The notes: generated by a model not told the origin, from the letters alone. A DNA stretch of 64,000 bases from Nitrospirota bacterium (GCA_963796285.1 CAWCKW010000010.1:15717-79716), one strand, 5' to 3'. Shown: positions 1-64,000, counted from the stretch's first letter. Numbers and translations are program-made.

Positions 1-478
1 GGTCAGCCTCATCGAGCACGAGCAGCTCGAGGCGGGAGAAGTTGATCTGTCCCCGTTCCATATGGTCCATGAGGCGTCCGGGTGTTGCAACGATCAGGTC
101 CACGGGCTGCGATAAGAGTCTCTGCTGTTCGAAATAGGGCATGCCGCCGAGGATCGCACCGCTTCGGATGCGCATGAACTTGCCGTAGGTTTTTACCGCT
201 TCGGTGATCTGGTTGGCCAATTCGCGCGTGGGCGTCAGTACGAGAACGCGGGGACCTTTGGATCTTCCTGTTGATGTTGAAGGGACGCTCAAACGCTGGA
301 GCGCGGGCATCACAAAGGCCGCGGTCTTGCCGGTCCCGGTCTGGGCCGTGGCGATCAGGTCCAGACCCGCCAGGGCCTTGGGAATGGCCTGCTCCTGGAT
401 GGGCGTGGGCGTGGTATAGCCGCACAGTTTTATTGCCTTGAGGATCGGTTCGATGAGCTGCAATTTTGAAAAAGACAT
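1..478 (-). CDS. DEAD-box RNA helicase (RhlE-like), runs off the window edge
   Basis: Manual translation from ATG at 478: MSFSKLQL...GYTTPTPIQ (Q motif), AQTGTGKT (motif I), PTRELA, TPGRL, LVLDEAD. Confidence 0.92.
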   Translation of the reverse strand, partial: MSFSKLQLIEPILKAIKLCGYTTPTPIQEQAIPKALAGLDLIATAQTGTGKTAAFVMPALQRLSVPSTSTGRSKGPRVLVLTPTRELANQITEAVKTYGKFMRIRSGAILGGMPYFEQQRLLSQPVDLIVATPGRLMDHMERGQINFSRLELLVLDEAD

Positions 479-826
479 ACTACTCCTTTGATCTCCTCTG
501 CTGGAATGATACGATCCAGAAACAGAGATCCTGTTAGGGGTTTGCGTGCAGGCCGCAGGGACACAACTGTATCCCTGAGAGCGAAGACGACGCCAGCACA
601 AATATGACCGGCATAACTACATCGTTCGCCAACCATACGTGCTGCTGTGATTTCAGAGTGGGAGCTGAAAACAAGGGGGGTTAGAGATCGATGATATGAA
701 GGGCAGAGAGATGGTGACGTGTGAGTGTACTTCAGTCAAATCCTGCCGCATTGTTAAACAGTCGACGTGCATAATACAGGATTATCGGGAAATAGCAAGA
801 ACTATTTTGAAATAATTGAGATAAAC

Positions 827-1831
827 TCACAAAGGCATGCTGGGGCGCGGGTTCAGGTCGAGGCGGGAGGTCTCTCCGCGCTGGTGATGGAGATATCCCG
901 CAAGGGCGATCATGGCTGCGTTGTCAATACAAAGGTCCATGCCGGGAAGATAGAGCGTAATGCCGCGCTTCCCGGCTTCTTCCTTCATCCTCGCCCTGAG
1001 CAGGCTGTTCGCCGCAACGCCTCCGGCAACCACGATCTTGTCCGCACGTGTTTCGGAGGCCGCTTGCATGGTCCTGTCAACGAGCGTGTCCACGACCGCG
1101 GCCTGGAAGCTCGCCGCCACATCCTTGATATTAAGGCCCGGGTCGAGTCCCTTGTCCTTGCTCGTAAAGAGCGCAAGGTGGTTCCTGACCGCGGTCTTGA
1201 GCCCGCTGAAGCTGAAGTCATACCCTTCGAGATGGCCTCGCGGGAATTTCACTGCCCCGGGATCGCCCTCCCGTGCCAGCTTGTCGACCACCGGACCCCC
1301 GGGATATTCAAGGCCAAGCAGCTTTGCCACCTTATCATAGGCCTCGCCTGCCGCATCGTCCCGTGTCTGGCCAAGGAGCCGGTATTCGCCGAGTCCCTTG
1401 ACGTGATAGAGCGCCGTGTGTCCGCCCGACACGAGCAGTGCGAGGTAGGGGTAGCCGATGCCGGGATATTCAATGTGCGCGGCGAGGATGTGGCCTTCGC
1501 CGTGGTGCACGCCGATGAAGGGGATGCCTCGCGCATAGGCGATGGCCTTGGCGGCGGAAACGCCTACGAGCAGCGCGCCGATAAGGCCGGGTGTGTACGT
1601 GACCGCTACGAGGTTGATGTCCTGGAGCGCAACCGAAGCGGAGGCGAGCGCCTCGCGGATGATGGGCATGAGGTTCTTGAGGTGCTCCCGCGATGCCAGC
1701 TCGGGCACCACGCCGCCGAATTTTTTATGGATATCGATCTGCGAGGAGACGATGCTGGACAGGACCTTGTCGTCCTGCAGCACCGCAGCCGCAGTTTCAT
1801 CGCATGAGGTTTCTATTCCGAGGGTGAGCAT
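827..1831 (-). CDS. tsaD: tRNA N6-adenosine threonylcarbamoyltransferase TsaD
   Basis: LGIETSCDET start, GGVVPELASREH, HGEGH, LVSGGHT, DDAAGEAYDK, FSFSGLKT, DNAAMIA. Confidence 0.96.
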   Translation of the reverse strand: MLTLGIETSCDETAAAVLQDDKVLSSIVSSQIDIHKKFGGVVPELASREHLKNLMPIIREALASASVALQDINLVAVTYTPGLIGALLVGVSAAKAIAYARGIPFIGVHHGEGHILAAHIEYPGIGYPYLALLVSGGHTALYHVKGLGEYRLLGQTRDDAAGEAYDKVAKLLGLEYPGGPVVDKLAREGDPGAVKFPRGHLEGYDFSFSGLKTAVRNHLALFTSKDKGLDPGLNIKDVAASFQAAVVDTLVDRTMQAASETRADKIVVAGGVAANSLLRARMKEEAGKRGITLYLPGMDLCIDNAAMIALAGYLHHQRGETSRLDLNPRPSMPL

Positions 1832-1840
1832 GTCGTTTTT

Positions 1841-1997
1841 ACCGCAGAGAGCGCAGAGTACGCAGAGGAAGGCAGGTTAATAGCAGAAAAGAAAAAGAAG
1901 GCCTGTTGTTGAAAATAATAGCTTGACAGTAACAGCCCTTGTCCCTTATCGGACAATTTCCGGTTTTTTCAGCGACCTCTGCGTCCTCTGCGGTGAA
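1841..1997. repeat. Intergenic palindromic element built from ~9-bp imperfect tandem units
   Basis: accgcagagagcgcagagtacgcagagg pairs with cagcgacctctgcgtcctctgcggt. Confidence 0.6.
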
Positions 1998-2003
1998 AAT
2001 GGT

Positions 2004-2937
2004 TTAATTCATCAACCTCGACACGGGCACGATCTCGATCCCCTGGGTGTTGATGCCGGCAAGCCACTTTCTGAGTTCGTCGAGCGTGACAGGGTGCGGA
2101 TGCCCGATGCCGATGGCCTTGCCGTGTTTTCGCGCGATGTCCACCAGCGCTGCCAGCTGTTCGCGGATATACGCCGGGTTGTCGCCTTCATTATCCAGGA
2201 ACACATCGCGCTTGGCTGCTTTCATGCCAAACTCGATGGCGGTCGCGTAGGCCACGCTCTTCGGATTGGTCAAACTGTCGAGGAAGAAGAGATTGCGTGC
2301 CTTGAGCTCCGCCATCAGGAATTTCATGGCTTCCTTGTTTTCCGTAAGGGCCGAGCCTTCGTGGTTATTCACGCCGACGGCCCCGGGGACCGATTCCACG
2401 TCGTCGCTCACGGTGGTGAGGAACGCCATGGGGGTCATGTCGGCGCTCAGCGTGCCGGGGGACTGTGTTTTTTCGTGGTTCTTCAAGGGCTCCATGGGCA
2501 TATGGAGAAGGACCTCACGACTGGCCTGTTTGGCCAGATTGGCAACATCTTTTGACTGCGGCAGTCCCGGCATAACAGCAACAGTGATGTTTCCGGGCAG
2601 CGTGAGGACCTCTTTTGCCTGTTTTACGTCCTGGCCCAGGTCGTCGATCACGATGGCGATCAGAGCCGTTTTTTCAAACGATCCCGCGACCAGGCTTTCG
2701 TGCGTGTTTTTTCGCTTCTTTTATTTGTTTTTTTGCTTTCGGGATTGTTTTCTTCTGCTGCGGTTCCTGTTTCGTTGTTTGCTCAACAGGCTTCTTTTCT
2801 TCCGCAACCCGGAACTTGCGAAGCGGACCCCAGAGCGTCAGCACGATCGCGACCAGGGCAATGACGATCCCCGCGATAACGATGCGGTCGAACGTACCGC
2901 CTGTGCCTTTGCCTCTGGACGAAGGTTTCTTTGCCAT
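2004..2937 (-). CDS. Divergent polysaccharide deacetylase family protein (YibQ-like), split by a frameshift near 2680-2710
   Basis: N-terminal TM ORF 2674-2937 plus ORF 2004-2651 with IDDLG, LHMPMEP, GVNNHEGS, FLDSLT, RDVFLDN, IGIGHP. Confidence 0.82.
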
Positions 2938-3138
2938 GGCAAGATTTATACAATATTATGGCGAAAAACACCAGACATTTTTTGTTGCACGTTGCGGAGA
3001 AGGGGCACTGCTGCCGTTGAAAAGGCCGCTTTTTTAACAAACGCTGTTTTTTGGCTTGACTTAGTCAGTGACGGATTTTATACTGCATGCCACGCATGTA
3101 CCCATGAAGGTGCGGTGCAGAGGAGGTTTTAACAGGCT

Positions 3139-4166
3139 ATGAGCTTCACCTATGTTCAAGAAATTCCGGCGCCCCAGGAGATCCTCGCAGCAATGCCGGT
3201 TTCCCCGGATCTCGTGGAGGTCAAAAAAAAACGTGATCAGGAAATCAAGGCGGCCTTTACCCGCCGGAACAGCAAATTGGTCCTGATCATCGGGCCGTGC
3301 TCGGCCCACGATGAGGAGGCGGTGTGCGATTACATCTCGCGGCTGGCAAAGGTCCAGGCAGAGGTGAAAGACACGATCGTCATCATCCCGCGCATCTACA
3401 CCAACAAGCCGCGCACCACCGGGATCGGGTACAAGGGCATGGCCCACCAGCCGAATCTCCAGGAAGAGCCGAACATCGTGGAGGGCATCAAGGCGATCCG
3501 GAAGATGCACATCCGCGCGCTGAAGGAATCCCATCTTCCCGCGGCTGATGAGATGCTCTACCCCGGCAACTATCCCTACCTCGAGGACGTCCTGAGCTAT
3601 GTTGCCGTGGGTGCCCGCTCGGTCGAGAACCAGGCGCACCGGTTGACGTGCAGCGGCCTCGATATCCCCGTGGGCATGAAGAACCCGACGTCGGGCGACA
3701 TGGAGGTGACGCTCAATTCCATCCAGGCGTCGCAAGCTCCCCACGTCTTCAGCTACAACCGGTGGGAAGTGAAGACCTCGGGCAATCCGCTCACGCACGC
3801 GGTGCTCCGGGGCGCGGTGGACTATCATGGCCGCGCTGTCCCCAACTATCATTATGAAGACCTCAAGGCATTCACCGAGTCCTACCAGAAGCGCGGACTC
3901 ACCAACCCTGCGATCATTGTGGACACGAACCACGCTAACTCGAACAAGCAGTATGCCGATCAGCCGCGCATCGCCATGGAGGTGATGCAGAGCCGCCGGC
4001 ACTCGTCCCTGCTCAAGGACATGATCAGGGGTTCATGATCGAGAGCTTTATCGAAGAAGGCGCGCAGAAGGTGACGGAGAACGTGTACGGCAAATCCATC
4101 ACCGATCCGTGCCTGGGATGGAAGGATTCGGAAAAGCTGATCCGCGATCTGGCGGGGATGGTGTAG
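3139..4166 (+). CDS. DAHP synthase (class I), frameshift in a G run near 4030
   Basis: IIGPCS, RIYTNKPRTTG, VGARS, GMKN, DTNHANS. The C-terminus MIESFIEEG...YGKSITDPCLGW continues in another frame to TAG at 4166. Confidence 0.92.
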
Positions 4167-4168
4167 GG

Positions 4169-4275
4169 GCAGAGAGCAGAGAGCAGAGAGCAGAGAGCAG
4201 AGAGCAGAGAGCAGAGAGCAGAGAGCAGAGAGCAGCAGAGACTCAACTCTATGCGCTATGCCCCATGCTCTCTGC
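4169..4275. repeat. Heptamer tandem repeat (GCAGAGA)x9 followed by a degenerate complementary heptamer arm
   Basis: Nine exact units at 4169-4231, then tctatgc gctatgc cccatgc tctctgc. Confidence 0.9.
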
Positions 4276-4283
4276 AACTACGT

Positions 4284-4907
4284 ATGGATCTCTTCGACGC
4301 AATCCAGGGAAGAAAAAGCATCCGCCGGTTCAAGCAGCAGCCGGTGCCTGACGAGGACATAAACAAGATCCTCGATGCGGGGCGGCTTGCGCCCTCGGCG
4401 AACAACACTCAGCCCTGGAGCTTTGTCGTCATCAAGGACAAGGCGCTTCTTGCGAAGATGGCCGGTGCGGTGCGGGAGATGATCGACCGGATGATCCCTT
4501 TTGCCGGTGATGAGAAGCAGGCGCAGCGGCTTGCGGCGTACAAAGGCAGCTATTATACATTTTTTGAGCATGCCCCCGTGGTGATCGCCGTGTTCATGGA
4601 AGGGTACAGCGCGGGAACGGACCGGCTGCTGGCGAGGATGGGGTATTCCGCTGGGGACATCAAGAGGCTCCGGCCCTTGCCCGGTCTTCAGAGCGTTTCC
4701 GCCGCGATCCAGAATATGCTTCTTGCGGTCCACGCTCTCGGCTACGGCTCCTGCTGGATGACCGGTCCGCTTGTGGCGCAGGAGTCGTTCGAGAAGTTGT
4801 TGGGTTACGGCAAGGACAAGTTCATTGCCGCGCTATTGCCGATCGGTGTCCCGGATGAGAACCCTCCGGCGAGGAGCAGGAAGCCGCTTGAAGAAGTAGT
4901 AAGATGA
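4284..4907 (+). CDS. Nitroreductase family protein
   Basis: RKSIRRF, APSANNTQPW, QNMLLAVHALGYGSCWM. Confidence 0.9.
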   Translation: MDLFDAIQGRKSIRRFKQQPVPDEDINKILDAGRLAPSANNTQPWSFVVIKDKALLAKMAGAVREMIDRMIPFAGDEKQAQRLAAYKGSYYTFFEHAPVVIAVFMEGYSAGTDRLLARMGYSAGDIKRLRPLPGLQSVSAAIQNMLLAVHALGYGSCWMTGPLVAQESFEKLLGYGKDKFIAALLPIGVPDENPPARSRKPLEEVVR

Positions 4908-5076
4908 TCGAACCGGTGTCTCCTCGCAAGGGAATGTCAGTAAAATCCGTTTTACATTTCCCGGGACAATCGCTATAATAACCCAGAAAATTCCCCGGGG
5001 ACCCGGATAAGATCATTTCAGTTGTCCATCAGAGCCGATTATTGTCCGGGAGCATCGGTCGTACCTGAGAGCTTCT

Positions 5077-5883
5077 ATGCGAATAGCCGGTATACAGATA
5101 AGCGCTGGCGAGGATATTGAACGGAATATCCAGCGAGCCGTGGAAATGGCGGAAGTGGCGGCTGAAAAGGACGCCAGGGTCATCTGCTATCCCGAGCTGT
5201 TCCTGACGCCCTGGTTCCCGAAACAAGAGAACAGGTCGCTCTTCTCACTGGCCTTAAGCCCGCTCGGCGAGACCTTCGCCAGGTTCCAGCAGGTTTCCGA
5301 GAAGACCCGGACCGTGCTCATCGTCCCGTTCTTCGAATCCGTCAGCGGCAAATACTTCAATAGCGCCGCGGTCTTTGATTGCGGTAAACTGCTCGGCAAC
5401 TATCGCAAACTGCATCTCCCCGATCTTCCCCTCTATCGCGAACAGTTCTATTTTTCCCCTGGAGATACCGGGATCCCCGTGTTCGAGACGTCGCAGGGCA
5501 GGATCGGCGTCCAGATCTGCTGGGACAACCTTTTTCCCGAGGGCAGCCGGGTCCTTGCGCTTAAGGGCGCCGAGCTCGTGTTCGCGCCAACAGCCGCATC
5601 GGTCAAGACGCACAGTCTCTGGGAGCGGGCGATATGCGCCAATGCCTTTGCCAACAACCTGTTCATCTTCCGGGTCAACCGCGTGGGGAAGGAGGACGGG
5701 ATCTCGTTCTACGGCAGGAGCTTCTGCGTGGACCCCTGGGGCGAGATGGCATCCGAACTCGCCGGTGGCAAGGAGGCGATCGTGATCGCCGATATCGACC
5801 TCAAAGAGCGCGTTGCCGCCATGGAGACCTGGGGGTTCCTCAAGAACCGCAAGCCCGCCGAATACGGGGACTTGGTGAAGTAG
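5077..5883 (+). CDS. Carbon-nitrogen hydrolase (nitrilase superfamily, N-carbamoylputrescine amidase-like)
   Basis: E-K-C triad in YPELF, YRKLHLP, QICWD. Also NRVG and FYGRSF. Confidence 0.88.
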   Translation: MRIAGIQISAGEDIERNIQRAVEMAEVAAEKDARVICYPELFLTPWFPKQENRSLFSLALSPLGETFARFQQVSEKTRTVLIVPFFESVSGKYFNSAAVFDCGKLLGNYRKLHLPDLPLYREQFYFSPGDTGIPVFETSQGRIGVQICWDNLFPEGSRVLALKGAELVFAPTAASVKTHSLWERAICANAFANNLFIFRVNRVGKEDGISFYGRSFCVDPWGEMASELAGGKEAIVIADIDLKERVAAMETWGFLKNRKPAEYGDLVK

Positions 5884-6199
5884 TGCTGCCGGGGGTGCTA
5901 TCCTTTCAGACATAAATACAGAACATCGATTCCTAGGTGAGGTGTCCTGTTAAGCATCAAGGTGAGTGAAATGTTCATTGTGAGTATGTTCGTATCGCTA
6001 GTTCGTATCCCGGCACTGGTTGCAAGCAGTATCTTGCTTTATCAGGGCATATCGATCAAAGAGAAGTCAATAATCGTTGATTAGTGATCTCTGCAAAATG
6101 AATGCAATCCGGATCCGTAAGAGAATCGATAGAGTCGGGATACCAACGTTACTATGAGATAATACTTCATGATATTATCTCCCCCTGTCCTCACATCAT

Positions 6200-7606
6200 A
6201 TGCGAGATGTACCTATCAAAATTCTGTTGATCAGCATTAATCAATGCGACGAGCCCTACCCTGTTTTCCCGCTCGGCCTGGCATACGTTCATTCTGCCTT
6301 GCGCCGAGCCGGCTATCAAACCCGGTGGATTGATTGGCAAATGGACCGCACGGTCATGGCCGACACGCTTGCGGACTTTTTACCGGACTTTGTCGGTATT
6401 TCGTTGCGCAACATCGATGATGTCCTCATCAAGAAACGCCGGACTTTCTTCGATGACCTGAGCGGACTTTGCGCGGAAATCAAACAGCTCTCATCATGCC
6501 CGATTATCCTGGGAGGAAGCGGTTTTTCAATTTTCCCGGAAGAGCTGCTGATGTCGTCCGGTGCCGATTTCGGGATCCATGGAGAGGGGGAGGACAGCGT
6601 CGTTTCGTTGATATCAGCCCTGGAGCAAAAAAAAGATCACTCGGATATTTCCGGCCTCGTTTTTCGCAAGGGCGATCGGATTATCATTAATCCCCTGGGC
6701 AACAGCACGCCTCTGGACTGCCTGGCAATGCCGGAACGTCCCGGCAGCCTCGCCGAATTCTATCTCAAGAAAAGCGCGATGCTTAACATACAAACCCAAC
6801 GCGGCTGCGCGTTTCGCTGCTGCTATTGCACGTATCCGGTGATCGAGGGGCATCAGGTACGCCGGCGCGCGCCTGAAGCGGTGGCCGAGGAATTTGAAAT
6901 AATTCAGCACGCGGGCGCGAAATACGTTTTCATCGTTGACGCTGTTTTCAATTCATCCGCCGATCACGTCGCCGGGATCTGCGAAGCCCTTCTCCAAAAG
7001 AACGTAAAACTCAAATGGGGCTGTTTTTTGCACCCCAATAACCTAACCCCCGAATTGATGCGGATGATGTCCCGGGCGGGCTTGACGCACATCGAATTCG
7101 GGTCGGACTCTCTCTGCGATCCGGTGCTGGAAGCCTACGGAAAGCGATTCACGTTCGAGAACATTTATGAATCGAGCGAACTGGCGCGTCGCGAAAAAAT
7201 CGATTACTGCCATTTCCTGATCTCCGGCGGGCCGGGCGAAACGCGAACGACACTGAAGTTGGGTTTCGAGAATTCGCATCGGCTGCAAAACGCTGCGATT
7301 CTGGCGGTAGTCGGCATGCGCATTTATCCGGGTACGGCGTTGCATGAACAGGCCCGTCGCGAAGGCATCAGCTGGACCGGGGCTGAGTTGCTGCAACCGC
7401 GGTATTATCTTTCCCCGGACCTGACGGAGGAGGAAGTCTTCGACCACTTGTGCGAATTTTCGCGCGTTTCGCCCAATTGGATCGTAGGTGATCCATCGCC
7501 CATTTATCTGAAAATGAATGAACGATTGCGCGCTAAAGGGATCGTGAGACCATTATGGAGTTACTTTGCCATGATGCAACGGTTGTTCGGCGTTCCTCCA
7601 AATTGA
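6200..7606 (+). CDS. B12-binding radical SAM protein, resembling the lipid-biosynthesis-associated family
   Basis: N-terminal PYPVFPLGLAY...GISLRNID...ILGGSGFS cobalamin domain, CxxxCxxC in RGCAFRCCYC. Confidence 0.82.
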   Translation: MRDVPIKILLISINQCDEPYPVFPLGLAYVHSALRRAGYQTRWIDWQMDRTVMADTLADFLPDFVGISLRNIDDVLIKKRRTFFDDLSGLCAEIKQLSSCPIILGGSGFSIFPEELLMSSGADFGIHGEGEDSVVSLISALEQKKDHSDISGLVFRKGDRIIINPLGNSTPLDCLAMPERPGSLAEFYLKKSAMLNIQTQRGCAFRCCYCTYPVIEGHQVRRRAPEAVAEEFEIIQHAGAKYVFIVDAVFNSSADHVAGICEALLQKNVKLKWGCFLHPNNLTPELMRMMSRAGLTHIEFGSDSLCDPVLEAYGKRFTFENIYESSELARREKIDYCHFLISGGPGETRTTLKLGFENSHRLQNAAILAVVGMRIYPGTALHEQARREGISWTGAELLQPRYYLSPDLTEEEVFDHLCEFSRVSPNWIVGDPSPIYLKMNERLRAKGIVRPLWSYFAMMQRLFGVPPN

Positions 7607-7748
7607 ATCGCTTCAGAGGTCACATCAGGCCGGCGGTACAAGTAAGGTTTCAATCCATAATCGGTAATGAAAACCGATAACAATTGGTTTTGTGTAGGCC
7701 GTACTTGTTGGTGAATTATTATCATACCGGGCCTCACTCCTTGTAACT

Positions 7749-7781
7749 TCTCATTTCATATAATGTTACAGTTCTGTTAAA
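7749..7781 (-). promoter_or_regulatory. Pho-box-like 11-bp repeats in inverted orientation upstream of phoB
   Basis: Minus strand reads tttaacagaac tgtaacattat, the same units as the other arrays. Confidence 0.5.
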
Positions 7782-7832
7782 TCTTTGTGCCCCCCTTGAA
7801 TTCCCGCGAAGATACGTGTTATAACTACGCTC

Positions 7833-8528
7833 ATGAATAATAAAATATTGATCGTCGATGATGAACCGGATATCGTTGACCTCGTATCCTATAATTTGAA
7901 AAAAGACGGCTTCCGGGTCACGACGGCCTCAGACGGCGAACAAGCGCTCCGCAAGGTCAGGAAAGACAAATTTGACCTCGTCGTTCTCGACCTCATGCTT
8001 CCCGGCATACAGGGAGTGGAGCTTTGCCGCATCATCAGGAACGATCCCAAGACGGCCGATACTCCGATTATTATGCTTACGGCAAAGGGCGAAGAGGTGG
8101 ACCGGGTCATAGGTCTGGAAAGCGGCGCCGATGATTACATGACAAAACCGTTCAGTTCGAAAGAGCTCATTGCGCGCATAAAAGCCGTATTAAGAAGAAC
8201 GGGAGAAAAAACAACAACGGAAAAGACCATCCATATCGGCAACCTGCTGATCAATCTGGAAACCCACGGCGTTACAAAGGGGAAAACCCCGCTGGAGCTC
8301 AGCGCAACTGAATTTAAGCTGCTGGTGTATCTCGTCGAACGGAAAGGCAAGCTGTACAGCCGTGAACAGCTCGTTGATGCCGTGTGGAAAGGGGAGGCCT
8401 TTATCGAACCCAGGACCGTTGATGTCCATATTCGCAGACTCAGGACCCAGATCGAAGATGATCCGTCCAATCCGGCGTACATAAAGACCCGTAGAGGCGT
8501 CGGTTATTATGTAGATGCAGACTTATGA
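7833..8528 (+). CDS. phoB: Phosphate regulon response regulator (OmpR/PhoB family)
   Basis: REC domain (IVDDE, LDLMLP, KPF) plus winged helix RTVDVHIRRLR. Overlaps a PhoR-like kinase in a pst/ptx context. Confidence 0.85.
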   Translation: MNNKILIVDDEPDIVDLVSYNLKKDGFRVTTASDGEQALRKVRKDKFDLVVLDLMLPGIQGVELCRIIRNDPKTADTPIIMLTAKGEEVDRVIGLESGADDYMTKPFSSKELIARIKAVLRRTGEKTTTEKTIHIGNLLINLETHGVTKGKTPLELSATEFKLLVYLVERKGKLYSREQLVDAVWKGEAFIEPRTVDVHIRRLRTQIEDDPSNPAYIKTRRGVGYYVDADL

Positions 8529-10265
8529 AACAACGCATCTTCGGCCGGATATTCTTTCTGTATGCGGTCACGATGCTTGCCGCGGTCGTCTGTATCGAAT
8601 TCTTCATCACCGACGCCGTGAGAAGCAGTCATATTAATGAACTTCGAGATCACCTCCTTTCACAGGCAGCGCTCATTTCCAATGACCTCTCGTTCAAGGA
8701 CCAACCCTCTCTCGATAACCGCTGCAAACAGTTTAAGGAGCAAACCGGTTTTCGTGTGACCATCATCGCTCTCGACGGACGGGTCCTCGGGGATTCGGAC
8801 AGCGCATCATCCGTCATGGAGAACCACGCGGGTCGTCCTGAAATCCAACAGGCCCTCATGAACGGTACAGGCATGTCCAAACGATACAGCGATACCCTGC
8901 ACGACGATCGGCTGTATGTCGCAAAGAGGATCACGCGTGACGGTCTGCCCGTTGGTGTTGTCCGGCTCAGTATGCGGCTTAACGTCGTGGACGCCTCGAT
9001 CGACGCCATCAGATTCAGGATCATCGGGGTCGTCATCGCGATCCTGCTTGCGACGGGCCTGTTCTCAATCAGACAGCTGGAGCGTATCAGGAAACTGACA
9101 AAGCGGATCGGAGACTTTTCGCGCTCTCTCGCGGGCGGCGAAACCGGGAACAAACTGTATTTTGACCGCGCTGGAGAGTTCGAAGAGATAGCCGAGAGCC
9201 TGAATCAGATGTCAGTGGAACTGCGGAACAGCTATTGCCGAGAACGACGGAGAAAGAAAACGGCTGAATGAGATTCTTCGAAGCATCCCCGATGTTCTGA
9301 TGATACTCGAACCGAATGGCACGATTCAGCTCGCAAGCTCCGCCTCACGGCAGTATTTCGGCGACGTCCAATTGACGGGAAAACAGGTGTTCGAGGTCAT
9401 ACGAAACCCATTGTTCCTGTCGCTCATGGAAGAGGCGCGCAAGAATCTGACGCCCGGCGTCAGCGAACTGCGGCTTGATTATCCGGAGGAACGGTATTTT
9501 TCTGCGAGGGTTTCGCCTCTCTCCTCTCCGGAAAAGGGACTTGCCGGTTTTGTCGTCATATTGCATGACATCACGCAGCTCAAAAAGCTGGAGCAGACCC
9601 GCAAGGATTTTGTCGCGAACATATCGCACGAGATAAAGACGCCGATCACGGCGATCAAGGGTTTTGCCGACACCCTGCTTGAGGGCGCATTGAATGATAC
9701 GGAGCACGCTGAAAAATTTTTAAAGATCATCAAGGCGAACAGCGAACGGATCAACAGTCTCGTTGACGACCTGATGACGATCTCCAAAATCGAGCTTGGC
9801 GTCGCCAGGATAGAGAGGTCCCCGGTGGATCTCTCTGATGCTACTGAACATGCACTGGCCCTGTTGAGAACCAAGGCCGCTGACAAGAAGTTGCTCGTGA
9901 AAACCGATTTTCCTGCCGAGCATATAAAAATCAACGCTGACAGGGACAAGCTGATCCAAATACTCACGAACCTCGTGGACAATTCAATAAAATTCACTGA
10001 AACGGGCGGAGTGACGATCGGTTTTCGAATAGAAAACGACAAACCATGCCTGTACGTCGAAGACACCGGCATCGGGATCCCGGAGAAACACCTGCCGCGC
10101 ATTGGGGAGCGGTTTTACCGCGTGGACACCGCCCGGTCGAGGAAGATGGGCGGCACCGGGCTCGGACTGGCCATTGTCAAGCACCTGGTAAAGGCCCACG
10201 GCTGGGAGATGCATATTGAGAGCATTCCGGAAAAGGGCACGAAGGTGAAATTGTACGTGAGTTGA
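8525..10265 (+). CDS. phoR: PhoR-like sensor histidine kinase (TM-sCache-HAMP-PAS-HisKA-HATPase), frameshift near 9235-9270
   Basis: MENHAGRPE, RKDFVANISHEIKTP, ERFYRVDTARSRKMGGTGLGL. Two ORFs, 8525-9271 and 9300-10265. Confidence 0.85.
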
Positions 10266-10537
10266 TGCCATTCCCCGGGACACCATCATTTATCAGAAGT
10301 TAATCCGATCTTTCCGTGTCCAAATGATCTTTGTAGGATAATGTATCACCCGCTCTTTCCATTTGGTGCCGATTCCTCAACCTTCCATTCGTGTTGTCCC
10401 GGTTGTAAAAAAACCTTTCATTAGCTTCCCCCATATCCGATTCACGTTACGCCTGCGTATCCCGTTTCAATCCTTCATAATAGGACGCTCAGTATATTCG
10501 CGTCCGTTCCCTAAACCGGACTGCTCTTGAAAATTCT

Positions 10538-10581
10538 TTTCATGAACATTTAAACAAACCGACATACTGATGTAACAATAA
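10538..10581 (+). promoter_or_regulatory. Four-unit Pho-box-like array upstream of the porin
   Basis: tttcatgaaca tttaaacaaac cgacatactga tgtaacaataa, TAAGTT at 10587. Confidence 0.6.
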
Positions 10582-10713
10582 GAGAGTAAGTTATCCCCCA
10601 TGCAGAGACGCGCCGAGTGGACAAGAAGAAAGAAAATGTTCCGCTCAGCAGCTATGTACGCCGGGAAACACTTCCGTATTAACGGAATAATCATAGATCG
10701 TGGAGGGTACATC

Positions 10714-11892
10714 ATGAAAAAGGTTTTAGCAGCGCTTGCAGTAGTTGCGGTCAGCAGTTTCAGCTCAATGGTTTTTGCGGCAGAAGGTGAAGCGCCGGTC
10801 GTGAAGGGTAATATAGAGCTCTACGGCGCAGCAAAGCTCTCGGTCGATGTTATCGAGACTGATGCCAGGACAACGGGGGCGGACAAGAGTCTTACGAAGG
10901 CGTCATCGAACTCCTCGCGCGTTGGTTTCAAGGGCACGGAAGCCTTTAGCGACGATCTGAGCGCCGTCATGCAGTTGGAGCTGGGTATCAATTACGACAG
11001 CACACAGACATCGGTCGTTTCATCCGTCTCGTCGGCCACGACCAACACCTCAAGCGGTGCAACGACAGTGAACACAAAATCAACGAACATCGACAAGATC
11101 ACCTATCGCAATTCATACGCTGGCTTGAGCAGCAAAACATTTGGGGCCCTTATTATCGGCATCCACGACACACCGTACAAGGTGTCCACCGCTTCTTTGG
11201 ATCCTTTCGCCGACACCATGGCCGACTACAACGCAATCATCGGCACGGTGAATGGCACCTCGGATTTCGATCTGCGCGCGAAGGATACGATCATGTACAC
11301 ATCTCCCAAGTGGGTCGGCATCCAGATCATGGCCGCCACGAGCACGACCGGTCAGGAGTCTGATACCAGCACGAGCGGAAATAAGCAGGAATATTCCTTT
11401 TCAGCATCCTACAGCGGCGGGCCGGCGTATGTAGCTCTCGCACATGAGATTCATAAGAATGGTTATGGAAGTTTGGACATACTGGGCAACAAGATTGACG
11501 GAACAAAACTGGGCGCGGGTTTTACTCTTGAAGGCACAAAGATCGGGCTGGTGTATGAGGCCCTGAAGGACGGCGTTTCGGACTCCAAAAACACGCGGAA
11601 CGCGCTGTACGCCGCAGTAAGCCAGAAACTCGGCGATGAAACCATCAAGATCGCCTTCGGAAAAGCCGAGGATGGAAAAGGCCCGAATACGAAGACTGGG
11701 GCGACCTTGATGACCGTAGGTGTCGACCACTCCTTCTCCAAACGCACGACCGCCTACGTCCTGTATGCCAAGACAAAGAATGATGCGGATGCCACCTATG
11801 GCCTTGGCCAGAGCGGCGCAGGCGGCGCTTATGTTCCCAAGGCCGGTGAGAGCCCATCCGTCATTGCCTTTGGTTTGAATCACAGCTTCTAA
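10714..11892 (+). CDS. Gram-negative outer membrane porin
   Basis: Signal peptide MKKVLAALAV, IELYG, SRVGFKGTE, RNSYAGL, C-terminal FGLNHSF ending in Phe. RBS ggaggg. Confidence 0.88.
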   Translation: MKKVLAALAVVAVSSFSSMVFAAEGEAPVVKGNIELYGAAKLSVDVIETDARTTGADKSLTKASSNSSRVGFKGTEAFSDDLSAVMQLELGINYDSTQTSVVSSVSSATTNTSSGATTVNTKSTNIDKITYRNSYAGLSSKTFGALIIGIHDTPYKVSTASLDPFADTMADYNAIIGTVNGTSDFDLRAKDTIMYTSPKWVGIQIMAATSTTGQESDTSTSGNKQEYSFSASYSGGPAYVALAHEIHKNGYGSLDILGNKIDGTKLGAGFTLEGTKIGLVYEALKDGVSDSKNTRNALYAAVSQKLGDETIKIAFGKAEDGKGPNTKTGATLMTVGVDHSFSKRTTAYVLYAKTKNDADATYGLGQSGAGGAYVPKAGESPSVIAFGLNHSF

Positions 11893-11929
11893 CGCCATCA
11901 TATCAACACATCCGGCATCATCCTCCCTC

Positions 11930-11963
11930 GGGGCGGGCGTACTCGGCCCGCCCCACCCTTTTT
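11930..11963 (+). terminator. Rho-independent terminator after the porin
   Basis: ggggcgggc/gcccgcccc stem followed by a T tract. Confidence 0.6.
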
Positions 11964-12090
11964 GGACAACGAGAAGGACATTTACTGACGTAATTTGACC
12001 GGGGTGTCCGGATCGTCTCATCAAGTATATTGGGTAGTGATTTATCACAAGCTGTTCACAGAGGAAGCGGCAAAAAAAGATATGATCGAA

Positions 12091-12134
12091 TTTCACACAA
12101 ACTTAACCAGGCTGTAACAGGCATGTAATTAGAT
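12091..12134 (+). promoter_or_regulatory. Four-unit Pho-box-like array upstream of psiE
   Basis: tttcacacaaa cttaaccaggc tgtaacaggca tgtaattagat, TAGTAT at 12140. Confidence 0.75.
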
Positions 12135-12208
12135 CGTGGTAGTATCCGGCTGACAGGGTTCTTTGAAAACAGACAGCGTCCTAACAAGGTTATGAAGAGG
12201 CAACGCCC

Positions 12209-12634
12209 ATGAAATACTTCACCAAGATCGTCGACAGCATGATCAAATTCATGATCCCGATAGTGCTCCTTGCCCTTTTGATGGGTATTGCGCGGGTCAT
12301 TCTCGACCTTCGCGCAGTATTCGGAAGCCAGACACTGGCTGCCGCTTTCGACATGATCGTAACTAATATCCTTTCCATGTTCATCGTGATCGAACTGCTT
12401 AGGAGCCTCATAGAATACTTCACCGTGCATCGGCTCAAGATCACGTTTATCACCGACGCAGCGCTGGTCTTTGTCCTGCGCGAGATCATGGTCGGGCTTT
12501 ATCAGCACAAGCTTGAGGCTGGAATGATCATGTCGCTCGCGGCCCTCATCCTGGTGATCGGCGGCATCCGGACGCTTGCTGTGGTATTTTCACCGGAAAA
12601 ATGCACTGATACAAAAGAGGTCATCCATGCATAA
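12209..12634 (+). CDS. Phosphate-starvation-inducible PsiE family membrane protein
   Basis: Four TM segments with ILSMFIVIELLRSL and DAALVFVLREI motifs. Confidence 0.8.
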   Translation: MKYFTKIVDSMIKFMIPIVLLALLMGIARVILDLRAVFGSQTLAAAFDMIVTNILSMFIVIELLRSLIEYFTVHRLKITFITDAALVFVLREIMVGLYQHKLEAGMIMSLAALILVIGGIRTLAVVFSPEKCTDTKEVIHA

Positions 12635-12731
12635 TAACGCACAGAAGCAGCTTCCTGAAAAAATCGAGGAAATACTCATTTTCGCTGCTAGCATAGCAGG
12701 TCTTGTATTGATGGTTCTCTATTGGCGATAA
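12627..12731 (+). CDS. Putative 34-aa single-TM peptide
   Basis: MHNNAQKQLPEKIEEILIFAASIAGLVLMVLYWR, overlaps the psiE stop, agagg RBS. Below the ORF-track cutoff. Confidence 0.4.
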   Translation: MHNNAQKQLPEKIEEILIFAASIAGLVLMVLYWR

Positions 12732-12754
12732 CACGGGGAAACACGGCCATCGGG

Positions 12755-14017
12755 ATGCCAGAGCCAACGAGGAAATCGGCTTTTCCGGAAGACTTTCAGT
12801 GGGGCGTTGCTACTTCCGCGTTTCAGCTCGAAGGCTCTCCGAATGCTGATTGGTCGACCTGGGACCCCGTGTTAAGCGACATCCCTGAGATAACGAACCA
12901 CTATGCCGTTTTCAGGGAGGACCTCAAACTCCTTAAGGAATTGGGCGTAAATTCCTATCGCTTCTCCATCGAATGGAGCAGGATCCAACCGCGTCCGGAC
13001 ACCTGGGACGAAGAAGCCATCGCGCATTATCAGGAAATCATCGATATCCTGCGAAGCTACAACATCGAGCCCATGGTCACCCTCCATCATTTCACCCACC
13101 CCCGCTGGTTTCTGGAGCGGTATCCATGGCATCGAACTGCGTCCGTTGAAAAATTCCTGCGCTACACGGAGAAGATGGTCTCAACGCTCAGGAACGTACG
13201 ATACTGGATAACGTTCAACGAGCCCTATGTCATCCTGATCGGCGGATACCTTGACGGATGCATTCCGCCGGGTCTGCGAGACGTACCCCGAGCCCTCGTC
13301 GCCTTGAAAAACATATTCACCTCGCACGGCAAGGCCTACGACATCATCCATCGATATATCCCTGATGCGCAGGTCAGTATCGCGCATAATATGTCCGTGT
13401 TCGCTCCCTGGAAAAAATGGAACCCTTTCGACCGGCTCCTGAAGAAGTCGGCGAACCATTTCTACAATCACTCGATCATAAACGCATTCCGGACCGGTGT
13501 CTTCATCGTCAAATTCCCTTTTTCCCGCGCCGTGCAGATCGAAATCCCGATCAAGGACAAGCTCGACTTTTTCGGCGTGAACTACTATACGCGCATCCAT
13601 CTCCGGTTCAATCCGTTTAAAAAAATGGGTGTGGAGCTCAGACATCTGGACATCGACGGACATGGCCTTACGAATATCGGGTGGGAAGTGCATCCACGCG
13701 GCCTTGCAAAAGTGCTCCGGTATGCGTCAAGGCTCAACCTGCCGATCTTCATTACCGAAAATGGTATCGCAACCCATGATGCCGAAATGAAGGTAATGTA
13801 CATGAAGCAGCACGTGGATGTTGTAGAGCGATGTCTGAAGGACGGCCTCGATGTCCGCGGCTATTTTTACTGGACCCTCATCGACAATTACGAATGGCTC
13901 CAGGGCTTCGATGCTCGGTTCGGTCTCTATCGCGTCGATTTCAAAACACTCAAGCGTTACCCAACGAGCGCCGCAACCTATTATGCCTACCTGATCCAGA
14001 GCCGGTCAAAGATTTAA
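12755..14017 (+). CDS. Glycoside hydrolase family 1 (beta-glucosidase-like)
   Basis: WGVATSAFQLEG, YRFSIEWSRI, catalytic TFNEP and ITENG, DNYEW. Confidence 0.93.
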   Translation: MPEPTRKSAFPEDFQWGVATSAFQLEGSPNADWSTWDPVLSDIPEITNHYAVFREDLKLLKELGVNSYRFSIEWSRIQPRPDTWDEEAIAHYQEIIDILRSYNIEPMVTLHHFTHPRWFLERYPWHRTASVEKFLRYTEKMVSTLRNVRYWITFNEPYVILIGGYLDGCIPPGLRDVPRALVALKNIFTSHGKAYDIIHRYIPDAQVSIAHNMSVFAPWKKWNPFDRLLKKSANHFYNHSIINAFRTGVFIVKFPFSRAVQIEIPIKDKLDFFGVNYYTRIHLRFNPFKKMGVELRHLDIDGHGLTNIGWEVHPRGLAKVLRYASRLNLPIFITENGIATHDAEMKVMYMKQHVDVVERCLKDGLDVRGYFYWTLIDNYEWLQGFDARFGLYRVDFKTLKRYPTSAATYYAYLIQSRSKI

Positions 14018-14056
14018 CGAGAATGTAAAATACTCGTCATCCTCCGGTAACACGAC
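14013..14056 (+). promoter_or_regulatory. Four-unit Pho-box-like array
   Basis: tttaacgagaa tgtaaaatact cgtcatcctcc ggtaacacgac, TATGAT at 14062. Confidence 0.7.
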
Positions 14057-14174
14057 TCGTATATGATCAGCTCAGAGAGTACGTTAAAAGGCGGGAAACG
14101 AAATGCATCCACGATCGGGACATCAACCCTCATAAAGGCAGGTCGTTGATCCCCGGATTTGAAAGGAGATACGT

Positions 14175-14384
14175 ATGAATTTAATCAATCTGACATCTCA
14201 GAACAATGCAGTATGCGCAGACGCTCATATGGCAACGTGCCCCTATGAAAAAGGGAACAGCAATAATTGTGCTGCCTCAATTATGACAGTAGCAACCAGC
14301 AGTTATCAAAAGACGAACTATTGCTGGACGGACAATTACGATAGTTGCCCATTGTTCCTGTCGAAGGTTCTCCGAAATAGATGA
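14175..14384 (+). CDS. Small Cys-rich hypothetical protein
   Basis: aaggag RBS, CPY...C...YC...CPLF pattern. Confidence 0.6.
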   Translation: MNLINLTSQNNAVCADAHMATCPYEKGNSNNCAASIMTVATSSYQKTNYCWTDNYDSCPLFLSKVLRNR

Positions 14385-14496
14385 AGAGGATGAAGTGCCG
14401 AATGTCCTTTGCTGAACGCCTCAAGGATATGACATAGGGGATAACGAGAGTGGAAAGCTCCATAGTTCACCTGCAGAACAAGACAAGGAGGTCCAT

Positions 14497-14721
14497 ATGT
14501 CTGAACAGAATGTAAATCCTGCCGTGCTGCATCTCGATGAACAAGAAGCTACCCAGCTCGCTCGCGCAGTTCAGATACTCGTACAGGAGCTTGGGTTCGA
14601 TCCGGAAGAAGTGGATCGCTCCTATAAGGAAAGTCTGGCATTTTTTCTTAAAGATGATCATATCGATCAGAGATCCATGGGCGGTTCTTGCCTTACCGGG
14701 CAGGCAAGTATTACCGCATAA
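14497..14721 (+). CDS. Small helical protein, degenerate DUF3562-like paralogue
   Basis: aggagg RBS. RAVQILVQELGFDPEEVDRSYKE resembles the next ORF (RAIDSLVHELGISAEEVNKSYRE). Confidence 0.5.
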   Translation: MSEQNVNPAVLHLDEQEATQLARAVQILVQELGFDPEEVDRSYKESLAFFLKDDHIDQRSMGGSCLTGQASITA

Positions 14722-14810
14722 TACTCATTGCATGACAACGAATATCCCCCAGCCGAGCGTTGTCGAATGTGAAGAAGGAATTCGATTCAATAAAATAAGG
14801 AGAAATACTC

Positions 14811-15041
14811 ATGCAGAATCAAACAACGGCAGATTTGTCACGAAATATGTACGACAAGGACAACGAACCGCACGTCCGTGCTATTGACAGCCTCGTGCAC
14901 GAACTCGGGATATCAGCAGAAGAAGTCAACAAGTCGTACAGGGAGGTCCTGGCGGAACTGAATAAAGACATAAAAGTGAAAACCTTCCTTCCTATCCTTG
15001 TCAGCAGAGTCGTTAAACAACGTTTATTACAGCAACACTAG
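14811..15041 (+). CDS. DUF3562-like three-helix-bundle protein
   Basis: aggag RBS, C-terminal KVKTFLPILVSRVVKQRL signature. Confidence 0.65.
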   Translation: MQNQTTADLSRNMYDKDNEPHVRAIDSLVHELGISAEEVNKSYREVLAELNKDIKVKTFLPILVSRVVKQRLLQQH

Positions 15042-15160
15042 TGCGTCCTGTCCTGCGATATGGTCAACGGTTCCAATACTGCGGGATACGCGAAAACTTC
15101 GCTATAATAAAGGACGGAGATCTCAACCTGCCTCGGAAAAGGGCGTGGAGGTGATTGGGC

Positions 15161-15259
15161 ATGAATAAGTCTATCTTGAAAGCAATTGAATACAGCCTGA
15201 CTGCGGCAGGGCTGCTCATCGGGATACTTTTTATTGTCCTGATCATTCGCGGAGGTTGA
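15161..15259 (+). CDS. Putative 32-aa single-TM peptide
   Basis: ggaggtg RBS, MNKSILKAIEYSLTAAGLLIGILFIVLIIRGG. Confidence 0.45.
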   Translation: MNKSILKAIEYSLTAAGLLIGILFIVLIIRGG

Positions 15260-15748
15260 ATAAGTTGATTTCGAAGAAGTTCCCCTTGGTCATTGCTACC
15301 ATTGCATCTCAATCTTGGGTTTTTGCCACACCGGAAGAGGTACAATACGCGGGGCATCCTGTCATGATTTCAGATAAAATATAAAGGACTTGAATAGTCC
15401 TCAAACATCCGGCTAACTTCGCACAAGACCCTGTCTTCAATAACAAGTGCTCAATTCTACTCCTTGTCATGCCACAAAAACCCTGATACCGGCCTTCCTG
15501 ATACTAAATCTGCTCATTCATAATTACGTTTTTTTCTGCAAAATCATCGAACTCTTCTTGATAATTTTTCGATCTCGTGATAATCTTTTCATGCAGGGAC
15601 GAAGTTCCTGCAGGTTCGCATGGATTTCTCCCCGTGTTATTAACGGAAAAACGGGCGGACAACTCCACGATCATCGGGGTCATTCCTTGCGCTATCCCGG
15701 GGCAGGGGCCTGGCATGCGTCCTCAACCTGTATCGGAGTCATTCAGAC

Positions 15749-16867
15749 ATGAAAAAGCGCTTGATATTCACCCTCATCGGTCTGGTCATCCTCGTCGTCA
15801 TTCTCGTCGCCGTCAAGGCCCTGCAGATCGGCGCGATGATCGACCAGGGCAAGAAGTTCGTACCGCCGCCCGAAACCGTGACATCCACGCTCGTCAAGGC
15901 CGAATCATGGGAGACAGCCCTGACCGCGGTCGGCACGCTGAACGCCGTGCAGGGGGTCACCATAGCCGCCGAGCTGGCGGGCAAAGTGGCCGGGATCGCG
16001 TTCGAGGCGGGCACGCCGGTGAAGAAGGGGGACATCCTGCTGCGCCAGGACACCTCCTCGGAAGAGGCCCAGCTTCCCGGCGTCGTTGCCCAGGTGAAAC
16101 TGGCAAGCACCAATCTCGAGAGGATGAACCAGCTGTTTTCGAAGCAGCTGATCTCACAGGCCGACCGCGATAACGCCGTGGCAAGCGCGGATCAGGCGCA
16201 GTCCCAGGCCGAGAACATTCGGGCCACCATTGCCAAGAAGACGATCCGCGCCCCCTTCAGCGGCCAACTCGGCATCCGCCAGGTCAACCTTGGCCAGATG
16301 CTCCGCGAGGGGGACCCCATCGTCACCCTTCAGGCCCTTGACCCGATCTATGTCGACTTTACCCTTCCGCAGCAGCAACTCCCGCTGGTGCGTCTGGGTC
16401 TGACCGTGCACGTGACCACCGATGCCCTGCCGGGGGATGCGCTGCAGGGGCGGATCACCGCCATAAATCCTCTTGTGGACGCCGATACCCGCCAGATCAT
16501 GGTGCAGGCAACGGTGGCCAACCGCGGGGAGAAGCTGCGCCCCGGCATGTTCACCAACGTGGCGGTGGGGCTCCCCGCACGGCAGAAGGTGCTCGCCATT
16601 CCTGCTACGGCCGTCCTTTACGCCCCCTATGGGGACTCGGTCTTCATTGTCGAGGATGCTGCGGATAAAAAAGGAAAGGTGCTGCGCCAGCAGTTCGTGC
16701 GCCTGGGTGTCAAGCGGGGCGATTTTGTCGCCGTCACGAGCGGTATCAAGGAGGGAGAAACGGTGGTCAGCACCGGCGTCTTTAAACTGCGCAACGGCCA
16801 GTCGGCAGTGATAGACAACAAGCTGGCCCCCGACTTCCAGAAAGCGCCCAAGCCGGAGAACAACTGA
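15749..16867 (+). CDS. RND efflux periplasmic adaptor (MFP)
   Basis: N-terminal TM, IRAPFSGQLG, LRPGMF, IPATAV. Confidence 0.92.
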   Translation: MKKRLIFTLIGLVILVVILVAVKALQIGAMIDQGKKFVPPPETVTSTLVKAESWETALTAVGTLNAVQGVTIAAELAGKVAGIAFEAGTPVKKGDILLRQDTSSEEAQLPGVVAQVKLASTNLERMNQLFSKQLISQADRDNAVASADQAQSQAENIRATIAKKTIRAPFSGQLGIRQVNLGQMLREGDPIVTLQALDPIYVDFTLPQQQLPLVRLGLTVHVTTDALPGDALQGRITAINPLVDADTRQIMVQATVANRGEKLRPGMFTNVAVGLPARQKVLAIPATAVLYAPYGDSVFIVEDAADKKGKVLRQQFVRLGVKRGDFVAVTSGIKEGETVVSTGVFKLRNGQSAVIDNKLAPDFQKAPKPENN

Positions 16868-16892
16868 CCTTTGATGCAGGACAAAATCCATT

Positions 16893-16997
16893 TTCACCAC
16901 AGAGAGCACAGAGGGTAGCGAGAACGTCAAAAGAGTTTTTTTTGGTTAATCCTTACTCGCTTTCACACGGGTTTCCTCCGTGTCCACTGTGGTAAAA
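16893..16997. repeat. Intergenic palindromic element of ~9-bp units
   Basis: ttcaccacagagagcacagagg pairs with cctccgtgtccactgtggtaa. Same family as 1841-1997. Confidence 0.55.
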
Positions 16998-17007
16998 TCT
17001 GAATTTT

Positions 17008-20000
17008 ATGAAAATCACCGACCTCTTCATACGCCGCCCTGTTCTGGCCCTGGTGGTCAACCTGGTCATCATCATCGCCGGCCTGCAGGCGGTCCACACC
17101 CTCAACGTGCGCCAGTTCCCGCACAGCGAGAACGCCGCCGTCACCGTCACCACCATCTACGTCGGCGCTGATTCCGCCCTGGTGCGCGGCTTCGTCACGA
17201 CGCCGCTGGAGCGCGCCATCGCTGCCGCGGACGGCATCGACTACATGGAATCGCAGAGCAGCCTCGGCCTTTCCACAATCAGGGTGCGCCTCAAGATCAA
17301 CTACGACTCCACCAAGGCCCTGGCCGAGATCAGTTCCAAGGTCGACCAGGTGCGCCGCGACCTGCCTCCCGAGGCCGAAGTGCCGGTGATCAACATCGAG
17401 TCGGCCGACAGCCAGTTCGCCTCGGCCTATCTGAGCTTCACTTCCGACATCCTGAAGCAGAACGAGATCACCGACTACCTGGTGCGCGTCGTCCAGCCGC
17501 GACTGTCGGCCATCACCGGCGTGCAGCGGGCCGATATCCTCGGCGCCCGCACCTTTGCCATGCGGATCTGGCTCAAGCCCGAACGGATGGCCGCCCTCAA
17601 TATCAGCCCGGCCCAGGTGCGCCAGGCCCTGGCCGCGAACAACTTCCTGGCCGCCCTCGGCAGGAGCAAGGGGTCGCTCATCCAGGTCAACCTGACCGCC
17701 AATACCAACCTGCGCACCATGGACGAGTTCAAGAGCCTGGCGGTGAGAGAACAGAACGGCGCCATCGTGCGCCTGGGGGATATCGCCGACGTGGTCCTGG
17801 GCGCCGAGGACTACGACGCTGAGGTGCACTTCTCGGGGCAGACCGCCGTCTTCATGGGGATCTGGCCCCTCCCCAACGCCAACTCCATCGACGTCATCAG
17901 GCGCGTAACCACGGAGATGGCGGCGATCCAGAAAGACCTTCCGGGAGGTTTGCAGGCGCGCGTGGCCTATGACGCCACCAACTACATCAATAACGCGATC
18001 CGCGAGGTGCTCAAGACCCTCGGCGATACGCTGCTGATCGTTGTGATCGTCATCTTCCTCTTCCTCGGCTCCTTCCGTTCGGTGGTTGTTCCGGTGGTGG
18101 CGATCCCGGTGTCGCTCATCGGCGGCGTTTTCCTGATGCAGGCCTTCGGCTTCACCGTCAACCTGCTCACCCTGCTGGCGATCGTTCTCTCGGTCGGTCT
18201 CGTGGTGGACGACGCCATCGTGGTGGTGGAGAACGTGGCGCGCCACATGGGCCTCGGGAAGTCCGCCCGCGAAGCGGCCCTGATCGGCGCGCGCGAGCTG
18301 GTCGGGCCGATCATCGCCATGACCATCACCCTGGCGGCGGTCTACCTCCCCATCGGCCTGCAGGGAGGTCTCACCGGATCGCTCTTCCGCGAATTCGCCT
18401 TCACCCTTGCAGGGGCAGTCACCATCTCGGGGATCGTCGCCCTCACCCTCTCGCCGGTCATGTCGGCCATGTTGCTCAAGCCCGCCTCAGGGCACGGCCT
18501 GGCAGGCCGGATCACCCGCGACTTTGAGCGCCTCAAGGGTGTCTACGGTCGCCTGCTCGACGCCACCCTCCACGCCCGCCCGGCGGTCTATACGGTATGG
18601 ATCGTAGTGAGCCTGCTCACCATACCTATGTTCACCATGGCCGCCAAGGAGCTTGCGCCCATGGAGGACCAGGGGGTCATCTTCGGCATCCTCGATGCCT
18701 CGGCCAATTCCACCCTCGACCAGACCAGTCGTTACGCCGCGGCGGCCAACAAGGCCTTCATGAGCGTGCCCGAGACCGCGTTTACCTTTCAGGTCACCTT
18801 TCCCAACTCAGGTTTCCTCGGCATGGTGACCAAGCCTTGGGCCGAGCGCAAACGCACCGTGTCCCAGATTTTGCCCGAGGTGCAGAAGAAGCTCCAGGCG
18901 ATCCCCGGCATCCAGATGTTCCCGGTCGCCCCGCCCGCCCTTCCTGGCGGCGGCCAGTTCCCGGTCGAGTTCATCCTGGCCTCCACGGCCGAGACCGGGC
19001 AAATTCTCGAGTTTGCCCAAAAGCTGCAGCAGAAGGCGATGCAGAGCGGCATGTTCGCCTTCCCGCCGCTGATCGATGTCAAGATCGACCAGCCGCAGAC
19101 CGAGTTCGTCATCGATCGAGACAAGGTGGCCGCCCTCGGTCTCAGCCTGGGGCAGGTCGGCGCCGACCTGGGGGGCATGGTGGGCGGCGATTTCGTCAAC
19201 CGCTTCGACATAGCAGGGCGGAGCTATAAGGTCATTCCCCAGATCCAGCGAATTGATCGCCTCAATCCGGACCAGTTGAAGAATATTAATGTCACCGGTC
19301 CCAACGGCAAGCTGGTGCCGCTTTCCACCGTCGCAACCCTCAGGGAGTCCGTGGTCCCCCGTTCGCTCAACCGCTTCCAGCAGCTCAACGCGGTCAAGAT
19401 CAGCGGCGTGGCAATGCGGCCGCTGGACGAAGCCCTGCGTTTCCTGGAGGGCGAGGCGACGAAGATCCTCCCGAAGGGGTATGTCCTCGACTACACCGGC
19501 GAGTCGCGCCAGCTGCGCACCGAGGGGAACAAGTTCCTTCCCGCCTTCGGCCTTGCCATTGTCCTGATCTTCCTCGTGCTGGCTGCCCAGTTCAACAGCT
19601 TCCGCGACCCCTTCGTCATACTCGCCGGCTCGGTGCCGCTGGCGATCTTCGGCGCGCTCATTTTCATCTTCCTGAAGATTCCCGACCCGAACACGCCGTT
19701 CTGGACCCACGGCTGGACCACCACGCTCAACATTTACTCTCAGGTCGGCCTGGTGACACTGGTAGGTCTCGTTGCGAAAAACGGCATCCTGATCGTCGAG
19801 TTCGCCAACAAGCTCCAGCTGCAGGGCCATAGCAAGCTCGATGCGGTACGCGAAGCGGCCATGACCCGCCTGCGGCCCATCCTGATGACCACCGCCGCAA
19901 CCATCGCCGGTCACTTTCCGCTGACCCTCGTCTCCGGCGCCGGCGCCGCTGCCCGTAACTCCATTGGTCTTGTCCTGGTGGGGGGCTTGTCCGTCGGCAC

Positions 20001-20100
20001 AGTCTTCACCCTCTTCGTCGTCCCTTCCATCTATATGCTCATTGCCCGCGACCATAGCAAGGACCGCGAGCGCGAATCAGCCTTGCCGTCTGAGACCTGA
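17008..20100 (+). CDS. RND efflux permease (AcrB/MexW-like)
   Basis: FIRRPVLA, GLVVDDAIVVVEN, KNGILIVEFA, RLRPILMT, 1030 aa. Confidence 0.95.
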   Translation: MKITDLFIRRPVLALVVNLVIIIAGLQAVHTLNVRQFPHSENAAVTVTTIYVGADSALVRGFVTTPLERAIAAADGIDYMESQSSLGLSTIRVRLKINYDSTKALAEISSKVDQVRRDLPPEAEVPVINIESADSQFASAYLSFTSDILKQNEITDYLVRVVQPRLSAITGVQRADILGARTFAMRIWLKPERMAALNISPAQVRQALAANNFLAALGRSKGSLIQVNLTANTNLRTMDEFKSLAVREQNGAIVRLGDIADVVLGAEDYDAEVHFSGQTAVFMGIWPLPNANSIDVIRRVTTEMAAIQKDLPGGLQARVAYDATNYINNAIREVLKTLGDTLLIVVIVIFLFLGSFRSVVVPVVAIPVSLIGGVFLMQAFGFTVNLLTLLAIVLSVGLVVDDAIVVVENVARHMGLGKSAREAALIGARELVGPIIAMTITLAAVYLPIGLQGGLTGSLFREFAFTLAGAVTISGIVALTLSPVMSAMLLKPASGHGLAGRITRDFERLKGVYGRLLDATLHARPAVYTVWIVVSLLTIPMFTMAAKELAPMEDQGVIFGILDASANSTLDQTSRYAAAANKAFMSVPETAFTFQVTFPNSGFLGMVTKPWAERKRTVSQILPEVQKKLQAIPGIQMFPVAPPALPGGGQFPVEFILASTAETGQILEFAQKLQQKAMQSGMFAFPPLIDVKIDQPQTEFVIDRDKVAALGLSLGQVGADLGGMVGGDFVNRFDIAGRSYKVIPQIQRIDRLNPDQLKNINVTGPNGKLVPLSTVATLRESVVPRSLNRFQQLNAVKISGVAMRPLDEALRFLEGEATKILPKGYVLDYTGESRQLRTEGNKFLPAFGLAIVLIFLVLAAQFNSFRDPFVILAGSVPLAIFGALIFIFLKIPDPNTPFWTHGWTTTLNIYSQVGLVTLVGLVAKNGILIVEFANKLQLQGHSKLDAVREAAMTRLRPILMTTAATIAGHFPLTLVSGAGAAARNSIGLVLVGGLSVGTVFTLFVVPSIYMLIARDHSKDRERESALPSET

Positions 20101-20347
20101 CCGGACAAACTGAAACCGATTAAGCCAGCCTGCTCCGCGTCTCTCACAAACGGTACGACGTGATGTATACCTCTCTCCTCGAAATATCCGCTGATCACCA
20201 CACAAGACTCTCGATCCTCCACAGGGCCAGTCCTGGCAATGTTCAGGCGTTCTCATAATTGATGGGTAGTCAATCCGCAGGGCCTCGCAAAAGCCGCGAC
20301 GGGCGCTGCGCCTATTACGCATGCCTTGTCTGAGTGCGGTCAAAAGA

Positions 20348-20391
20348 ATTAATAGAAACTTCACCTCCTCTTAATACTCCTGCAATACCTC
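20348..20391 (+). promoter_or_regulatory. Four-unit Pho-box-like array upstream of repeated ORF copy 1
   Basis: attaatagaaa cttcacctcct cttaatactcc tgcaatacctc, TATCAT at 20397. Confidence 0.65.
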
Positions 20392-20500
20392 TCCTGTATC
20401 ATCGGTTCGATACTACCTGACAAACGCTCCAGCAAGATCGCGGGACGTCCCATGAGGAACAGCGGCGGAGTGCTGCTTACAATCAGCTAAGGAGGAAGAT

Positions 20501-20776
20501 ATGAATCAGATCATCATCAAGATAGAGAGCGGAGTTGTTGCCGACGTCTATTTCACGGAACCGGTCAACGTAACCATCGTTGATCACGACGTCATCGAAG
20601 GAGGAGAAACGTTTGAGGGTCGAATGAAAAAGGCGGTCTTGTCCATGACCCCCGATCAGCGCGTCAGGCCAGAGGAAATAGAACAGGTGGTCAAGAGGCT
20701 GGTGCTCGAATGCAGGCGGCCCGCGGACAGGCGACAGCCTGGGCGGATCATGATCAATGTTGAAGCAGCGGCATAA
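20501..20776 (+). CDS. Unknown 91-aa protein, copy 1 of 3
   Basis: aaggagga RBS. Nearly identical proteins at 36634 and 43225 with mostly synonymous differences. Confidence 0.85.
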   Translation: MNQIIIKIESGVVADVYFTEPVNVTIVDHDVIEGGETFEGRMKKAVLSMTPDQRVRPEEIEQVVKRLVLECRRPADRRQPGRIMINVEAAA

Positions 20777-20822
20777 GCGACCGCCTTTTCGTCCATTCCA
20801 AGTGGACAGGTTATGAAAATCA

Positions 20823-20866
20823 TTTAACCAAAATTTAACTTTTCGTTAATACGGGTGTAACGAGGA
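20823..20866 (+). promoter_or_regulatory. Four-unit Pho-box-like array upstream of the ptx operon
   Basis: tttaaccaaaa tttaacttttc gttaatacggg tgtaacgagga, TATGAT at 20872. Confidence 0.75.
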
Positions 20867-20914
20867 CATTGTATGATCTCATCATACTTTTTTGGGCTAA
20901 TAACGACAGTGAAA

Positions 20915-21030
20915 ATGTTGAATCTCAAATGTCCACTGTGCGCCTCTGAAGCGGTTTATAAATATGGTCATGTAAAAAACAAAAAAAGCACCTCACATGC
21001 GTATTGCGCTGAAGATAGTTTCTCGGCTTC
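20915..21030 (+). pseudogene. Degraded 5' copy of the zinc-ribbon gene at 25049
   Basis: NLKCPLCASEAVYKYGH versus NLTCPACASEAVYKYGH. Shared DNA tgcgcctctgaagcggtttataaata, then frame decay. Confidence 0.7.
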
Positions 21031-21077
21031 ACCTCAAGGTCAATACCTACTGAAACAGGAAATGAGGAGCGTGCGTT

Positions 21078-21899
21078 ATGATCACTCTGGAGAATATAAG
21101 CGTAACCTACCCCGGCGGGATCAAGGCGCTGCTCCCCACCTCGGTTAGGTTCAAGCAGGGGCAATTCACTGTGCTGCTGGGACCGTCGGGTGCGGGAAAG
21201 TCCACGTTGCTCCGGAGCATCAATTACCTCTGCAGGCCGACGACCGGGATGATATTCGTCGATGGTCTCGGTCCGCTGGCCGATGGCAAGATACTGCGCG
21301 AGTCCCGGCGGCGGACAGGAATGATATTTCAGCATCATCAACTCCTTGGCAGGTTGACTGCCCTCAGCAATGTAATCATCGGTCGTTTGGGCTACCATTC
21401 GACATTGCGCAGCCTCCTGCCCCTTCCGCATTGTGAACTCGTTATCGGTCTGGAAAGCCTCGACCGTGTCGGACTGCTACACAAGGCATTGGAGCGGGCC
21501 GACGCATTGAGCGGCGGCGAACAACAGCGGGTCGGCATAGCGCGGGCGCTTGCCCAACACCCAAAGCTCATCCTCGCCGATGAGCCCGTGGCAAGCCTGG
21601 ACCCCGCAACGTCCGCAATGGTGCTGTCCCTTCTCTATTCGGTATGCGAGCAGGAGAACATTACGGCCATCGTCAGCCTGCACCAGGTGGAACTGGCCCG
21701 GACCTTTGCCGACCGGGTTCTCGGCGTTTCGCGAGGAAAGATCGTGTTCGACGGCGGTCCGGAGGATCTGACGCCGGACGCGCTGTCCGTAATCTACAAC
21801 ACACCAATACCACAGAACGAGAACGCATACTGCGTTGGAGCAGCGGAACGCGCTGCGTCCGATCAGGCGCCGGTCTCAATGGCATTCACTACACTCTAA
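21078..21899 (+). CDS. ptxA: Phosphite ABC transporter ATP-binding protein (PhnC family)
   Basis: [33 protein letters not shown]. First gene of the operon ending in ptxD. Confidence 0.88.
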
Positions 21900-22780
<881 letters not shown>

Positions 22781-22781
<1 letters not shown>

Positions 22782-23599
22782 TGGTAATCATGTCGACCAG
22801 CGTCGAACACCAGTTCAGCCAGGTCATCGCGGCTCAGCGGCGGTCCTGGCAACGCACCCTGACGCTCGGCGCGGCAGTCACGGCCGTAATCGTACTTTGC
22901 TCATGGTTCGTCGGGCTTTTTGACGCTCGTCGGCTGATGGAAGGCGTACCCAGCATCTTGGGCCTGATGCGGGAGGGGTTTCCACCGAACTTCAGGGATG
23001 CGGGAACATGGATCAAACCCCTTTTCGATACAGTAGCCATGAGCATCGGCGGCACTGCGCTCGCCGTCCTGCTGTCTTTTCCCCTTGCCCTGTGCGCGGC
23101 GTCCAATACATCGCCGCACCCGCTCGTTTACTCTGCGGCGCGAGGTGTGCTGAACCTGCTCCGTTCCATTCCGGAGTTGATCATGGGCATAGTGTTCGTT
23201 GCCGCGGTCGGCTTCGGCGCTTTGCCCGGCGTCCTCGCGCTGGGGCTGCATTCGATCGGAATGGTCGGCAAATTCTATGCCGAGGCGATCGAGCTCGTCA
23301 ATAAGGAGCCGGTGGAAGCGGTGCGCGCTGCGGGCGCGAGAAAGCTTCAAGTAATCTTCCACGGCATCCTGCCCCAGGTGCTTCCCCAGATGGCCGACGT
23401 ATCCATTTACCGCTGGGAATATAACTTTCGTGCCTCGACCGTCATGGGCATGGTCGGTGCGGGCGGCATCGGCTTCGAGCTGATGGCGTCACTCAGGATC
23501 ATGCAGTACCAGGATGTTTCAGCAATCCTGCTCGTCATCCTGCTGATGGTCACACTCGTAGACCGCCTTGGTTCTGCATTGCGAAGGAAGTTCAAATAA
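22781..23599 (+). CDS. ptxC: Phosphite ABC transporter permease (PhnE family)
   Basis: [28 protein letters not shown]. Confidence 0.88.
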
Positions 23600-23621
23600 T
23601 TTTGAACGGAGAAAAAAGAGC

Positions 23622-24683
23622 ATGAGACCAAAAGTAGTTATCACCGAATGGGTACACCCCGAAGTCATCGAACGTTTACAAAGGGAGTGCGACGTTGTTC
23701 CCAACGATACACGGGATACGCTGTCGCGTGAGGAGCTTTTACATCGCGCTTCGAATGCACAGGCCATCATGGCATTCATGACCGACCGCATTGATAATGA
23801 CTTTCTCTCCTTATGTCCCGAACTGAAGGTTATAAGCGCCGCGCTCAAGGGCTATGACAATTTCGACGTAGATGCCTGCACCAGGAGAGGAATCTGGTTC
23901 ACCATCGTCCCCGACCTTCTCACCATCCCCACAGCAGAACTGGCGATCGGCCTCCTCATTGGCCTCGGCCGTCATGTACTCGAGGGTGACCGTTTCATAA
24001 GGAGCTGCGCGTTCAAGGGCTGGCGGCCGCAACTGTACGGAACGGGCCTCGCGGGCCGGACGCTCGGTATCATCGGGATGGGTGCAGTAGGACAGGCGGT
24101 CGCCCAACGCCTGGCCGGGTTCGGTATGCGCGCTTTGACCTACAATGATCCGGTTCGGCTTCCCCTGGAGACCGAGGAGGCGTTGCGGCTGTCGCCGACG
24201 TCCTTCGAGGAAGTGATGGCGACGAGCGACTTCGTCCTCCCGCTCACACCCCTGACTCCTGCGACCAGGCATCTTATCGGCCGACAGGAGATCGCCATGA
24301 TGATGCGAGGAAGCTATTTGGTGAACGTGTGCCGCGGTTCCGTCGTGGACGAGCAGGCGGTTGCTGAGGCGCTCGCCGACGGCCATTTAGCAGGGTATGC
24401 CGCCGATGCCTTCGAGCTGGAGGACTGGGCTCTCGACGACCGTCCCCGCATAATCGCACCCGCACTCCTTACCGACGACTCTCACACCCTGTTCACTCCG
24501 CATATCGGATCCGCAGTCGACGACGTCCGGCGCGAGATCGCTATGCAAGCAGCACAGAATATACTCCAGGCGATGAACGGTGAAACGCCGGCGGGTGCGT
24601 TGAATGATCCGATGGTGACTACAGGCAAAGGCCTCCCCGGCCTTTACAAGAGCATTGGAGCGGCCTGTTCTCGCTCACGATAG
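23622..24683 (+). CDS. ptxD: NAD-dependent phosphite dehydrogenase
   Basis: [31 protein letters not shown] Rossmann motif, catalytic [21 protein letters not shown]. Confidence 0.93.
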
Positions 24684-24969
24684 AGCGGCCCGGCGGTGCT
24701 ATCCGTCTGCGCGGTCTTAACAAGGGGTATATGCCTTTCTCTGCATCGAATATCGGCGGCGATTCGGTCGTCGAGGTCCTGCATGAGCTCTTTAGCCCTA
24801 TTTTGGACTCGGTGCCGGATCGCAATGCCTAACTTCGAACATGCAACTCCCGGTGACACTCGGAATGGCGGCCTATTGCTGCTCGGATGATAATGATCGA
24901 TGTCGATGCAGCGGCGTAATCGAAGATCCTTTACGTCCATTGCCGAAGGGAACGGATCATGATAAAAGA

Positions 24970-25013
24970 TTTAACACAATCTTAACATTCCCGTAATACG
25001 GGTGAAATAATGA
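24970..25013 (+). promoter_or_regulatory. Four-unit Pho-box-like array
   Basis: tttaacacaat cttaacattcc cgtaatacggg tgaaataatga, TATAAT at 25019. Confidence 0.72.
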
Positions 25014-25048
25014 GTAGGTATAATCAGTTTAATTAATTTGGATACGTT

Positions 25049-25372
25049 ATGAAGATTATAAAAATGACCAAGAAAACAGACAATCTCACCTGTCCGGCTT
25101 GCGCCTCTGAAGCGGTTTATAAATACGGCCATATCAACAACGGCAAGCAGCGTCTCAGATGCATTTTGTGCGGAAGACAGTTTGTTCTCGGCTTTGCGAG
25201 GCATGAATTGGAGAAGCGTCCAACCTGTCCCCAATGCGGCTTCAAGATGCACCTTTACATGCATGATAAAAAAGCGATTCGATTCAGGTGCTCAGAATAT
25301 CCTGTTTGCAAATCGTATATAAAAATCCCCTTCAAGAAGGAGGTCTCATCTCATGAACTGCTACGTGCATAA
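25049..25372 (+). CDS. Double zinc-ribbon protein (InsA-like N-terminal ribbon plus topoisomerase-type C4 finger)
   Basis: CPAC...KYG...GKQRLRCILCGRQF, then CPQCG...FRCSEYPVC. Confidence 0.7.
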   Translation: MKIIKMTKKTDNLTCPACASEAVYKYGHINNGKQRLRCILCGRQFVLGFARHELEKRPTCPQCGFKMHLYMHDKKAIRFRCSEYPVCKSYIKIPFKKEVSSHELLRA

Positions 25373-25724
25373 TGTGCCGGGAAGACTGCGGATAAAAAGT
25401 TCCTTGTTCAAAAAAAGCTCAGTCCACTATGAGGTTCGAAAAGCCCTCGTGGATATGGGTCATGGTATCGGAACCGCTGAATTCAATCCAACCACAGGCA
25501 GTCTTTTGATTCACTATGATCACAAAGAGGTCTGTCATCAGGACATCCTGCGCACCCTGGAGCATGCCGGCTTCTATCATCCCGACAAAAAGATCACGAA
25601 CGACCAGGTAATCCACCGGGCGACGTCCAAAGCATTCAACGTGGTGGCCAAGGCGGTATCCGGAGCTTTCATTGAAACGGCCCTTCAGGGTTCGGGCTTA
25701 TCATTTCTGGCTTTATTGCTCTAA
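25353..25724 (+). CDS. HMA2-domain protein
   Basis: HNVPGRLRIKS...NPTTGSLLIHYD, aggagg RBS. Confidence 0.75.
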   Translation: MNCYVHNVPGRLRIKSSLFKKSSVHYEVRKALVDMGHGIGTAEFNPTTGSLLIHYDHKEVCHQDILRTLEHAGFYHPDKKITNDQVIHRATSKAFNVVAKAVSGAFIETALQGSGLSFLALLL

Positions 25725-26288
25725 CACAAAGTCCATCTATTCCTTTTCCCAGCATGCACCAGGATCGACGCTGCTCTACTCTCATTTTCACGGAGTTGAG
25801 ACAGGCAGTAAACACGAATGCATCGAATACAAGAACCATACTCATCATGCCATCCTCTCCTCCGTTTCTTATTCGCTGCTACGTATGAATGCACTCCCGT
25901 GGTGTTCAGCCATATCCCGTTAGAAGTCATCCAGCGCGCGCTTGAGCTTTGAGCGATGAGCCTTTTTCAATTCCGGCGGGAGCTTGACGACTTTTATGCC
26001 CCATTCCTCATTTGATTATGCCTGCCTCTGTTAAGCCCTCACACGTACACGAAAAAAGAGAAGGGGCAGCTATTCTTCAAGATCACTTCGTCTGCCTGTC
26101 TTTGGTTATATGCACAGGTTGCCGGGAAAGATGTCGCGGATTTTTGAATCAGTAAGCATTCTATCGAAGCTAGACTTAGTTATATTTCATTACTTGCGCG
26201 TACCGCATCCCGGCATTAGCTTTCCCTTGTGGATTTGCAAGGTCCGATTCATTTACAAGTTCAAAACCGCTATCGGGATCGAGTCTGT

Positions 26289-26549
26289 TCACAACTCCCG
26301 CGAATGGCCCCTCCTGCTTTCTATGTCAGTCGTCGGCGTAGTATCCCGCAGCAGGTCTTTGACGCGCTTTGAGACAAGTGCAGAGAGAAAGTATTTGATC
26401 CGTGCGGTCCGCGAATAGTGCCTCAGCACCATCTGGTAAATGGTCGTAACACGCTCCTTTGGCCGCTTCAGGCTCTGCGCGAGGTTTTCGACCGCGATCT
26501 CGTGATGTCGTGGGCCCGCTTCAATGTCTTGGAGAATGCGTTTGTTCAT
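26289..26549 (-). CDS. DUF3562-like protein
   Basis: HEIAVENLAQSL...ARIKYFLSALVSKRVKDLL, similar to the 14811 ORF. Confidence 0.6.
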   Translation of the reverse strand: MNKRILQDIEAGPRHHEIAVENLAQSLKRPKERVTTIYQMVLRHYSRTARIKYFLSALVSKRVKDLLRDTTPTTDIESRRGHSREL

Positions 26550-26606
26550 GTTGTGTTCCCCCTTCCTCATCCTTGGCTTTTCACCAACAGGCTGCGGGTC
26601 ATAAAA

Positions 26607-27515
26607 TCAGTCCTTTTGGTAGTCCGGAGTGAGCGCATCGTGCGCCACTGTTGTTGCTTCGTGCTGCCGTGTTTCATATCCCTCTAAGTAAATGTCGAAT
26701 AAACCGAATTTCTCCCTCAGCATGTTCTTCATCAGCCTGATGGTTTCACGGCCATTTCCCGATCCGTTCGTCCTGATCCTTGCAACGAGGATCACCTTCT
26801 CCGGTGAAAGACCCCAGATATGCATATCCTTTACATGATGTATTTCAGGGAACGATCGCTGCAGAAAGCTGGAAACTTCGTCGACATCGATCCTGGCAGG
26901 ACTCCCCTCCATCAGGATCTTAACGCTGTCCCTGATCAAGAAAAAGGTCGGATAGGCAGCCAGGCAGCCGATCAGGATGCCGGCAAGGGGGTCCACAACA
27001 TAAAGGTGGGTATATCGTATGATGATGGCGGAACCGATGACACCGACCGAGCCCAGGGTATCGTTCAGGATCAGGAGCAGGGCCCCTTTTATGTTCACGT
27101 CCTTTGAATACCTATACAGTTGAACGAGACCGAAGAGGTTCGCGAAGAGGCCCAGAACGGCAATGACGAGGACTTTATCCGCTTCAATGGGTTGCGGGTG
27201 CAGGATCTTCTGGAAGGCTTCCGTGAAAACATAGAACAGGATGAAGCCAACGAGCATCCCGTTGAACAGGCCGGACAGCACTTTCGCGCGCTCGTACCCG
27301 AAGGTATTGACCTTGTCCGGCTGTCTGCGGGCCAGCCTGGTCACCCAGAGCGCGATGATCTGCCCCGAGATATTGACGGCCATGAACGACGCGTCGGTCA
27401 CGAGGGCGATGCTGTGATAATAGAGCCCCCCGAACAATTCTACGAAGAAATAGGCGATTGTTACGACAAGAACGAGCGTCTGGCCTGTTACGTGCTTTTC
27501 CTCAGTTTCATGCAT
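26607..27515 (-). CDS. Cation diffusion facilitator (CzcD/ZitB-like)
   Basis: SIALVTDASFM, TFGYERAKVL, NDTLGS, DMHIW. Confidence 0.88.
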   Translation of the reverse strand: MHETEEKHVTGQTLVLVVTIAYFFVELFGGLYYHSIALVTDASFMAVNISGQIIALWVTRLARRQPDKVNTFGYERAKVLSGLFNGMLVGFILFYVFTEAFQKILHPQPIEADKVLVIAVLGLFANLFGLVQLYRYSKDVNIKGALLLILNDTLGSVGVIGSAIIIRYTHLYVVDPLAGILIGCLAAYPTFFLIRDSVKILMEGSPARIDVDEVSSFLQRSFPEIHHVKDMHIWGLSPEKVILVARIRTNGSGNGRETIRLMKNMLREKFGLFDIYLEGYETRQHEATTVAHDALTPDYQKD

Positions 27516-27543
27516 GGTTCGCCGGCCCTTCAGTATGCCTGCC

Positions 27544-28743
27544 TCACCCTTTCAGGAGAACCGCCTTGTCAGTCAATTCCCATGGCAGGCCGATATCCAT
27601 TCTTCCTACATGACCGTACGCTGCGAGCTTGCGATAAAAACCGCCCTTGATCTGAGAGGGGAGGTATCGGAGGTTGAACTGGCGTATGATCCCCGCTGTT
27701 CGAAAGTCGAAATTTTTCTCAACGAGATCTGCTATTTTTTGATCAGATTCTTTCCCGGTCCCGAAGGTTTCCACCTGGATGCTCACCGGCCGCGAAAATC
27801 CGATGGAATAACTGAGCTGAACTTCGCAAGAGGTTGCAAGTCCGGCTGCGACGACATTCTTTGCAGCATACCGGGCGGCATAGGCGCCGATCCGGTCGAT
27901 CCTCGAAGGGTCTTTCCCGCTCAAGGCTGCCCCGCTGTGGCGGGAATACTCGCCGTAGGTATCGATTGCGTTCTTTCTCCCGGTCAACCCTGAGTGCATG
28001 GCAGGACCGCCGCCGATGAAGGGACCGTCGGGATTGACGAAGATCCGGGTGTGCACATCCGGTTTGATCTCCTCGTCCTGAAAAACAGGATTCAGCACCA
28101 TCTCCCGAATATCGTCCTGGAGCCGTTTGGCATCGGGCCCGCCTTTGCCGTCGGCCCGTTTCTGGCTTGCAATAATGGTGATGCTGTGAACACGCGACGG
28201 TGTGCCGTCACGGTATTCGATGCCGACCTGGGTCTTGCCGTCGGGCGCAAGATAGTCGAGCGTTTTCTGGAGCCGTACGGAAGTGAGCTTCCGGGCAAGA
28301 CGATGAGCAAGCCAGATCGGAAGTGGCATGAAGGACGCCGTTTGATCACATGCGAAACCGAACACGGTGACCTGGTTCTTGACCGGGACGCGCTCGATCT
28401 CTTCATCGGACATGGCACGCTCATCAACAGGACGACGTTCTTCCTGTGGGAATTCCTTCAAGCTCGTCACAATGCTGCAGGTCTTCGCGTTGAAGGCATG
28501 CTGGTCGTAACCGACCTGGCTTATCACCTGTCGCGCTACATTTGCAAAGTCCATATGAGCAACAGCTGCGAACCTCGCAGCAATAAATACGATCGCCGTG
28601 GAAACGGCGCATTCGGCAATGACCTTCGCATAGGGGTCTTTTTGGAGGTAATGATCGACAACGGCATCGCTGATGATATCGCAGAGCTTGTCAGGATGGC
28701 CTTCGGTCACCGATTCAGAGGTGAACATGAAATCTTTTTTCAT
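27544..28743 (-). CDS. metK: S-adenosylmethionine synthetase paralogue with a divergent active site
   Basis: FTSESVTEGHPDK, DGKTQV, GLTGRK, SGKDP and AAYGH are present, but GAGDQG is replaced by PVKNQV. Confidence 0.85.
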   Translation of the reverse strand: MKKDFMFTSESVTEGHPDKLCDIISDAVVDHYLQKDPYAKVIAECAVSTAIVFIAARFAAVAHMDFANVARQVISQVGYDQHAFNAKTCSIVTSLKEFPQEERRPVDERAMSDEEIERVPVKNQVTVFGFACDQTASFMPLPIWLAHRLARKLTSVRLQKTLDYLAPDGKTQVGIEYRDGTPSRVHSITIIASQKRADGKGGPDAKRLQDDIREMVLNPVFQDEEIKPDVHTRIFVNPDGPFIGGGPAMHSGLTGRKNAIDTYGEYSRHSGAALSGKDPSRIDRIGAYAARYAAKNVVAAGLATSCEVQLSYSIGFSRPVSIQVETFGTGKESDQKIADLVEKNFDFRTAGIIRQFNLRYLPSQIKGGFYRKLAAYGHVGRMDIGLPWELTDKAVLLKG

Positions 28744-28770
28744 TTGACCCTCTCTATGAACTATGCATGC

Positions 28771-31700
28771 TCAAGTAACTGCAAAAACTTGATTGCCGTT
28801 CAATACCGGAACCGGGGCCGTTGAACTGCCATTCAGCACCAACGATGGAGCAGAGATCCTCTTCGTCGCTTCGTTAATGAGCAGGGGAGCGACAGCGGTC
28901 CCGATCGAAATTGCCAGGTCGAGGGGATTCAGCGGGCTCATCCCGAGGAAACTCCGGAGGCCCGGGACGACCAGGGTTAGCGATTGCAATCCCAGCGAGC
29001 CTGTCAGGGCAACGGTGAGATAGTTGTTTGGCGCGAGCCGCGCAGCGTCAAAGATACTGTGGGTCTCGGAACGGTGGCTGATGGCGTGCAGGAGCCCTGC
29101 CGTGACAAAGTTCGTGAAAGCCATCGTGCTGGCTTGGGGCCCCTGCCCGTAGCGCAGGACTCCGTAGCCGTAGGCCGTCAGCGTCCCCGCCGAGATGGTG
29201 GAAGCCTCGAAGAGGAGCCTTTTAAAGTCTGCCGTATTGATGAGCTGTTCCTGGGGATTGCGGGGAGGCCGCAGGAGCACATCCGGCTCGGGCGGTTCCT
29301 GGGCAAGGGCAAGGCCAGGGAAGATGTCCGAGATCATGTTGATCCAGAGAAGCTGCATGACGTTGAACGGTTGTCCCATGCCGGCGGCAAGAGCGGTGAA
29401 CATGATCATGATCTCGCTCGTGTTCTTCGAAAGCATGTACCGGACAGATTTTCGCAAATTGTTGTAGATCGTCCGCCCCTGGCTGATGGCCACGACCATT
29501 GTCTCGAGGTTGTCATCTTCCAGGATCACGTCTGCTACCTCCCGCGCCACGTCAGTCCCCGTGTGTCCCAGAGCGATCCCGATGTCGGCCGCCTTGAGCG
29601 CAGGTCCGTCGTTGATGCCGTCGCCGGTCATGCCAATGACCTTTCCTGCTGCCTGGAGCGCCTGGACGATCTGAAGCTTGTTGGCCGGGCTCACCCGGGC
29701 GAAGACATGGATCCGCCCGGCAAGTGCCGTCATGACCTCGGGTTCAAGCTGTGATAGATTGGTCGAGTCCAGGATCTCCAGTTCCTCGCCCTTGCTCAGA
29801 TTGAGCTCCTTGCCGATGGCATACGCCGTGGGGCTCTGGTCCCCGGTGATCATAACGGTATCGATCCCGGCACGGTGGAACGTGTTGATGAGATTCTTGA
29901 CGCCGCTCCTGACCACATCCGCCATGCCGACGAGTCCGACCCAGACGAGTCCCTGCTGGATGATCTCATCGCTGCGCAGGGTATCTCCGTTGGTCACGGC
30001 ATAGGCTACGGCCAGCACGCGGAGCGCTTCACCGGCCATCCGTTCATTTTCTGCATCGAAGACCGCGCGGGTATCGTTGTCCATCACCAGTTGCCGGCCG
30101 TCCTTGACGTACCATTTGCAGACTGACAGCACATCGGACGGGCTGCCCTTGAGAGCCATAAGCCGCTGCCGGTCATTCGAACTATGCACGGTGCTCATAA
30201 ACTGCCGGTCTTCCGATCGGTAGTTCAGCTTCACGATGGGGTGCTGGGTCCGAAGCGAGTTGACATCCACGCCGGCGCTGAGCGCAAGGTTCACGAGGGC
30301 GTTTTCCGTCGATGAACCCTCGACGAGATAATCTCCTTCCAGTCCCGATACTATCGATTCATTACACAGCACTGACAGATGGAGCAGACGGAGGACGTCC
30401 TCGCTCGTATAGGGATTTATGCTTTTTCCTTCCGCCATGATCCTGCCATTAACAACATCGAGACGGCGCATGCCTGCATGGATCTGGACCACCGACATCT
30501 TGTTCATGGTGATGGTGCCGGTCTTGTCAAGACAGATGGTCTCGACCGAGCCGAGCGTTTCGACGGCGTCAAGGTGACGGATGAGCACATTCAGACCCCG
30601 CATGCGCTTGATGCCGAGCGCGAGGGTCGTCGTCGCAACGGTCGGAAGCCCCTCGGGCACAGCGGCTACAGCAAGGGCAATGGAGGTCTTCAGCATCTGG
30701 AGAAAACCGTAACCACGCAGAATGCCTACGATGAACACGATGCCGCATACAGTGCAGGTGATATACACCAACTGGACCCCCAGGTGGTCCATCTGCCGTT
30801 CCAAGGGCGTGTCGGGCGGCCGCGCTTCTCCCACCATGGTCTGGATCTTCCCGACCTCGGTAAAGCGACCTGTCGCCACCGCGACGGCGCGTCCCTGTCC
30901 TCCCGTAACCAGGGTGCCCATATAGACCATGTTGGTCCGGTCGCCAAGGGGAATGTCCGATACCTTCAGTTCATCGGTGGTTTTTATCGCCGGCATGCTC
31001 TCGCCCGTCAACGCCGACTCATCGATACTCAGATATTTTGCCTCTATGAGACGGGCGTCCGCCGCGACATAGCTTCCCGGTCTTAGCACGAGCAGATCGC
31101 CGGGCACGACCTCTTTGGCATCGATGGTCGTCATGACCCCGCCGCGGATCACGGTTGAGGTCGGCTGCACGAGGTTCTTCAACCCGTGGATGATCTTTTC
31201 CGACTGGCTTTCGGTGACATACCCGATGGAGGAGTTGGTGACGACGACTCCCATGATCACGACAGCATCGGCGAGCCCGCCTGTAGCAACGGAAATGCCG
31301 GCAGCAACGCAGAGGAGAGCTACAGGAAGGGACTTGAACTGATCGAAAAAGATGCTCCAGCCTGAGCGAGGAACGGATTCAGGCAGAATGTTGGGACCAT
31401 ATTGGATGTACAAAAGGCGGGCTGCTTCTTCGGATAAACCGTTTGACGCTGATGTGCCCCATCGCTGCAAGACATCCTTCTTCGCCACACAGTGCCAAGG
31501 TTCTGCCTGCTGGTCCTCTGCATTGGCAACCTGTTTGCGAACAGTCCGCAGGCTCGGCACTTCCTTGCCAGCGGGAGTGTGGGGAGGAGAGACGGCGGTG
31601 CGCACGGGGCGTACCATCACCGTCCCTTTCCCCTGCGGCGTATCAGGGGCACGGCGTTCCTTACCCCCGACCGGGTCTCCGTTGGTACGCTCGACCACGG

Positions 31701-31917
31701 ACTGCAGGAGGGAGGCCACTGCTGATGAATGATTGCCGTTCTGCGAATCGAACAGCACGAGAACGCTTCCCGTGAGGGTGTTAATCGAAACGCTCAGGAT
31801 CCACGTGTGCTGCGCAAGATTCTGCTCGATCTGCTTTTTCAGGGACTCCGAGCGATACAGGCCCTCTACTTTATAACGGGCCCGTCCTTTTACCGATGTA
31901 TGAACGGCCTGGACCAC
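28771..31917 (-). CDS. P2-type (Ca2+-ATPase-like) P-type ATPase with an N-terminal HMA2 domain
   Basis: TGES, PEGL, DKTGT, TGDGIND, LLWINMISD. N-terminus HTSVKGRARY...NTLTGSVLVLF. Confidence 0.92.
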   Translation of the reverse strand: MVQAVHTSVKGRARYKVEGLYRSESLKKQIEQNLAQHTWILSVSINTLTGSVLVLFDSQNGNHSSAVASLLQSVVERTNGDPVGGKERRAPDTPQGKGTVMVRPVRTAVSPPHTPAGKEVPSLRTVRKQVANAEDQQAEPWHCVAKKDVLQRWGTSASNGLSEEAARLLYIQYGPNILPESVPRSGWSIFFDQFKSLPVALLCVAAGISVATGGLADAVVIMGVVVTNSSIGYVTESQSEKIIHGLKNLVQPTSTVIRGGVMTTIDAKEVVPGDLLVLRPGSYVAADARLIEAKYLSIDESALTGESMPAIKTTDELKVSDIPLGDRTNMVYMGTLVTGGQGRAVAVATGRFTEVGKIQTMVGEARPPDTPLERQMDHLGVQLVYITCTVCGIVFIVGILRGYGFLQMLKTSIALAVAAVPEGLPTVATTTLALGIKRMRGLNVLIRHLDAVETLGSVETICLDKTGTITMNKMSVVQIHAGMRRLDVVNGRIMAEGKSINPYTSEDVLRLLHLSVLCNESIVSGLEGDYLVEGSSTENALVNLALSAGVDVNSLRTQHPIVKLNYRSEDRQFMSTVHSSNDRQRLMALKGSPSDVLSVCKWYVKDGRQLVMDNDTRAVFDAENERMAGEALRVLAVAYAVTNGDTLRSDEIIQQGLVWVGLVGMADVVRSGVKNLINTFHRAGIDTVMITGDQSPTAYAIGKELNLSKGEELEILDSTNLSQLEPEVMTALAGRIHVFARVSPANKLQIVQALQAAGKVIGMTGDGINDGPALKAADIGIALGHTGTDVAREVADVILEDDNLETMVVAISQGRTIYNNLRKSVRYMLSKNTSEIMIMFTALAAGMGQPFNVMQLLWINMISDIFPGLALAQEPPEPDVLLRPPRNPQEQLINTADFKRLLFEASTISAGTLTAYGYGVLRYGQGPQASTMAFTNFVTAGLLHAISHRSETHSIFDAARLAPNNYLTVALTGSLGLQSLTLVVPGLRSFLGMSPLNPLDLAISIGTAVAPLLINEATKRISAPSLVLNGSSTAPVPVLNGNQVFAVT

Positions 31918-31972
31918 GGACTATTCCTCCCACAGTGAAATGGAAACCGGTCACAAGCCAGGCGATGACTGA

Positions 31973-32698
31973 TTAAGCCTGTTTCGACTTCGGGAGGGCA
32001 CTGCCCGCTACTTCCTTCACACCTTCAACAACGCCGACAAGCATGTCCTTTACCGCCTTGACTGCCGTGTTGCCGATCAAAGCCGCCGCATCAATCGCGC
32101 CAGTGACTGCAACCTTTGCCACTTCCTCGGCATTCCCCCCGACCTCCTTCGTTGCCTCGATCACGCCATCTACGGCCCTGCGGGCAACCATGGCAACATC
32201 AGCGCCGACCTCGGCAGCACCCTTGACAGCGCCGCTGACGGTCTGTCCTGCCACGGAAATAACATCGCCGCCAACATCGCTTACGCCCATGATCACCCCT
32301 TTTGCCACGCTCTTGGTGCTCAAGATGAGTCCGGTGCCGACCTCTTCAGTGGCCTGAATGGCCCCCTTGACTACATCCTTCGTGATACCGACAGCTTCAT
32401 CGGCCACTGCGCCTGTTGCACGAAGCGTGTTGGATACGATGTTCCTGACGAGGCTGACGATCTCCGCTTCGATCTCGTTGATCCCCTTGAGACTGCTCAC
32501 GACACCCTCTCTCACTGCAGATCCTGCTTTGCCGATGTCCCGGGCTGACGTTTCACTACCTATGGACTTTGCGTTTGTCATGTCTGCTCCTTTAGTTGTT
32601 GTCCTAGTTGTAATCTTCTGATCCGATCCCGATGATGTGCCGTGCGGACCGCGCTTCACTGTCTTCTTCGCTGGTGCCTTTTGTTTGCTGTCACTCAT
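31973..32698 (-). CDS. Ala/Val/Gly-rich protein with tandem 22-aa amphipathic repeats
   Basis: aggagg RBS, at least six consecutive 22-residue units. Confidence 0.75.
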   Translation of the reverse strand: MSDSKQKAPAKKTVKRGPHGTSSGSDQKITTRTTTKGADMTNAKSIGSETSARDIGKAGSAVREGVVSSLKGINEIEAEIVSLVRNIVSNTLRATGAVADEAVGITKDVVKGAIQATEEVGTGLILSTKSVAKGVIMGVSDVGGDVISVAGQTVSGAVKGAAEVGADVAMVARRAVDGVIEATKEVGGNAEEVAKVAVTGAIDAAALIGNTAVKAVKDMLVGVVEGVKEVAGSALPKSKQA

Positions 32699-32876
32699 AA
32701 TATCCTCCTTGCCAAGGTTCACAAAAACTTATCGTATCTTCTTGTATCCTGGATATTTTGATAATTCCGGGAATGGATATCTTGGGAATGCCGAATTGTC
32801 TGCTACTCGAATTTTTCGTAGCTGACAAGGCGGAAAGGAACTGGAAGAGTTCCCGCTTATCTAAGAGCTGCTTATG

Positions 32877-33362
32877 TTATTTCTTTTCCCCGTCTTTTGT
32901 TTTCGAGTAGAGATTGTATGCATACCAGTATGCTGCAGACCACGGTATTGGCCCCGCATTCCCTGACAGGATTTGCACACTACCCGCTATAACTAATGCT
33001 CCGACTGCAAACCCGCTCAGGTCCATATCACCACCCGTGAGGTTCTGTATCTGCCGATCAACGCTCTTGAATGTCTCCCCAAGGTTCCGGTGAAGATTTG
33101 CTGAGGGTACCCTTGAATCCTTTTGTTCCTGTAAAGAAAAAAGGTTCCCGGATCGCGCATACTCCGCAATCTCATGCACCGTCGTTTGGTGAAGCAAGAG
33201 TATACTCCCCGTACCCGGATTCACCTCAATGGAGAGAATGCCCGGACACGCGGCAAGCTGATCCCCCTGGGACTTTAGTGCTGCAAGGTTCCCTTTTTGT
33301 GAGGAGATCCTGATTCGTAATCTCCCGGTCGATGCATGGGCAATGACGGCATCAGGAATCAT
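32877..33362 (-). CDS. HMA2-domain membrane protein
   Basis: HASTGRLRIRI...NPGTGSILLLH, C-terminal hydrophobic segment with PWSAAYWY. Confidence 0.78.
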   Translation of the reverse strand: MIPDAVIAHASTGRLRIRISSQKGNLAALKSQGDQLAACPGILSIEVNPGTGSILLLHQTTVHEIAEYARSGNLFSLQEQKDSRVPSANLHRNLGETFKSVDRQIQNLTGGDMDLSGFAVGALVIAGSVQILSGNAGPIPWSAAYWYAYNLYSKTKDGEKK

Positions 33363-33697
33363 GACGCGGCTGGCCTGCGTTTGGATCTTGCCGCTACCGG
33401 TGCTGCTGCCGCTGCAACAGCCTCTGCAGCCGTTGGTGCTGCCGCAGCTGCTGCTGTCGACTCGGCCAATTCCGCCTTTGCTTCAGCCACAATATCCTCC
33501 GTGATTTCAGCAACCTCGGCAAAAGTTTCCTTGCCGCGTTCATACATCTGCATACCTCCTTTTATTGCGGCTTTTGCCAGAGGCTTCGCGATATTGGCAA
33601 ACAAAGGGATAACTACAGGTGCCAATATTGCTGCTCCGATGCCGATAGCCAGACCAGTAACAATATTACCTTTCAATACATCATCAAATAGTGCCAT
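33359..33697 (-). CDS. DUF5132-like small membrane protein (GxxxG helix plus amphipathic helix)
   Basis: GLAIGIGAAILAP...KPLAKAAIKGG...EDIVAEAKAE, aggagg RBS. Confidence 0.75.
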   Translation of the reverse strand: MALFDDVLKGNIVTGLAIGIGAAILAPVVIPLFANIAKPLAKAAIKGGMQMYERGKETFAEVAEITEDIVAEAKAELAESTAAAAAAPTAAEAVAAAAAPVAARSKRRPAAS

Positions 33698-34239
33698 GAG
33701 ATATCCTCCTTTTATATTTTAAATATTATCTCCTTCATGCTGTGAAGTCTACCTGCTCTTTCATTACTTCCCTACATAGCACTTTTGTAACCAATTCATT
33801 GCGCAGGCCGCTGAAAAAGGATTTATACTGTTGTCCTGAATCCGTTAACATGTTCAGGACAGCTCGACCTTGCTTCTCACCCGTGATTTCATCGATTTAA
33901 GCAAGGCGCTGGATTTCGGTAAACTCGTTTACTTCGGTTAGCATTTATTCTACTTAGCACGTTGAACGCTAACATCCTTTCAGCAGGCAAAGCTTGCCAC
34001 AAGGATCACCCGGCATCCTGCACTAAGTATCCATCGCAAAGAACTTGTGCCAGGTATACTCTTGCCTAGTATGAAAGTGTACAATAATATGTAGAATGGC
34101 GAGAGTATCGAAACGACTTTTTACAGATTATTCCCCATCACGAAAGGAGCACACTGTGAAGGGTAAGAAACGATCGACGTGAACAAAGAGAATCAAACAA
34201 AGAATGACGTGAGTGAATGTCCAGTCGAAAACGCCCTGG

Positions 34240-34266
34240 CTGTAACACAATCTTAACTTGACCTAT
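34240..34266 (+). repeat. 27-bp direct repeat copy 1 (two-unit Pho-like box)
   Basis: ctgtaacacaatcttaacttgacctat, identical at 34815-34841. Confidence 0.8.
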
Positions 34267-34467
34267 GATCAGAGGTGCGGTAGTTTATGACATCTAAAAG
34301 TGATTGATCTCCGCGAGCCGTTACAAATGGTTTACGATGGAATCGACAACACACTTTCGGATAAAAGCAAAGAATCGCTTTCGCGTGTGTTAAAGCGCGG
34401 CTTGGCAGTTACTTCATTGCTTATGAGTATTCAGATGTGAGCTCCAAAGGCATAGAAGGTCATAAAT

Positions 34468-34755
34468 ATGAATTTATTAAATCGCACGGACGCAAAACAG
34501 ATCATTGTGGAATATCTCGGGGAAAGCTTCGGGTCGTACACAGCAAAGATGCCTATCCTCGATATAAACGAGACTGGCGTTAAGGGTCGGAATTTCCTCG
34601 GTAAATGCGCCTTTGAAGAATGTTGGGTCGCGTACATGACGGATAACAGAACTCGCTTCAGCCTGGCTCCCTCTCGCATTATTTGCATTCTGAAGAAGAC
34701 GGGTGAGATTATCTATGACGGCAGCGAAGGCGGCGGGAACCGAGAAAAAGCCTGA
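34468..34755 (+). CDS. Hypothetical protein
   Basis: 95-aa ORF ending IICILKKTGEIIYDGSEG, no recognised family. Confidence 0.5.
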   Translation: MNLLNRTDAKQIIVEYLGESFGSYTAKMPILDINETGVKGRNFLGKCAFEECWVAYMTDNRTRFSLAPSRIICILKKTGEIIYDGSEGGGNREKA

Positions 34756-34814
34756 CGAGCTATCCGAGTATCTGAAGTGCAACCTCCTCTGCCCATAACC
34801 TTACAATACCCCGT

Positions 34815-34841
34815 CTGTAACACAATCTTAACTTGACCTAT
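34815..34841 (+). repeat. 27-bp direct repeat copy 2 (two-unit Pho-like box) upstream of arsC
   Basis: Identical to 34240-34266. Confidence 0.8.
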
Positions 34842-34960
34842 TTATAGATTTATAGATATCCTATAATAATTATCCACCCTTTTTAATTCCGTTCTTTTTT
34901 TTATCTAGATTGTTTTTAAATTGGTATTTTTTCTACAGAATGCGATAGGAGATTGCAATT

Positions 34961-35401
34961 ATGACCAAACCAAAGGCGTTATTCCTTTGTACAGGGAACT
35001 CAGCCCGCAGCCAAATGGCTGAAGCATTTCTCAGAAAATATGCTGGGGAGAAGTATGAAGTTCACAGTGCAGGTTTGGAGCCAAAAAGAATTAATCCTTA
35101 TACAATTCGTGTAATGGAGGAAGTTGGCGTCAGTTTGAATGGTTATAAATCAAAAAGTGTGAAAGAATATATGGGGAAGGTACATGTCGCATATTTTTTC
35201 ACCGTCTGCGATCAAGCTGAAAAAAACTGTCCGCGAACTTTTCTGATGAGCGTAGGGCGACACGTCCGTTGGGGGTTTGAAGACCCCGCAGCATTTGAGG
35301 GAACAGATGAGGAAAAGCTATCAAAATTCCGGGAAGTTCGAGACCAGATTGACCAAAAAATCATAGAGTGGTTAGGAGAACAAGGCGTTACTGTTCCCTG
35401 A
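34961..35401 (+). CDS. arsC: Thioredoxin-type arsenate reductase (LMW-PTP fold)
   Basis: CTGNSARSQMAE P-loop, resolving cysteines in VCDQAEKNCP, WGFEDP, FREVRDQI. Confidence 0.88.
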   Translation: MTKPKALFLCTGNSARSQMAEAFLRKYAGEKYEVHSAGLEPKRINPYTIRVMEEVGVSLNGYKSKSVKEYMGKVHVAYFFTVCDQAEKNCPRTFLMSVGRHVRWGFEDPAAFEGTDEEKLSKFREVRDQIDQKIIEWLGEQGVTVP

Positions 35402-35460
35402 ACAACACATTGAGGAAAAAACATGGGGGCAGCCTTTGACAGGAGACACTTTATGGCGGT

Positions 35461-35667
35461 ATGGGCATGAAGATTCAAGACATTAAGGACATTGCAAAGA
35501 AAAAAGGCGTTAATGCTGGGAAAATGAATAAAACAGACCTTATTAGGGCTATTCGAATAGCAGAAGGGAGCAACGTATGTTTTGCTACCTTCTCTATCCA
35601 GACATGCAGTCAAAAGAATTGTTTATGGCGCGCAGACTGCATGGAGGGCATGCTCAAGCCGGACTAA
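35461..35667 (+). CDS. Small SAP/Rho-N-like domain protein with a Cys-rich tail
   Basis: IKDIAKKKGV...KTDLIRAIRIAEG..CF....C....CLWRADC. Confidence 0.65.
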   Translation: MGMKIQDIKDIAKKKGVNAGKMNKTDLIRAIRIAEGSNVCFATFSIQTCSQKNCLWRADCMEGMLKPD

Positions 35668-35735
35668 CAATGCTTTCCATCTGACGGCGCTGCGGTTTAC
35701 TCCACAGGCTAGAATAAAGAGTAAGGAGTCGAACA

Positions 35736-36290
35736 ATGACAAACACATTAACAACTGTACTCGAGAAAGTTCAGGAAGGTCTTGGACAGGGCGGCGTTTT
35801 AGATCAGATCGATAAACTTTTTCGTAAGCAGCAAAGAATCAATCTGTTTGAAAAGCTCGAAAAGATCGAGAACAAAGAGGTAGATAATTTTCCTGTTGTG
35901 CTTTATAAGAGCATAATGCCAAACGGGAAAAAACAGCCTGCCTTATTGCGCTTTTACCTTCCGTCTTGGAAAGATCATGATGAAATCTTTTGGCAATCGC
36001 TCGGTGATTATATTATTCTCGCGATGCACCGAGTGACAGATGTCGAATTCGATAGCACCAGAGGCCGGATAAAGGTTAAATATTTTCCCAAGATAAAAGG
36101 CCGGATAAAACATCCGGAAGACATCAGGGTGATCATCCAAAAAATTGCTTATCTTGTGGATACAGAAGGTTTGCCGACAGACTTCACTCGCTTCCGACGC
36201 ATGACAGAACGACGTGATAGCTTGGGCGAGATGAGCAAAGAACAGGCCGCACTTATCGGCGTGGCATTAAAGCTTATCCAAATACCTTAG
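35736..36290 (+). CDS. Hypothetical protein
   Basis: 184-aa ORF with aaggag RBS, low GC. Confidence 0.55.
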   Translation: MTNTLTTVLEKVQEGLGQGGVLDQIDKLFRKQQRINLFEKLEKIENKEVDNFPVVLYKSIMPNGKKQPALLRFYLPSWKDHDEIFWQSLGDYIILAMHRVTDVEFDSTRGRIKVKYFPKIKGRIKHPEDIRVIIQKIAYLVDTEGLPTDFTRFRRMTERRDSLGEMSKEQAALIGVALKLIQIP

Positions 36291-36338
36291 TAGCAATTTA
36301 TTTGCTGAAAATCACGTCCTCCCCGTAAAGGGCTAAGC

Positions 36339-36455
36339 TGGAGCTTCGAAGACCCCTCGACGTTGACCGGCACTGACGAGGAAAAGCTCCAAGCCGTCAG
36401 AAGAATACGCGATCAGATTTACCAGCAGATCGTTGAGTGGCTGAAGACGGCCTGA
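36339..36455 (+). pseudogene. C-terminal remnant of a second arsC
   Basis: Translates WSFEDPSTLTGTDEEKLQAVRRIRDQIYQQIVEWLKTA*, matching the end of the 34961 ORF. Confidence 0.75.
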
Positions 36456-36494
36456 CCAGGAACCGTACAAAAGCCGCAAAATAAACCCGCCGAA

Positions 36495-36538
36495 TTTAAC
36501 GTAAACTTCACTTCTGCTTCATTCTCCTGTAACAGCCC
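36495..36538 (+). promoter_or_regulatory. Four-unit Pho-box-like array upstream of repeated ORF copy 2
   Basis: tttaacgtaaa cttcacttctg cttcattctcc tgtaacagccc, TATCAT at 36544. Confidence 0.7.
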
Positions 36539-36633
36539 TCCTGTATCATTGACACCATAAATACAAATGCGTACCACGCCATGGAGAAGGTCGGACGAGT
36601 ATTTGGCGAAATCAGAAGCTCAAGGAGGATCAC

Positions 36634-36909
36634 ATGAACCACATCATCATCAAGATTGAAAGCGGAGTTGTCGACGAAGTCTACTACACCGAACCGGTTT
36701 CCGTGACCGTCGTTGACGATGACGTCATCGAGGGTGGAGAAACGTTTGAGGGTCGTATGAAAAAAGCAGTTCTGTCCATGATGCCCGATCAGCGCGTCAG
36801 GCCCGAGGAAATCGAGCAGGTGGTCAAAAGGCTGGTGCTCGAATGCAGGCGCCCTGCTGACAGGCGACTGTCTGGGCGGATCATGATCGATGTCGACGCA
36901 GCGGCATAA
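36634..36909 (+). CDS. Unknown 91-aa protein, copy 2 of 3
   Basis: aaggagga RBS, paralogue of 20501-20776. Confidence 0.85.
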   Translation: MNHIIIKIESGVVDEVYYTEPVSVTVVDDDVIEGGETFEGRMKKAVLSMMPDQRVRPEEIEQVVKRLVLECRRPADRRLSGRIMIDVDAAA

Positions 36910-36958
36910 GCGACGATCGTTTCTGTCAATTTCCGGGTGGGCAGATCGCGATAAAACA

Positions 36959-37002
36959 TTTAACCAAAACTTAACACCATTGTCATAAAGATGTAGCGAG
37001 GG
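36959..37002 (+). promoter_or_regulatory. Four-unit Pho-box-like array upstream of the second pst-like operon
   Basis: tttaaccaaaa cttaacaccat tgtcataaaga tgtagcgaggg, TACAAT at 37008. Confidence 0.75.
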
Positions 37003-37073
37003 TGGCGTACAATTCGAACCAGATATAAAGAGACCATAATAAAAGAGGCATTATCTCATCTTTGGAGGACCCA

Positions 37074-37955
37074 ATGAAACAGCTCATGGCAGGTATTGTT
37101 CTATTTGCAGTTCTCGCACTCAGTTCGAACGCCGGTGCGCAGGAGTCCAAGATCTTCGACGGGATAATCCGCATCGGCGGTTCGACGACCCTGCTTCCCG
37201 TAATTGCGGACAGCGCCAGCCAATTCATGGAGAAGTTCGAGACATGGGACAAAGTCGACTCCGCGCTTCCCAAGGTGCCGATCCTGATTTACGTGACAGG
37301 CGGCGGCTCAGGGTTCGGCGTAAAAGCGGTCACGGACGGCACGGTCATGATCGGGATGGCATCGAGGGACATCAAGGAGAAAGAAAAGGCCGCACTCGGG
37401 CAGCATAAAGAATATCTGATCAGCAAGGACTGCGTCGCCTTCGCCGTGAACAAAAAGAATCCTCTTGCGAAAATCGAAAATCTCACCCGCGAGGATGTCG
37501 TCCGGATCTTTTCCGGTGAAGCCGCTACGTTCAAGGATATCAAGGCAACTCTTCCCAATAAGCCGATTCTCGTGCAGATGCGCGATGCTGCTGGCGGGTC
37601 CACGGAAGTCCTCCAGAAGGAGGTCCTGAAAAACAAGACTTTCACACAAAAGGCGATCCAGGTGCCGTCTCAGGGCGCAAACCTTAAAAAACTACAGACA
37701 AATACCAGCGTCATCGGCTATATATCGTCGGTGCTCGCACTCCAGAGCCCCGAGCTCAAAGTTTTTCGGTTCGAGGGCGTTGCCCCCACGAACGAGAATG
37801 TCATAAACGGCAAATACTCGCTGACGCGTCCGCTCCTGCTTCTGGTGAAAGGAGATCCCGAGCCCGCCGTTGAAAAGTTCATCACGTTCATGCTCAATGA
37901 AGGTCAAAAAACCGTTGAAGAGCACGGCTACGTTCCGGTAAAAGCTGTCCAATGA
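37074..37955 (+). CDS. PstS-family substrate-binding protein (divergent)
   Basis: Signal peptide, IGGSTT, GGGSGFG, MASR, YSLTRPL. Confidence 0.82.
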   Translation: MKQLMAGIVLFAVLALSSNAGAQESKIFDGIIRIGGSTTLLPVIADSASQFMEKFETWDKVDSALPKVPILIYVTGGGSGFGVKAVTDGTVMIGMASRDIKEKEKAALGQHKEYLISKDCVAFAVNKKNPLAKIENLTREDVVRIFSGEAATFKDIKATLPNKPILVQMRDAAGGSTEVLQKEVLKNKTFTQKAIQVPSQGANLKKLQTNTSVIGYISSVLALQSPELKVFRFEGVAPTNENVINGKYSLTRPLLLLVKGDPEPAVEKFITFMLNEGQKTVEEHGYVPVKAVQ

Positions 37956-38857
37956 TACAGTTCAGTATTCCGCAGCATCGTTTTACGAGCGACGGTCTAG
38001 TCCGTTTCGCCAGCTTAGCGGCGCTCTGCTCCGGAATTTTTCTGCTCCTGCTCATCATTGCCTTTGTGCTCCGCGAGTCATCAGTCTTTTCCGGATTCGG
38101 TTTGAACATGCTCGATTTCCTCGTGCGGGACCCCTGGGCGCCGCTTGCCACGCCGCCTACCTACGGCATCTTCCATGCGTGGCTGTCGACGCTCATTGTC
38201 GCAGGAATGAGTCTGGCTGTCGCAGTCCCCTTGGGTCTCGGCATCGGCCTCTTCATCGCTGAGCTCGCGCCCCGGCCGCTGCAGCAACTCATGCAGCCTG
38301 CGCTTGAACTCCTTGCAGGCATTCCCGCGGTCGTCTACGGGTTTTTTGGCTATGTCATGCTGGTCCAAAATTTTGAAACGTGGTTTGCAATGCCGGCAGG
38401 AGAATGCCTGCTCATTGCGGGTCTTATCCTCGCCGTGATGGTCCTCCCGTTTATCGCGAGCACCGCGGCCGAATCCTTCCGAAGTGTGTCCCGGGAACTG
38501 AAAGAAACGGCATATGGTTTCGGCGTCACCAGGCTGTATGTCATTCGCAGGATAGTCATGCGCAAGGCGTTGCCGGGCCTGTTCGCGGCCGTGGCCCTCG
38601 GTCTGGCAAGGGCACTGGGAGAGACACTCGCTGTTCTCATGCTTACGGGAAATTCTTCGGCCAGCCCCGGTTCCCTCCTGGACCGCGGCCAGCCGATTAC
38701 GGCGCTCCTTGCAACGGAACTCGGCGAGACGGCCAGCCAGTCGCAAAAATACAAAGCCCTATTCGCGTCAGGTTTTTTTCTCATGCTCGTTGTCCTGGCA
38801 ATCAATATGGCGGTTTGGTTCCTGAGAAAACGGGCCTTGGAGCACTCCCATGCATGA
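37952..38857 (+). CDS. PstC-like ABC permease
   Basis: ELLAGIPAVVYG, LARALGETLAV. Confidence 0.85.
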   Translation: MIQFSIPQHRFTSDGLVRFASLAALCSGIFLLLLIIAFVLRESSVFSGFGLNMLDFLVRDPWAPLATPPTYGIFHAWLSTLIVAGMSLAVAVPLGLGIGLFIAELAPRPLQQLMQPALELLAGIPAVVYGFFGYVMLVQNFETWFAMPAGECLLIAGLILAVMVLPFIASTAAESFRSVSRELKETAYGFGVTRLYVIRRIVMRKALPGLFAAVALGLARALGETLAVLMLTGNSSASPGSLLDRGQPITALLATELGETASQSQKYKALFASGFFLMLVVLAINMAVWFLRKRALEHSHA

Positions 38858-39761
38858 CATAAGCATACCCTGCCTGCTCGCCGCAGACCCTGCTGATGCA
38901 CGCGTCAGACTCGCTTCGTACCGGCGTTCGGTTTTCGTTGATCAGCTATTTCATATTATTTTGTGGGTTTGCGGTCTTCTCGGCGTCCTTCTCCCGGTAT
39001 TTATCATCGGCTACCTGCTGATTCACGGAAGCCACAGCCTGTCGTGGACATTCCTTTTCGACCATCCGCGAGGCGCGCCGCTCGGGACTGCGGGAGGCAT
39101 AGGGCCGGCTATACAGGGTTCTCTTGCCCTCGCGTTATGCGGGCTTCTCATGGCGTTTCCGCTCTCGCTCGCGGGAGGCGTCTACCTTTCGGAGTATGGA
39201 CGTTCCCGGGTTTTTAACGATTCAGCGCGTTTCATCGTCGAATGCCTGGCGGCAGTTCCTTCGGTCATTTACGGGCTTTTCGGGTACGCTTTCCTGGTCG
39301 TTTTTCTTAAGTTCGGCATTTCTCTTTTCGCGGGAAGCATTGTCCTGGCGCTCATCATGTTCCCGATCATGCTTATTTCCATTCAGGAAGCGTTCAGGGC
39401 AGTTGATCCGGGGTACCGGGAGACAGCGCTCTCCCTGGGCGTTACCCGCTGGTACCTCGTGCGGAAGATACTTCTGCCGAAGGCATGGCCGGGCATCGTT
39501 GCCGGAGTAGTTTTGGCCGTAGGCCATGCCGTGGGCTCCGCCGCGCCGGTGCTCTTTACCGCGAGCGTCTACTTCTCCAAGGGAGGCTTGAAACTTGAAC
39601 AGCCCGTGATGACGCTGCCCACGCATCTCTATCATCTCGTATCGGAAGCAATCTCCTTCGACCAGGCCTACGGCACGGCACTCGTCCTCATTATCGGATT
39701 GCTGCTCTTTAACATGAGCGCCCTGCTTATACGTAAAATAGGGGGCGCTGCATCCACGTGA
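38850..39761 (+). CDS. PstA-like ABC permease
   Basis: GGIGPAIQGS, LAAVPSVIYGLFG, TLPTHLY. Confidence 0.85.
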   Translation: MHDISIPCLLAADPADARVRLASYRRSVFVDQLFHIILWVCGLLGVLLPVFIIGYLLIHGSHSLSWTFLFDHPRGAPLGTAGGIGPAIQGSLALALCGLLMAFPLSLAGGVYLSEYGRSRVFNDSARFIVECLAAVPSVIYGLFGYAFLVVFLKFGISLFAGSIVLALIMFPIMLISIQEAFRAVDPGYRETALSLGVTRWYLVRKILLPKAWPGIVAGVVLAVGHAVGSAAPVLFTASVYFSKGGLKLEQPVMTLPTHLYHLVSEAISFDQAYGTALVLIIGLLLFNMSALLIRKIGGAAST

Positions 39762-40584
39762 CCATACAAACGGAAATTCTCCATGCGATCGCGTCTTCCG
39801 ACGGTATCGCGCCGCCGGCCTTGCATCCTGCGGTTATTTTTGAAGTCAGGAAGCTGTGTGTTTCCTTCAACGGCCGCACTGTCCTGAACGACGTAAGCAC
39901 GGCCGCGCTGGACCGCCAGGTGCTGGCCGTTATCGGCCCTTCGGGTTCCGGAAAGTCACGCTTTTACGCGCAATGAACCGGACGCTGGAACTTGTCCCGG
40001 ATGCCCGCGTTATTTCGGGAACAGTTCATTTCAAAAACAATAACCTCTATGAACGCGATATCGATGCCAGAATCATTCGGAAGCGCATCTGCATGGTTCA
40101 TCAGAAACCCGCACCCTTTCCAATGTCGATCCGGGAAAACGTGCTGTTTGGAGTACGTTTTCATAAGAACTGGAACGGCCGCGGCAAGGATGAAATCGTC
40201 CGGACCTGCCTCGAACGGACAGGCCTCTGGAGCGAAACAAAGGACAGGCTGAGCGAGCCGGCCTCCCGCCTGTCGGTCGGGCAGCTGCAGCGGCTGTGTA
40301 TCACCCGCGCCCTGGCCAACGATCCCGAAGCGCTCCTGATGGACGAACCCTGTTCGGCGCTGGACCCGGTCTCAACAGGCAGGATCGAAGAACTGATTCT
40401 CACTCTGAAGCGCCATCTTCCGGTCATCATCGTCACCCATAACCTGGCGCAGGCGCGCCGCATCGCGGACCGCTGTCTTTTTCTCTACAGCGGTTTCTCC
40501 CTGGAACAGGGAACGACCGAAAAAGTATTTCTGGAACCGGAAAGCAACCTGGTCCGTGATTTTGTAACGGGAAGGACAGGATAA
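39758..40584 (+). CDS. PstB-like ABC ATPase, frameshift near 39955
   Basis: GPSGSGKS in the first ORF. QKPAPFPMSIREN, LSVGQLQRL, DEPCSALDP and HNLAQARR in the second. Confidence 0.85.
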
Positions 40585-40591
40585 CCGCCGA

Positions 40592-41722
40592 ATGCGAAAC
40601 AAACAGCAACGCGCCGTAATATGCATGTACGACGGTTTCGGGAGCGACTATTACGAACGGAGCCGTCTGCCGATCATGAAAGACATGGCCCGACAGGGCG
40701 TGATGAAGCGGGGCCGCGCTATTTTCCCGACGCTCACGAACGCAAATAACATTTCCATTTGTTGCGCATCCTGGCCCGCAGAGCATGGCGTGACGACCAA
40801 TTGCTATTTTGATGAAGCCACGGGAACAGCGCGTTTTCTCGAGGACGCTAAATTCATTCTTACGCCGACCATATTTAACCGATTCCGGGACAGGGGTGTT
40901 CGTTCTGCGCTTCTCACCTGCAAGGCAAAGACCCTTCTTCTTGTCGGCGGAGACGCCGATATTGCCGTGGCAGCCGAATCTCCCTCGAAAGAGGTCATTG
41001 AAAAGTACGGTCCGCCGCCCCCCATGTACAGTCCCGAGGTGAACTATTGGCTTTGGAAAATAGCCGTCGATATTCTCTCGTCACAGCCGGATATCGGTCT
41101 CCTGTATGTGCACACTACGGATTATCCCATGCATATGTGGGGACCGGAGGAACCGCAGTCTCTGACCCACATGGCCCATCTCGACAGATTGTTGGGCGAA
41201 GCCAAGAGGGTTGCCCCGGATGCGCTGTTTCTCATCACCGCGGACCACGGGATGAACCCGAAAAAACGGTGCATCGACCTTCGTAAAACGTGCGCTGCAA
41301 ACGGAATACAGATTCGTTTCTCGATCTCTCCGGTTGCGGACCGGCTGGTAAAGCACCATCGTGGTTTCGGCGGTGTTTCGTATATCTATGTCCAATCAAT
41401 TGAAGAGATTTCTTTTGTTCAGGCATACTTGAGCACACTGGATGGCGTGGACAAGGTCCTGCAGCGTCATGAAGCTGCTCACCGTTATCACCTTATGCCG
41501 GAACGTATCGGCGATCTCGTGGTCCTGGCGGATATCGACACCGTGTTCGGGGACCTGGACGGACCATATGAAGAATTGGAGAAAGGGTATCGCAACCATG
41601 GTTCGACATATGAGGAGGATATTCCGCTTATCCTGTATGGGTATGAGGGAATATTACCGACTCCGAACGAGTTCGCGATGAATTTTGATTTGACGCGGTG
41701 GCTCTGTCGCACGGTGCTTTAA
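40592..41722 (+). CDS. Alkaline phosphatase superfamily enzyme, phosphonoacetate hydrolase (PhnA)-like, copy 1
   Basis: YDG, PTLTNANN (Thr nucleophile), YVHTTDYPMH, ITADHGMN, RNHGS. Confidence 0.78.
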   Translation: MRNKQQRAVICMYDGFGSDYYERSRLPIMKDMARQGVMKRGRAIFPTLTNANNISICCASWPAEHGVTTNCYFDEATGTARFLEDAKFILTPTIFNRFRDRGVRSALLTCKAKTLLLVGGDADIAVAAESPSKEVIEKYGPPPPMYSPEVNYWLWKIAVDILSSQPDIGLLYVHTTDYPMHMWGPEEPQSLTHMAHLDRLLGEAKRVAPDALFLITADHGMNPKKRCIDLRKTCAANGIQIRFSISPVADRLVKHHRGFGGVSYIYVQSIEEISFVQAYLSTLDGVDKVLQRHEAAHRYHLMPERIGDLVVLADIDTVFGDLDGPYEELEKGYRNHGSTYEEDIPLILYGYEGILPTPNEFAMNFDLTRWLCRTVL

Positions 41723-41737
41723 AAAAAAGGAGACAAT

Positions 41738-42864
41738 ATGGCGACTCAAGAAGTCAATCAGCGTATCGTGGTAGCCCTCATCGACGGGCTCGGCATGGAT
41801 TATTTTGAGCGAGGACCAATGCCGGTCCTGCACAAAATGAGCGAAGAAGGGTTCTACCGGCCAGTCAAGGCCGTTGCCCCGACCGTGACGAATGTCAATA
41901 ATGTGTCGGTTTGCTGCGGCGCCTGGCCCGATGAACACGGCATTACGGCAAACTCTTATTTTGATCAGAGTGCCGGAAAAGCACGATATATGAATTCCTC
42001 CGATATGATCAGATGCGACACTATTTTTCAGCGCGCGCAAAAGAGGGGGGTTAAAGGCGCGCTGCTTACCTCCAAGGGAAAGACGGTGGAACTTTTTCAC
42101 AAGGACACACAACTTGCGATCGCGGCCGAAGCCCCGCCTCCGGAATTCACGGAGCGCTTCGGCCCCGCCCCGGAATTTATACAAGCGAAATCAACGAATG
42201 GCTTTGGCGGGTGGCGATCGATTTGCTCAATACGCGGCCTGACATAGGAGTTCTCTACGTGCACACCACCGACTATCCCATGCATCGCTGGGCCCCCGAT
42301 GAAGAAGGGTCAATGAAGCACCTGTCGAGGATGGACGCGCTTATCAGCGAAGCGAGGGCGGCGGCCCCCGACGCCGCATTATTCATCACGGCGGACCACG
42401 GAATGAACGCGAAGAAAAAATGCTGGGACCTTGCGCGGGCATGCGCGGAGCAGGGGGTTTCGCTTAAATTTGCCCTCTCCCCGGAACGGGACTATTATAT
42501 CCAGCATCATAGGAATTTTGCGGGCACGGGATGGGTTTGGGTTGAGCGGCAATCGGACTTGGCGGACGCCCAAGCAATTTGTCGCGGACTTGCGGGTGTT
42601 GTGAGCGTTATCACACGAGAGGAGGCGAGTGCGCAGTTCAGGCTTCCCGGCGAGTATATCGGCGACCTTATGGTTTTTGGCGATCGTCAAACGGTGTTCG
42701 GCGATCTCGAAACCGTGTCCGAGGAGTTGCCCTCAGATTATCGGGCGCACGGCTCGCTCTTTGAGCTCGATGTTCCGTTGATCATTCACGGCTGGAACGG
42801 AGATCTTCCTGCTTACGACTATTTCGAGCGCAACCTTCACCTCACTCGTTTTCTCTTTCGGTGA
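41738..42864 (+). CDS. PhnA-like alkaline phosphatase superfamily enzyme, copy 2, frameshift near 42175-42185
   Basis: IDG, PTVTNVNN, YVHTTDYPMH, ITADHGMN, RAHGS. Two ORFs, 41738-42247 and 42211-42864. Confidence 0.78.
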
Positions 42865-43069
42865 TGAGCCTGCATGATCACACCAAAATCATGACGACAC
42901 CGGATGGGAGATAGTATATGTCCCTCGAATTGAGCGACCTCAGCTGTTTGAAGCAGCACAGCCTGCCTTGAATTCCCTGTGCACTATTTAGAAGCCTTGG
43001 ATAAATGCAGCATTAGAGCTGCAAAATCAAACCATCGAGACTTGTTATCTCTTAGCAAAACCCACCGAA

Positions 43070-43113
43070 ATTAATGCAAAATTCACATCCCCTTCATACT
43101 CCTGTAATGGCCC
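43070..43113 (+). promoter_or_regulatory. Four-unit Pho-box-like array upstream of repeated ORF copy 3
   Basis: attaatgcaaa attcacatccc cttcatactcc tgtaatggccc, TATCAT at 43119. Confidence 0.7.
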
Positions 43114-43224
43114 TCCTGTATCATGGACACAGTAATTAATCAGCGGCCGATTCCGCATCATCTCGGAACATCCAGCTACGGAAACGACGAGAGTGACGTA
43201 ACCAGACAGTTCAAGGAGGAAAAC

Positions 43225-43501
43225 ATGAACCATATCATCATCAAGATTGAAAGCGGAGTTGTTGCCGATGTCTATTTCACGGAACCAATCAACGTGACCA
43301 TCGTTGACCATGACGTCATCGAAGGCGGAGAAACGTTTGAGGCTCGCATGAAAAAAGCGGTCATGTCCATGACCCCCGATCAGCGCGTCAGGCCCGAGGA
43401 AATCGAGCAGGTGGTCAAGAGGCTGGTGCTCGAATGCAGGCGGCCCGCAGACAGGCGACTGCCAGGGCGGATCATGATCAATGTGTGAAGCAGCGGCGTA
43501 A
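43225..43501 (+). CDS. Unknown 91-aa protein, copy 3 of 3 (a 1-bp insertion near 43484 truncates the last 4 aa)
   Basis: aaggagga RBS, MNHIIIKIESGVVADVYFTEP. Reads aatgtgtgaagcagcggcgtaa versus aatgttgaagcagcggcataa in copy 1. Confidence 0.85.
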
Positions 43502-43584
43502 ACAGGCCTCTGTTGATCAGTTGCGGGAAGGACATGCTCCACTGGAAAGAGTATCGCTCCGGAGCAGCCGATGGCCCGGAAAAA

Positions 43585-43628
43585 ATTAACGCAAATTTCA
43601 CACTTCTGTAATACGGTGGTAACACTGT
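43585..43628 (+). promoter_or_regulatory. Four-unit Pho-box-like array upstream of the PHP/lipid operon
   Basis: attaacgcaaa tttcacacttc tgtaatacggt ggtaacactgt, TAGTAT at 43634, ATG at 43647 (probably leaderless). Confidence 0.75.
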
Positions 43629-43646
43629 TCCTGTAGTATTCTGACA

Positions 43647-44340
43647 ATGCTTCTGTGTGACTTTCATATTCACACCACCTTTTCCGACGGTTCGCTGGAG
43701 ATGAGAAAGACAATCGATCTTTTCGGCCAGGCTGGTTTTGATGTTATCGCGATTACCGACCACGTCGTGAACGGCGACAACACGATGGGCAAGTTCGCGC
43801 GCCAGTTCAATCTGTCGATCCGGGGAGACAATTTTGACGAGTATCTCGACACACTCAAGCAGGAGGCCGAGCGGGCATGGGGGAAATACGGTATGCTCGT
43901 GATCCCCGGTGTTGAGATCAGCAAGAATTATATCTCGAAGGATGAGTCGGCCCATCTTCTTCTTCTGGATATCAAAGAATATCATTCCCGCCTGCATGAG
44001 TTACGATGAGATCTTTCTCGAAGCAAAGCGCCAGGATACCCTGACCGTTGCCTGTCACCCTCACCATACCCCGGACATGGTGAACAAAGATACGCTCTAT
44101 CTCTGGAACAACCGCGACAGGTACGCAAAATACATAGATGCCTGGGAGATCGCGAACCGGGACGACGTGTTCAATGTGATCAGCCTGAAAAAATATCCCT
44201 ATATCGCCAACAGTGATTTTCACAAGGCCCGGCATCTGTACTCGTGGAAAACGCTTTTAAACTGTGAAAAGAACGTTGAATCCGTCAAGAACTGCATTCG
44301 ACACAACAAGGGTGTCGCGATCACGCTCTTCAGGAATTGA
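43647..44340 (+). CDS. PHP-domain phosphoesterase, frameshift near 43980
   Basis: CDFHIHTTFSDG, ITDH, PGVEI, CHPH, ANSDFH. Confidence 0.82.
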
Positions 44341-44390
44341 ATGATGACGAACCAATCAGCGAACACGCATCATCATAGAGGAGGAGCCAC

Positions 44391-45632
44391 ATGAACATAT
44401 TTGCCATATGTGCGGCGATCTCAATTGTAGGAATCATCCTTTACCTGCTTCAGGTTGGGGCTACCTATTCACTTTTGAGAAAGAAACCGAAACTGGACGA
44501 CCAGGCAACAACGTACGATGTTAATTGTTCCCCACCGGTCTCGATCCTGAAACCCCTCAAGGGACTTGACGACAATCTTTTCGACAACCTCTCCAGTTTC
44601 TGCCTCCAGGATTATCCCGAACACGAAATTCTTTTTTGCCTCCAGGACTTCAACGATCCGGCCTACAAAGTAGCAAAAAAAGTACAGGACAAGTACCCCG
44701 ACCGGAATATATCCCTGGTCGTGGAAAAGTGCAATGTCGGACTCAATCCGAAAGTCAACAACCTCATACCCGCCTATCGAAAAGCCCGTCATCCTTACAT
44801 ACTCATCAGCGACAGTAATGTCATGGTGGACAGGAACTACCTGAAGGAGATCATGCGGCATACCCAGGACCCCTCGGTCGGGCTCGTAAGCAACCCCATC
44901 CACGGCGTCGGCGGACGCAGTCTCGGCGCCATCTTTGAGAATCTCCATCTTAATTCATTCATCATCGGAAGCGTCAGCTTTCTCGACAGGTTCCTGGGAA
45001 TGCCCTGCGTCATCGGAAAGTCCATGCTTATGAAAAAAGATGATCTGGAGGCGCTGGGAGGCCTGGCAGCATTCAAAGATATCCTGGCCGAGGATTTTAT
45101 TATCGGCAGAGAGATGCAGCGGAGCAATAAAAAGGTCGTCCTTTCGAACTACCTGATCAGCAATGTCAACGAGTACTGGGATGTTAAACGATTTCTGAAT
45201 CGCCATACTCGATGGGGCAAGCTCAGGTGGAAAATCGGCGGGGCAAAATATTTTATCGAACTGCTTGTCAATCCTGTGTTTATTGCCGCGTTGCCCGTTC
45301 TGCTCATGGGGCCGTCGCACAAGACCCTCTCCTTTGCGGCCCTCATAGGACTCATAAAGGTTCTTGGTGATTCCCTGATCGGAAGGATGATCGAATCATC
45401 AACAGCACGTACATATCTTCACAAAAAATCGCCGCTCATCTATTTCCTGGCTCCGATAAAGGATATTTTCATTGGAATACTGTGGTTCGTGCCGCTTTTG
45501 AGTTCAACGGTTGTTTGGCGGGGAAACCGGTATGTGATAGGACAGGACTCCCGGTTATCGCCCTGTCCGGACACGGGTGTATGGTCCTGGGGCTATCGTA
45601 TCACGAACAGCATTCGCGCCCGCATGGCTTGA
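44391..45632 (+). CDS. GT2/GT21 glycosyltransferase (ceramide glucosyltransferase/HpnI-like)
   Basis: VSILKPLKGLD, NPKVNNL, ISDSN, LAEDF, RHTRW, N- and C-terminal TMs. Confidence 0.85.
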   Translation: MNIFAICAAISIVGIILYLLQVGATYSLLRKKPKLDDQATTYDVNCSPPVSILKPLKGLDDNLFDNLSSFCLQDYPEHEILFCLQDFNDPAYKVAKKVQDKYPDRNISLVVEKCNVGLNPKVNNLIPAYRKARHPYILISDSNVMVDRNYLKEIMRHTQDPSVGLVSNPIHGVGGRSLGAIFENLHLNSFIIGSVSFLDRFLGMPCVIGKSMLMKKDDLEALGGLAAFKDILAEDFIIGREMQRSNKKVVLSNYLISNVNEYWDVKRFLNRHTRWGKLRWKIGGAKYFIELLVNPVFIAALPVLLMGPSHKTLSFAALIGLIKVLGDSLIGRMIESSTARTYLHKKSPLIYFLAPIKDIFIGILWFVPLLSSTVVWRGNRYVIGQDSRLSPCPDTGVWSWGYRITNSIRARMA

Positions 45633-45667
45633 CATAAGTATCAAGGAATTGCAGGGAGGGACTCTTT

Positions 45668-47521
45668 ATGATGGATCAAACACAATCAAGCCGGATATTT
45701 GACTTGAACGTCTCTTTCAAGAACCCGCTGCAGAACAAACTATTTTCGATGATGAAGGGACCGATCGAGCATGTTCTCGACTTTCCCCGAATGAACCGGC
45801 TTTACGATGACGTCCACAGGATGCATGACAACCGGCCCTTTTCGGACAAGATCCTGGAAGAACTGGGAGTGACATACGATGTACCGGAAACGGACCTTTC
45901 CCGGATCATGATCCCCAAAGGCCCGGTGATCGTTGTGGCGAATCATCCCTTCGGCGGTATCGAAACCGTCATCCTTGCCTCGATCCTCCGTTCGATGCGT
46001 TGCGATGTCAAGTTCATGGCCAACTATCTTTTGAATGCTATACCGGAAATACGGGACTTGCTGATCCCCGTGAACCCCTTTTCGGGAGCAACCTCGGTCC
46101 GCGACAATATCAGGCCGATCAGAGCATGCATACAGTGGGTGAGGGACGGCGGCATGCTCGTGGTCTTCCCAGCCGGCGCGGTCTCTCACTTTGATGCACG
46201 AACCGGCTCGATCTCCGATCCCGCCTGGAGCCCGAGCATTGCGCGCATTATCCGGAAAACCGGGGCGCCGGCGCTTCCGGTATTCTTTCAGGGCACGAAC
46301 AGCGCGGCCTTTCACATGGCAGGTATGGTGCACCCGCTCTTGCGCACGGCCATGCTGCCCAAGGAGTTTTTCAACAAGGACCGAAAAGAGATCCAGGTGC
46401 GCGTCGGCAACCTGGTGCCTGCTGCGAAGCTGCAGGCCTTTGCACAAGATGACGATATGACTGCGTATCTGCGGCTTCGCACCTATATTCTGGCGCATCG
46501 CGGCGACAAGGCAGCGGTGCCGAGCATTGCGTCCTTTATTCGAAAGGTAAGACACGAGACGAATGGCTCGATCATGCCGCCCCAGAATCCTGAGATCATG
46601 GCCGAAGAAATTTGCCGGCTGCCGTCGAGCCAGACGCTCGTCGAGAGCAACGAGCACGCGGTGATCCAGGCAACGACCGACCAGATACCGCACCTTCTGC
46701 TTGAGATCGGCAGGCTGCGGGAGATGACCTTCCGCGCTGTAGGAGAGGGTACGGGAAAAGCCGTCGACATTGACCGCTTCGATCACTCATATACCCACCT
46801 CTTTATCTGGAATCGTGAAAAGAAAGAAGTCGTCGGCGCCTACCGCCTCGGCAAAACCGACGAGATCATCAGGCAGAAGGGCATGCGCGGCCTTTACACG
46901 AGCACGCTATTTATCTATAAACCGGGGTTTTTTGAACATCTGGGGCCTGCCCTGGAAATGGGGCGCTCGTTCATCCGGCCTGAATACCAAAAGTCTTTCA
47001 CTCCGCTCCTGCTCCTCTGGAAAGGTATCGGCAGATTCGTTGTCGAAAACCCGCGGTATAAAACCCTTTTTGGCCCCGTAAGCATCAGTGACGAGTACCA
47101 GGCGCTGTCAAGACAATTCCTGGTCAGTTACCTGAAAATGACCAGATACCGCGGCGATATGGCCGGCTTCGTGAAGCCACGAAAACCGCTCCATACGAAG
47201 CCGTTGAAAGGCTGGGACATCGAGGCCGCGGTCCGTCTTCTGAAGGATGACGTGGAGAACATATCGGAACTGATATCCTGCGTGGAATCAGACCGCAAGG
47301 GGGTCCCCATCCTGCTGAAGCAATATCTCAAACTGGGAGGCGAGATCGCGGGTTTCAACGTGGATCCCGCCTTCGGAAATGTCATTGATGGCCTGATCAT
47401 CGTCGACCTGACGAAAACCGAACCGCGAATGCTGGAACGGTACCAGGGCAGGGAAGGCGCTCGCATGTTCCTTGCCCACCATGAAGCGCTGAACCGGGAC
47501 CGTCTTGTCGCCTGCGCGTAA
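45668..47521 (+). CDS. PlsC-like acyltransferase fused to a GNAT N-acyltransferase (OlsF-like ornithine lipid synthase)
   Basis: N-domain VANHPFGG and FPAG. C-domain GRLREMTFRAVGEGTG, VGAYRLG, EMGRSF, PILLKQYL. Confidence 0.78.
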   Translation: MMDQTQSSRIFDLNVSFKNPLQNKLFSMMKGPIEHVLDFPRMNRLYDDVHRMHDNRPFSDKILEELGVTYDVPETDLSRIMIPKGPVIVVANHPFGGIETVILASILRSMRCDVKFMANYLLNAIPEIRDLLIPVNPFSGATSVRDNIRPIRACIQWVRDGGMLVVFPAGAVSHFDARTGSISDPAWSPSIARIIRKTGAPALPVFFQGTNSAAFHMAGMVHPLLRTAMLPKEFFNKDRKEIQVRVGNLVPAAKLQAFAQDDDMTAYLRLRTYILAHRGDKAAVPSIASFIRKVRHETNGSIMPPQNPEIMAEEICRLPSSQTLVESNEHAVIQATTDQIPHLLLEIGRLREMTFRAVGEGTGKAVDIDRFDHSYTHLFIWNREKKEVVGAYRLGKTDEIIRQKGMRGLYTSTLFIYKPGFFEHLGPALEMGRSFIRPEYQKSFTPLLLLWKGIGRFVVENPRYKTLFGPVSISDEYQALSRQFLVSYLKMTRYRGDMAGFVKPRKPLHTKPLKGWDIEAAVRLLKDDVENISELISCVESDRKGVPILLKQYLKLGGEIAGFNVDPAFGNVIDGLIIVDLTKTEPRMLERYQGREGARMFLAHHEALNRDRLVACA

Positions 47522-48593
47522 CGTGACATTGAACACCGGTGGGGCTGTCGTGGAACCGGCGCAGTCATGCAAGGCGTCATGGATTGATCCGCTCTTCAGA
47601 AAATCGTTCTTTCTTATACCGCTTGGGGTCATTGGAAATGTGGTCTTTGTCCTGATCGCGAATGACGGGTCCCTGTTCCGCTCTGAGGTCCATTTCGCGC
47701 CGGGATATATCATCATTGCCATGCTCCTGAGCATTACGCCCTGGTTCACCGGTTCGCTTCGTCTGCTGCTCTGGAGCAGGTTCCTTGGAAACAGACTTCG
47801 CTATGGTGAGGTGTTCAGGATCGCGCTCGGCGCGGAGCTCGGTGCGGCGATAAGCCCGCCCCTGATCGGAGGAACCGCGGTCAAGACCGCCATGCTCATG
47901 CGGAAGGGCTTCGCCGGAGGCACAGCGCTGTCCCTTACTGCGCTCGAAAGCATGGAGGACGGACTGTTCTTCCTCATCATGGTGCCGCTGGCCCTCACGC
48001 TTTCCTCTTCCTGGGACCTTCCTGTGATACAGGGTCTGCTATCCGGCATCCGTCATGCCTCGTTCCGGCTGTTTCTGGCAGGGAGCGGGCTTGCCTGCAG
48101 TGCTGTCCTGGTGCTGACGCAAACGCGCTGTAGAACTATAGTAATGCGGTTCCGGCCAGCTTCCCGCCTCTCATCCATACTGGGGGCGGCATATCATAAT
48201 TTTATAGGGACGTGGAGCACCATCATTTCCGATGGAAAATCGGTCTTCGCTCTGACCTTCGCGTTGACCGCTGTGCAGTGGATCTGCCGGTACTCCATAA
48301 TTTCCCTGCTGCTCTTGAGTCTCGGGCTCCCGGCGCGACCTGTTCTCTACATGGCGCTGCAGGTACTTGTGTTCGCGCTCATGTCGTTCATACCGACTCC
48401 GGGAGGGGTCGGCGGCGCGGAAGCGGTATTCTATCTTTTTTACCGGCCCTTTCTCGCCGCGGACTCGATCGTCGTGGTGACCATGGGATGGCGCTTTCTG
48501 ACGTTTTACTTTCTCCTGCTCCTTGCCGCGGTCTTTTTTCTCATTATGAAGGGGACGAAGCAGGAATCATTGCCAGTCAATTCAGAGAACTGA
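47505..48593 (+). CDS. Lysylphosphatidylglycerol-synthase TM / flippase-like membrane protein (UPF0104)
   Basis: Multi-TM, ISPPLIGG, PTPGGVGGAE, WRFLTFY. Confidence 0.78.
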   Translation: MSPARNVTLNTGGAVVEPAQSCKASWIDPLFRKSFFLIPLGVIGNVVFVLIANDGSLFRSEVHFAPGYIIIAMLLSITPWFTGSLRLLLWSRFLGNRLRYGEVFRIALGAELGAAISPPLIGGTAVKTAMLMRKGFAGGTALSLTALESMEDGLFFLIMVPLALTLSSSWDLPVIQGLLSGIRHASFRLFLAGSGLACSAVLVLTQTRCRTIVMRFRPASRLSSILGAAYHNFIGTWSTIISDGKSVFALTFALTAVQWICRYSIISLLLLSLGLPARPVLYMALQVLVFALMSFIPTPGGVGGAEAVFYLFYRPFLAADSIVVVTMGWRFLTFYFLLLLAAVFFLIMKGTKQESLPVNSEN

Positions 48594-48717
48594 TCAATGC
48601 CGAGAAAGACGGCAATGCAACGTCTTGTTGATCTCGAGGAAAAAGCGCAGCACACAAAACGTGAAATTTTATCGGAATGACGTTAAAGTCGTGCAGTCAT
48701 TTACCAAGGAGATGATC

Positions 48718-49524
48718 ATGAAAACAGTTCAAGATGAAATCGCCATCGTTACTATGCCAATGCCGTACATGCCTGCCATTGCGCATTCCACGGGAAGGCC
48801 CGCACCTGCGGCAATGCATGATGATGCGCATGACCCAGGCATACAATCGTCTGTCATCTCCCAGGCAACCCGGGAAGCAGGGTCGACGCTGTATGAACTT
48901 CTCAGCAGGGCGGAGCTGATGCGCGTGGCATACGAAAAAGGGGAGCTGGCAAATTTCCAAAGCCTGCTCTCGCTCCTCAGGAAGGAGGCCGCGGACCTTT
49001 CCTCATCCATCTCCTCTATTGTCGAACTGACGAAACACGAAAAAGGTCCAACGGAAACGAAGTGTGAGCGCTTCGATATTGTTGCGCTGCTCCATGACGT
49101 GTCAAAAGCTGCGCGAACGATCATCGAGGACAAGCCGGTTACCGTCATGGACGTCTCCTGCCCCAGTCCCGTCGTCATTTACTCGGACCCGTCAATGATC
49201 AGGCAGATCATGATGAGTCTTGTGAACAATGCGGCAAAGTTCACCAATCGCGGAAGGATAGCGCTGATCCTCGGCAGGGACAACGATGAGATCAGACTGA
49301 CCGTTGCCGATACCGGCAGAGGTATGACGCAGGAACAGATCGCCAGCGTGCAGGGATCCTCCGATCAGTGGCTCGTTGTCGAAAAGAACGGTCTTGCAAC
49401 AACCGGCCTGGGGCTCAGGCTCGTCAAAGCCCTGGTGAAGCAGTTGCATGGCAGGCTTTCCATAGCAAGTAAAGCAGGCGAGGGGACTATCGTCGCAGTG
49501 TCTTTGCCGTTTTTTGACCACTGA
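48718..49524 (+). CDS. HATPase_c domain protein lacking a recognisable H-box
   Basis: LVNNAAKF, DTGRGM, GLGL. No His in the dimerisation helix. Confidence 0.7.
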   Translation: MKTVQDEIAIVTMPMPYMPAIAHSTGRPAPAAMHDDAHDPGIQSSVISQATREAGSTLYELLSRAELMRVAYEKGELANFQSLLSLLRKEAADLSSSISSIVELTKHEKGPTETKCERFDIVALLHDVSKAARTIIEDKPVTVMDVSCPSPVVIYSDPSMIRQIMMSLVNNAAKFTNRGRIALILGRDNDEIRLTVADTGRGMTQEQIASVQGSSDQWLVVEKNGLATTGLGLRLVKALVKQLHGRLSIASKAGEGTIVAVSLPFFDH

Positions 49525-49614
49525 AACGTGTTCGGTGACGGACCTTAACTCATTACTTTCCCGGACGGCCCATGGACACAGTCATGGATCCTACCTCCTG
49601 TACGTATATCCGAT

Positions 49615-49658
49615 TGTAACAAATATTTAACGCAGGCGTCATACTCCTGTAACAAAAG
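49615..49658 (+). promoter_or_regulatory. Four-unit Pho-box-like array
   Basis: tgtaacaaata tttaacgcagg cgtcatactcc tgtaacaaaag, TATAGT at 49664. Confidence 0.75.
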
Positions 49659-49716
49659 CCGGGTATAGTGCGAAATGCGAACTACGATTTCATACAAAGA
49701 TCGGGACACCAATGAA

Positions 49717-50892
49717 ATGAAGAAACAAATCCTTATTGTAGAAGATGAACCTGACTGTGCCGAACTGCTCAGCTATCACCTCCAAAAAGACAATTATCAA
49801 ACAGTGATAGCTCGCAATGGGAAGGAGGCCATAGACGCGGTACAGCGCCAGGCACCGGATGCAATCCTGCTGGATATCATGATGCCCGAGTTGAATGGCT
49901 GGGAAGTATGCCGTATTTTGCGCGAGAGCACAAAAGGAAAATCGCTGCCGATCATCATGCTTACTGCGCTGTCCGAAGATGAGGAGCGCGTCAAAGGCCT
50001 CAGCCTTGGCGCCGATGATTACCTTTCTAAGCCATATTCCGTGAAAGAACTGCTGTTGAAGTTGAAAAAACACATTGATCGACAAGATACGATAAAACAT
50101 CTCAAGGCCCGCGAGCAGCAGCAGGACACGACCCTGCGCTACATAGTACATGAATTAAAAGGTTCTCTGCACGTCATCGGCGGATTTTCATCACACGCTC
50201 TCAGAAAGGACGAATCGAATAAATATTTCAAGACCATTAATACTGCCGCCTCCCAGGCGGAAAGAGTGCTTCATGAAGCTCCTCTCCTCTCCCTGCTTGC
50301 AACAAGGGGAGAGAACCTTTCCATCAAGCAGGTAGATATCGGTCCACTGACCAGTGAGGCGGACGATTGTTTCCATGATGCGGTAAAAAAGAAGGTGGCG
50401 CACCAGCAAGTTAGCGCAGTATCACTCATTTCTGATATTGCGGAGACGACCCGCGTCCTTATCGGGGGAAAGCCGGTATCCGTGGAGGTCACGACGCCCT
50501 TTATGGACGTGATGATAAGCACGGACAACGTCAAGCTCAGGCAGATACTCACAAACCTTGTGAGCAATGCAGTGAAGTTTACCGAACAGGGTAAAATCAC
50601 AATCACCCTTTCCGTCATCGGTAGCTGGATGGAGATCGCGGTCAGCGATACGGGTATCGGGATAAAAGAAGAGGAACTCCATAAAATCTTTACCGCCTAC
50701 GTCCGAATCGAGGACGCCAAAACAAAAAAATACGAAGGAATGGGGCTTGGCCTGACAATCAGCAGGAATTTCGCGGCGCTATTAGGCGGTACCATATCAG
50801 TAACAAGCATCTATGGAAAAGGTACGACATTCGTAGTGTCTCTGCCGATACAAAATAGGGAACGATTGGGCGGGCTTTATAACGTAGAATAA
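49717..50892 (+). CDS. Hybrid receiver-histidine kinase (REC-HisKA-HATPase)
   Basis: ILIVEDE, LDIMMP, KPY, VHELKGSL, NLVSNAVKF, DTGIGI, GMGLGL. Confidence 0.82.
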   Translation: MKKQILIVEDEPDCAELLSYHLQKDNYQTVIARNGKEAIDAVQRQAPDAILLDIMMPELNGWEVCRILRESTKGKSLPIIMLTALSEDEERVKGLSLGADDYLSKPYSVKELLLKLKKHIDRQDTIKHLKAREQQQDTTLRYIVHELKGSLHVIGGFSSHALRKDESNKYFKTINTAASQAERVLHEAPLLSLLATRGENLSIKQVDIGPLTSEADDCFHDAVKKKVAHQQVSAVSLISDIAETTRVLIGGKPVSVEVTTPFMDVMISTDNVKLRQILTNLVSNAVKFTEQGKITITLSVIGSWMEIAVSDTGIGIKEEELHKIFTAYVRIEDAKTKKYEGMGLGLTISRNFAALLGGTISVTSIYGKGTTFVVSLPIQNRERLGGLYNVE

Positions 50893-51000
50893 CAAAAGGT
50901 TCAGCCATCATGCTGCTCAGGATGGAATACCCGGAAATGCATATACGCTGACCATTTTAAGTAACATTACTGTAAAATAAGGAGGTGATATAATAATTAA

Positions 51001-51044
51001 ATTAACAGAAACTTAATCAACCTGTAACAATCATGTAACAATTC
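51001..51044 (+). promoter_or_regulatory. Four-unit Pho-box-like array upstream of pstS
   Basis: attaacagaaa cttaatcaacc tgtaacaatca tgtaacaattc, TATAAC at 51050. Confidence 0.8.
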
Positions 51045-51087
51045 CATGGTATAACGTAGCAACTAAACAACGAAAAGGAGAAAATAG

Positions 51088-52102
51088 ATGAAAAGAATTT
51101 TACTTGTAACATTGGTACTGATCGGGCTTCTATCGTTCAATCTGGCACAGGCAGAGGAAATGCTGAACGGCGCAGGCGCCACATTCCCCTATCCGGTTTA
51201 TTCCGCATGGGCCAATGAGTACAACAAGGTCACGGGAATAAAGCTCAACTACCAGTCCATCGGCTCCGGCGGCGGGATCAAGCAGATCACGGAGCGGACC
51301 GTGGACTTCGGCGCCTCGGACTTGCCGCTCACCCCGGAAGATCTTGCGAAAAACAACCTGCTCCAGTTCCCGGCCGTTATCGGCGGCGGATGTGCTCGTC
51401 GTCAATATCGCGGGCGTGAAAGCAGGAGAAATGAAACTCGATCCGGAAACCGTGAGCAAAATCTACCTGGGAGAAATCAAAAAATGGAACGATCCGAAGA
51501 TCAAGGCGTTGAATCCCAAGCTTAACCTCCCTGACAGTGAGATCACCGTGGTCCATCGCTCCGACGGCTCAGGCACGACGGCCATCTTTACGGATTATCT
51601 CTGCAAGTGTATGCGCTGACGTGGAAAGAGAAGGTCGGCACGGGCACTTCCGTAAGCTGGCCGGTCGGCATCGGCGGAAAAGGGAACGAGGGTGTGGCCA
51701 ACTACGTGCAGCAGCAGCAGAATTCGATCGGGTATGTGGAATTCGCCTATGCAAAGCAGAACAACATGGCGTATACGCTCCTCAAGAACGGCGCAGGCGT
51801 CTTCGTCGAACCGAGCTTCGAGACTTTTGAGGACGCCGCCGCAACGGGCAACTTCGATCCGAAGAAGGATTTCTACTCATGGCTCAACAACGCCCCGGGC
51901 AAGAAGGCATGGCCCATCGCAGGCGCTACGTTCATTCTGCTCGCTAAGGAGAAAAAGGAATCGAACATAAAGGTGGTCAAGTTCTATGACTGGGCGTTCA
52001 AGAACGGAGACGGCAAAGGCGAAGGAACTTATTTATGTGCCTCTTCCGAAATCGCTGCAAAATAAGATCAGGGCATACTGGAAGGCGAACGGTATTCAAT
52101 AA
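51088..52102 (+). CDS. pstS: Phosphate ABC transporter substrate-binding protein, several frameshifts
   Basis: [47 protein letters not shown] spread over successive frames, ending ...YWKANGIQ*. Confidence 0.9.
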
Positions 52103-52138
52103 ACTTCAGTCCGATAGATAAGAAATACATTGAAATAT

Positions 52139-52175
52139 GCGGGTCAGGTATCTATACTAATGATGCCTGACCCGC
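52139..52175 (+). other. Stem-loop between pstS and pstC
   Basis: gcgggtcaggtatc pairs with gatgcctgacccgc. Confidence 0.6.
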
Positions 52176-52221
52176 TTACGTTTTGTTGGGAATCGTTCGA
52201 TAATGCAGAAAGGTCAATGCA

Positions 52222-53164
52222 TTGGCCATATCACCGAAGAAACATATCCCTGAGCTGCTTTTTTTCTCCCTTACCGCAGTTGCGTCCTTTACCGTCATTT
52301 TTTTTATCATCGGCATCATTGCAGTGCTTTTGAAGGAGTCTTCGCTCGCGATAGCGAAGTTCGGGCTGATCGATTTTCTGACTTCGACTGCATGGAACCC
52401 CGTGACCGGACATGTTCGGCGCGGCAACCACCATTTACGGCACATTCGTCACGACCGCCCTCGCCCTGCTCTTCGCCATACCGACTGCCATCGGCATTGC
52501 TATCTTCGTGACCGAGATCGCGCCGAATTTTCTGAAAGCCCCCATCGGTGTTGCCATAGAACTGCTGGCAGCCATCCCGAGCATCATCTACGGCATGTGG
52601 GGACTGTTCACCCTTGCGCCCATCATGTCGAAGTATATCGAGCCCGCGCTCCAGGGCAGCATCGGACAGCTGCCCCTCGTCGGCATCCTGTTCAAGGGCA
52701 CTCCCATGGGCATCGACCTGCTGACGGCGAGCGTCATCCTTGCCATCATGATCATTCCGTTCACGGCGAGCATCGCGCGTGATTCATTCAACCTGACCCC
52801 CTCCGTGGTCAAGGAGTCGGCCTATGCCATCGGGGCAACGAAGTGGGAGGTCGTCAAGAATGTGGTGCTTCCGTACTCCAAGCTGGGCGTGTTCGGCGGT
52901 GTTGCATTGTCCCTGGGCCGGGCGCTGGGCGAGACCATGGCGGTCGCGTTCGTGCTCGGGAACAATCACAAGATCGCCACATCGCTTTTGGACGCAGCGT
53001 CCACCATCACGGTAAGCCTGGCGAATGAATTCACGGAAGCGGACAGCGCGCTCTATCTTTCCTCGCTCTATTATCTGGCGCTCGTACTGTTCGTGATGAG
53101 CTTCATCATTCTTGCGATCGCCAAGTTCTTTCTGCTGAAAGCGGAGAAGAAGTATTCAAGATAA
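52222..53164 (+). CDS. pstC: Phosphate ABC transporter permease, frameshift near 52410
   Basis: WNPV, ELLAAIPSIIYG, GRALGETMAV, LANEFTEA. Confidence 0.9.
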
Positions 53165-53179
53165 AAACGCACGATATCT

Positions 53180-53267
53180 ATCCGCAGATTACACAGATTT
53201 CACCGATTAAACCATGAGGGCAGGTTTTTATCGAACCCGATCTGCGTCATCTGCGAAATCTGCGGAT
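53180..53267. repeat. Intergenic palindrome of 9-bp units
   Basis: atccgcagattacacagatttcaccgatt pairs with atctgcgtcatctgcgaaatctgcggat. Confidence 0.65.
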
Positions 53268-53290
53268 GAGTTTTTCAGGATCACGCTATT

Positions 53291-54133
53291 ATGACCACAG
53301 AACAAAAACGAAAAATAGAAAGCATCGTCGCGCTCGCGCTAAGCGGTCTGGCCGCCGCAATAGGTCTCTTCTGGCTTGTGTATATCCTGGCAGACGTTAT
53401 TATCCATGGCTTGGGCGCTCTTAACCTCAGCCTGTTCTTTAATGACCCCGCGCCCGCGGGCGTTGAAGGCGGAGGGCTCAGAAACGCCTTTGTCGGGCAA
53501 CTGATGATCACACTGGTTGCCACGTTGATCGGGGTCCCTGTCGGTGTTCTGGGCGGGACGTTCCTGGCCGAGTACGCACGGGGGAAAGCGATCGCGAGGA
53601 TCATCAGCATTATTTCCGATATCATGGTCAGCGTTCCGTCCATTGTGATAGGAGCTTTCGTCTATGCGCTTCTTGTCAGGCCGCTCCATCATTTCAGCGG
53701 TTGGGCCGGTGCGTTCGCGCTTTCGATCATCATGATCCCCGTGGTTCTCAGAACAACCGAGGACATGCTGTCACTGGTGCCCTGGACGTTGCGGGAAGCC
53801 GCCTTTGCGCTGGGTGCGCCGCGTTACAAGGTGATCATCCAGGTCGTGTACCGAGGGGCGGCCACGGGCATTCTGACCGGCATTCTGTTGTCCATCGCCC
53901 GTGTCGCAGGTGAAACAGCACCGCTCCTTTTTACGTCCTTCAACAACAATTTTTTTTCAACAGACATGAACCGGCCGCTCGCATCGCTGACGGTCACGAT
54001 CTTCCAATACGCCATGGGGCCCTATAAGAGCTGGCATTCACAGGCGTGGGGCGCCGCCCTGGTCATAACCCTATTCATTCTCATGCTTACTATTGCCGGA
54101 AGACTCATCTTAAAGTGGAGGTATAAGCAGTGA
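53291..54133 (+). CDS. pstA: Phosphate ABC transporter permease
   Basis: [30 protein letters not shown]. Confidence 0.93.
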
Positions 54134-54895
54134 CACAAACGATCGAAATCGAGGTCAAGGGCCTGGATTTTTACTATAGCGGCGACGTCCACGCTCTGCA
54201 GAAGATATCGCTTCCGATCTACAAGAACAAGGTCACCGCCCTGATCGGTCCGTCGGGCTGCGGCAAGACGACGCTGCTCAGATGTTTCAACCGGATGCAC
54301 GACCTCTATCCTAAACACCGGTATGAAGGGGAGATCCTTTTTCAGGACAAGAATATTCTGGCGAACGACATCGACCTTATCAATCTTCGCAGCCGCAGTC
54401 GGCATGGTGTTCCAGAAGCCCACTCCTTTCCCCATGAGCATCGCTGAAAATATCGCCTACGGTCTCAGATTGAAGGGCATCAAGAACAAGTCGGAGCTCG
54501 TGGGACGGATCGAAGAGGCGCTCAAACACGCGGCACTCTGGACAGAGGTCAGGGACAAGTTGAACGCGAGCGCCTATGAGCTGTCCGGAGGACAGCAGCA
54601 GCGGCTTGTTATCGCGCGGGCGCTGGCGGTCGAGCCAGAAGTCCTTCTCTTTGACGAGCCCACCTCGGCGCTGGACCCTATTTCAACGGCCAAGATCGAG
54701 GAACTCGTCGTGACCCTGAAAAAGGACGTCACGATCATTATCGTCACGCATAATATGCAGCAGGCCGCACGCGTCTCGGACATGACGGGTTTTCTCTACA
54801 TGGGCGAGCTGATCGAGTACGGGACCACGGAAAAGATCTTCACGAATCCGGACAATAAGCAGACCGACGATTATATAACAGGAAGGTTCGGGTAG
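54130..54895 (+). CDS. pstB: Phosphate ABC transporter ATPase, frameshift near 54395
   Basis: [47 protein letters not shown]. Confidence 0.92.
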
Positions 54896-54905
54896 GAATT
54901 CATTG

Positions 54906-55002
54906 GGTCATGTAGCAAGGGTCATGGGTCACGGAATAAAACCGGATACCCGCGCAATGCGTATTTGAAGTTCCTTGCCCCTTGCTACTTGCCCCTTGAC
55001 CC
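54906..55002. repeat. Intergenic palindrome of heptamer units
   Basis: gggtcat gtagcaa gggtcat gggtcac ... ttgcccc ttgctac ttgcccc ttgaccc. Confidence 0.6.
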
Positions 55003-55023
55003 TATCTTTACAAAGGAGACCAC

Positions 55024-55713
55024 ATGGCCAGACAGAAAGAACAAGACATCGAAGCGCTTAAGGAACGGGTGCTCAAAATGGGGGGCTTTGTCGAAGAGTC
55101 CATCAGAAAGTCCGTAAAGGCATTGGTCGAGCGGGACCGGAATCTGGCTATCGAGGTCATTGACGGCGACGCCATTGTGAACAACTATGACGTGGAGATC
55201 GAGGAGGAGTGCATCCGGTTCCTTGCCATCTGGCAGCCCACGGGCAGCAATCTTCGTTTCATTACGACCGCCATCAAGATCATCACGGACCTCGAACGCA
55301 TGGGCGATCTGGCAGTCGATATCTGCGAGCGCGCGATCGAGCTGAACGAAGAGCCGCCGCTCAAGCCGTATATCGACATCCCGCGCATGGCCGAGGCAGC
55401 TCAGAAGATGCTCAAGGACAGCCTCGATTCTTTTGTGGCCAGGGATGCCAATCTCGCCATGAGCGTGTGCGCGGCCGACGATTTTGTGGACAACCTGAAT
55501 TATCAGATCTTCAATGAATTGCTCTTGTACATGCTTAAAGACCCGAAGAATATCTCACGCGCCGTGCGTCTCAGCTATATCACGAAATATCTGGAGCGCA
55601 TCGCCGACCACGCCACCAATATCGCGGAAATGGTCGTGTATATGGTGCAGGGGAAGGTCATTCGCCATACGGCATGCGAGGCCCGGGGTAATGATAAGCG
55701 GAATTCGATTTGA
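55024..55713 (+). CDS. phoU: Phosphate signalling complex protein PhoU
   Basis: DLERMGDLA, DDFVD, LERIADHATNIAE. Confidence 0.93.
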   Translation: MARQKEQDIEALKERVLKMGGFVEESIRKSVKALVERDRNLAIEVIDGDAIVNNYDVEIEEECIRFLAIWQPTGSNLRFITTAIKIITDLERMGDLAVDICERAIELNEEPPLKPYIDIPRMAEAAQKMLKDSLDSFVARDANLAMSVCAADDFVDNLNYQIFNELLLYMLKDPKNISRAVRLSYITKYLERIADHATNIAEMVVYMVQGKVIRHTACEARGNDKRNSI

Positions 55714-55762
55714 GACAGTGATCGAGTCGCATATGCTCTGTTGTGTGTGAAGGAAGCGGCTG

Positions 55763-57076
55763 TTACACTTTAATATGCAGCAGGGGCAGTCCCAGGCGCT
55801 GTCGCCTGGTCTCACCTTTGAACAGGTCCGCCCTTCTTACCGGAACATCGCCCCGCTCTCCCTCATGCTGGGCCTGGAGCTTCGTCGGCAGGCTTGCCGC
55901 GTGCTGAATGGTGTGCTTTCCGTACTTTGCCGAGATCTCGTCAACGACGCTGTAGACCCTGGCCATCTTATCGATCTTTGTCGTATCATCAAAAAGGTTG
56001 AACTGGACCCCGCCCTCCGCGGCCAGGCCGGCAAGCACGACCCCGGTCTGACGGTATAAGGTCCGGGGTTCGAATACCTGCCCAAAGCCCTGGCGCAGCA
56101 GCCCGAACATCTCCACGGGATAGGCAGTAGGCCGGCTCAGCTTGATCTCCACTCCCTCGCTCGTAAAATCCTGCTTCCTGAGGAACACAACGATCCGCGC
56201 GGCCGCAAGCTTGTACCTCCTCGCCTTGATGCAGGCGTTCTCCAGGTTCTTGGAGAGCTGGGAAAATACAAAACCCTCGTCCATGGAGGGCGGCGTAAAG
56301 GTCCTGGCCTTGCTGATCGACTGGTAGCTGTTCTTGGTCTCCGTGGTGACAGGATACACGCTCCTGCCGTTCAACTCGTGCCAGATCTCCTGATAGGGCT
56401 TTGACAGATGCTTCTTTACGAATCCTTCTTCTTTTCTGGCGAACTGCAAAGCGGTCGTGATCCCGTGCTTTCTCAGAAATGCCGCCGTGTTCGCCCCTAT
56501 GCCCCAGACCTTTTCAGCAGGCAGGTTCTCCAGATAAAGATGAATGTCCCTTCCCGGGATCATGGTGAGACCATTCGGCTTATTGTGCTTTGATCCGATC
56601 TTGGCAAGTACTTTTGAGAGGCTTACCCCGGCTGATACGGTGATCCCCAGCTCTGTCTCGATGGTCTTGCGCATCGTGTCGGCGATCACTTCATACGAAC
56701 CATGATAGCTTCGTCTCAGGCCGGTCAGATCCACAAAGGCCTCGTCAATGGAGTATTCCTCGACATCAGGTGAAAAGCGCCTCAGGATCTCGAACATGCG
56801 GACGGAAAACAGACTGTAGGTCTCATAATCGGACGGAAGGATGACGGCGTCGGGACAGATCTTCTTCACGTCCGAAAGCCGCACCCCGCGCTGAACGCCG
56901 CGTGCCTTGGCCTCGTAGCTCGCTGCGGCGACAATGCCGCGCTCCTTGCCCGTGATCACGGGCCTGCCCTTGAGTTCCGGATGGATCGCCTGCTCGCAGG
57001 ACGCGAAGAACGCATCAGCGTCGATATGCATGATCGCCTGCGGCCAGGAGGAGAGGGATATGAATTGGTTGTCCAT
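55763..57076 (-). CDS. dinB: Y-family DNA polymerase (Pol IV/DinB-like)
   Basis: HIDADAFFAS, AASYEAK, YSIDEAF, VWGIG. Confidence 0.88.
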   Translation of the reverse strand: MDNQFISLSSWPQAIMHIDADAFFASCEQAIHPELKGRPVITGKERGIVAAASYEAKARGVQRGVRLSDVKKICPDAVILPSDYETYSLFSVRMFEILRRFSPDVEEYSIDEAFVDLTGLRRSYHGSYEVIADTMRKTIETELGITVSAGVSLSKVLAKIGSKHNKPNGLTMIPGRDIHLYLENLPAEKVWGIGANTAAFLRKHGITTALQFARKEEGFVKKHLSKPYQEIWHELNGRSVYPVTTETKNSYQSISKARTFTPPSMDEGFVFSQLSKNLENACIKARRYKLAAARIVVFLRKQDFTSEGVEIKLSRPTAYPVEMFGLLRQGFGQVFEPRTLYRQTGVVLAGLAAEGGVQFNLFDDTTKIDKMARVYSVVDEISAKYGKHTIQHAASLPTKLQAQHEGERGDVPVRRADLFKGETRRQRLGLPLLHIKV

Positions 57077-57150
57077 GTTTGATTCACCACGGAGTCACGG
57101 AGAAGATCAGGTTATGCACGTGCCGTTCGCAGCCTCTTTACAGTTTTTTT

Positions 57151-57246
57151 GTCATTCTTGCGGAGCCTGCCCCTGCATGCATTAGGCAGGGGCAGGAATC
57201 CAGTCTTTTCTAAAACCTCTGGATGCCGGATCAAGTCCGGCATGAC
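57151..57246. repeat. REP-like nested palindrome flanking the GIY-YIG gene (left)
   Basis: gtcattcttgc...gcaggaatccag and ctggatgccggatcaagtccggcatgac. Confidence 0.7.
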
Positions 57247-57270
57247 GAAAAAGGACGCTTAGTACAGACA

Positions 57271-57561
57271 CTATTTACAGATGTCTTCATACAAATCATG
57301 CCACTCAGGATTGCTCTCCTCGATCAGCCGCAATTTCTATGAGCGCTTCCACGCCTTGGTCTGTTTTTCTCGTGTTATAGCGCTTTCCGCAGTTTGGTGG
57401 GCTTCATACCAGATAAGAAAGTGCACAAAATATTTCTTCGTGAAACCATCCGCCAGATTGTTTTTATGCTCGTAAACACGCTTGACGAGGTTGGATGTCA
57501 CGCCTGTGTACAGTGTGCCGTTTTGCTTACTACAAAGAATATAGACGTAAAAATTCTTCAT
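57271..57561 (-). pseudogene. Small GIY-YIG nuclease with an in-frame TAG at a conserved Trp
   Basis: FYVYIL...LYTGVT...RVYEH...AITREKQ...KRS*KLRLIEESNPEWHDLY. Confidence 0.82.
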
Positions 57562-57604
57562 AGATAAACGCCATATACGAAGGAGATCATTAATGCCCCA
57601 GGCC

Positions 57605-57704
57605 GTCATTCCGGACTTGATCCGGAATCCAGCGCCTTTTCATACAAACACTAGATTCCTGCCGCAGCCTGCCCCAGCATGATTGAGGCAGGGGCAGGAA
57701 TGAC
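57605..57704. repeat. REP-like nested palindrome flanking the GIY-YIG gene (right)
   Basis: gtcattccggacttgatccggaatccag and ctagattcctgcc...ggcaggaatgac, inverted relative to the left copy. Confidence 0.7.
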
Positions 57705-57901
57705 GTAATAGAGGAGTATAGATTATAATGAGGACATTGCTGCTAAGCAGGTCGAGCTTTATTCCTGTCGATCTTGCAGCCTGTCCAGCCGGTCCTGATA
57801 GAATGAGTGGCAGTCATCGTTCATTTCCTCGATCTTCAGTGTTCTCTTTGCCGGCGCTTTCCGTGCGCTGCGTTGATCGCTCGAACGTAGTATTTTCCCC
57901 T

Positions 57902-58558
57902 TCACTGAAACAAACTTATAATATCCTGAGGATGTTCCAGCAATACCTTTGCCCCTTCTTGTTGTAGCTCTTCACGACTTCGAAACCCCCACAATGCTCC
58001 TACGGCGAACATGCCTGCCGCATTTGCCGTTTTCATGTCAACTCCGCTGTCACCAAGATAGACGAACCCTTCCGGAGGAATACCAAGGCGTTTGGCGATA
58101 TCAAGAGCTCCGGCAGGATCTGGTTTGTTCGGGATTCCGTCCTCTGCGCCAATCACCGGATCGAACTTCCATTTCGATAGAATTTCATATACGCATTTAC
58201 GCGTAAAATCAGCCGGTTTGTTGGACAAGACGGCCATCTTCAGTCCGCGTGCGTGTAAAGCATCCAACATTTCCGGTACTCCAGGATAGGGTTTGGTTTT
58301 GACGTTCCAATGTTCTCCGTACTCTTTGAGGAAAGCCGCGAAACATTCCTCGATCGTATCCGGATCGCGGTTGGTTTCCGGCAACACACGCCCCATCAAT
58401 TGGCGGGCTCCGCTTCCGACTGCGGCCCTGTAGGCAGCCATCGGACGGATAGGCAAACCCCTAGAAGACAAAACCCGATTGGCCGCATATGCGATATCTT
58501 CAAGCGTATCGAGCAGGGTACCATCAAGATCAAAGAGGACTGCTTTATTTTTCATCAT
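57902..58558 (-). CDS. HAD-superfamily phosphatase (phosphoglycolate phosphatase-like)
   Basis: FDLDGTLLD, LSNK, KPDP, GDSGVD. Confidence 0.9.
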   Translation of the reverse strand: MMKNKAVLFDLDGTLLDTLEDIAYAANRVLSSRGLPIRPMAAYRAAVGSGARQLMGRVLPETNRDPDTIEECFAAFLKEYGEHWNVKTKPYPGVPEMLDALHARGLKMAVLSNKPADFTRKCVYEILSKWKFDPVIGAEDGIPNKPDPAGALDIAKRLGIPPEGFVYLGDSGVDMKTANAAGMFAVGALWGFRSREELQQEGAKVLLEHPQDIISLFQ

Positions 58559-58699
58559 TGCTCCAGAGTTTCGAACAATTCGATCAGGAGTCTTTAGGGC
58601 CAGGTCTTTTTCGCTGCATTCCCGCCGCCGGCAACTCAAACATACGTATATTTCAAGGAGAAAGATTTGATAATCATATGAAGGCACCCTATCGGTTCT

Positions 58700-58960
58700 T
58701 TAGCCCCGTTCTGCACGAGGCTTCCATACCATATTCATGTACAGCTTTCCACCCTGCAACTCATCAAGCATCTGATTAAGGCGCTTCAGTTTCGTCGTTT
58801 CCAGTTTCGCGCGAACAATCCAGCCCAGGTAATCATTTTGCTGGTACGGCGGCCGGGCACGATAAGCTTCCATGAGCCCGCGCTCATTCAATGCGTTTCG
58901 CACGAATGCGGGCATAGGGTTCTTTGCGCGGGTTAGACGTGCGGTTTTGGATTCAGGCAT
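58700..58960 (-). CDS. YdeI/OmpD-associated family protein
   Basis: AYRARPPYQQNDYLGWIVRAK...KRLNQMLDEL. Confidence 0.75.
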   Translation of the reverse strand: MPESKTARLTRAKNPMPAFVRNALNERGLMEAYRARPPYQQNDYLGWIVRAKLETTKLKRLNQMLDELQGGKLYMNMVWKPRAERG

Positions 58961-59242
58961 GGTTTATTCTCATGGGGCTAACGACCTCACTCAGAAGGGC
59001 ATGCGTGTCTTGTCTTGCGCTTTTAACTTCTGCAAGGCAATACCGGGAGTCTATCGGGTCAGTTCCTTTGTCATCGTATAATGTCCCGTTCCGGACAGGA
59101 TCGCTACGTCGAGGTATGAAGTACCAGATGGTGAGCGATTTCACTATGCCGATATCCGGATTTCTCGACAGCCACAGAAATGCCGATAACTATCAACATA
59201 GCGGACCTGACCTAATTGTCTCCTGGCGCTGTCAGGCTAGCG

Positions 59243-59855
59243 TTATTGAGATGCTCCGGTCTTTTTGAGCCAGTTTTGCATGAAGTCTATTTCAGCCTGT
59301 TGATTCTTTAAAATGTTTTTTGCAAAGACGGCGGTTTCCGCATGGATGCCCTTGAAGGTCAGGACCTTTTCCGCCATTTCGAGAGCTCCTTTATGATGCA
59401 TAATCATGTCCTGGACATATCGGATGTCCCTTTCCCGGCCAGTCACGCTGTTCAGGTCGCGCATCATGGGCTGGTACATGGCGCCTGTTGGGATGAGGTT
59501 GTACCAGCGGGCATAGGAAAGCCTCATCTCGAGTATTTCATCTGTCTGTGCCTTAAAAATAGATTTCGTCAGCATTTTCAGGTCTGGATCATCAGTGCTC
59601 ACAAAGAGAAGCACCGAACGTATCAACAGCTTCCTGATGGTGTGGGATCATCTCTCTGTAAAAGTCTTTTTCAGAATTGACCATGTCGGCATGAGACATA
59701 TGCATCATGGCCGGGCTGGCAGCTTTATGCTCCATATGCCCTGATGTCTTGTGAGAAGTACCCTGTCCCTGCTCTTCAGCGGTAAGCTGACTTGCAAGTA
59801 TCAGGAAAAATAAAACCGGCAATACACGTAACAATCTCTTGATTAATAAGCTCAT
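59243..59855 (-). CDS. Exported DUF305-like (ferritin-like HH motif) protein, frameshift near 59620
   Basis: Signal peptide, His/Met-rich linker, MIPHHQEAV and MIMHHKGALEMA, QQAEI. Confidence 0.75.
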
Positions 59856-59944
59856 ATCTCTTCCTCCTTGTTTTATTTTTTTAAACACCCCATCTTCCGG
59901 GTAGTTCAACTTTATTTAAATGCACTTGTAATCATTTCATATAT

Positions 59945-60013
59945 TGCATATAACGCTGGCGTTGAGCGGCGGCATGTAGGTGGCCTTTATCGCTGTCCGC
60001 TCGAACTGCTACT
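59945..60013 (-). mobile_element. Degenerate integron attC-like site
   Basis: gcatataac gctggcgttgagcggcggc...gctgtccgctcgaactgcta, directly 3' of the minus-strand gene 60009-60947. Confidence 0.5.
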
Positions 60014-60947
60014 GTGTCAATTCAGGATTGAAAATGCCCCTGAAGAGTGCAATAACTTCTGGGGAGACCTCCAACAACCTCATCTTCTTGCTCTTCCAGT
60101 CCTTATCACACCACTGACCTGTCTTAATGAAGTTCTCATCACCACTTCCGCTGGAGAGTATTTCTTCCCCGATATAGGCGAACTCCTCCACTCCCTTTTC
60201 GGCCGACCGGTACCTTTCCCCATATTGCATATCCTTCCAGCTCTCATCCTGAGGCACACCGCTTAACCTTCGATAATTGTACAACTGATGCCAGAGAATA
60301 TATTTCATCCTATTGATTGCGAGTGTAACAGGTCTTCTGCTTTTCGTCATGTCAGCATAGACTATGCCATTCGGAGACGGTATGCCATACCGCGGGTCTC
60401 TATACCATCGCGCAAACGCTTCGTAACACAAACGACTATCAATTTCTTGGTGGACTTGGAGTATGTGCAAGAATTCGTGTATCAACAAATTCGTCTTGAA
60501 GCGATACATGAATACAGGATCCTCAGGCTTCATTCCCCTTTCTTCGTAAATCGCCCTGTACTGTGATTGAAGCACAGTATTGTCCCAGTCCGGACTGACT
60601 CCAATGTAGCCTTTTGCACGATACGCCTTCGCGGTATTTGCCGAGGAATCCAAAATTATCGGCACCGATGTCAGAAAGGATCTCAGTGATGGGTCGAACA
60701 CCTCAAGCACACTCTTCAATACACTGGCGTTACGCTCTCGCGAGATTGAGACTGCCGCTCTATTGAGAACCCATCTGGGCAAAAACGAGAAGACGGGAGT
60801 CTCAACAATCCGCCGGCTAACGCCGTAAGAGCCAAGCCCAGCGATAACGCGATCCTTCAGGTACATGTTTGCGAGTATCCCGCAACCAAGAAGGAACAAC
60901 GCAACTAAGACTGCATTTCTCATCCCGTGAGGTTTACTGGTCCTCAT
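60009..60947 (-). CDS. Hypothetical membrane-anchored or exported protein with an HEXXH motif
   Basis: N-terminal hydrophobic segment, LIHEFLHILQ, downstream EEFAY. Confidence 0.6.
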   Translation of the reverse strand: MRTSKPHGMRNAVLVALFLLGCGILANMYLKDRVIAGLGSYGVSRRIVETPVFSFLPRWVLNRAAVSISRERNASVLKSVLEVFDPSLRSFLTSVPIILDSSANTAKAYRAKGYIGVSPDWDNTVLQSQYRAIYEERGMKPEDPVFMYRFKTNLLIHEFLHILQVHQEIDSRLCYEAFARWYRDPRYGIPSPNGIVYADMTKSRRPVTLAINRMKYILWHQLYNYRRLSGVPQDESWKDMQYGERYRSAEKGVEEFAYIGEEILSSGSGDENFIKTGQWCDKDWKSKKMRLLEVSPEVIALFRGIFNPELTQ

Positions 60948-61065
60948 GTCTATCCTTCCGCCAATGACAAAGCGTAGACATCACGCTACTGGTTTCTCAA
61001 CGGATGCTTGCTCCGACGTCTGTGCTAATGATAACAAAGGCATATGACGAAACATCCTTTCAAAT

Positions 61066-61115
61066 GCTGAACGACGAGTTGAGCTGCCTTTGGCGGCTCG
61101 AACGATTGGTTATGG
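61066..61115 (-). mobile_element. Integron attC-like site
   Basis: gctgaac gacgagttgagctgcc ttt ggcggctcgaacgattg gttatgg, with AAC...GTT ends and an imperfect stem, 3' of the YARHG ORF. Confidence 0.55.
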
Positions 61116-61119
61116 TTTT

Positions 61120-61677
61120 TTAAAATTTCTCCACTTTCAATTTCTCGTCTTCAAGCTTTGACAGCCACTCAATATAGGCTGCATGGTCTTTCGATATTTT
61201 TTGATCAGAATACGTTTTACTTTCTTTATAGAGAGATCCGGGGTAGTAAAATTGAGCGCGCATGAGCGGATTCTTGAATGGATAACCATATGAGGCGAAA
61301 ACCTTATTCTTCGCATAGCGCAACTCAGCAGCCGTCATGATCCTGTGTCCGTTTGCCGCCTTTATTTTCATGCATGTCGTCGGCCACTGATCTCTTCATC
61401 AACGGAAATCTTGTACTACCTCCAATAATTTTAAAATCATTTTGAGGCTTCAAGTTCTTAATGGACCAAAGAAGCTTATTTCCGTACCATCCAATATTGT
61501 CTTTTGTTCTCTCGCCAGAGTGCCAATAAGAGTACTCGCGGTTGATATATTGGTTTTGTATATCAAGGAAAAATCTTCAATAACTCCTTTCCAGAGAGCG
61601 CCGGTTCGGAGGATATATAAAGTTCCAACCTCCCATTGAATCAAATGTACCGCCGACAGCATACGTGTGCTTTTCAA
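61120..61677 (-). pseudogene. Fragments of a DUF4424-like/YARHG-domain gene
   Basis: YILRTGALWKGVIEDF fragment and LRYAKNKVFASYGYPFK (YARHG-like) fragment in separate short ORFs. Confidence 0.55.
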
Positions 61678-61715
61678 CGCTTAGATAACCGTCCCAGTTC
61701 ATCTTTGGCCTTGCC

Positions 61716-62312
61716 CTATTTATACTTCCTCACCACCGCGGTCACGACGCCTGAGATCTTGAGCTCATTCTTCGGCTTGATGGGCTGATATTTCGGGTTT
61801 GCGGCTACGAGGGTAACGTTGTCCCCACGTTTCCGGAGATACTTCATCGTCCATTCACCGTCCACCTGGGCGATCACGATATCGCCGCTCTTTGGTGTCT
61901 GGCCTTTATCCACAATGACCATATCTCCCGGAAGGATCCCTGCGCCGGACATGGAATCGCCGGCTACCTTGAGCAAAAAGGTGGCCTCGCGGTTCTGGAT
62001 CAGGAAGTCATCGAGGGAGAGGGTGTCGACCAGCTCTTCTTCCGCGGGAGAGGGGAACCCTGCCTCGACAGTTCCCAGGACCTTGACAGGGCTGGCAATG
62101 GAACCGGGAATAAGCCTGCCTGTCCTGTCCCGCTCCAGGACCTTGAGCTTCTCCAGCCTGCCGACGAGCTTGAATACCGCGTTCTTTGACCGCAGACCGG
62201 TTATCTTGCCGATCTCCGAGAAACTGGGCATCCTGCCGTTTTTCTGCTGGAAGCGGGCAATGTCCCGGATGCGGGAGCGGTGCTTTTTGTCCTTGGATAT
62301 CGGTGATGGCAT
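61716..62312 (-). CDS. lexA: LexA-family repressor (HTH plus S24 peptidase)
   Basis: MPSFSEIGKITGLRSKNAV helix, VEAGFP cleavage site, GDSM serine, TMK lysine. Confidence 0.85.
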   Translation of the reverse strand: MPSPISKDKKHRSRIRDIARFQQKNGRMPSFSEIGKITGLRSKNAVFKLVGRLEKLKVLERDRTGRLIPGSIASPVKVLGTVEAGFPSPAEEELVDTLSLDDFLIQNREATFLLKVAGDSMSGAGILPGDMVIVDKGQTPKSGDIVIAQVDGEWTMKYLRKRGDNVTLVAANPKYQPIKPKNELKISGVVTAVVRKYK

Positions 62313-62325
62313 AGATAGAGTATAA

Positions 62326-62341
62326 GTGAACGAACGTTCAC
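62326..62341. promoter_or_regulatory. Candidate LexA operator GTGAAC-N4-GTTCAC
   Basis: Perfect 6-bp arms, adjacent to a minus-strand TATACT (62319-62324), between divergent lexA and SRAP genes. Confidence 0.65.
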
Positions 62342-62417
62342 CTGTCAAGGATTTTCTGGATTTTTGTCACGGGGTTGCAGCGACGTGCTATACTTTCAAC
62401 AGGTTAGGTGATCGGTC

Positions 62418-63086
62418 ATGTGCGGACGCTTTGAGATACATAGCGCCCCTGATATTATCGCGAAGATCTTCGGGACGGCTGAAGGGGGCATTGAGTCCCC
62501 TCCCTGCTATAACATCGCGCCCAGCCAGGACATCCTGATCGTCATCAATGACGGCAAGCGGAAGCTCATCAAATCCCGATGGGGCTTTGTGCCGTCCTGG
62601 TCCAGGGACCTGAACACCGGCTATCGGATGATCAATGCCTGTGCCGAGACCGCTGCAGGCAGCGGGGCGTTCAAGTCCGCCTTCGAGAAACAACGGTGTC
62701 TTGTGGTGGCTGACGGGTTCTATGAGTGGCGAAAGGAAGGGACAGCCAAGAAGCCGTTCTATATTCGGCTCAAGTCGCACAAGCCGTTTGGTTTTGCCGG
62801 ACTGTACAGCATTTGGACGTCACCGGAAGGCGAGCGCCTGTATACGAGTACGATCATGACGACCAATGCGAACGAACTGGTCATGCCGATACACGACCGG
62901 ATGCCGGTCATTACCCCGGCGGACAAATATGCCGTATGGCTGGATCCCGGGACCAAGGATAGTCCGGCGTTGCAGGAAGTGTTGCGTCCCTACCCGTCAG
63001 GGGAGATGGAATGCTTCCCGGTAACGCCCAAGGTGAACTCTGTTAAATACAATTCGCCGGAAAATATAAAGCCGCTGGACGCATAG
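62418..63086 (+). CDS. SOS response-associated peptidase (SRAP/YedK/HMCES family)
   Basis: MCGRF N-terminus, YNIAPSQ, GFYEW, HDRMPVI. Confidence 0.93.
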   Translation: MCGRFEIHSAPDIIAKIFGTAEGGIESPPCYNIAPSQDILIVINDGKRKLIKSRWGFVPSWSRDLNTGYRMINACAETAAGSGAFKSAFEKQRCLVVADGFYEWRKEGTAKKPFYIRLKSHKPFGFAGLYSIWTSPEGERLYTSTIMTTNANELVMPIHDRMPVITPADKYAVWLDPGTKDSPALQEVLRPYPSGEMECFPVTPKVNSVKYNSPENIKPLDA

Positions 63087-63146
63087 AGCCAGCGTGGTTG
63101 TCAGGACTCCGGCAATGAATGATGAGCAGCTAAGGAGGGGAGCCTT

Positions 63147-63551
63147 ATGATACAAAACAAGATCGTCGTGCGTTACCAGGATGGCCGTGTGTCAAAGGGC
63201 TATACGAACAATTTCATGCCCAACAAGGACGTCTTTCATCTCGTCCCGCTGGATGCCCCTGCCGGTTCCAAGCCGCTTGATGTTTACGTCAACGTATTGA
63301 AGGCTGTTTTTTTTGTGAAGGACTTCACCGGGGACCGTCAATACCAGGAGAAAAAAACATTCGATACAGTCAAACCGGTTGTGGGGAAAAAGATCAAGGT
63401 GGTTTTCAAGGACGGGGAGGAAGTCATCGGGACGACGCAGGGCTATCAACCCGGCCGGCCGGGCTTCTTCGTTTTTCCCGTTGATCCGCAATCGAACCTG
63501 GAACGTGTATTTGTTTTCTCCGCTGCAACTCGTGAGGTTTCGTTTATTTGA
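63147..63551 (+). CDS. Conserved hypothetical protein with an internal duplication
   Basis: aaggagg RBS, KIVVRYQDG and KIKVVFKDG halves, LKAVFFVKDF. Confidence 0.7.
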   Translation: MIQNKIVVRYQDGRVSKGYTNNFMPNKDVFHLVPLDAPAGSKPLDVYVNVLKAVFFVKDFTGDRQYQEKKTFDTVKPVVGKKIKVVFKDGEEVIGTTQGYQPGRPGFFVFPVDPQSNLERVFVFSAATREVSFI

Positions 63552-63776
63552 GCGTTGAATGAAGAAGAAAGCCGAGTGGATTGTTTTTTGCGACGGAAAA
63601 TAAAAAATGTCGGAAGCGGTATTGATAAAGAAGCTTCCGACATTACGGGAGGCAAATGGTTCGGACCCGTGAGTACGGCAGGAGGCGTAGTGTCCATTCA
63701 GAGCAAACCATTTTCACGGTACAAGTCACTTTGTATATACTCAATCCCACAGGCAATACGTGTAACCCGTCTTGGT

Positions 63777-63983
63777 TTACATCACCGATCCGGTTTGCAT
63801 TGTCGTGGTGCGGGCCCGACGGTTTTCATTTGGCAGAAGATTAAAGTAAGACAATACGAGATAGTGTAAGAGCTTTCGTCTCTCTGCCGGAGACATTCCC
63901 ACGTAGAGTGAGCTGTCGATCAAAATATTATTGATCTCTTTTTCCTGTTCCCTGATGATTTTAATGCTCTCTTGCCAGTTCAT
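63777..63983 (-). CDS. Small hypothetical protein
   Basis: 68-aa ORF, no recognised motif. Confidence 0.4.
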   Translation of the reverse strand: MNWQESIKIIREQEKEINNILIDSSLYVGMSPAERRKLLHYLVLSYFNLLPNENRRARTTTMQTGSVM

Positions 63984-64000
63984 AATACTTACCGAATGTC

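Follow-up and report, generated by a model that had tools for sequence, protein, structure and literature searches.

Ferrosome (fez) clusters, as described by Grant et al. (10.1101/2020.01.10.902569), combine an ATPase whose N-terminus is R-rich, a second R-rich protein of HMA type bearing two transmembrane helices (FezC), and a small hydrophobic protein with GxxxG (FezA). The ATPase, FezB, is defined by the motifs D[Y/F]SCA and HNxxT, and the membrane part of FezC resembles DUF4405; the main text names DUF4405 and DUF2202, not DUF5132. A second described system is the neighborhood of the calcyanin gene ccyA, which is linked to intracellular amorphous CaCO3 (10.1101/2024.07.07.602159). In Microcystis aeruginosa PCC 7806, this neighborhood encodes two DUF5132 proteins, CoBaHMA proteins, and the Ca/H exchanger cax; one DUF5132 gene, a CoBaHMA-DUF454 gene, and cax are coexpressed with ccyA. 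The authors of that study proposed that CoBaHMA domains interact with anionic lipids and described them in many architectures, probably with a regulatory role. Therefore, the presence of a CoBaHMA domain does not imply an organelle.

The window analyzed here is a 64,000-nucleotide stretch of DNA from a Nitrospirota bacterium (GCA_963796285.1 CAWCKW010000010.1:15717-79716). At positions 26607-33697 it contains six co-oriented minus-strand genes, each an open reading frame (ORF), which are listed below in front of three neighbors.

33359..33697, minus strand: DUF5132 protein, 112 aa (PF17195, E 6.8e-12)
32877..33362, minus strand: CoBaHMA (HMA_2) membrane protein, 161 aa (PF19991, 54.6 bits vs. 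cut-off 30, residues 7-147)
31973..32722, minus strand: REP, a 22-residue-repeat protein, 249 aa (no Pfam or NCBIfam family)
28771..31917, minus strand: P2A-like P-type ATPase, 1048 aa (HMA_2 at residues 4-60, E1-E2_ATPase, Cation_ATPase_N, Cation_ATPase_C)
27544..28743, minus strand: MetK paralog, 399 aa (TIGR01034, 376 bits vs. cut-off 309)
26607..27515, minus strand: CDF divalent-cation transporter, ZitB-like, 302 aa (TIGR01297, 192 bits vs. cut-off 82)
26289..26570, minus strand: DUF3562 protein, 93 aa (PF12085, 30.2 bits vs. cut-off 26.3)
25353..25724, plus strand: small CoBaHMA-like protein, 123 aa (PF19991, 29.7 bits, just below the cut-off of 30)
25049..25372, plus strand: double zinc-ribbon protein, 107 aa (IS1/IS1595-type N-terminal Zn-binding domain, 47 bits vs. 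cut-off 28)

From the DUF5132 gene to the CDF gene, the intergenic gaps are -4, 154, 55, 27, and 28 nt, the first being an overlap of the DUF5132 stop with the start of the CoBaHMA-hairpin gene. No convincing minus-strand terminator was found between the six genes. On sequence evidence the cluster (26607-33697) is a conserved operon, and the pump class and domain architectures are established on the same footing. The ORFs and profile matches bear out the gene identities given in a preliminary description of this DNA, to which we add two items: the co-oriented DUF3562 gene and the divergent plus-strand pair at 25049-25724 (zinc-ribbon and small HMA_2-like proteins).

The ATPase begins with a CoBaHMA domain (residues 4-60) and an approximately 80-residue linker, both additions relative to its closest solved relatives SPCA1 (2.3e-152), LMCA1 (4e-142), and SERCA2 (2e-118). 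The alignment to these pumps is full-length and spans DKTGT, PEGL, and the Ca-site residues of M4, M5, and M6. PEGLP, the M5 Asn and Glu (N..E), and the M6 Asn, Ser, and Asp (N..S-D) are kept in 28/28 fused ATPases. Judged by its sequence, the ATPase is a Ca-type, P2A-like pump. The motifs PEGL, YMLSKNTSE, and WINMISD, from which a P2 rather than a P1B pump had been claimed, are all present, and the P2 domain set, closest structures, and Ca-site motifs agree with that claim. The best NCBIfam match is of the PMR1 type (621 bits, below the cut-off of 798), and the ATPase reaches none of the NCBIfam Ca-ATPase equivalog cut-offs (621 vs. 798, 520 vs. 703, and 421 vs. 507). Moreover, the position aligned to SERCA E908 is G or Q in the fused ATPases, a difference from SERCA. 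Because of this replacement and the scores below the equivalog cut-offs, the ion and stoichiometry of the pump are uncertain. The N-terminal region is common to 94 clusters (90% identity), almost all with PF19991 and P2 domains. In an ATPase phylogeny, which had been proposed as a check, the HMA_2-fused pumps are monophyletic (support 0.97); their clade has deep sub-structure, with sub-groups that carry different accessory sets.

The DUF5132 protein has an N-terminal hydrophobic helix containing G15xxxG19xG21 (top 19-residue hydropathy 2.44, at residue 12), followed by a charged helix, which is conserved, and a tail rich in Ala. Residues G19, P39, K42, K46, E64, D68, and E72 are invariant in 16/16 sequences. 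The CoBaHMA hairpin protein has at its N-terminus a ferredoxin-like domain, which contains an additional beta0 strand and the motif H-x4-GRxRxR, and continues through an amphipathic helix into a helical hairpin at the C-terminus. Its AF2 model has block-mean pLDDT values of 89-97 for residues 1-78, with the order b0-b1-a1-b2-b3-a2-b4, and places further helices at 90-108, 115-132, and 142-160. R14 and R16 are invariant among 17 sequences, and H9 is nearly so. Foldseek returned weak HMA, YAM, and KipI matches for this protein, none at E <= 0.001. The small CoBaHMA-like protein carries an H-x4-GRLRIK motif and looks tail-anchored, its hydrophobicity peaking at the extreme C-terminus (residues 105-123). 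Relatives of it occur in 22/38 related loci. A Get3/ArsA-family ATPase adjoins its gene in L035 and L036, and ParA-like ATPases also adjoin the tail-anchored-looking protein in some loci.

REP has a variable Lys-rich N-terminal tail and a core of approximately 185 residues made of about eight 22-residue amphipathic repeats (V 19%, A 16%, G 14%). The 22-residue repeat noticed in the preliminary description is real in the protein: autocorrelation against 200 shuffles gave z scores of 11.0, 7.5, and 6.3 at lags of 22, 44, and 66, respectively, and the helical hydrophobic moment was 1.31, vs. 0.57 +/- 0.08 in shuffles. The period exists at the protein level only, as no tandem repeat was found in the DNA of the gene. 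REP has no above-threshold match in Pfam or NCBIfam and none to a solved structure, and its AF2 model shows four long helices at low confidence (pLDDT 53). With 79 invariant columns across 12 sequences, REP is the most conserved protein of the cluster; its tblastn identity is 78-82% where that of the ATPase is 54-57% (L018, L023, and L030), and 697 representative clusters match it at E <= 0.001. We regard REP as a strongly conserved amphipathic domain family without classification.

Phasins, perilipins, apolipoproteins, and chlorosome envelope proteins may be taken as functional analogues of REP in that they share repeated amphipathic helices, although REP matches to them stay below family thresholds and REP is far more conserved in sequence than coat proteins of these kinds usually are. 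Below threshold, Pfam matched the Senescence domain in 5/12 members (best E 0.0012) and Phasin_2 in 3/12. Among 30 more distant relatives, CsmC, Phasin_2, and Apolipoprotein were each matched once, again below threshold, and Senescence was not matched. Among the Atlas clusters nearest to REP, one bears the name "Phasin family protein" (score 0.93). Some REP relatives are fused to a MucR-type zinc-finger domain; the phasin PhaF resembles them in having an appended nucleic-acid-binding module. REP is thus a candidate surface coat, and its coat-like matches may reflect composition only.

In the MetK paralog, H14, D16, K165, K245, K265, and D271 are kept in 25/25 sequences, and R244 and E42 in 24/25. 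By contrast with these, E55 is replaced by R, Q, or V; Q98 by a hydrophobic residue in 24/25 and by G in one; D238 by H and K269 by R in 25/25; and D118 by N, H, or E in 23/25. The GAGDQG loop is also replaced. The residues replaced are methionine-binding ones in MetK, and by this residue pattern the triphosphate and metal ligands are conserved and the methionine pocket is remodeled in 25/25. The enzyme had rightly been called an atypical MetK.

We compared 38 closely related loci, in which every close carrier is an uncultured metagenome-assembled genome (MAG). MAGs labeled Nitrospirota, Desulfobulbaceae, Desulfobacteraceae, Syntrophorhabdaceae, Binatia, and Dissulfurispiraceae share the core order DUF5132, HMA_2 protein, (REP), ATPase, (MetK). 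In the 27 loci where 1700 nt or more precede the ATPase, DUF5132 lies just upstream on the same strand in 24, and the HMA_2 hairpin protein and REP lie upstream on the same strand in 25 and 18, respectively. The MetK paralog directly follows the ATPase in 24 of the 33 loci with at least 1300 nt downstream. A second sub-clade (L021, L022, L025-L027, L034, L037, and L038) and a Microvirga locus are without REP; REP and the MetK paralog join the core in one large sub-clade, as judged from gene content. In P0174, the hairpin protein and REP are joined in a single ORF. Gene order is kept even where ATPase identity falls to 45-57%. By these comparisons the cluster is common to several anaerobic bacterial phyla; the search for its gene order elsewhere, suggested earlier, found the set kept as a unit well past one lineage.

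The CDF gene had been counted as a cluster member, yet it lies outside the core. Full or near-full-length copies are confined to some Nitrospirota loci and L020 (L001, L005, L006, L009, L010, L011, and L020); in L008 the contig ends within the gene, and L004, L007, L015, and L017 have only fragments. We classify this transporter (ZitB model, 163 bits, below the cut-off of 408) as a lineage-specific accessory. The DUF3562 gene, 36 nt downstream of it, has counterparts somewhere in 11/38 loci, on the same strand and downstream of MetK or CDF in L001, L004-L006, L009-L012, L015, L017, and L020. The zinc-ribbon gene shares 20 nt with the beginning of the small CoBaHMA gene; the zinc-ribbon product has a sub-threshold match to a Topo-type Zn ribbon and relatives in 17/38 loci, the plus-strand pair traveling with the cluster. 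A zinc-ribbon paralog is located at 20873-21148, upstream of phosphonate-type ABC genes. At other loci, a CaCA (Na_Ca_ex) antiporter directly follows the ATPase (L026, L027, L037, and L038) or is nearby (L019 and L035), and the Microvirga plasmid locus has two CYTH-domain proteins beside the pump (a single locus).

The cluster had been placed inside a phosphate-starvation region, and the following genes support this, together with type I phosphodiesterases that also flank the cluster.

7833-8528: PhoB-like regulator
21078-24683: phosphonate/phosphite-type ABC system and 2-hydroxyacid dehydrogenase
37062-40584: PstS, permeases, and ATPase
44391-48593: GT21, OlsF-like acyltransferase, and LPG_synthase_TM protein (phosphorus-free lipid genes)

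Phosphate-scavenging genes were near the cluster in 6/17 inspected loci: L015 has a PhoB-like regulator, L021 has PstS-like and Ugp-like genes, L026 and L037 have PhnD, L027 has Ugp-like genes, and L036 has PhoX approximately 1 kb upstream of the cluster. None was seen in the other 11/17. Lipid genes beside the cluster were seen in the window only, among the inspected loci.

Going beyond the operon, its pump class, and its domain architectures, we infer a compartment, its ion, and its regulation. Our tentative reading, to which we give somewhat less than an even chance, is that this conserved Ca-pump operon may build a Ca-storing compartment that is linked to phosphate, coated by REP, and equipped with a MetK-like enzyme. 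Under phosphate limitation, the pump would move Ca2+, possibly also Mn2+, from the cytoplasm into a lipid-bounded lumen, whose membrane the DUF5132 and CoBaHMA-hairpin proteins would shape or mark. The basic CoBaHMA face may contact anionic lipid or another polyanion and regulate the pump. REP would coat the cytoplasmic face, as phasins, perilipins, and apolipoproteins do on lipid surfaces, and the MetK-like enzyme may carry out an ATP/triphosphate reaction other than the usual SAM synthesis. The outcome would be a Ca-rich storage body, of carbonate or (poly)phosphate, analogous to ferrosomes and amorphous-calcium-carbonate compartments. In favor of the compartment we count the conservation, the Ca-site motifs, the parallels to fez and ccyA, the traits of REP, the Get3/ParA neighbors, the phosphate link, and, as an extra calcium link, the CaCA antiporters. 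Against it we count the absence of REP in the second sub-clade and in Microvirga, the 11/17 loci without a phosphate gene, the uncertain ion and sub-cut-off scores of the pump, the many architectures in which CoBaHMA occurs, and the lack of a family match or confident model for REP. Characterized bacterial P2A pumps such as LMCA1 are located in the cytoplasmic membrane and are plain Ca2+ exporters, and by analogy this behavior also argues against a compartment. An organelle is a reasonable but tentative inference.

Less probable, and in our view unlikely, is a phosphate-starvation module that exports cations toward the envelope. Here, the pump (with CDF or CaCA where present) would expel Ca2+, Zn2+, or Mn2+ across the cytoplasmic membrane, either to metallate secreted Pho-regulon phosphatases or to shed cations freed from consumed polyphosphate or phospholipids, with the small proteins acting as regulators or assembly factors. 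Ca is the required metal of PhoX and PhoD, and Zn that of NPP-type enzymes. The PhoX gene near the cluster in L036, the phosphodiesterase, Pst, and phosphonate-type transport genes flanking the cluster in the window, and the PstS-like, PhnD, Ugp-like, and PhoB-like neighbors elsewhere are consistent with such a role, as is the plasma-membrane location of LMCA1, the nearest characterized bacterial relative. In addition, the reference list of 10.1101/2020.01.10.902569 contains a title on an R-rich P1B ATPase required for secreted-protein metallation, and Grant et al. name CtpC as such an R-rich relative. Under the export reading, however, REP, which is conserved more strongly than any other protein of the cluster, is left without a role, as are the MetK paralog, the Get3-like and ParA-like neighbors, and the hairpin-REP fusion, and the CDF is dispensable and decayed in several loci.

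We consider it doubtful that the cluster serves membrane-lipid homeostasis under phosphate limitation, with CoBaHMA sensing the loss of anionic lipid, the pump adjusting divalent cations, and REP, as a lipid-binding amphipathic protein and perhaps a remote senescence-domain relative, buffering or moving lipid. The phosphorus-free-lipid genes at 44391-48593, the proposed CoBaHMA-anionic lipid interaction (10.1101/2024.07.07.602159), and the Senescence matches in 5/12 REP members point in this direction; binding to lipid droplets and cardiolipin, and lipid transfer, are reported for senescence domains (PMC10801920, PMC8079945, and PMC3084803). However, every REP match is sub-threshold, the 30 distant relatives have no Senescence match, lipid genes were seen beside the cluster in the window only, and the invariant Ca-type pump core and the joining CaCA antiporters are left unexplained.

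Chance neighborhood, or recent transfer of one island without joint function, is very improbable. The identities across phyla are unusually high for REP (78-82%) and the MetK paralog (70-74%) and could reflect recent transfer, and taxonomic labels may be imperfect since all carriers are MAGs. Against this stand the order kept despite ATPase divergence to 45-57%, the deep clade sub-structure with different accessory sets, the start/stop codon overlaps within gene pairs, and the single-ORF fusions of cluster components. A true iron-storing fez cluster, which the R-rich ATPase N-terminus, two-helix HMA protein, and GxxxG protein would suggest, is contradicted by the pump class (P2, not P1B-6, with PEGLP, Cation_ATPase_N, and Cation_ATPase_C and lacking D[Y/F]SCA and HNxxT) and by the finding that neither the window nor any inspected locus showed an iron-homeostasis gene (Feo, Fur, DtxR, or ferritin-like) beside the cluster, and is hardly credible.

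Acidocalcisomes and polyphosphate-Ca bodies combine a Ca-ATPase with a CDF-type Zn transporter in a phosphate-regulated setting. The window likewise has a Ca-ATPase, a CDF-type transporter, and a phosphate setting, and a triphosphate-site enzyme stands beside the pump (the MetK paralog here; the CYTH pair in the one Microvirga locus). It differs in that homologs of H+-pyrophosphatase, PPK, and VTC were seen neither in the window nor in the loci inspected. In its described architecture, the fez system is matched in the R-rich (RxR) ATPase N-terminus, the two-helix R-rich HMA protein, and the small GxxxG protein, all in one operon and in anaerobes. The pump, however, is P2A-like instead of P1B-6, the context is phosphate instead of iron, additional REP and MetK-like genes are present, and DUF4405, DUF2202, and FeoA components are absent; a Pfam profile search gave no DUF4405 match for the hairpin protein (32877-33362). 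The ferrosome-like architecture first proposed is supported, but with neither a P1B-6 pump nor an iron context the cluster falls outside the fez type. With the ccyA locus as described, the cluster shares DUF5132 (a transmembrane segment, then a long helix), CoBaHMA with a C-terminal helical hairpin, and a Ca transporter. There, the transporter is a Ca/H exchanger rather than a P-type pump, the hairpin is DUF454-like, the hosts are cyanobacteria, and the marker protein is calcyanin with its three GlyZip repeats. By this comparison, the ccyA neighborhood is a closer published parallel to the cluster than the ferrosome.

The six genes of the cluster lie on the minus strand of the window, between positions 26607 and 33697. 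They are listed below with their nearest neighbors at the 3' end.

33359-33697, minus strand: DUF5132 protein, 112 aa (PF17195, E 6.8e-12).
32877-33362, minus strand: HMA_2 membrane protein, 161 aa, here called the hairpin protein (PF19991, 54.6 bits, residues 7-147).
31973-32722, minus strand: protein of 22-residue repeats, 249 aa, here called REP (no Pfam or NCBIfam family).
28771-31917, minus strand: P-type ATPase, 1048 aa (HMA_2 at residues 4-60 and the full P2 domain set).
27544-28743, minus strand: MetK paralog, 399 aa (TIGR01034, 376 bits; cut-off 309).
26607-27515, minus strand: CDF transporter, 302 aa (superfamily model TIGR01297, 192 bits, cut-off 82; no equivalog model reached).
26289-26570, minus strand: DUF3562 gene, next after the CDF gene.
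25353-25724, plus strand: small CoBaHMA-like protein, 123 aa, with GRLRIK (PF19991, 29.7 bits; cut-off 30).
25049-25372, plus strand: double zinc-ribbon protein; with the small CoBaHMA gene it forms a pair divergent from the cluster (20-nt overlap).

ORF coordinates, strand and profile matches agreed with the six genes of the preliminary description in every particular checked, and the motifs PEGL, YMLSKNTSE and WINMISD that it had read in the ATPase are all present. The DUF5132 and hairpin genes overlap by 4 nt, and the remaining gaps measure 154, 55, 27 and 28 nt. A consensus scan detected no convincing minus-strand terminator between the cluster genes and nothing above expectation, and an Rfam scan of 24000-37500 returned one sub-threshold match only. 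An exact 24-nt direct repeat (34240-34263 and 34815-34838) occurs nowhere else in the window, with 0 copies expected in shuffles. Its copies flank approximately 550 nt of AT-rich DNA containing small ORFs, located between the cluster and an ArsC-like gene; read on the plus strand, the repeat includes CTGTAAC-N4-TCTTAAC. A 184-aa protein without a family (35736-36290) is also found near the cluster in loci L001, L005, L006, L013 and L021 of other genomes (59-87% identity). The double zinc-ribbon protein (107 aa) has a paralog at 20873-21148, just upstream of phosphonate-type ABC genes; in the Nitrospirota loci, a second zinc-ribbon paralog is also present, upstream of DUF5132.

A scan with the ATPase across one genome per GTDB species returned 76 loci. 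L001-L038 hold close relatives, with identities between 90% and 45%, and L039-L076 ordinary unfused P2 ATPases (29-39%). The nearest relatives (70-90%) belong to MAGs labelled Nitrospirota or Thermodesulfovibrionales, which makes it very probable that the window stems from this lineage. Full-length relatives at 45-57%, including the N-terminal domain, were detected in MAGs labelled Planctomycetota, Desulfobulbaceae, Desulfobacteraceae and Syntrophorhabdaceae, and further ones in those labelled Dissulfurispiraceae, Binatia, Desulfotignum and others. In a Desulfurivibrio locus (L019), the match begins only at residue 111.

Neighbors were counted by tblastn of the window proteins against L001-L038 and tallied by script. 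The ATPase N-terminus is contained in 29 of these 38 loci, 27 of them with at least 1700 nt upstream. Just upstream of the ATPase and on the same strand, these 27 loci carry the DUF5132 gene (24/27), the hairpin protein gene (25/27) and the REP gene (18/27). Neither DUF5132 nor the hairpin protein was found in L007 and L024; in L021, a DUF5132-family ORF missed by tblastn was placed by clustering. The MetK paralog directly follows the ATPase in 24 of the 33 loci with at least 1300 nt downstream. The small CoBaHMA protein is present in 22/38 loci and the zinc-ribbon protein in 17/38. The CDF gene is outside the conserved core: complete or nearly complete copies occur in L001, L005, L006, L009, L010, L011 and L020; in L008 the contig end truncates the gene, and in L004, L007, L015 and L017 only fragments remain. 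Thus, a gene order conserved in other genomes, on which the proposal of a functional unit had been staked, was recovered: DUF5132, hairpin protein, REP (in part of the loci), ATPase and MetK (likewise) recur in loci with differing labels.

Several loci carry additional ATPases. In L035 and L036, the tail-anchored-looking CoBaHMA protein has a Get3/ArsA-family ATPase (TIGR00345, 273 bits; cut-off 135) as its neighbor; L027 carries a ParA-like ATPase, and the second ATPase of L015 and L017 is MgtA-like. In L025, a CoBaHMA-fused P1B ATPase with SCPC (6024-8300, minus strand) is encoded divergently beside the genes for DUF5132, the hairpin protein and the P2 ATPase, so that this one locus carries both pump classes with the same N-terminal domain. 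This second ATPase was considered as a FezB protein and rejected, because SCPC is not the FezB motif. A DUF445 gene follows MetK in L023.

The pump is of P2 type and not P1B, as first described: it has AAVPEGLP in M4 and the Cation_ATPase_N and Cation_ATPase_C domains, and P1B models score far below P2 models. We consider both the pump class and the operon firm. Among solved structures, human SPCA1 comes closest (E 2.3e-152, full-length), followed by Listeria LMCA1 (4e-142) and SERCA2 (2e-118). The NCBIfam Ca-ATPase equivalog cut-offs were not reached (score/cut-off: PMR1-type, 621/798; SERCA-type, ~521/703; PMCA-type, 421/507). The N-terminus matches PF19991 with 39.3 bits (cut-off 30). Its first 140 residues are shared by 94 clusters (90% identity), nearly all of which have PF19991 and P2 domains; their source names are only 'Ca2+-transporting ATPase' or similar.

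We aligned 61 complete ATPases, 28 of them fused to the N-terminal domain (the window and 27 loci). All 28 contain H-x4-GRxR at the N-terminus, AA[VI]PEGLP in M4, Asn and Glu in M5, and LW[IV]N..[ST]D in M6, and the P2A test motifs including DKTGT are kept. The kept M4, M5 and M6 residues correspond to the Ca site II side chains and most of site I of SERCA. The position of SERCA E908 is occupied by G in the Nitrospirota group and mostly by Q in the other fused ATPases. A FastTree phylogeny places the 28 fused ATPases in a single clade (support 0.97) that contains no unfused enzyme. Within it, a REP-bearing group separates from a second one comprising L021, L022, L025-L027, L037 and L038 (support 0.77). 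In four members of the second group (L026, L027, L037 and L038), a CaCA antiporter gene directly follows the ATPase gene, and it is also found near the cluster in L019 and L035 (Na_Ca_ex, E 2e-48; the best NCBIfam model, 'calcium/sodium antiporter', stays below its cut-off). The antiporter beside the ATPase in the second group is a second link to calcium. Because the Ca-site residues are kept and the closest kin are SPCA1, LMCA1 and SERCA2, we infer that a calcium-type substrate is the best assignment; manganese is a possible alternative.

According to the available text of a Microcystis preprint (10.1101/2024.07.07.602159), Pfam HMA_2 (PF19991) is the CoBaHMA family. The calcyanin paper describes CoBaHMA as a domain of the HMA superfamily with an extra strand beta0 bearing a conserved His and with conserved basic positions in beta1 and beta2, but lacking CxxC. 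In the AF2 model of the hairpin protein, residues 1-78 are ordered as b0-b1-a1-b2-b3-a2-b4 (block-mean pLDDT 89-97), followed by an amphipathic helix (90-108) and a helical hairpin (115-132/142-160) with pLDDT near 60. R14 and R16 are strictly conserved, and H9 almost so, across the 17 family members compared. The beta0 strand, the His and the basic beta1 residues of CoBaHMA are found in the hairpin protein, a comparison that covered beta0 and beta1, and CxxC was not seen in the window CoBaHMA sequences. Foldseek of the model against the PDB returned nothing at E <= 0.001. The weak matches included metallochaperone HMA domains, the YajR YAM domain and KipI, all of them also named as relatives by the calcyanin paper.

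The DUF5132 protein consists of one strongly hydrophobic N-terminal segment with G15xxxG19xG21 and a conserved Lys/Glu-rich helix. Since only G19 is invariant in 16/16 sequences and position 15 varies, GxxxG is true of the window protein and is not a strict feature of the family. A predicted complex of the DUF5132 and hairpin proteins scored 0.02 (mark 0.32), which counts neither for nor against binding. In the literature searched, DUF5132 is mentioned only in the Microcystis study (10.1101/2024.07.07.602159).

REP has a core of approximately 185 residues made of roughly eight 22-residue units, with autocorrelation z values of 11.0 (lag 22), 7.5 (lag 44), 6.3 (lag 66) and 4.7 (lag 11). It is rich in V, A and G and amphipathic as a helix (moment 1.31 vs 0.57 +/- 0.08). 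It is the best-conserved protein of the cluster, with 78-82% tblastn identity in L018, L023 and L030, compared to 54-57% for the ATPase. Across 12 REP sequences, 79 columns are invariant, whereas both terminal tails vary in sequence and are often basic. Compared to solved structures, REP gave only a chance-level match (E 1.6). Its AF2 model, with four long helices, is poor (pLDDT 53) and was therefore kept out of the fold search. A search against plasmids gave no match with the low-complexity filter on, a setting that could have hidden the query. When 1.84 billion representatives were searched by profile, 697 relatives passed E <= 0.001, 320 passed 1e-10 and 72 passed 1e-30.

Some REP relatives have a MucR/Ros C-terminal zinc-finger domain (among P0002, P0007, P0008 and P0260); other partners are a CsbD-like N-terminus, a GGDEF domain and a weak, sub-threshold receiver-domain match. 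In one relative (P0174), the CoBaHMA-hairpin protein and REP are joined in a single ORF, and in another (P0172), REP is joined to the start of a P2 ATPase, with a doubtful-looking middle part. Sub-threshold matches were obtained to the Senescence domain in 5/12 members (best E 0.0012) and to Phasin_2 in 3/12. Among 30 more distant relatives, no Senescence match was found, so this bridge did not extend to them; CsmC, Phasin_2 and Apolipoprotein gave one sub-threshold match each. In the Atlas, a 'Phasin family' cluster ranked second for REP (score 0.93). All these sub-threshold similarities point to lipid-surface proteins; they are no proof of homology, and composition alone could produce them. 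From these sequence features, we infer that REP may self-associate into a coat or scaffold covering a lipid surface.

To the MetK sequence of the E. coli K-12 record we aligned the window paralog and 24 cluster-linked paralogs; the residue numbering used agreed with that sequence at each of the 13 positions compared, and E55 was checked likewise. H14, D16, K165, K245, K265 and D271 are kept in 25/25 paralogs, and E42 and R244 in 24/25. These are ligands of the triphosphate, Mg and K. In contrast, E55 is replaced by R in 21 paralogs, by Q in three and by V in one; Q98 is replaced by a hydrophobic residue in 24/25 and by G in one; D238 became H and K269 became R in all 25. D118 is kept in only 2/25, and the GAGDQG loop is rewritten. 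We take E55, Q98, D238 and K269 to hold the amino-acid part of methionine in E. coli MetK, and D118 also to contact methionine. Thus, the paralog passes the MetK family profile while its methionine-contacting residues are not kept. Since the triphosphate and metal ligands are kept and the methionine residues replaced, the paralog probably still binds ATP and handles triphosphate, with methionine not its usual partner. The lineage may represent a neofunctionalized adenosyltransferase or a triphosphatase.

One cultured carrier was found, the alphaproteobacterium Microvirga sp. VF16, in which a reduced cluster without MetK and REP is located on the megaplasmid pMVF16-1 (L078, 6646-15708; ATPase 41-44% identical). 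There, two CYTH-domain ORFs, one of which looks degraded past its N-terminal part, immediately precede two DUF5132 genes and the gene for the fused ATPase; a DUF445 gene and HMA_2-like genes are also present. CYTH proteins are triphosphate-tunnel enzymes, and CYTH in place of MetK at this single locus hints at triphosphate chemistry as a shared need. A family of ~185 aa (F18), encoded beside the CaCA gene in the second ATPase sub-clade, was considered as a CYTH relative and set aside: the protein has one membrane helix and a helical C-domain, and belongs to no Pfam family.

Domain annotation corroborated the phosphate-starvation setting ascribed to the cluster, which is surrounded by phosphate-scavenging genes in the window:

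7833-8528: regulator (best model PhoB, 280 bits, below the cut-off of 296).
21078-24683, plus strand, upstream: ABC ATPase, phosphate/phosphite/phosphonate-binding protein (TIGR01098, 265 bits; cut-off 112), permease and 2-hydroxyacid dehydrogenase.
34961-35401, downstream: ArsC-type low-molecular-weight phosphatase.
37062-40584, downstream: PstS-family protein, two permeases and ATPase.

Past the Pst genes follow three type I phosphodiesterase-family ORFs, a GT21 glycosyltransferase, an OlsF-like double acyltransferase and an LPG_synthase_TM protein. The layout at 21078-24683, an ABC transporter and then a D-2-hydroxyacid dehydrogenase, recalls phosphite-oxidation (ptx) operons; since the dehydrogenase reaches no equivalog cut-off, this likeness is only a lead. 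Two overlapping phosphodiesterase ORFs (41738-42247 and 42211-42864) match positions 2-124 and 158-324 of PF01663, its N- and C-terminal halves, and look like one gene broken by a frameshift. The GT21, OlsF-like (Acyltransf_2 and Acetyltransf_5) and LPG_synthase_TM genes stand in a row at 44391-48593, plausibly as a set for phosphorus-free membrane lipids.

A scan for Pho-box-like sites (CTGTAAC-N4-CTGTAAC) yielded 7 sites vs 3.9 expected, not significant given a shuffle maximum of 9. It placed no site upstream of the cluster, where the preliminary description had likewise seen no four-unit Pho array, and we therefore make no Pho-box claim. Among 17 loci with inspected maps, phosphate genes adjoin the cluster in at least 6, a lower bound because neighbors were annotated only in part, and none were seen in the other 11. 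The adjoining genes are a PhoB-like regulator (L015), a PstS-family/OmpA fusion with UgpB/UgpC-like genes (L021), PhnD (L026 and L037), UgpB/UgpC/GlpR-like genes (L027) and PhoX (L036).

What the module does can be read in several ways. We tentatively favor, at somewhat less than even confidence, that it makes a compartment. Four points speak for this: the fez (ferrosome) and ccyA (calcyanin) loci both offer a parallel, REP is coat-like and fused to the hairpin protein in one relative, Get3-like and ParA-like ATPases are among the neighbors, and P2A pumps move ions outward or lumen-ward. A plain exporter, which we hold to be somewhat unlikely, would accord with what the characterized bacterial relatives do and with the Ca- or Zn-dependent secreted phosphatases nearby; it would still represent a new regulated Ca-pump family, of modest interest. 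A role in lipid remodelling is improbable, and what probability remains is spread over other possibilities.

The compartment reading bears on calcium biomineralization. In the available text of the respective papers, Thermodesulfovibrionales (PMC12710302) and Pseudomonadota (PMC11773610) form intracellular Ca bodies with no known determinant, and the determinants of intracellular Ca-carbonate bodies outside cyanobacteria are stated to be unknown. Of these two papers, in the same available text, one describes the bodies as bounded by a lipid bilayer and P-type Ca pumps as suspected in Achromatium, and one reports no P-type Ca pump in its genomes. That the cluster is the missing genetic module for lipid-bounded intracellular Ca bodies in bacteria without calcyanin is an unlikely proposal. 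The bodies would contain amorphous carbonate or acidocalcisome-type Ca-polyphosphate. A CoBaHMA-gated Ca pump would fill a vesicle shaped by the DUF5132 and CoBaHMA-hairpin proteins and coated by REP as a new protein family; the MetK-derived enzyme, turned from SAM synthesis, would catalyze another ATP/triphosphate reaction serving the mineral, and the whole module would be switched on with the phosphate-starvation regulon.

At 5 to 9 genes, the cluster is a concrete set with parts common to the fez and ccyA mineral-organelle loci, and REP is an uncharacterized protein family of 697 representative clusters. The MetK lineage with its rebuilt substrate pocket and the recurrent link between Ca pumping and phosphate scavenging are each items of study on their own. 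Cluster, REP and altered MetK are undescribed in the literature searched, a scope outside which lie the 2024 CoBaHMA paper (which may list the ATPase fusion) and the fez supplementary tables.

By analogy, we rate the cluster as belonging, in putative function, with gene clusters for membrane-bounded mineral bodies, as a new variant. Fez clusters form granules that are enclosed by a membrane and rich in Fe and P. The available text of the fez preprint (10.1101/2020.01.10.902569) describes an R-rich RxR/RxRxR motif at the N-terminus of FezB, related P1B ATPases and FezC. It presents FezC as HMA-annotated, with two transmembrane helices and a membrane part related to DUF4405, and FezB as a P1B-6 ATPase with D[Y/F]SCA and HNxxT in its metal-binding transmembrane helices; in genomes, fez clusters occur together with genes of iron homeostasis, Feo, Fur and DtxR among them. 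Compared by description only, the three CoBaHMA proteins of the window fit by motif and architecture: the R-rich motif appears as GRxR in 28/28 fused ATPases, as R14/R16 in 17/17 hairpin proteins and as GRLRIK in the 123-aa protein. The hairpin protein matches the FezC layout of an HMA-like domain and helical hairpin, but has no DUF4405 match at E <= 0.01. FezA is a small protein whose hydrophobic region carries GxxxG; the DUF5132 protein of the window has G15xxxG19, but only G19 is invariant and position 15 varies among the 16 sequences. The pump differs, having AAVPEGLP and P2 domains instead of the P1B-6 motifs of FezB, and no iron-homeostasis neighbors of the Feo, Fur or DtxR type were found in the window or the inspected loci, where neighbors are phosphate-related or unrelated.

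As for the second system, the available text of the Microcystis preprint (10.1101/2024.07.07.602159) describes ccyA, which marks intracellular amorphous CaCO3, as flanked by a Ca/H exchanger gene and by two genes each for DUF5132 and CoBaHMA proteins; one DUF5132 gene, a CoBaHMA-DUF454 gene and the exchanger gene are co-expressed with ccyA. The product, calcyanin, has a C-terminal triple GlyZip domain (calcyanin paper). DUF5132, CoBaHMA-hairpin and Ca-transporter genes are neighbors there as in the cluster studied here. Because these three components are shared with a calcium-mineral locus, we consider the ccyA locus a closer parallel to the cluster than the ferrosome.
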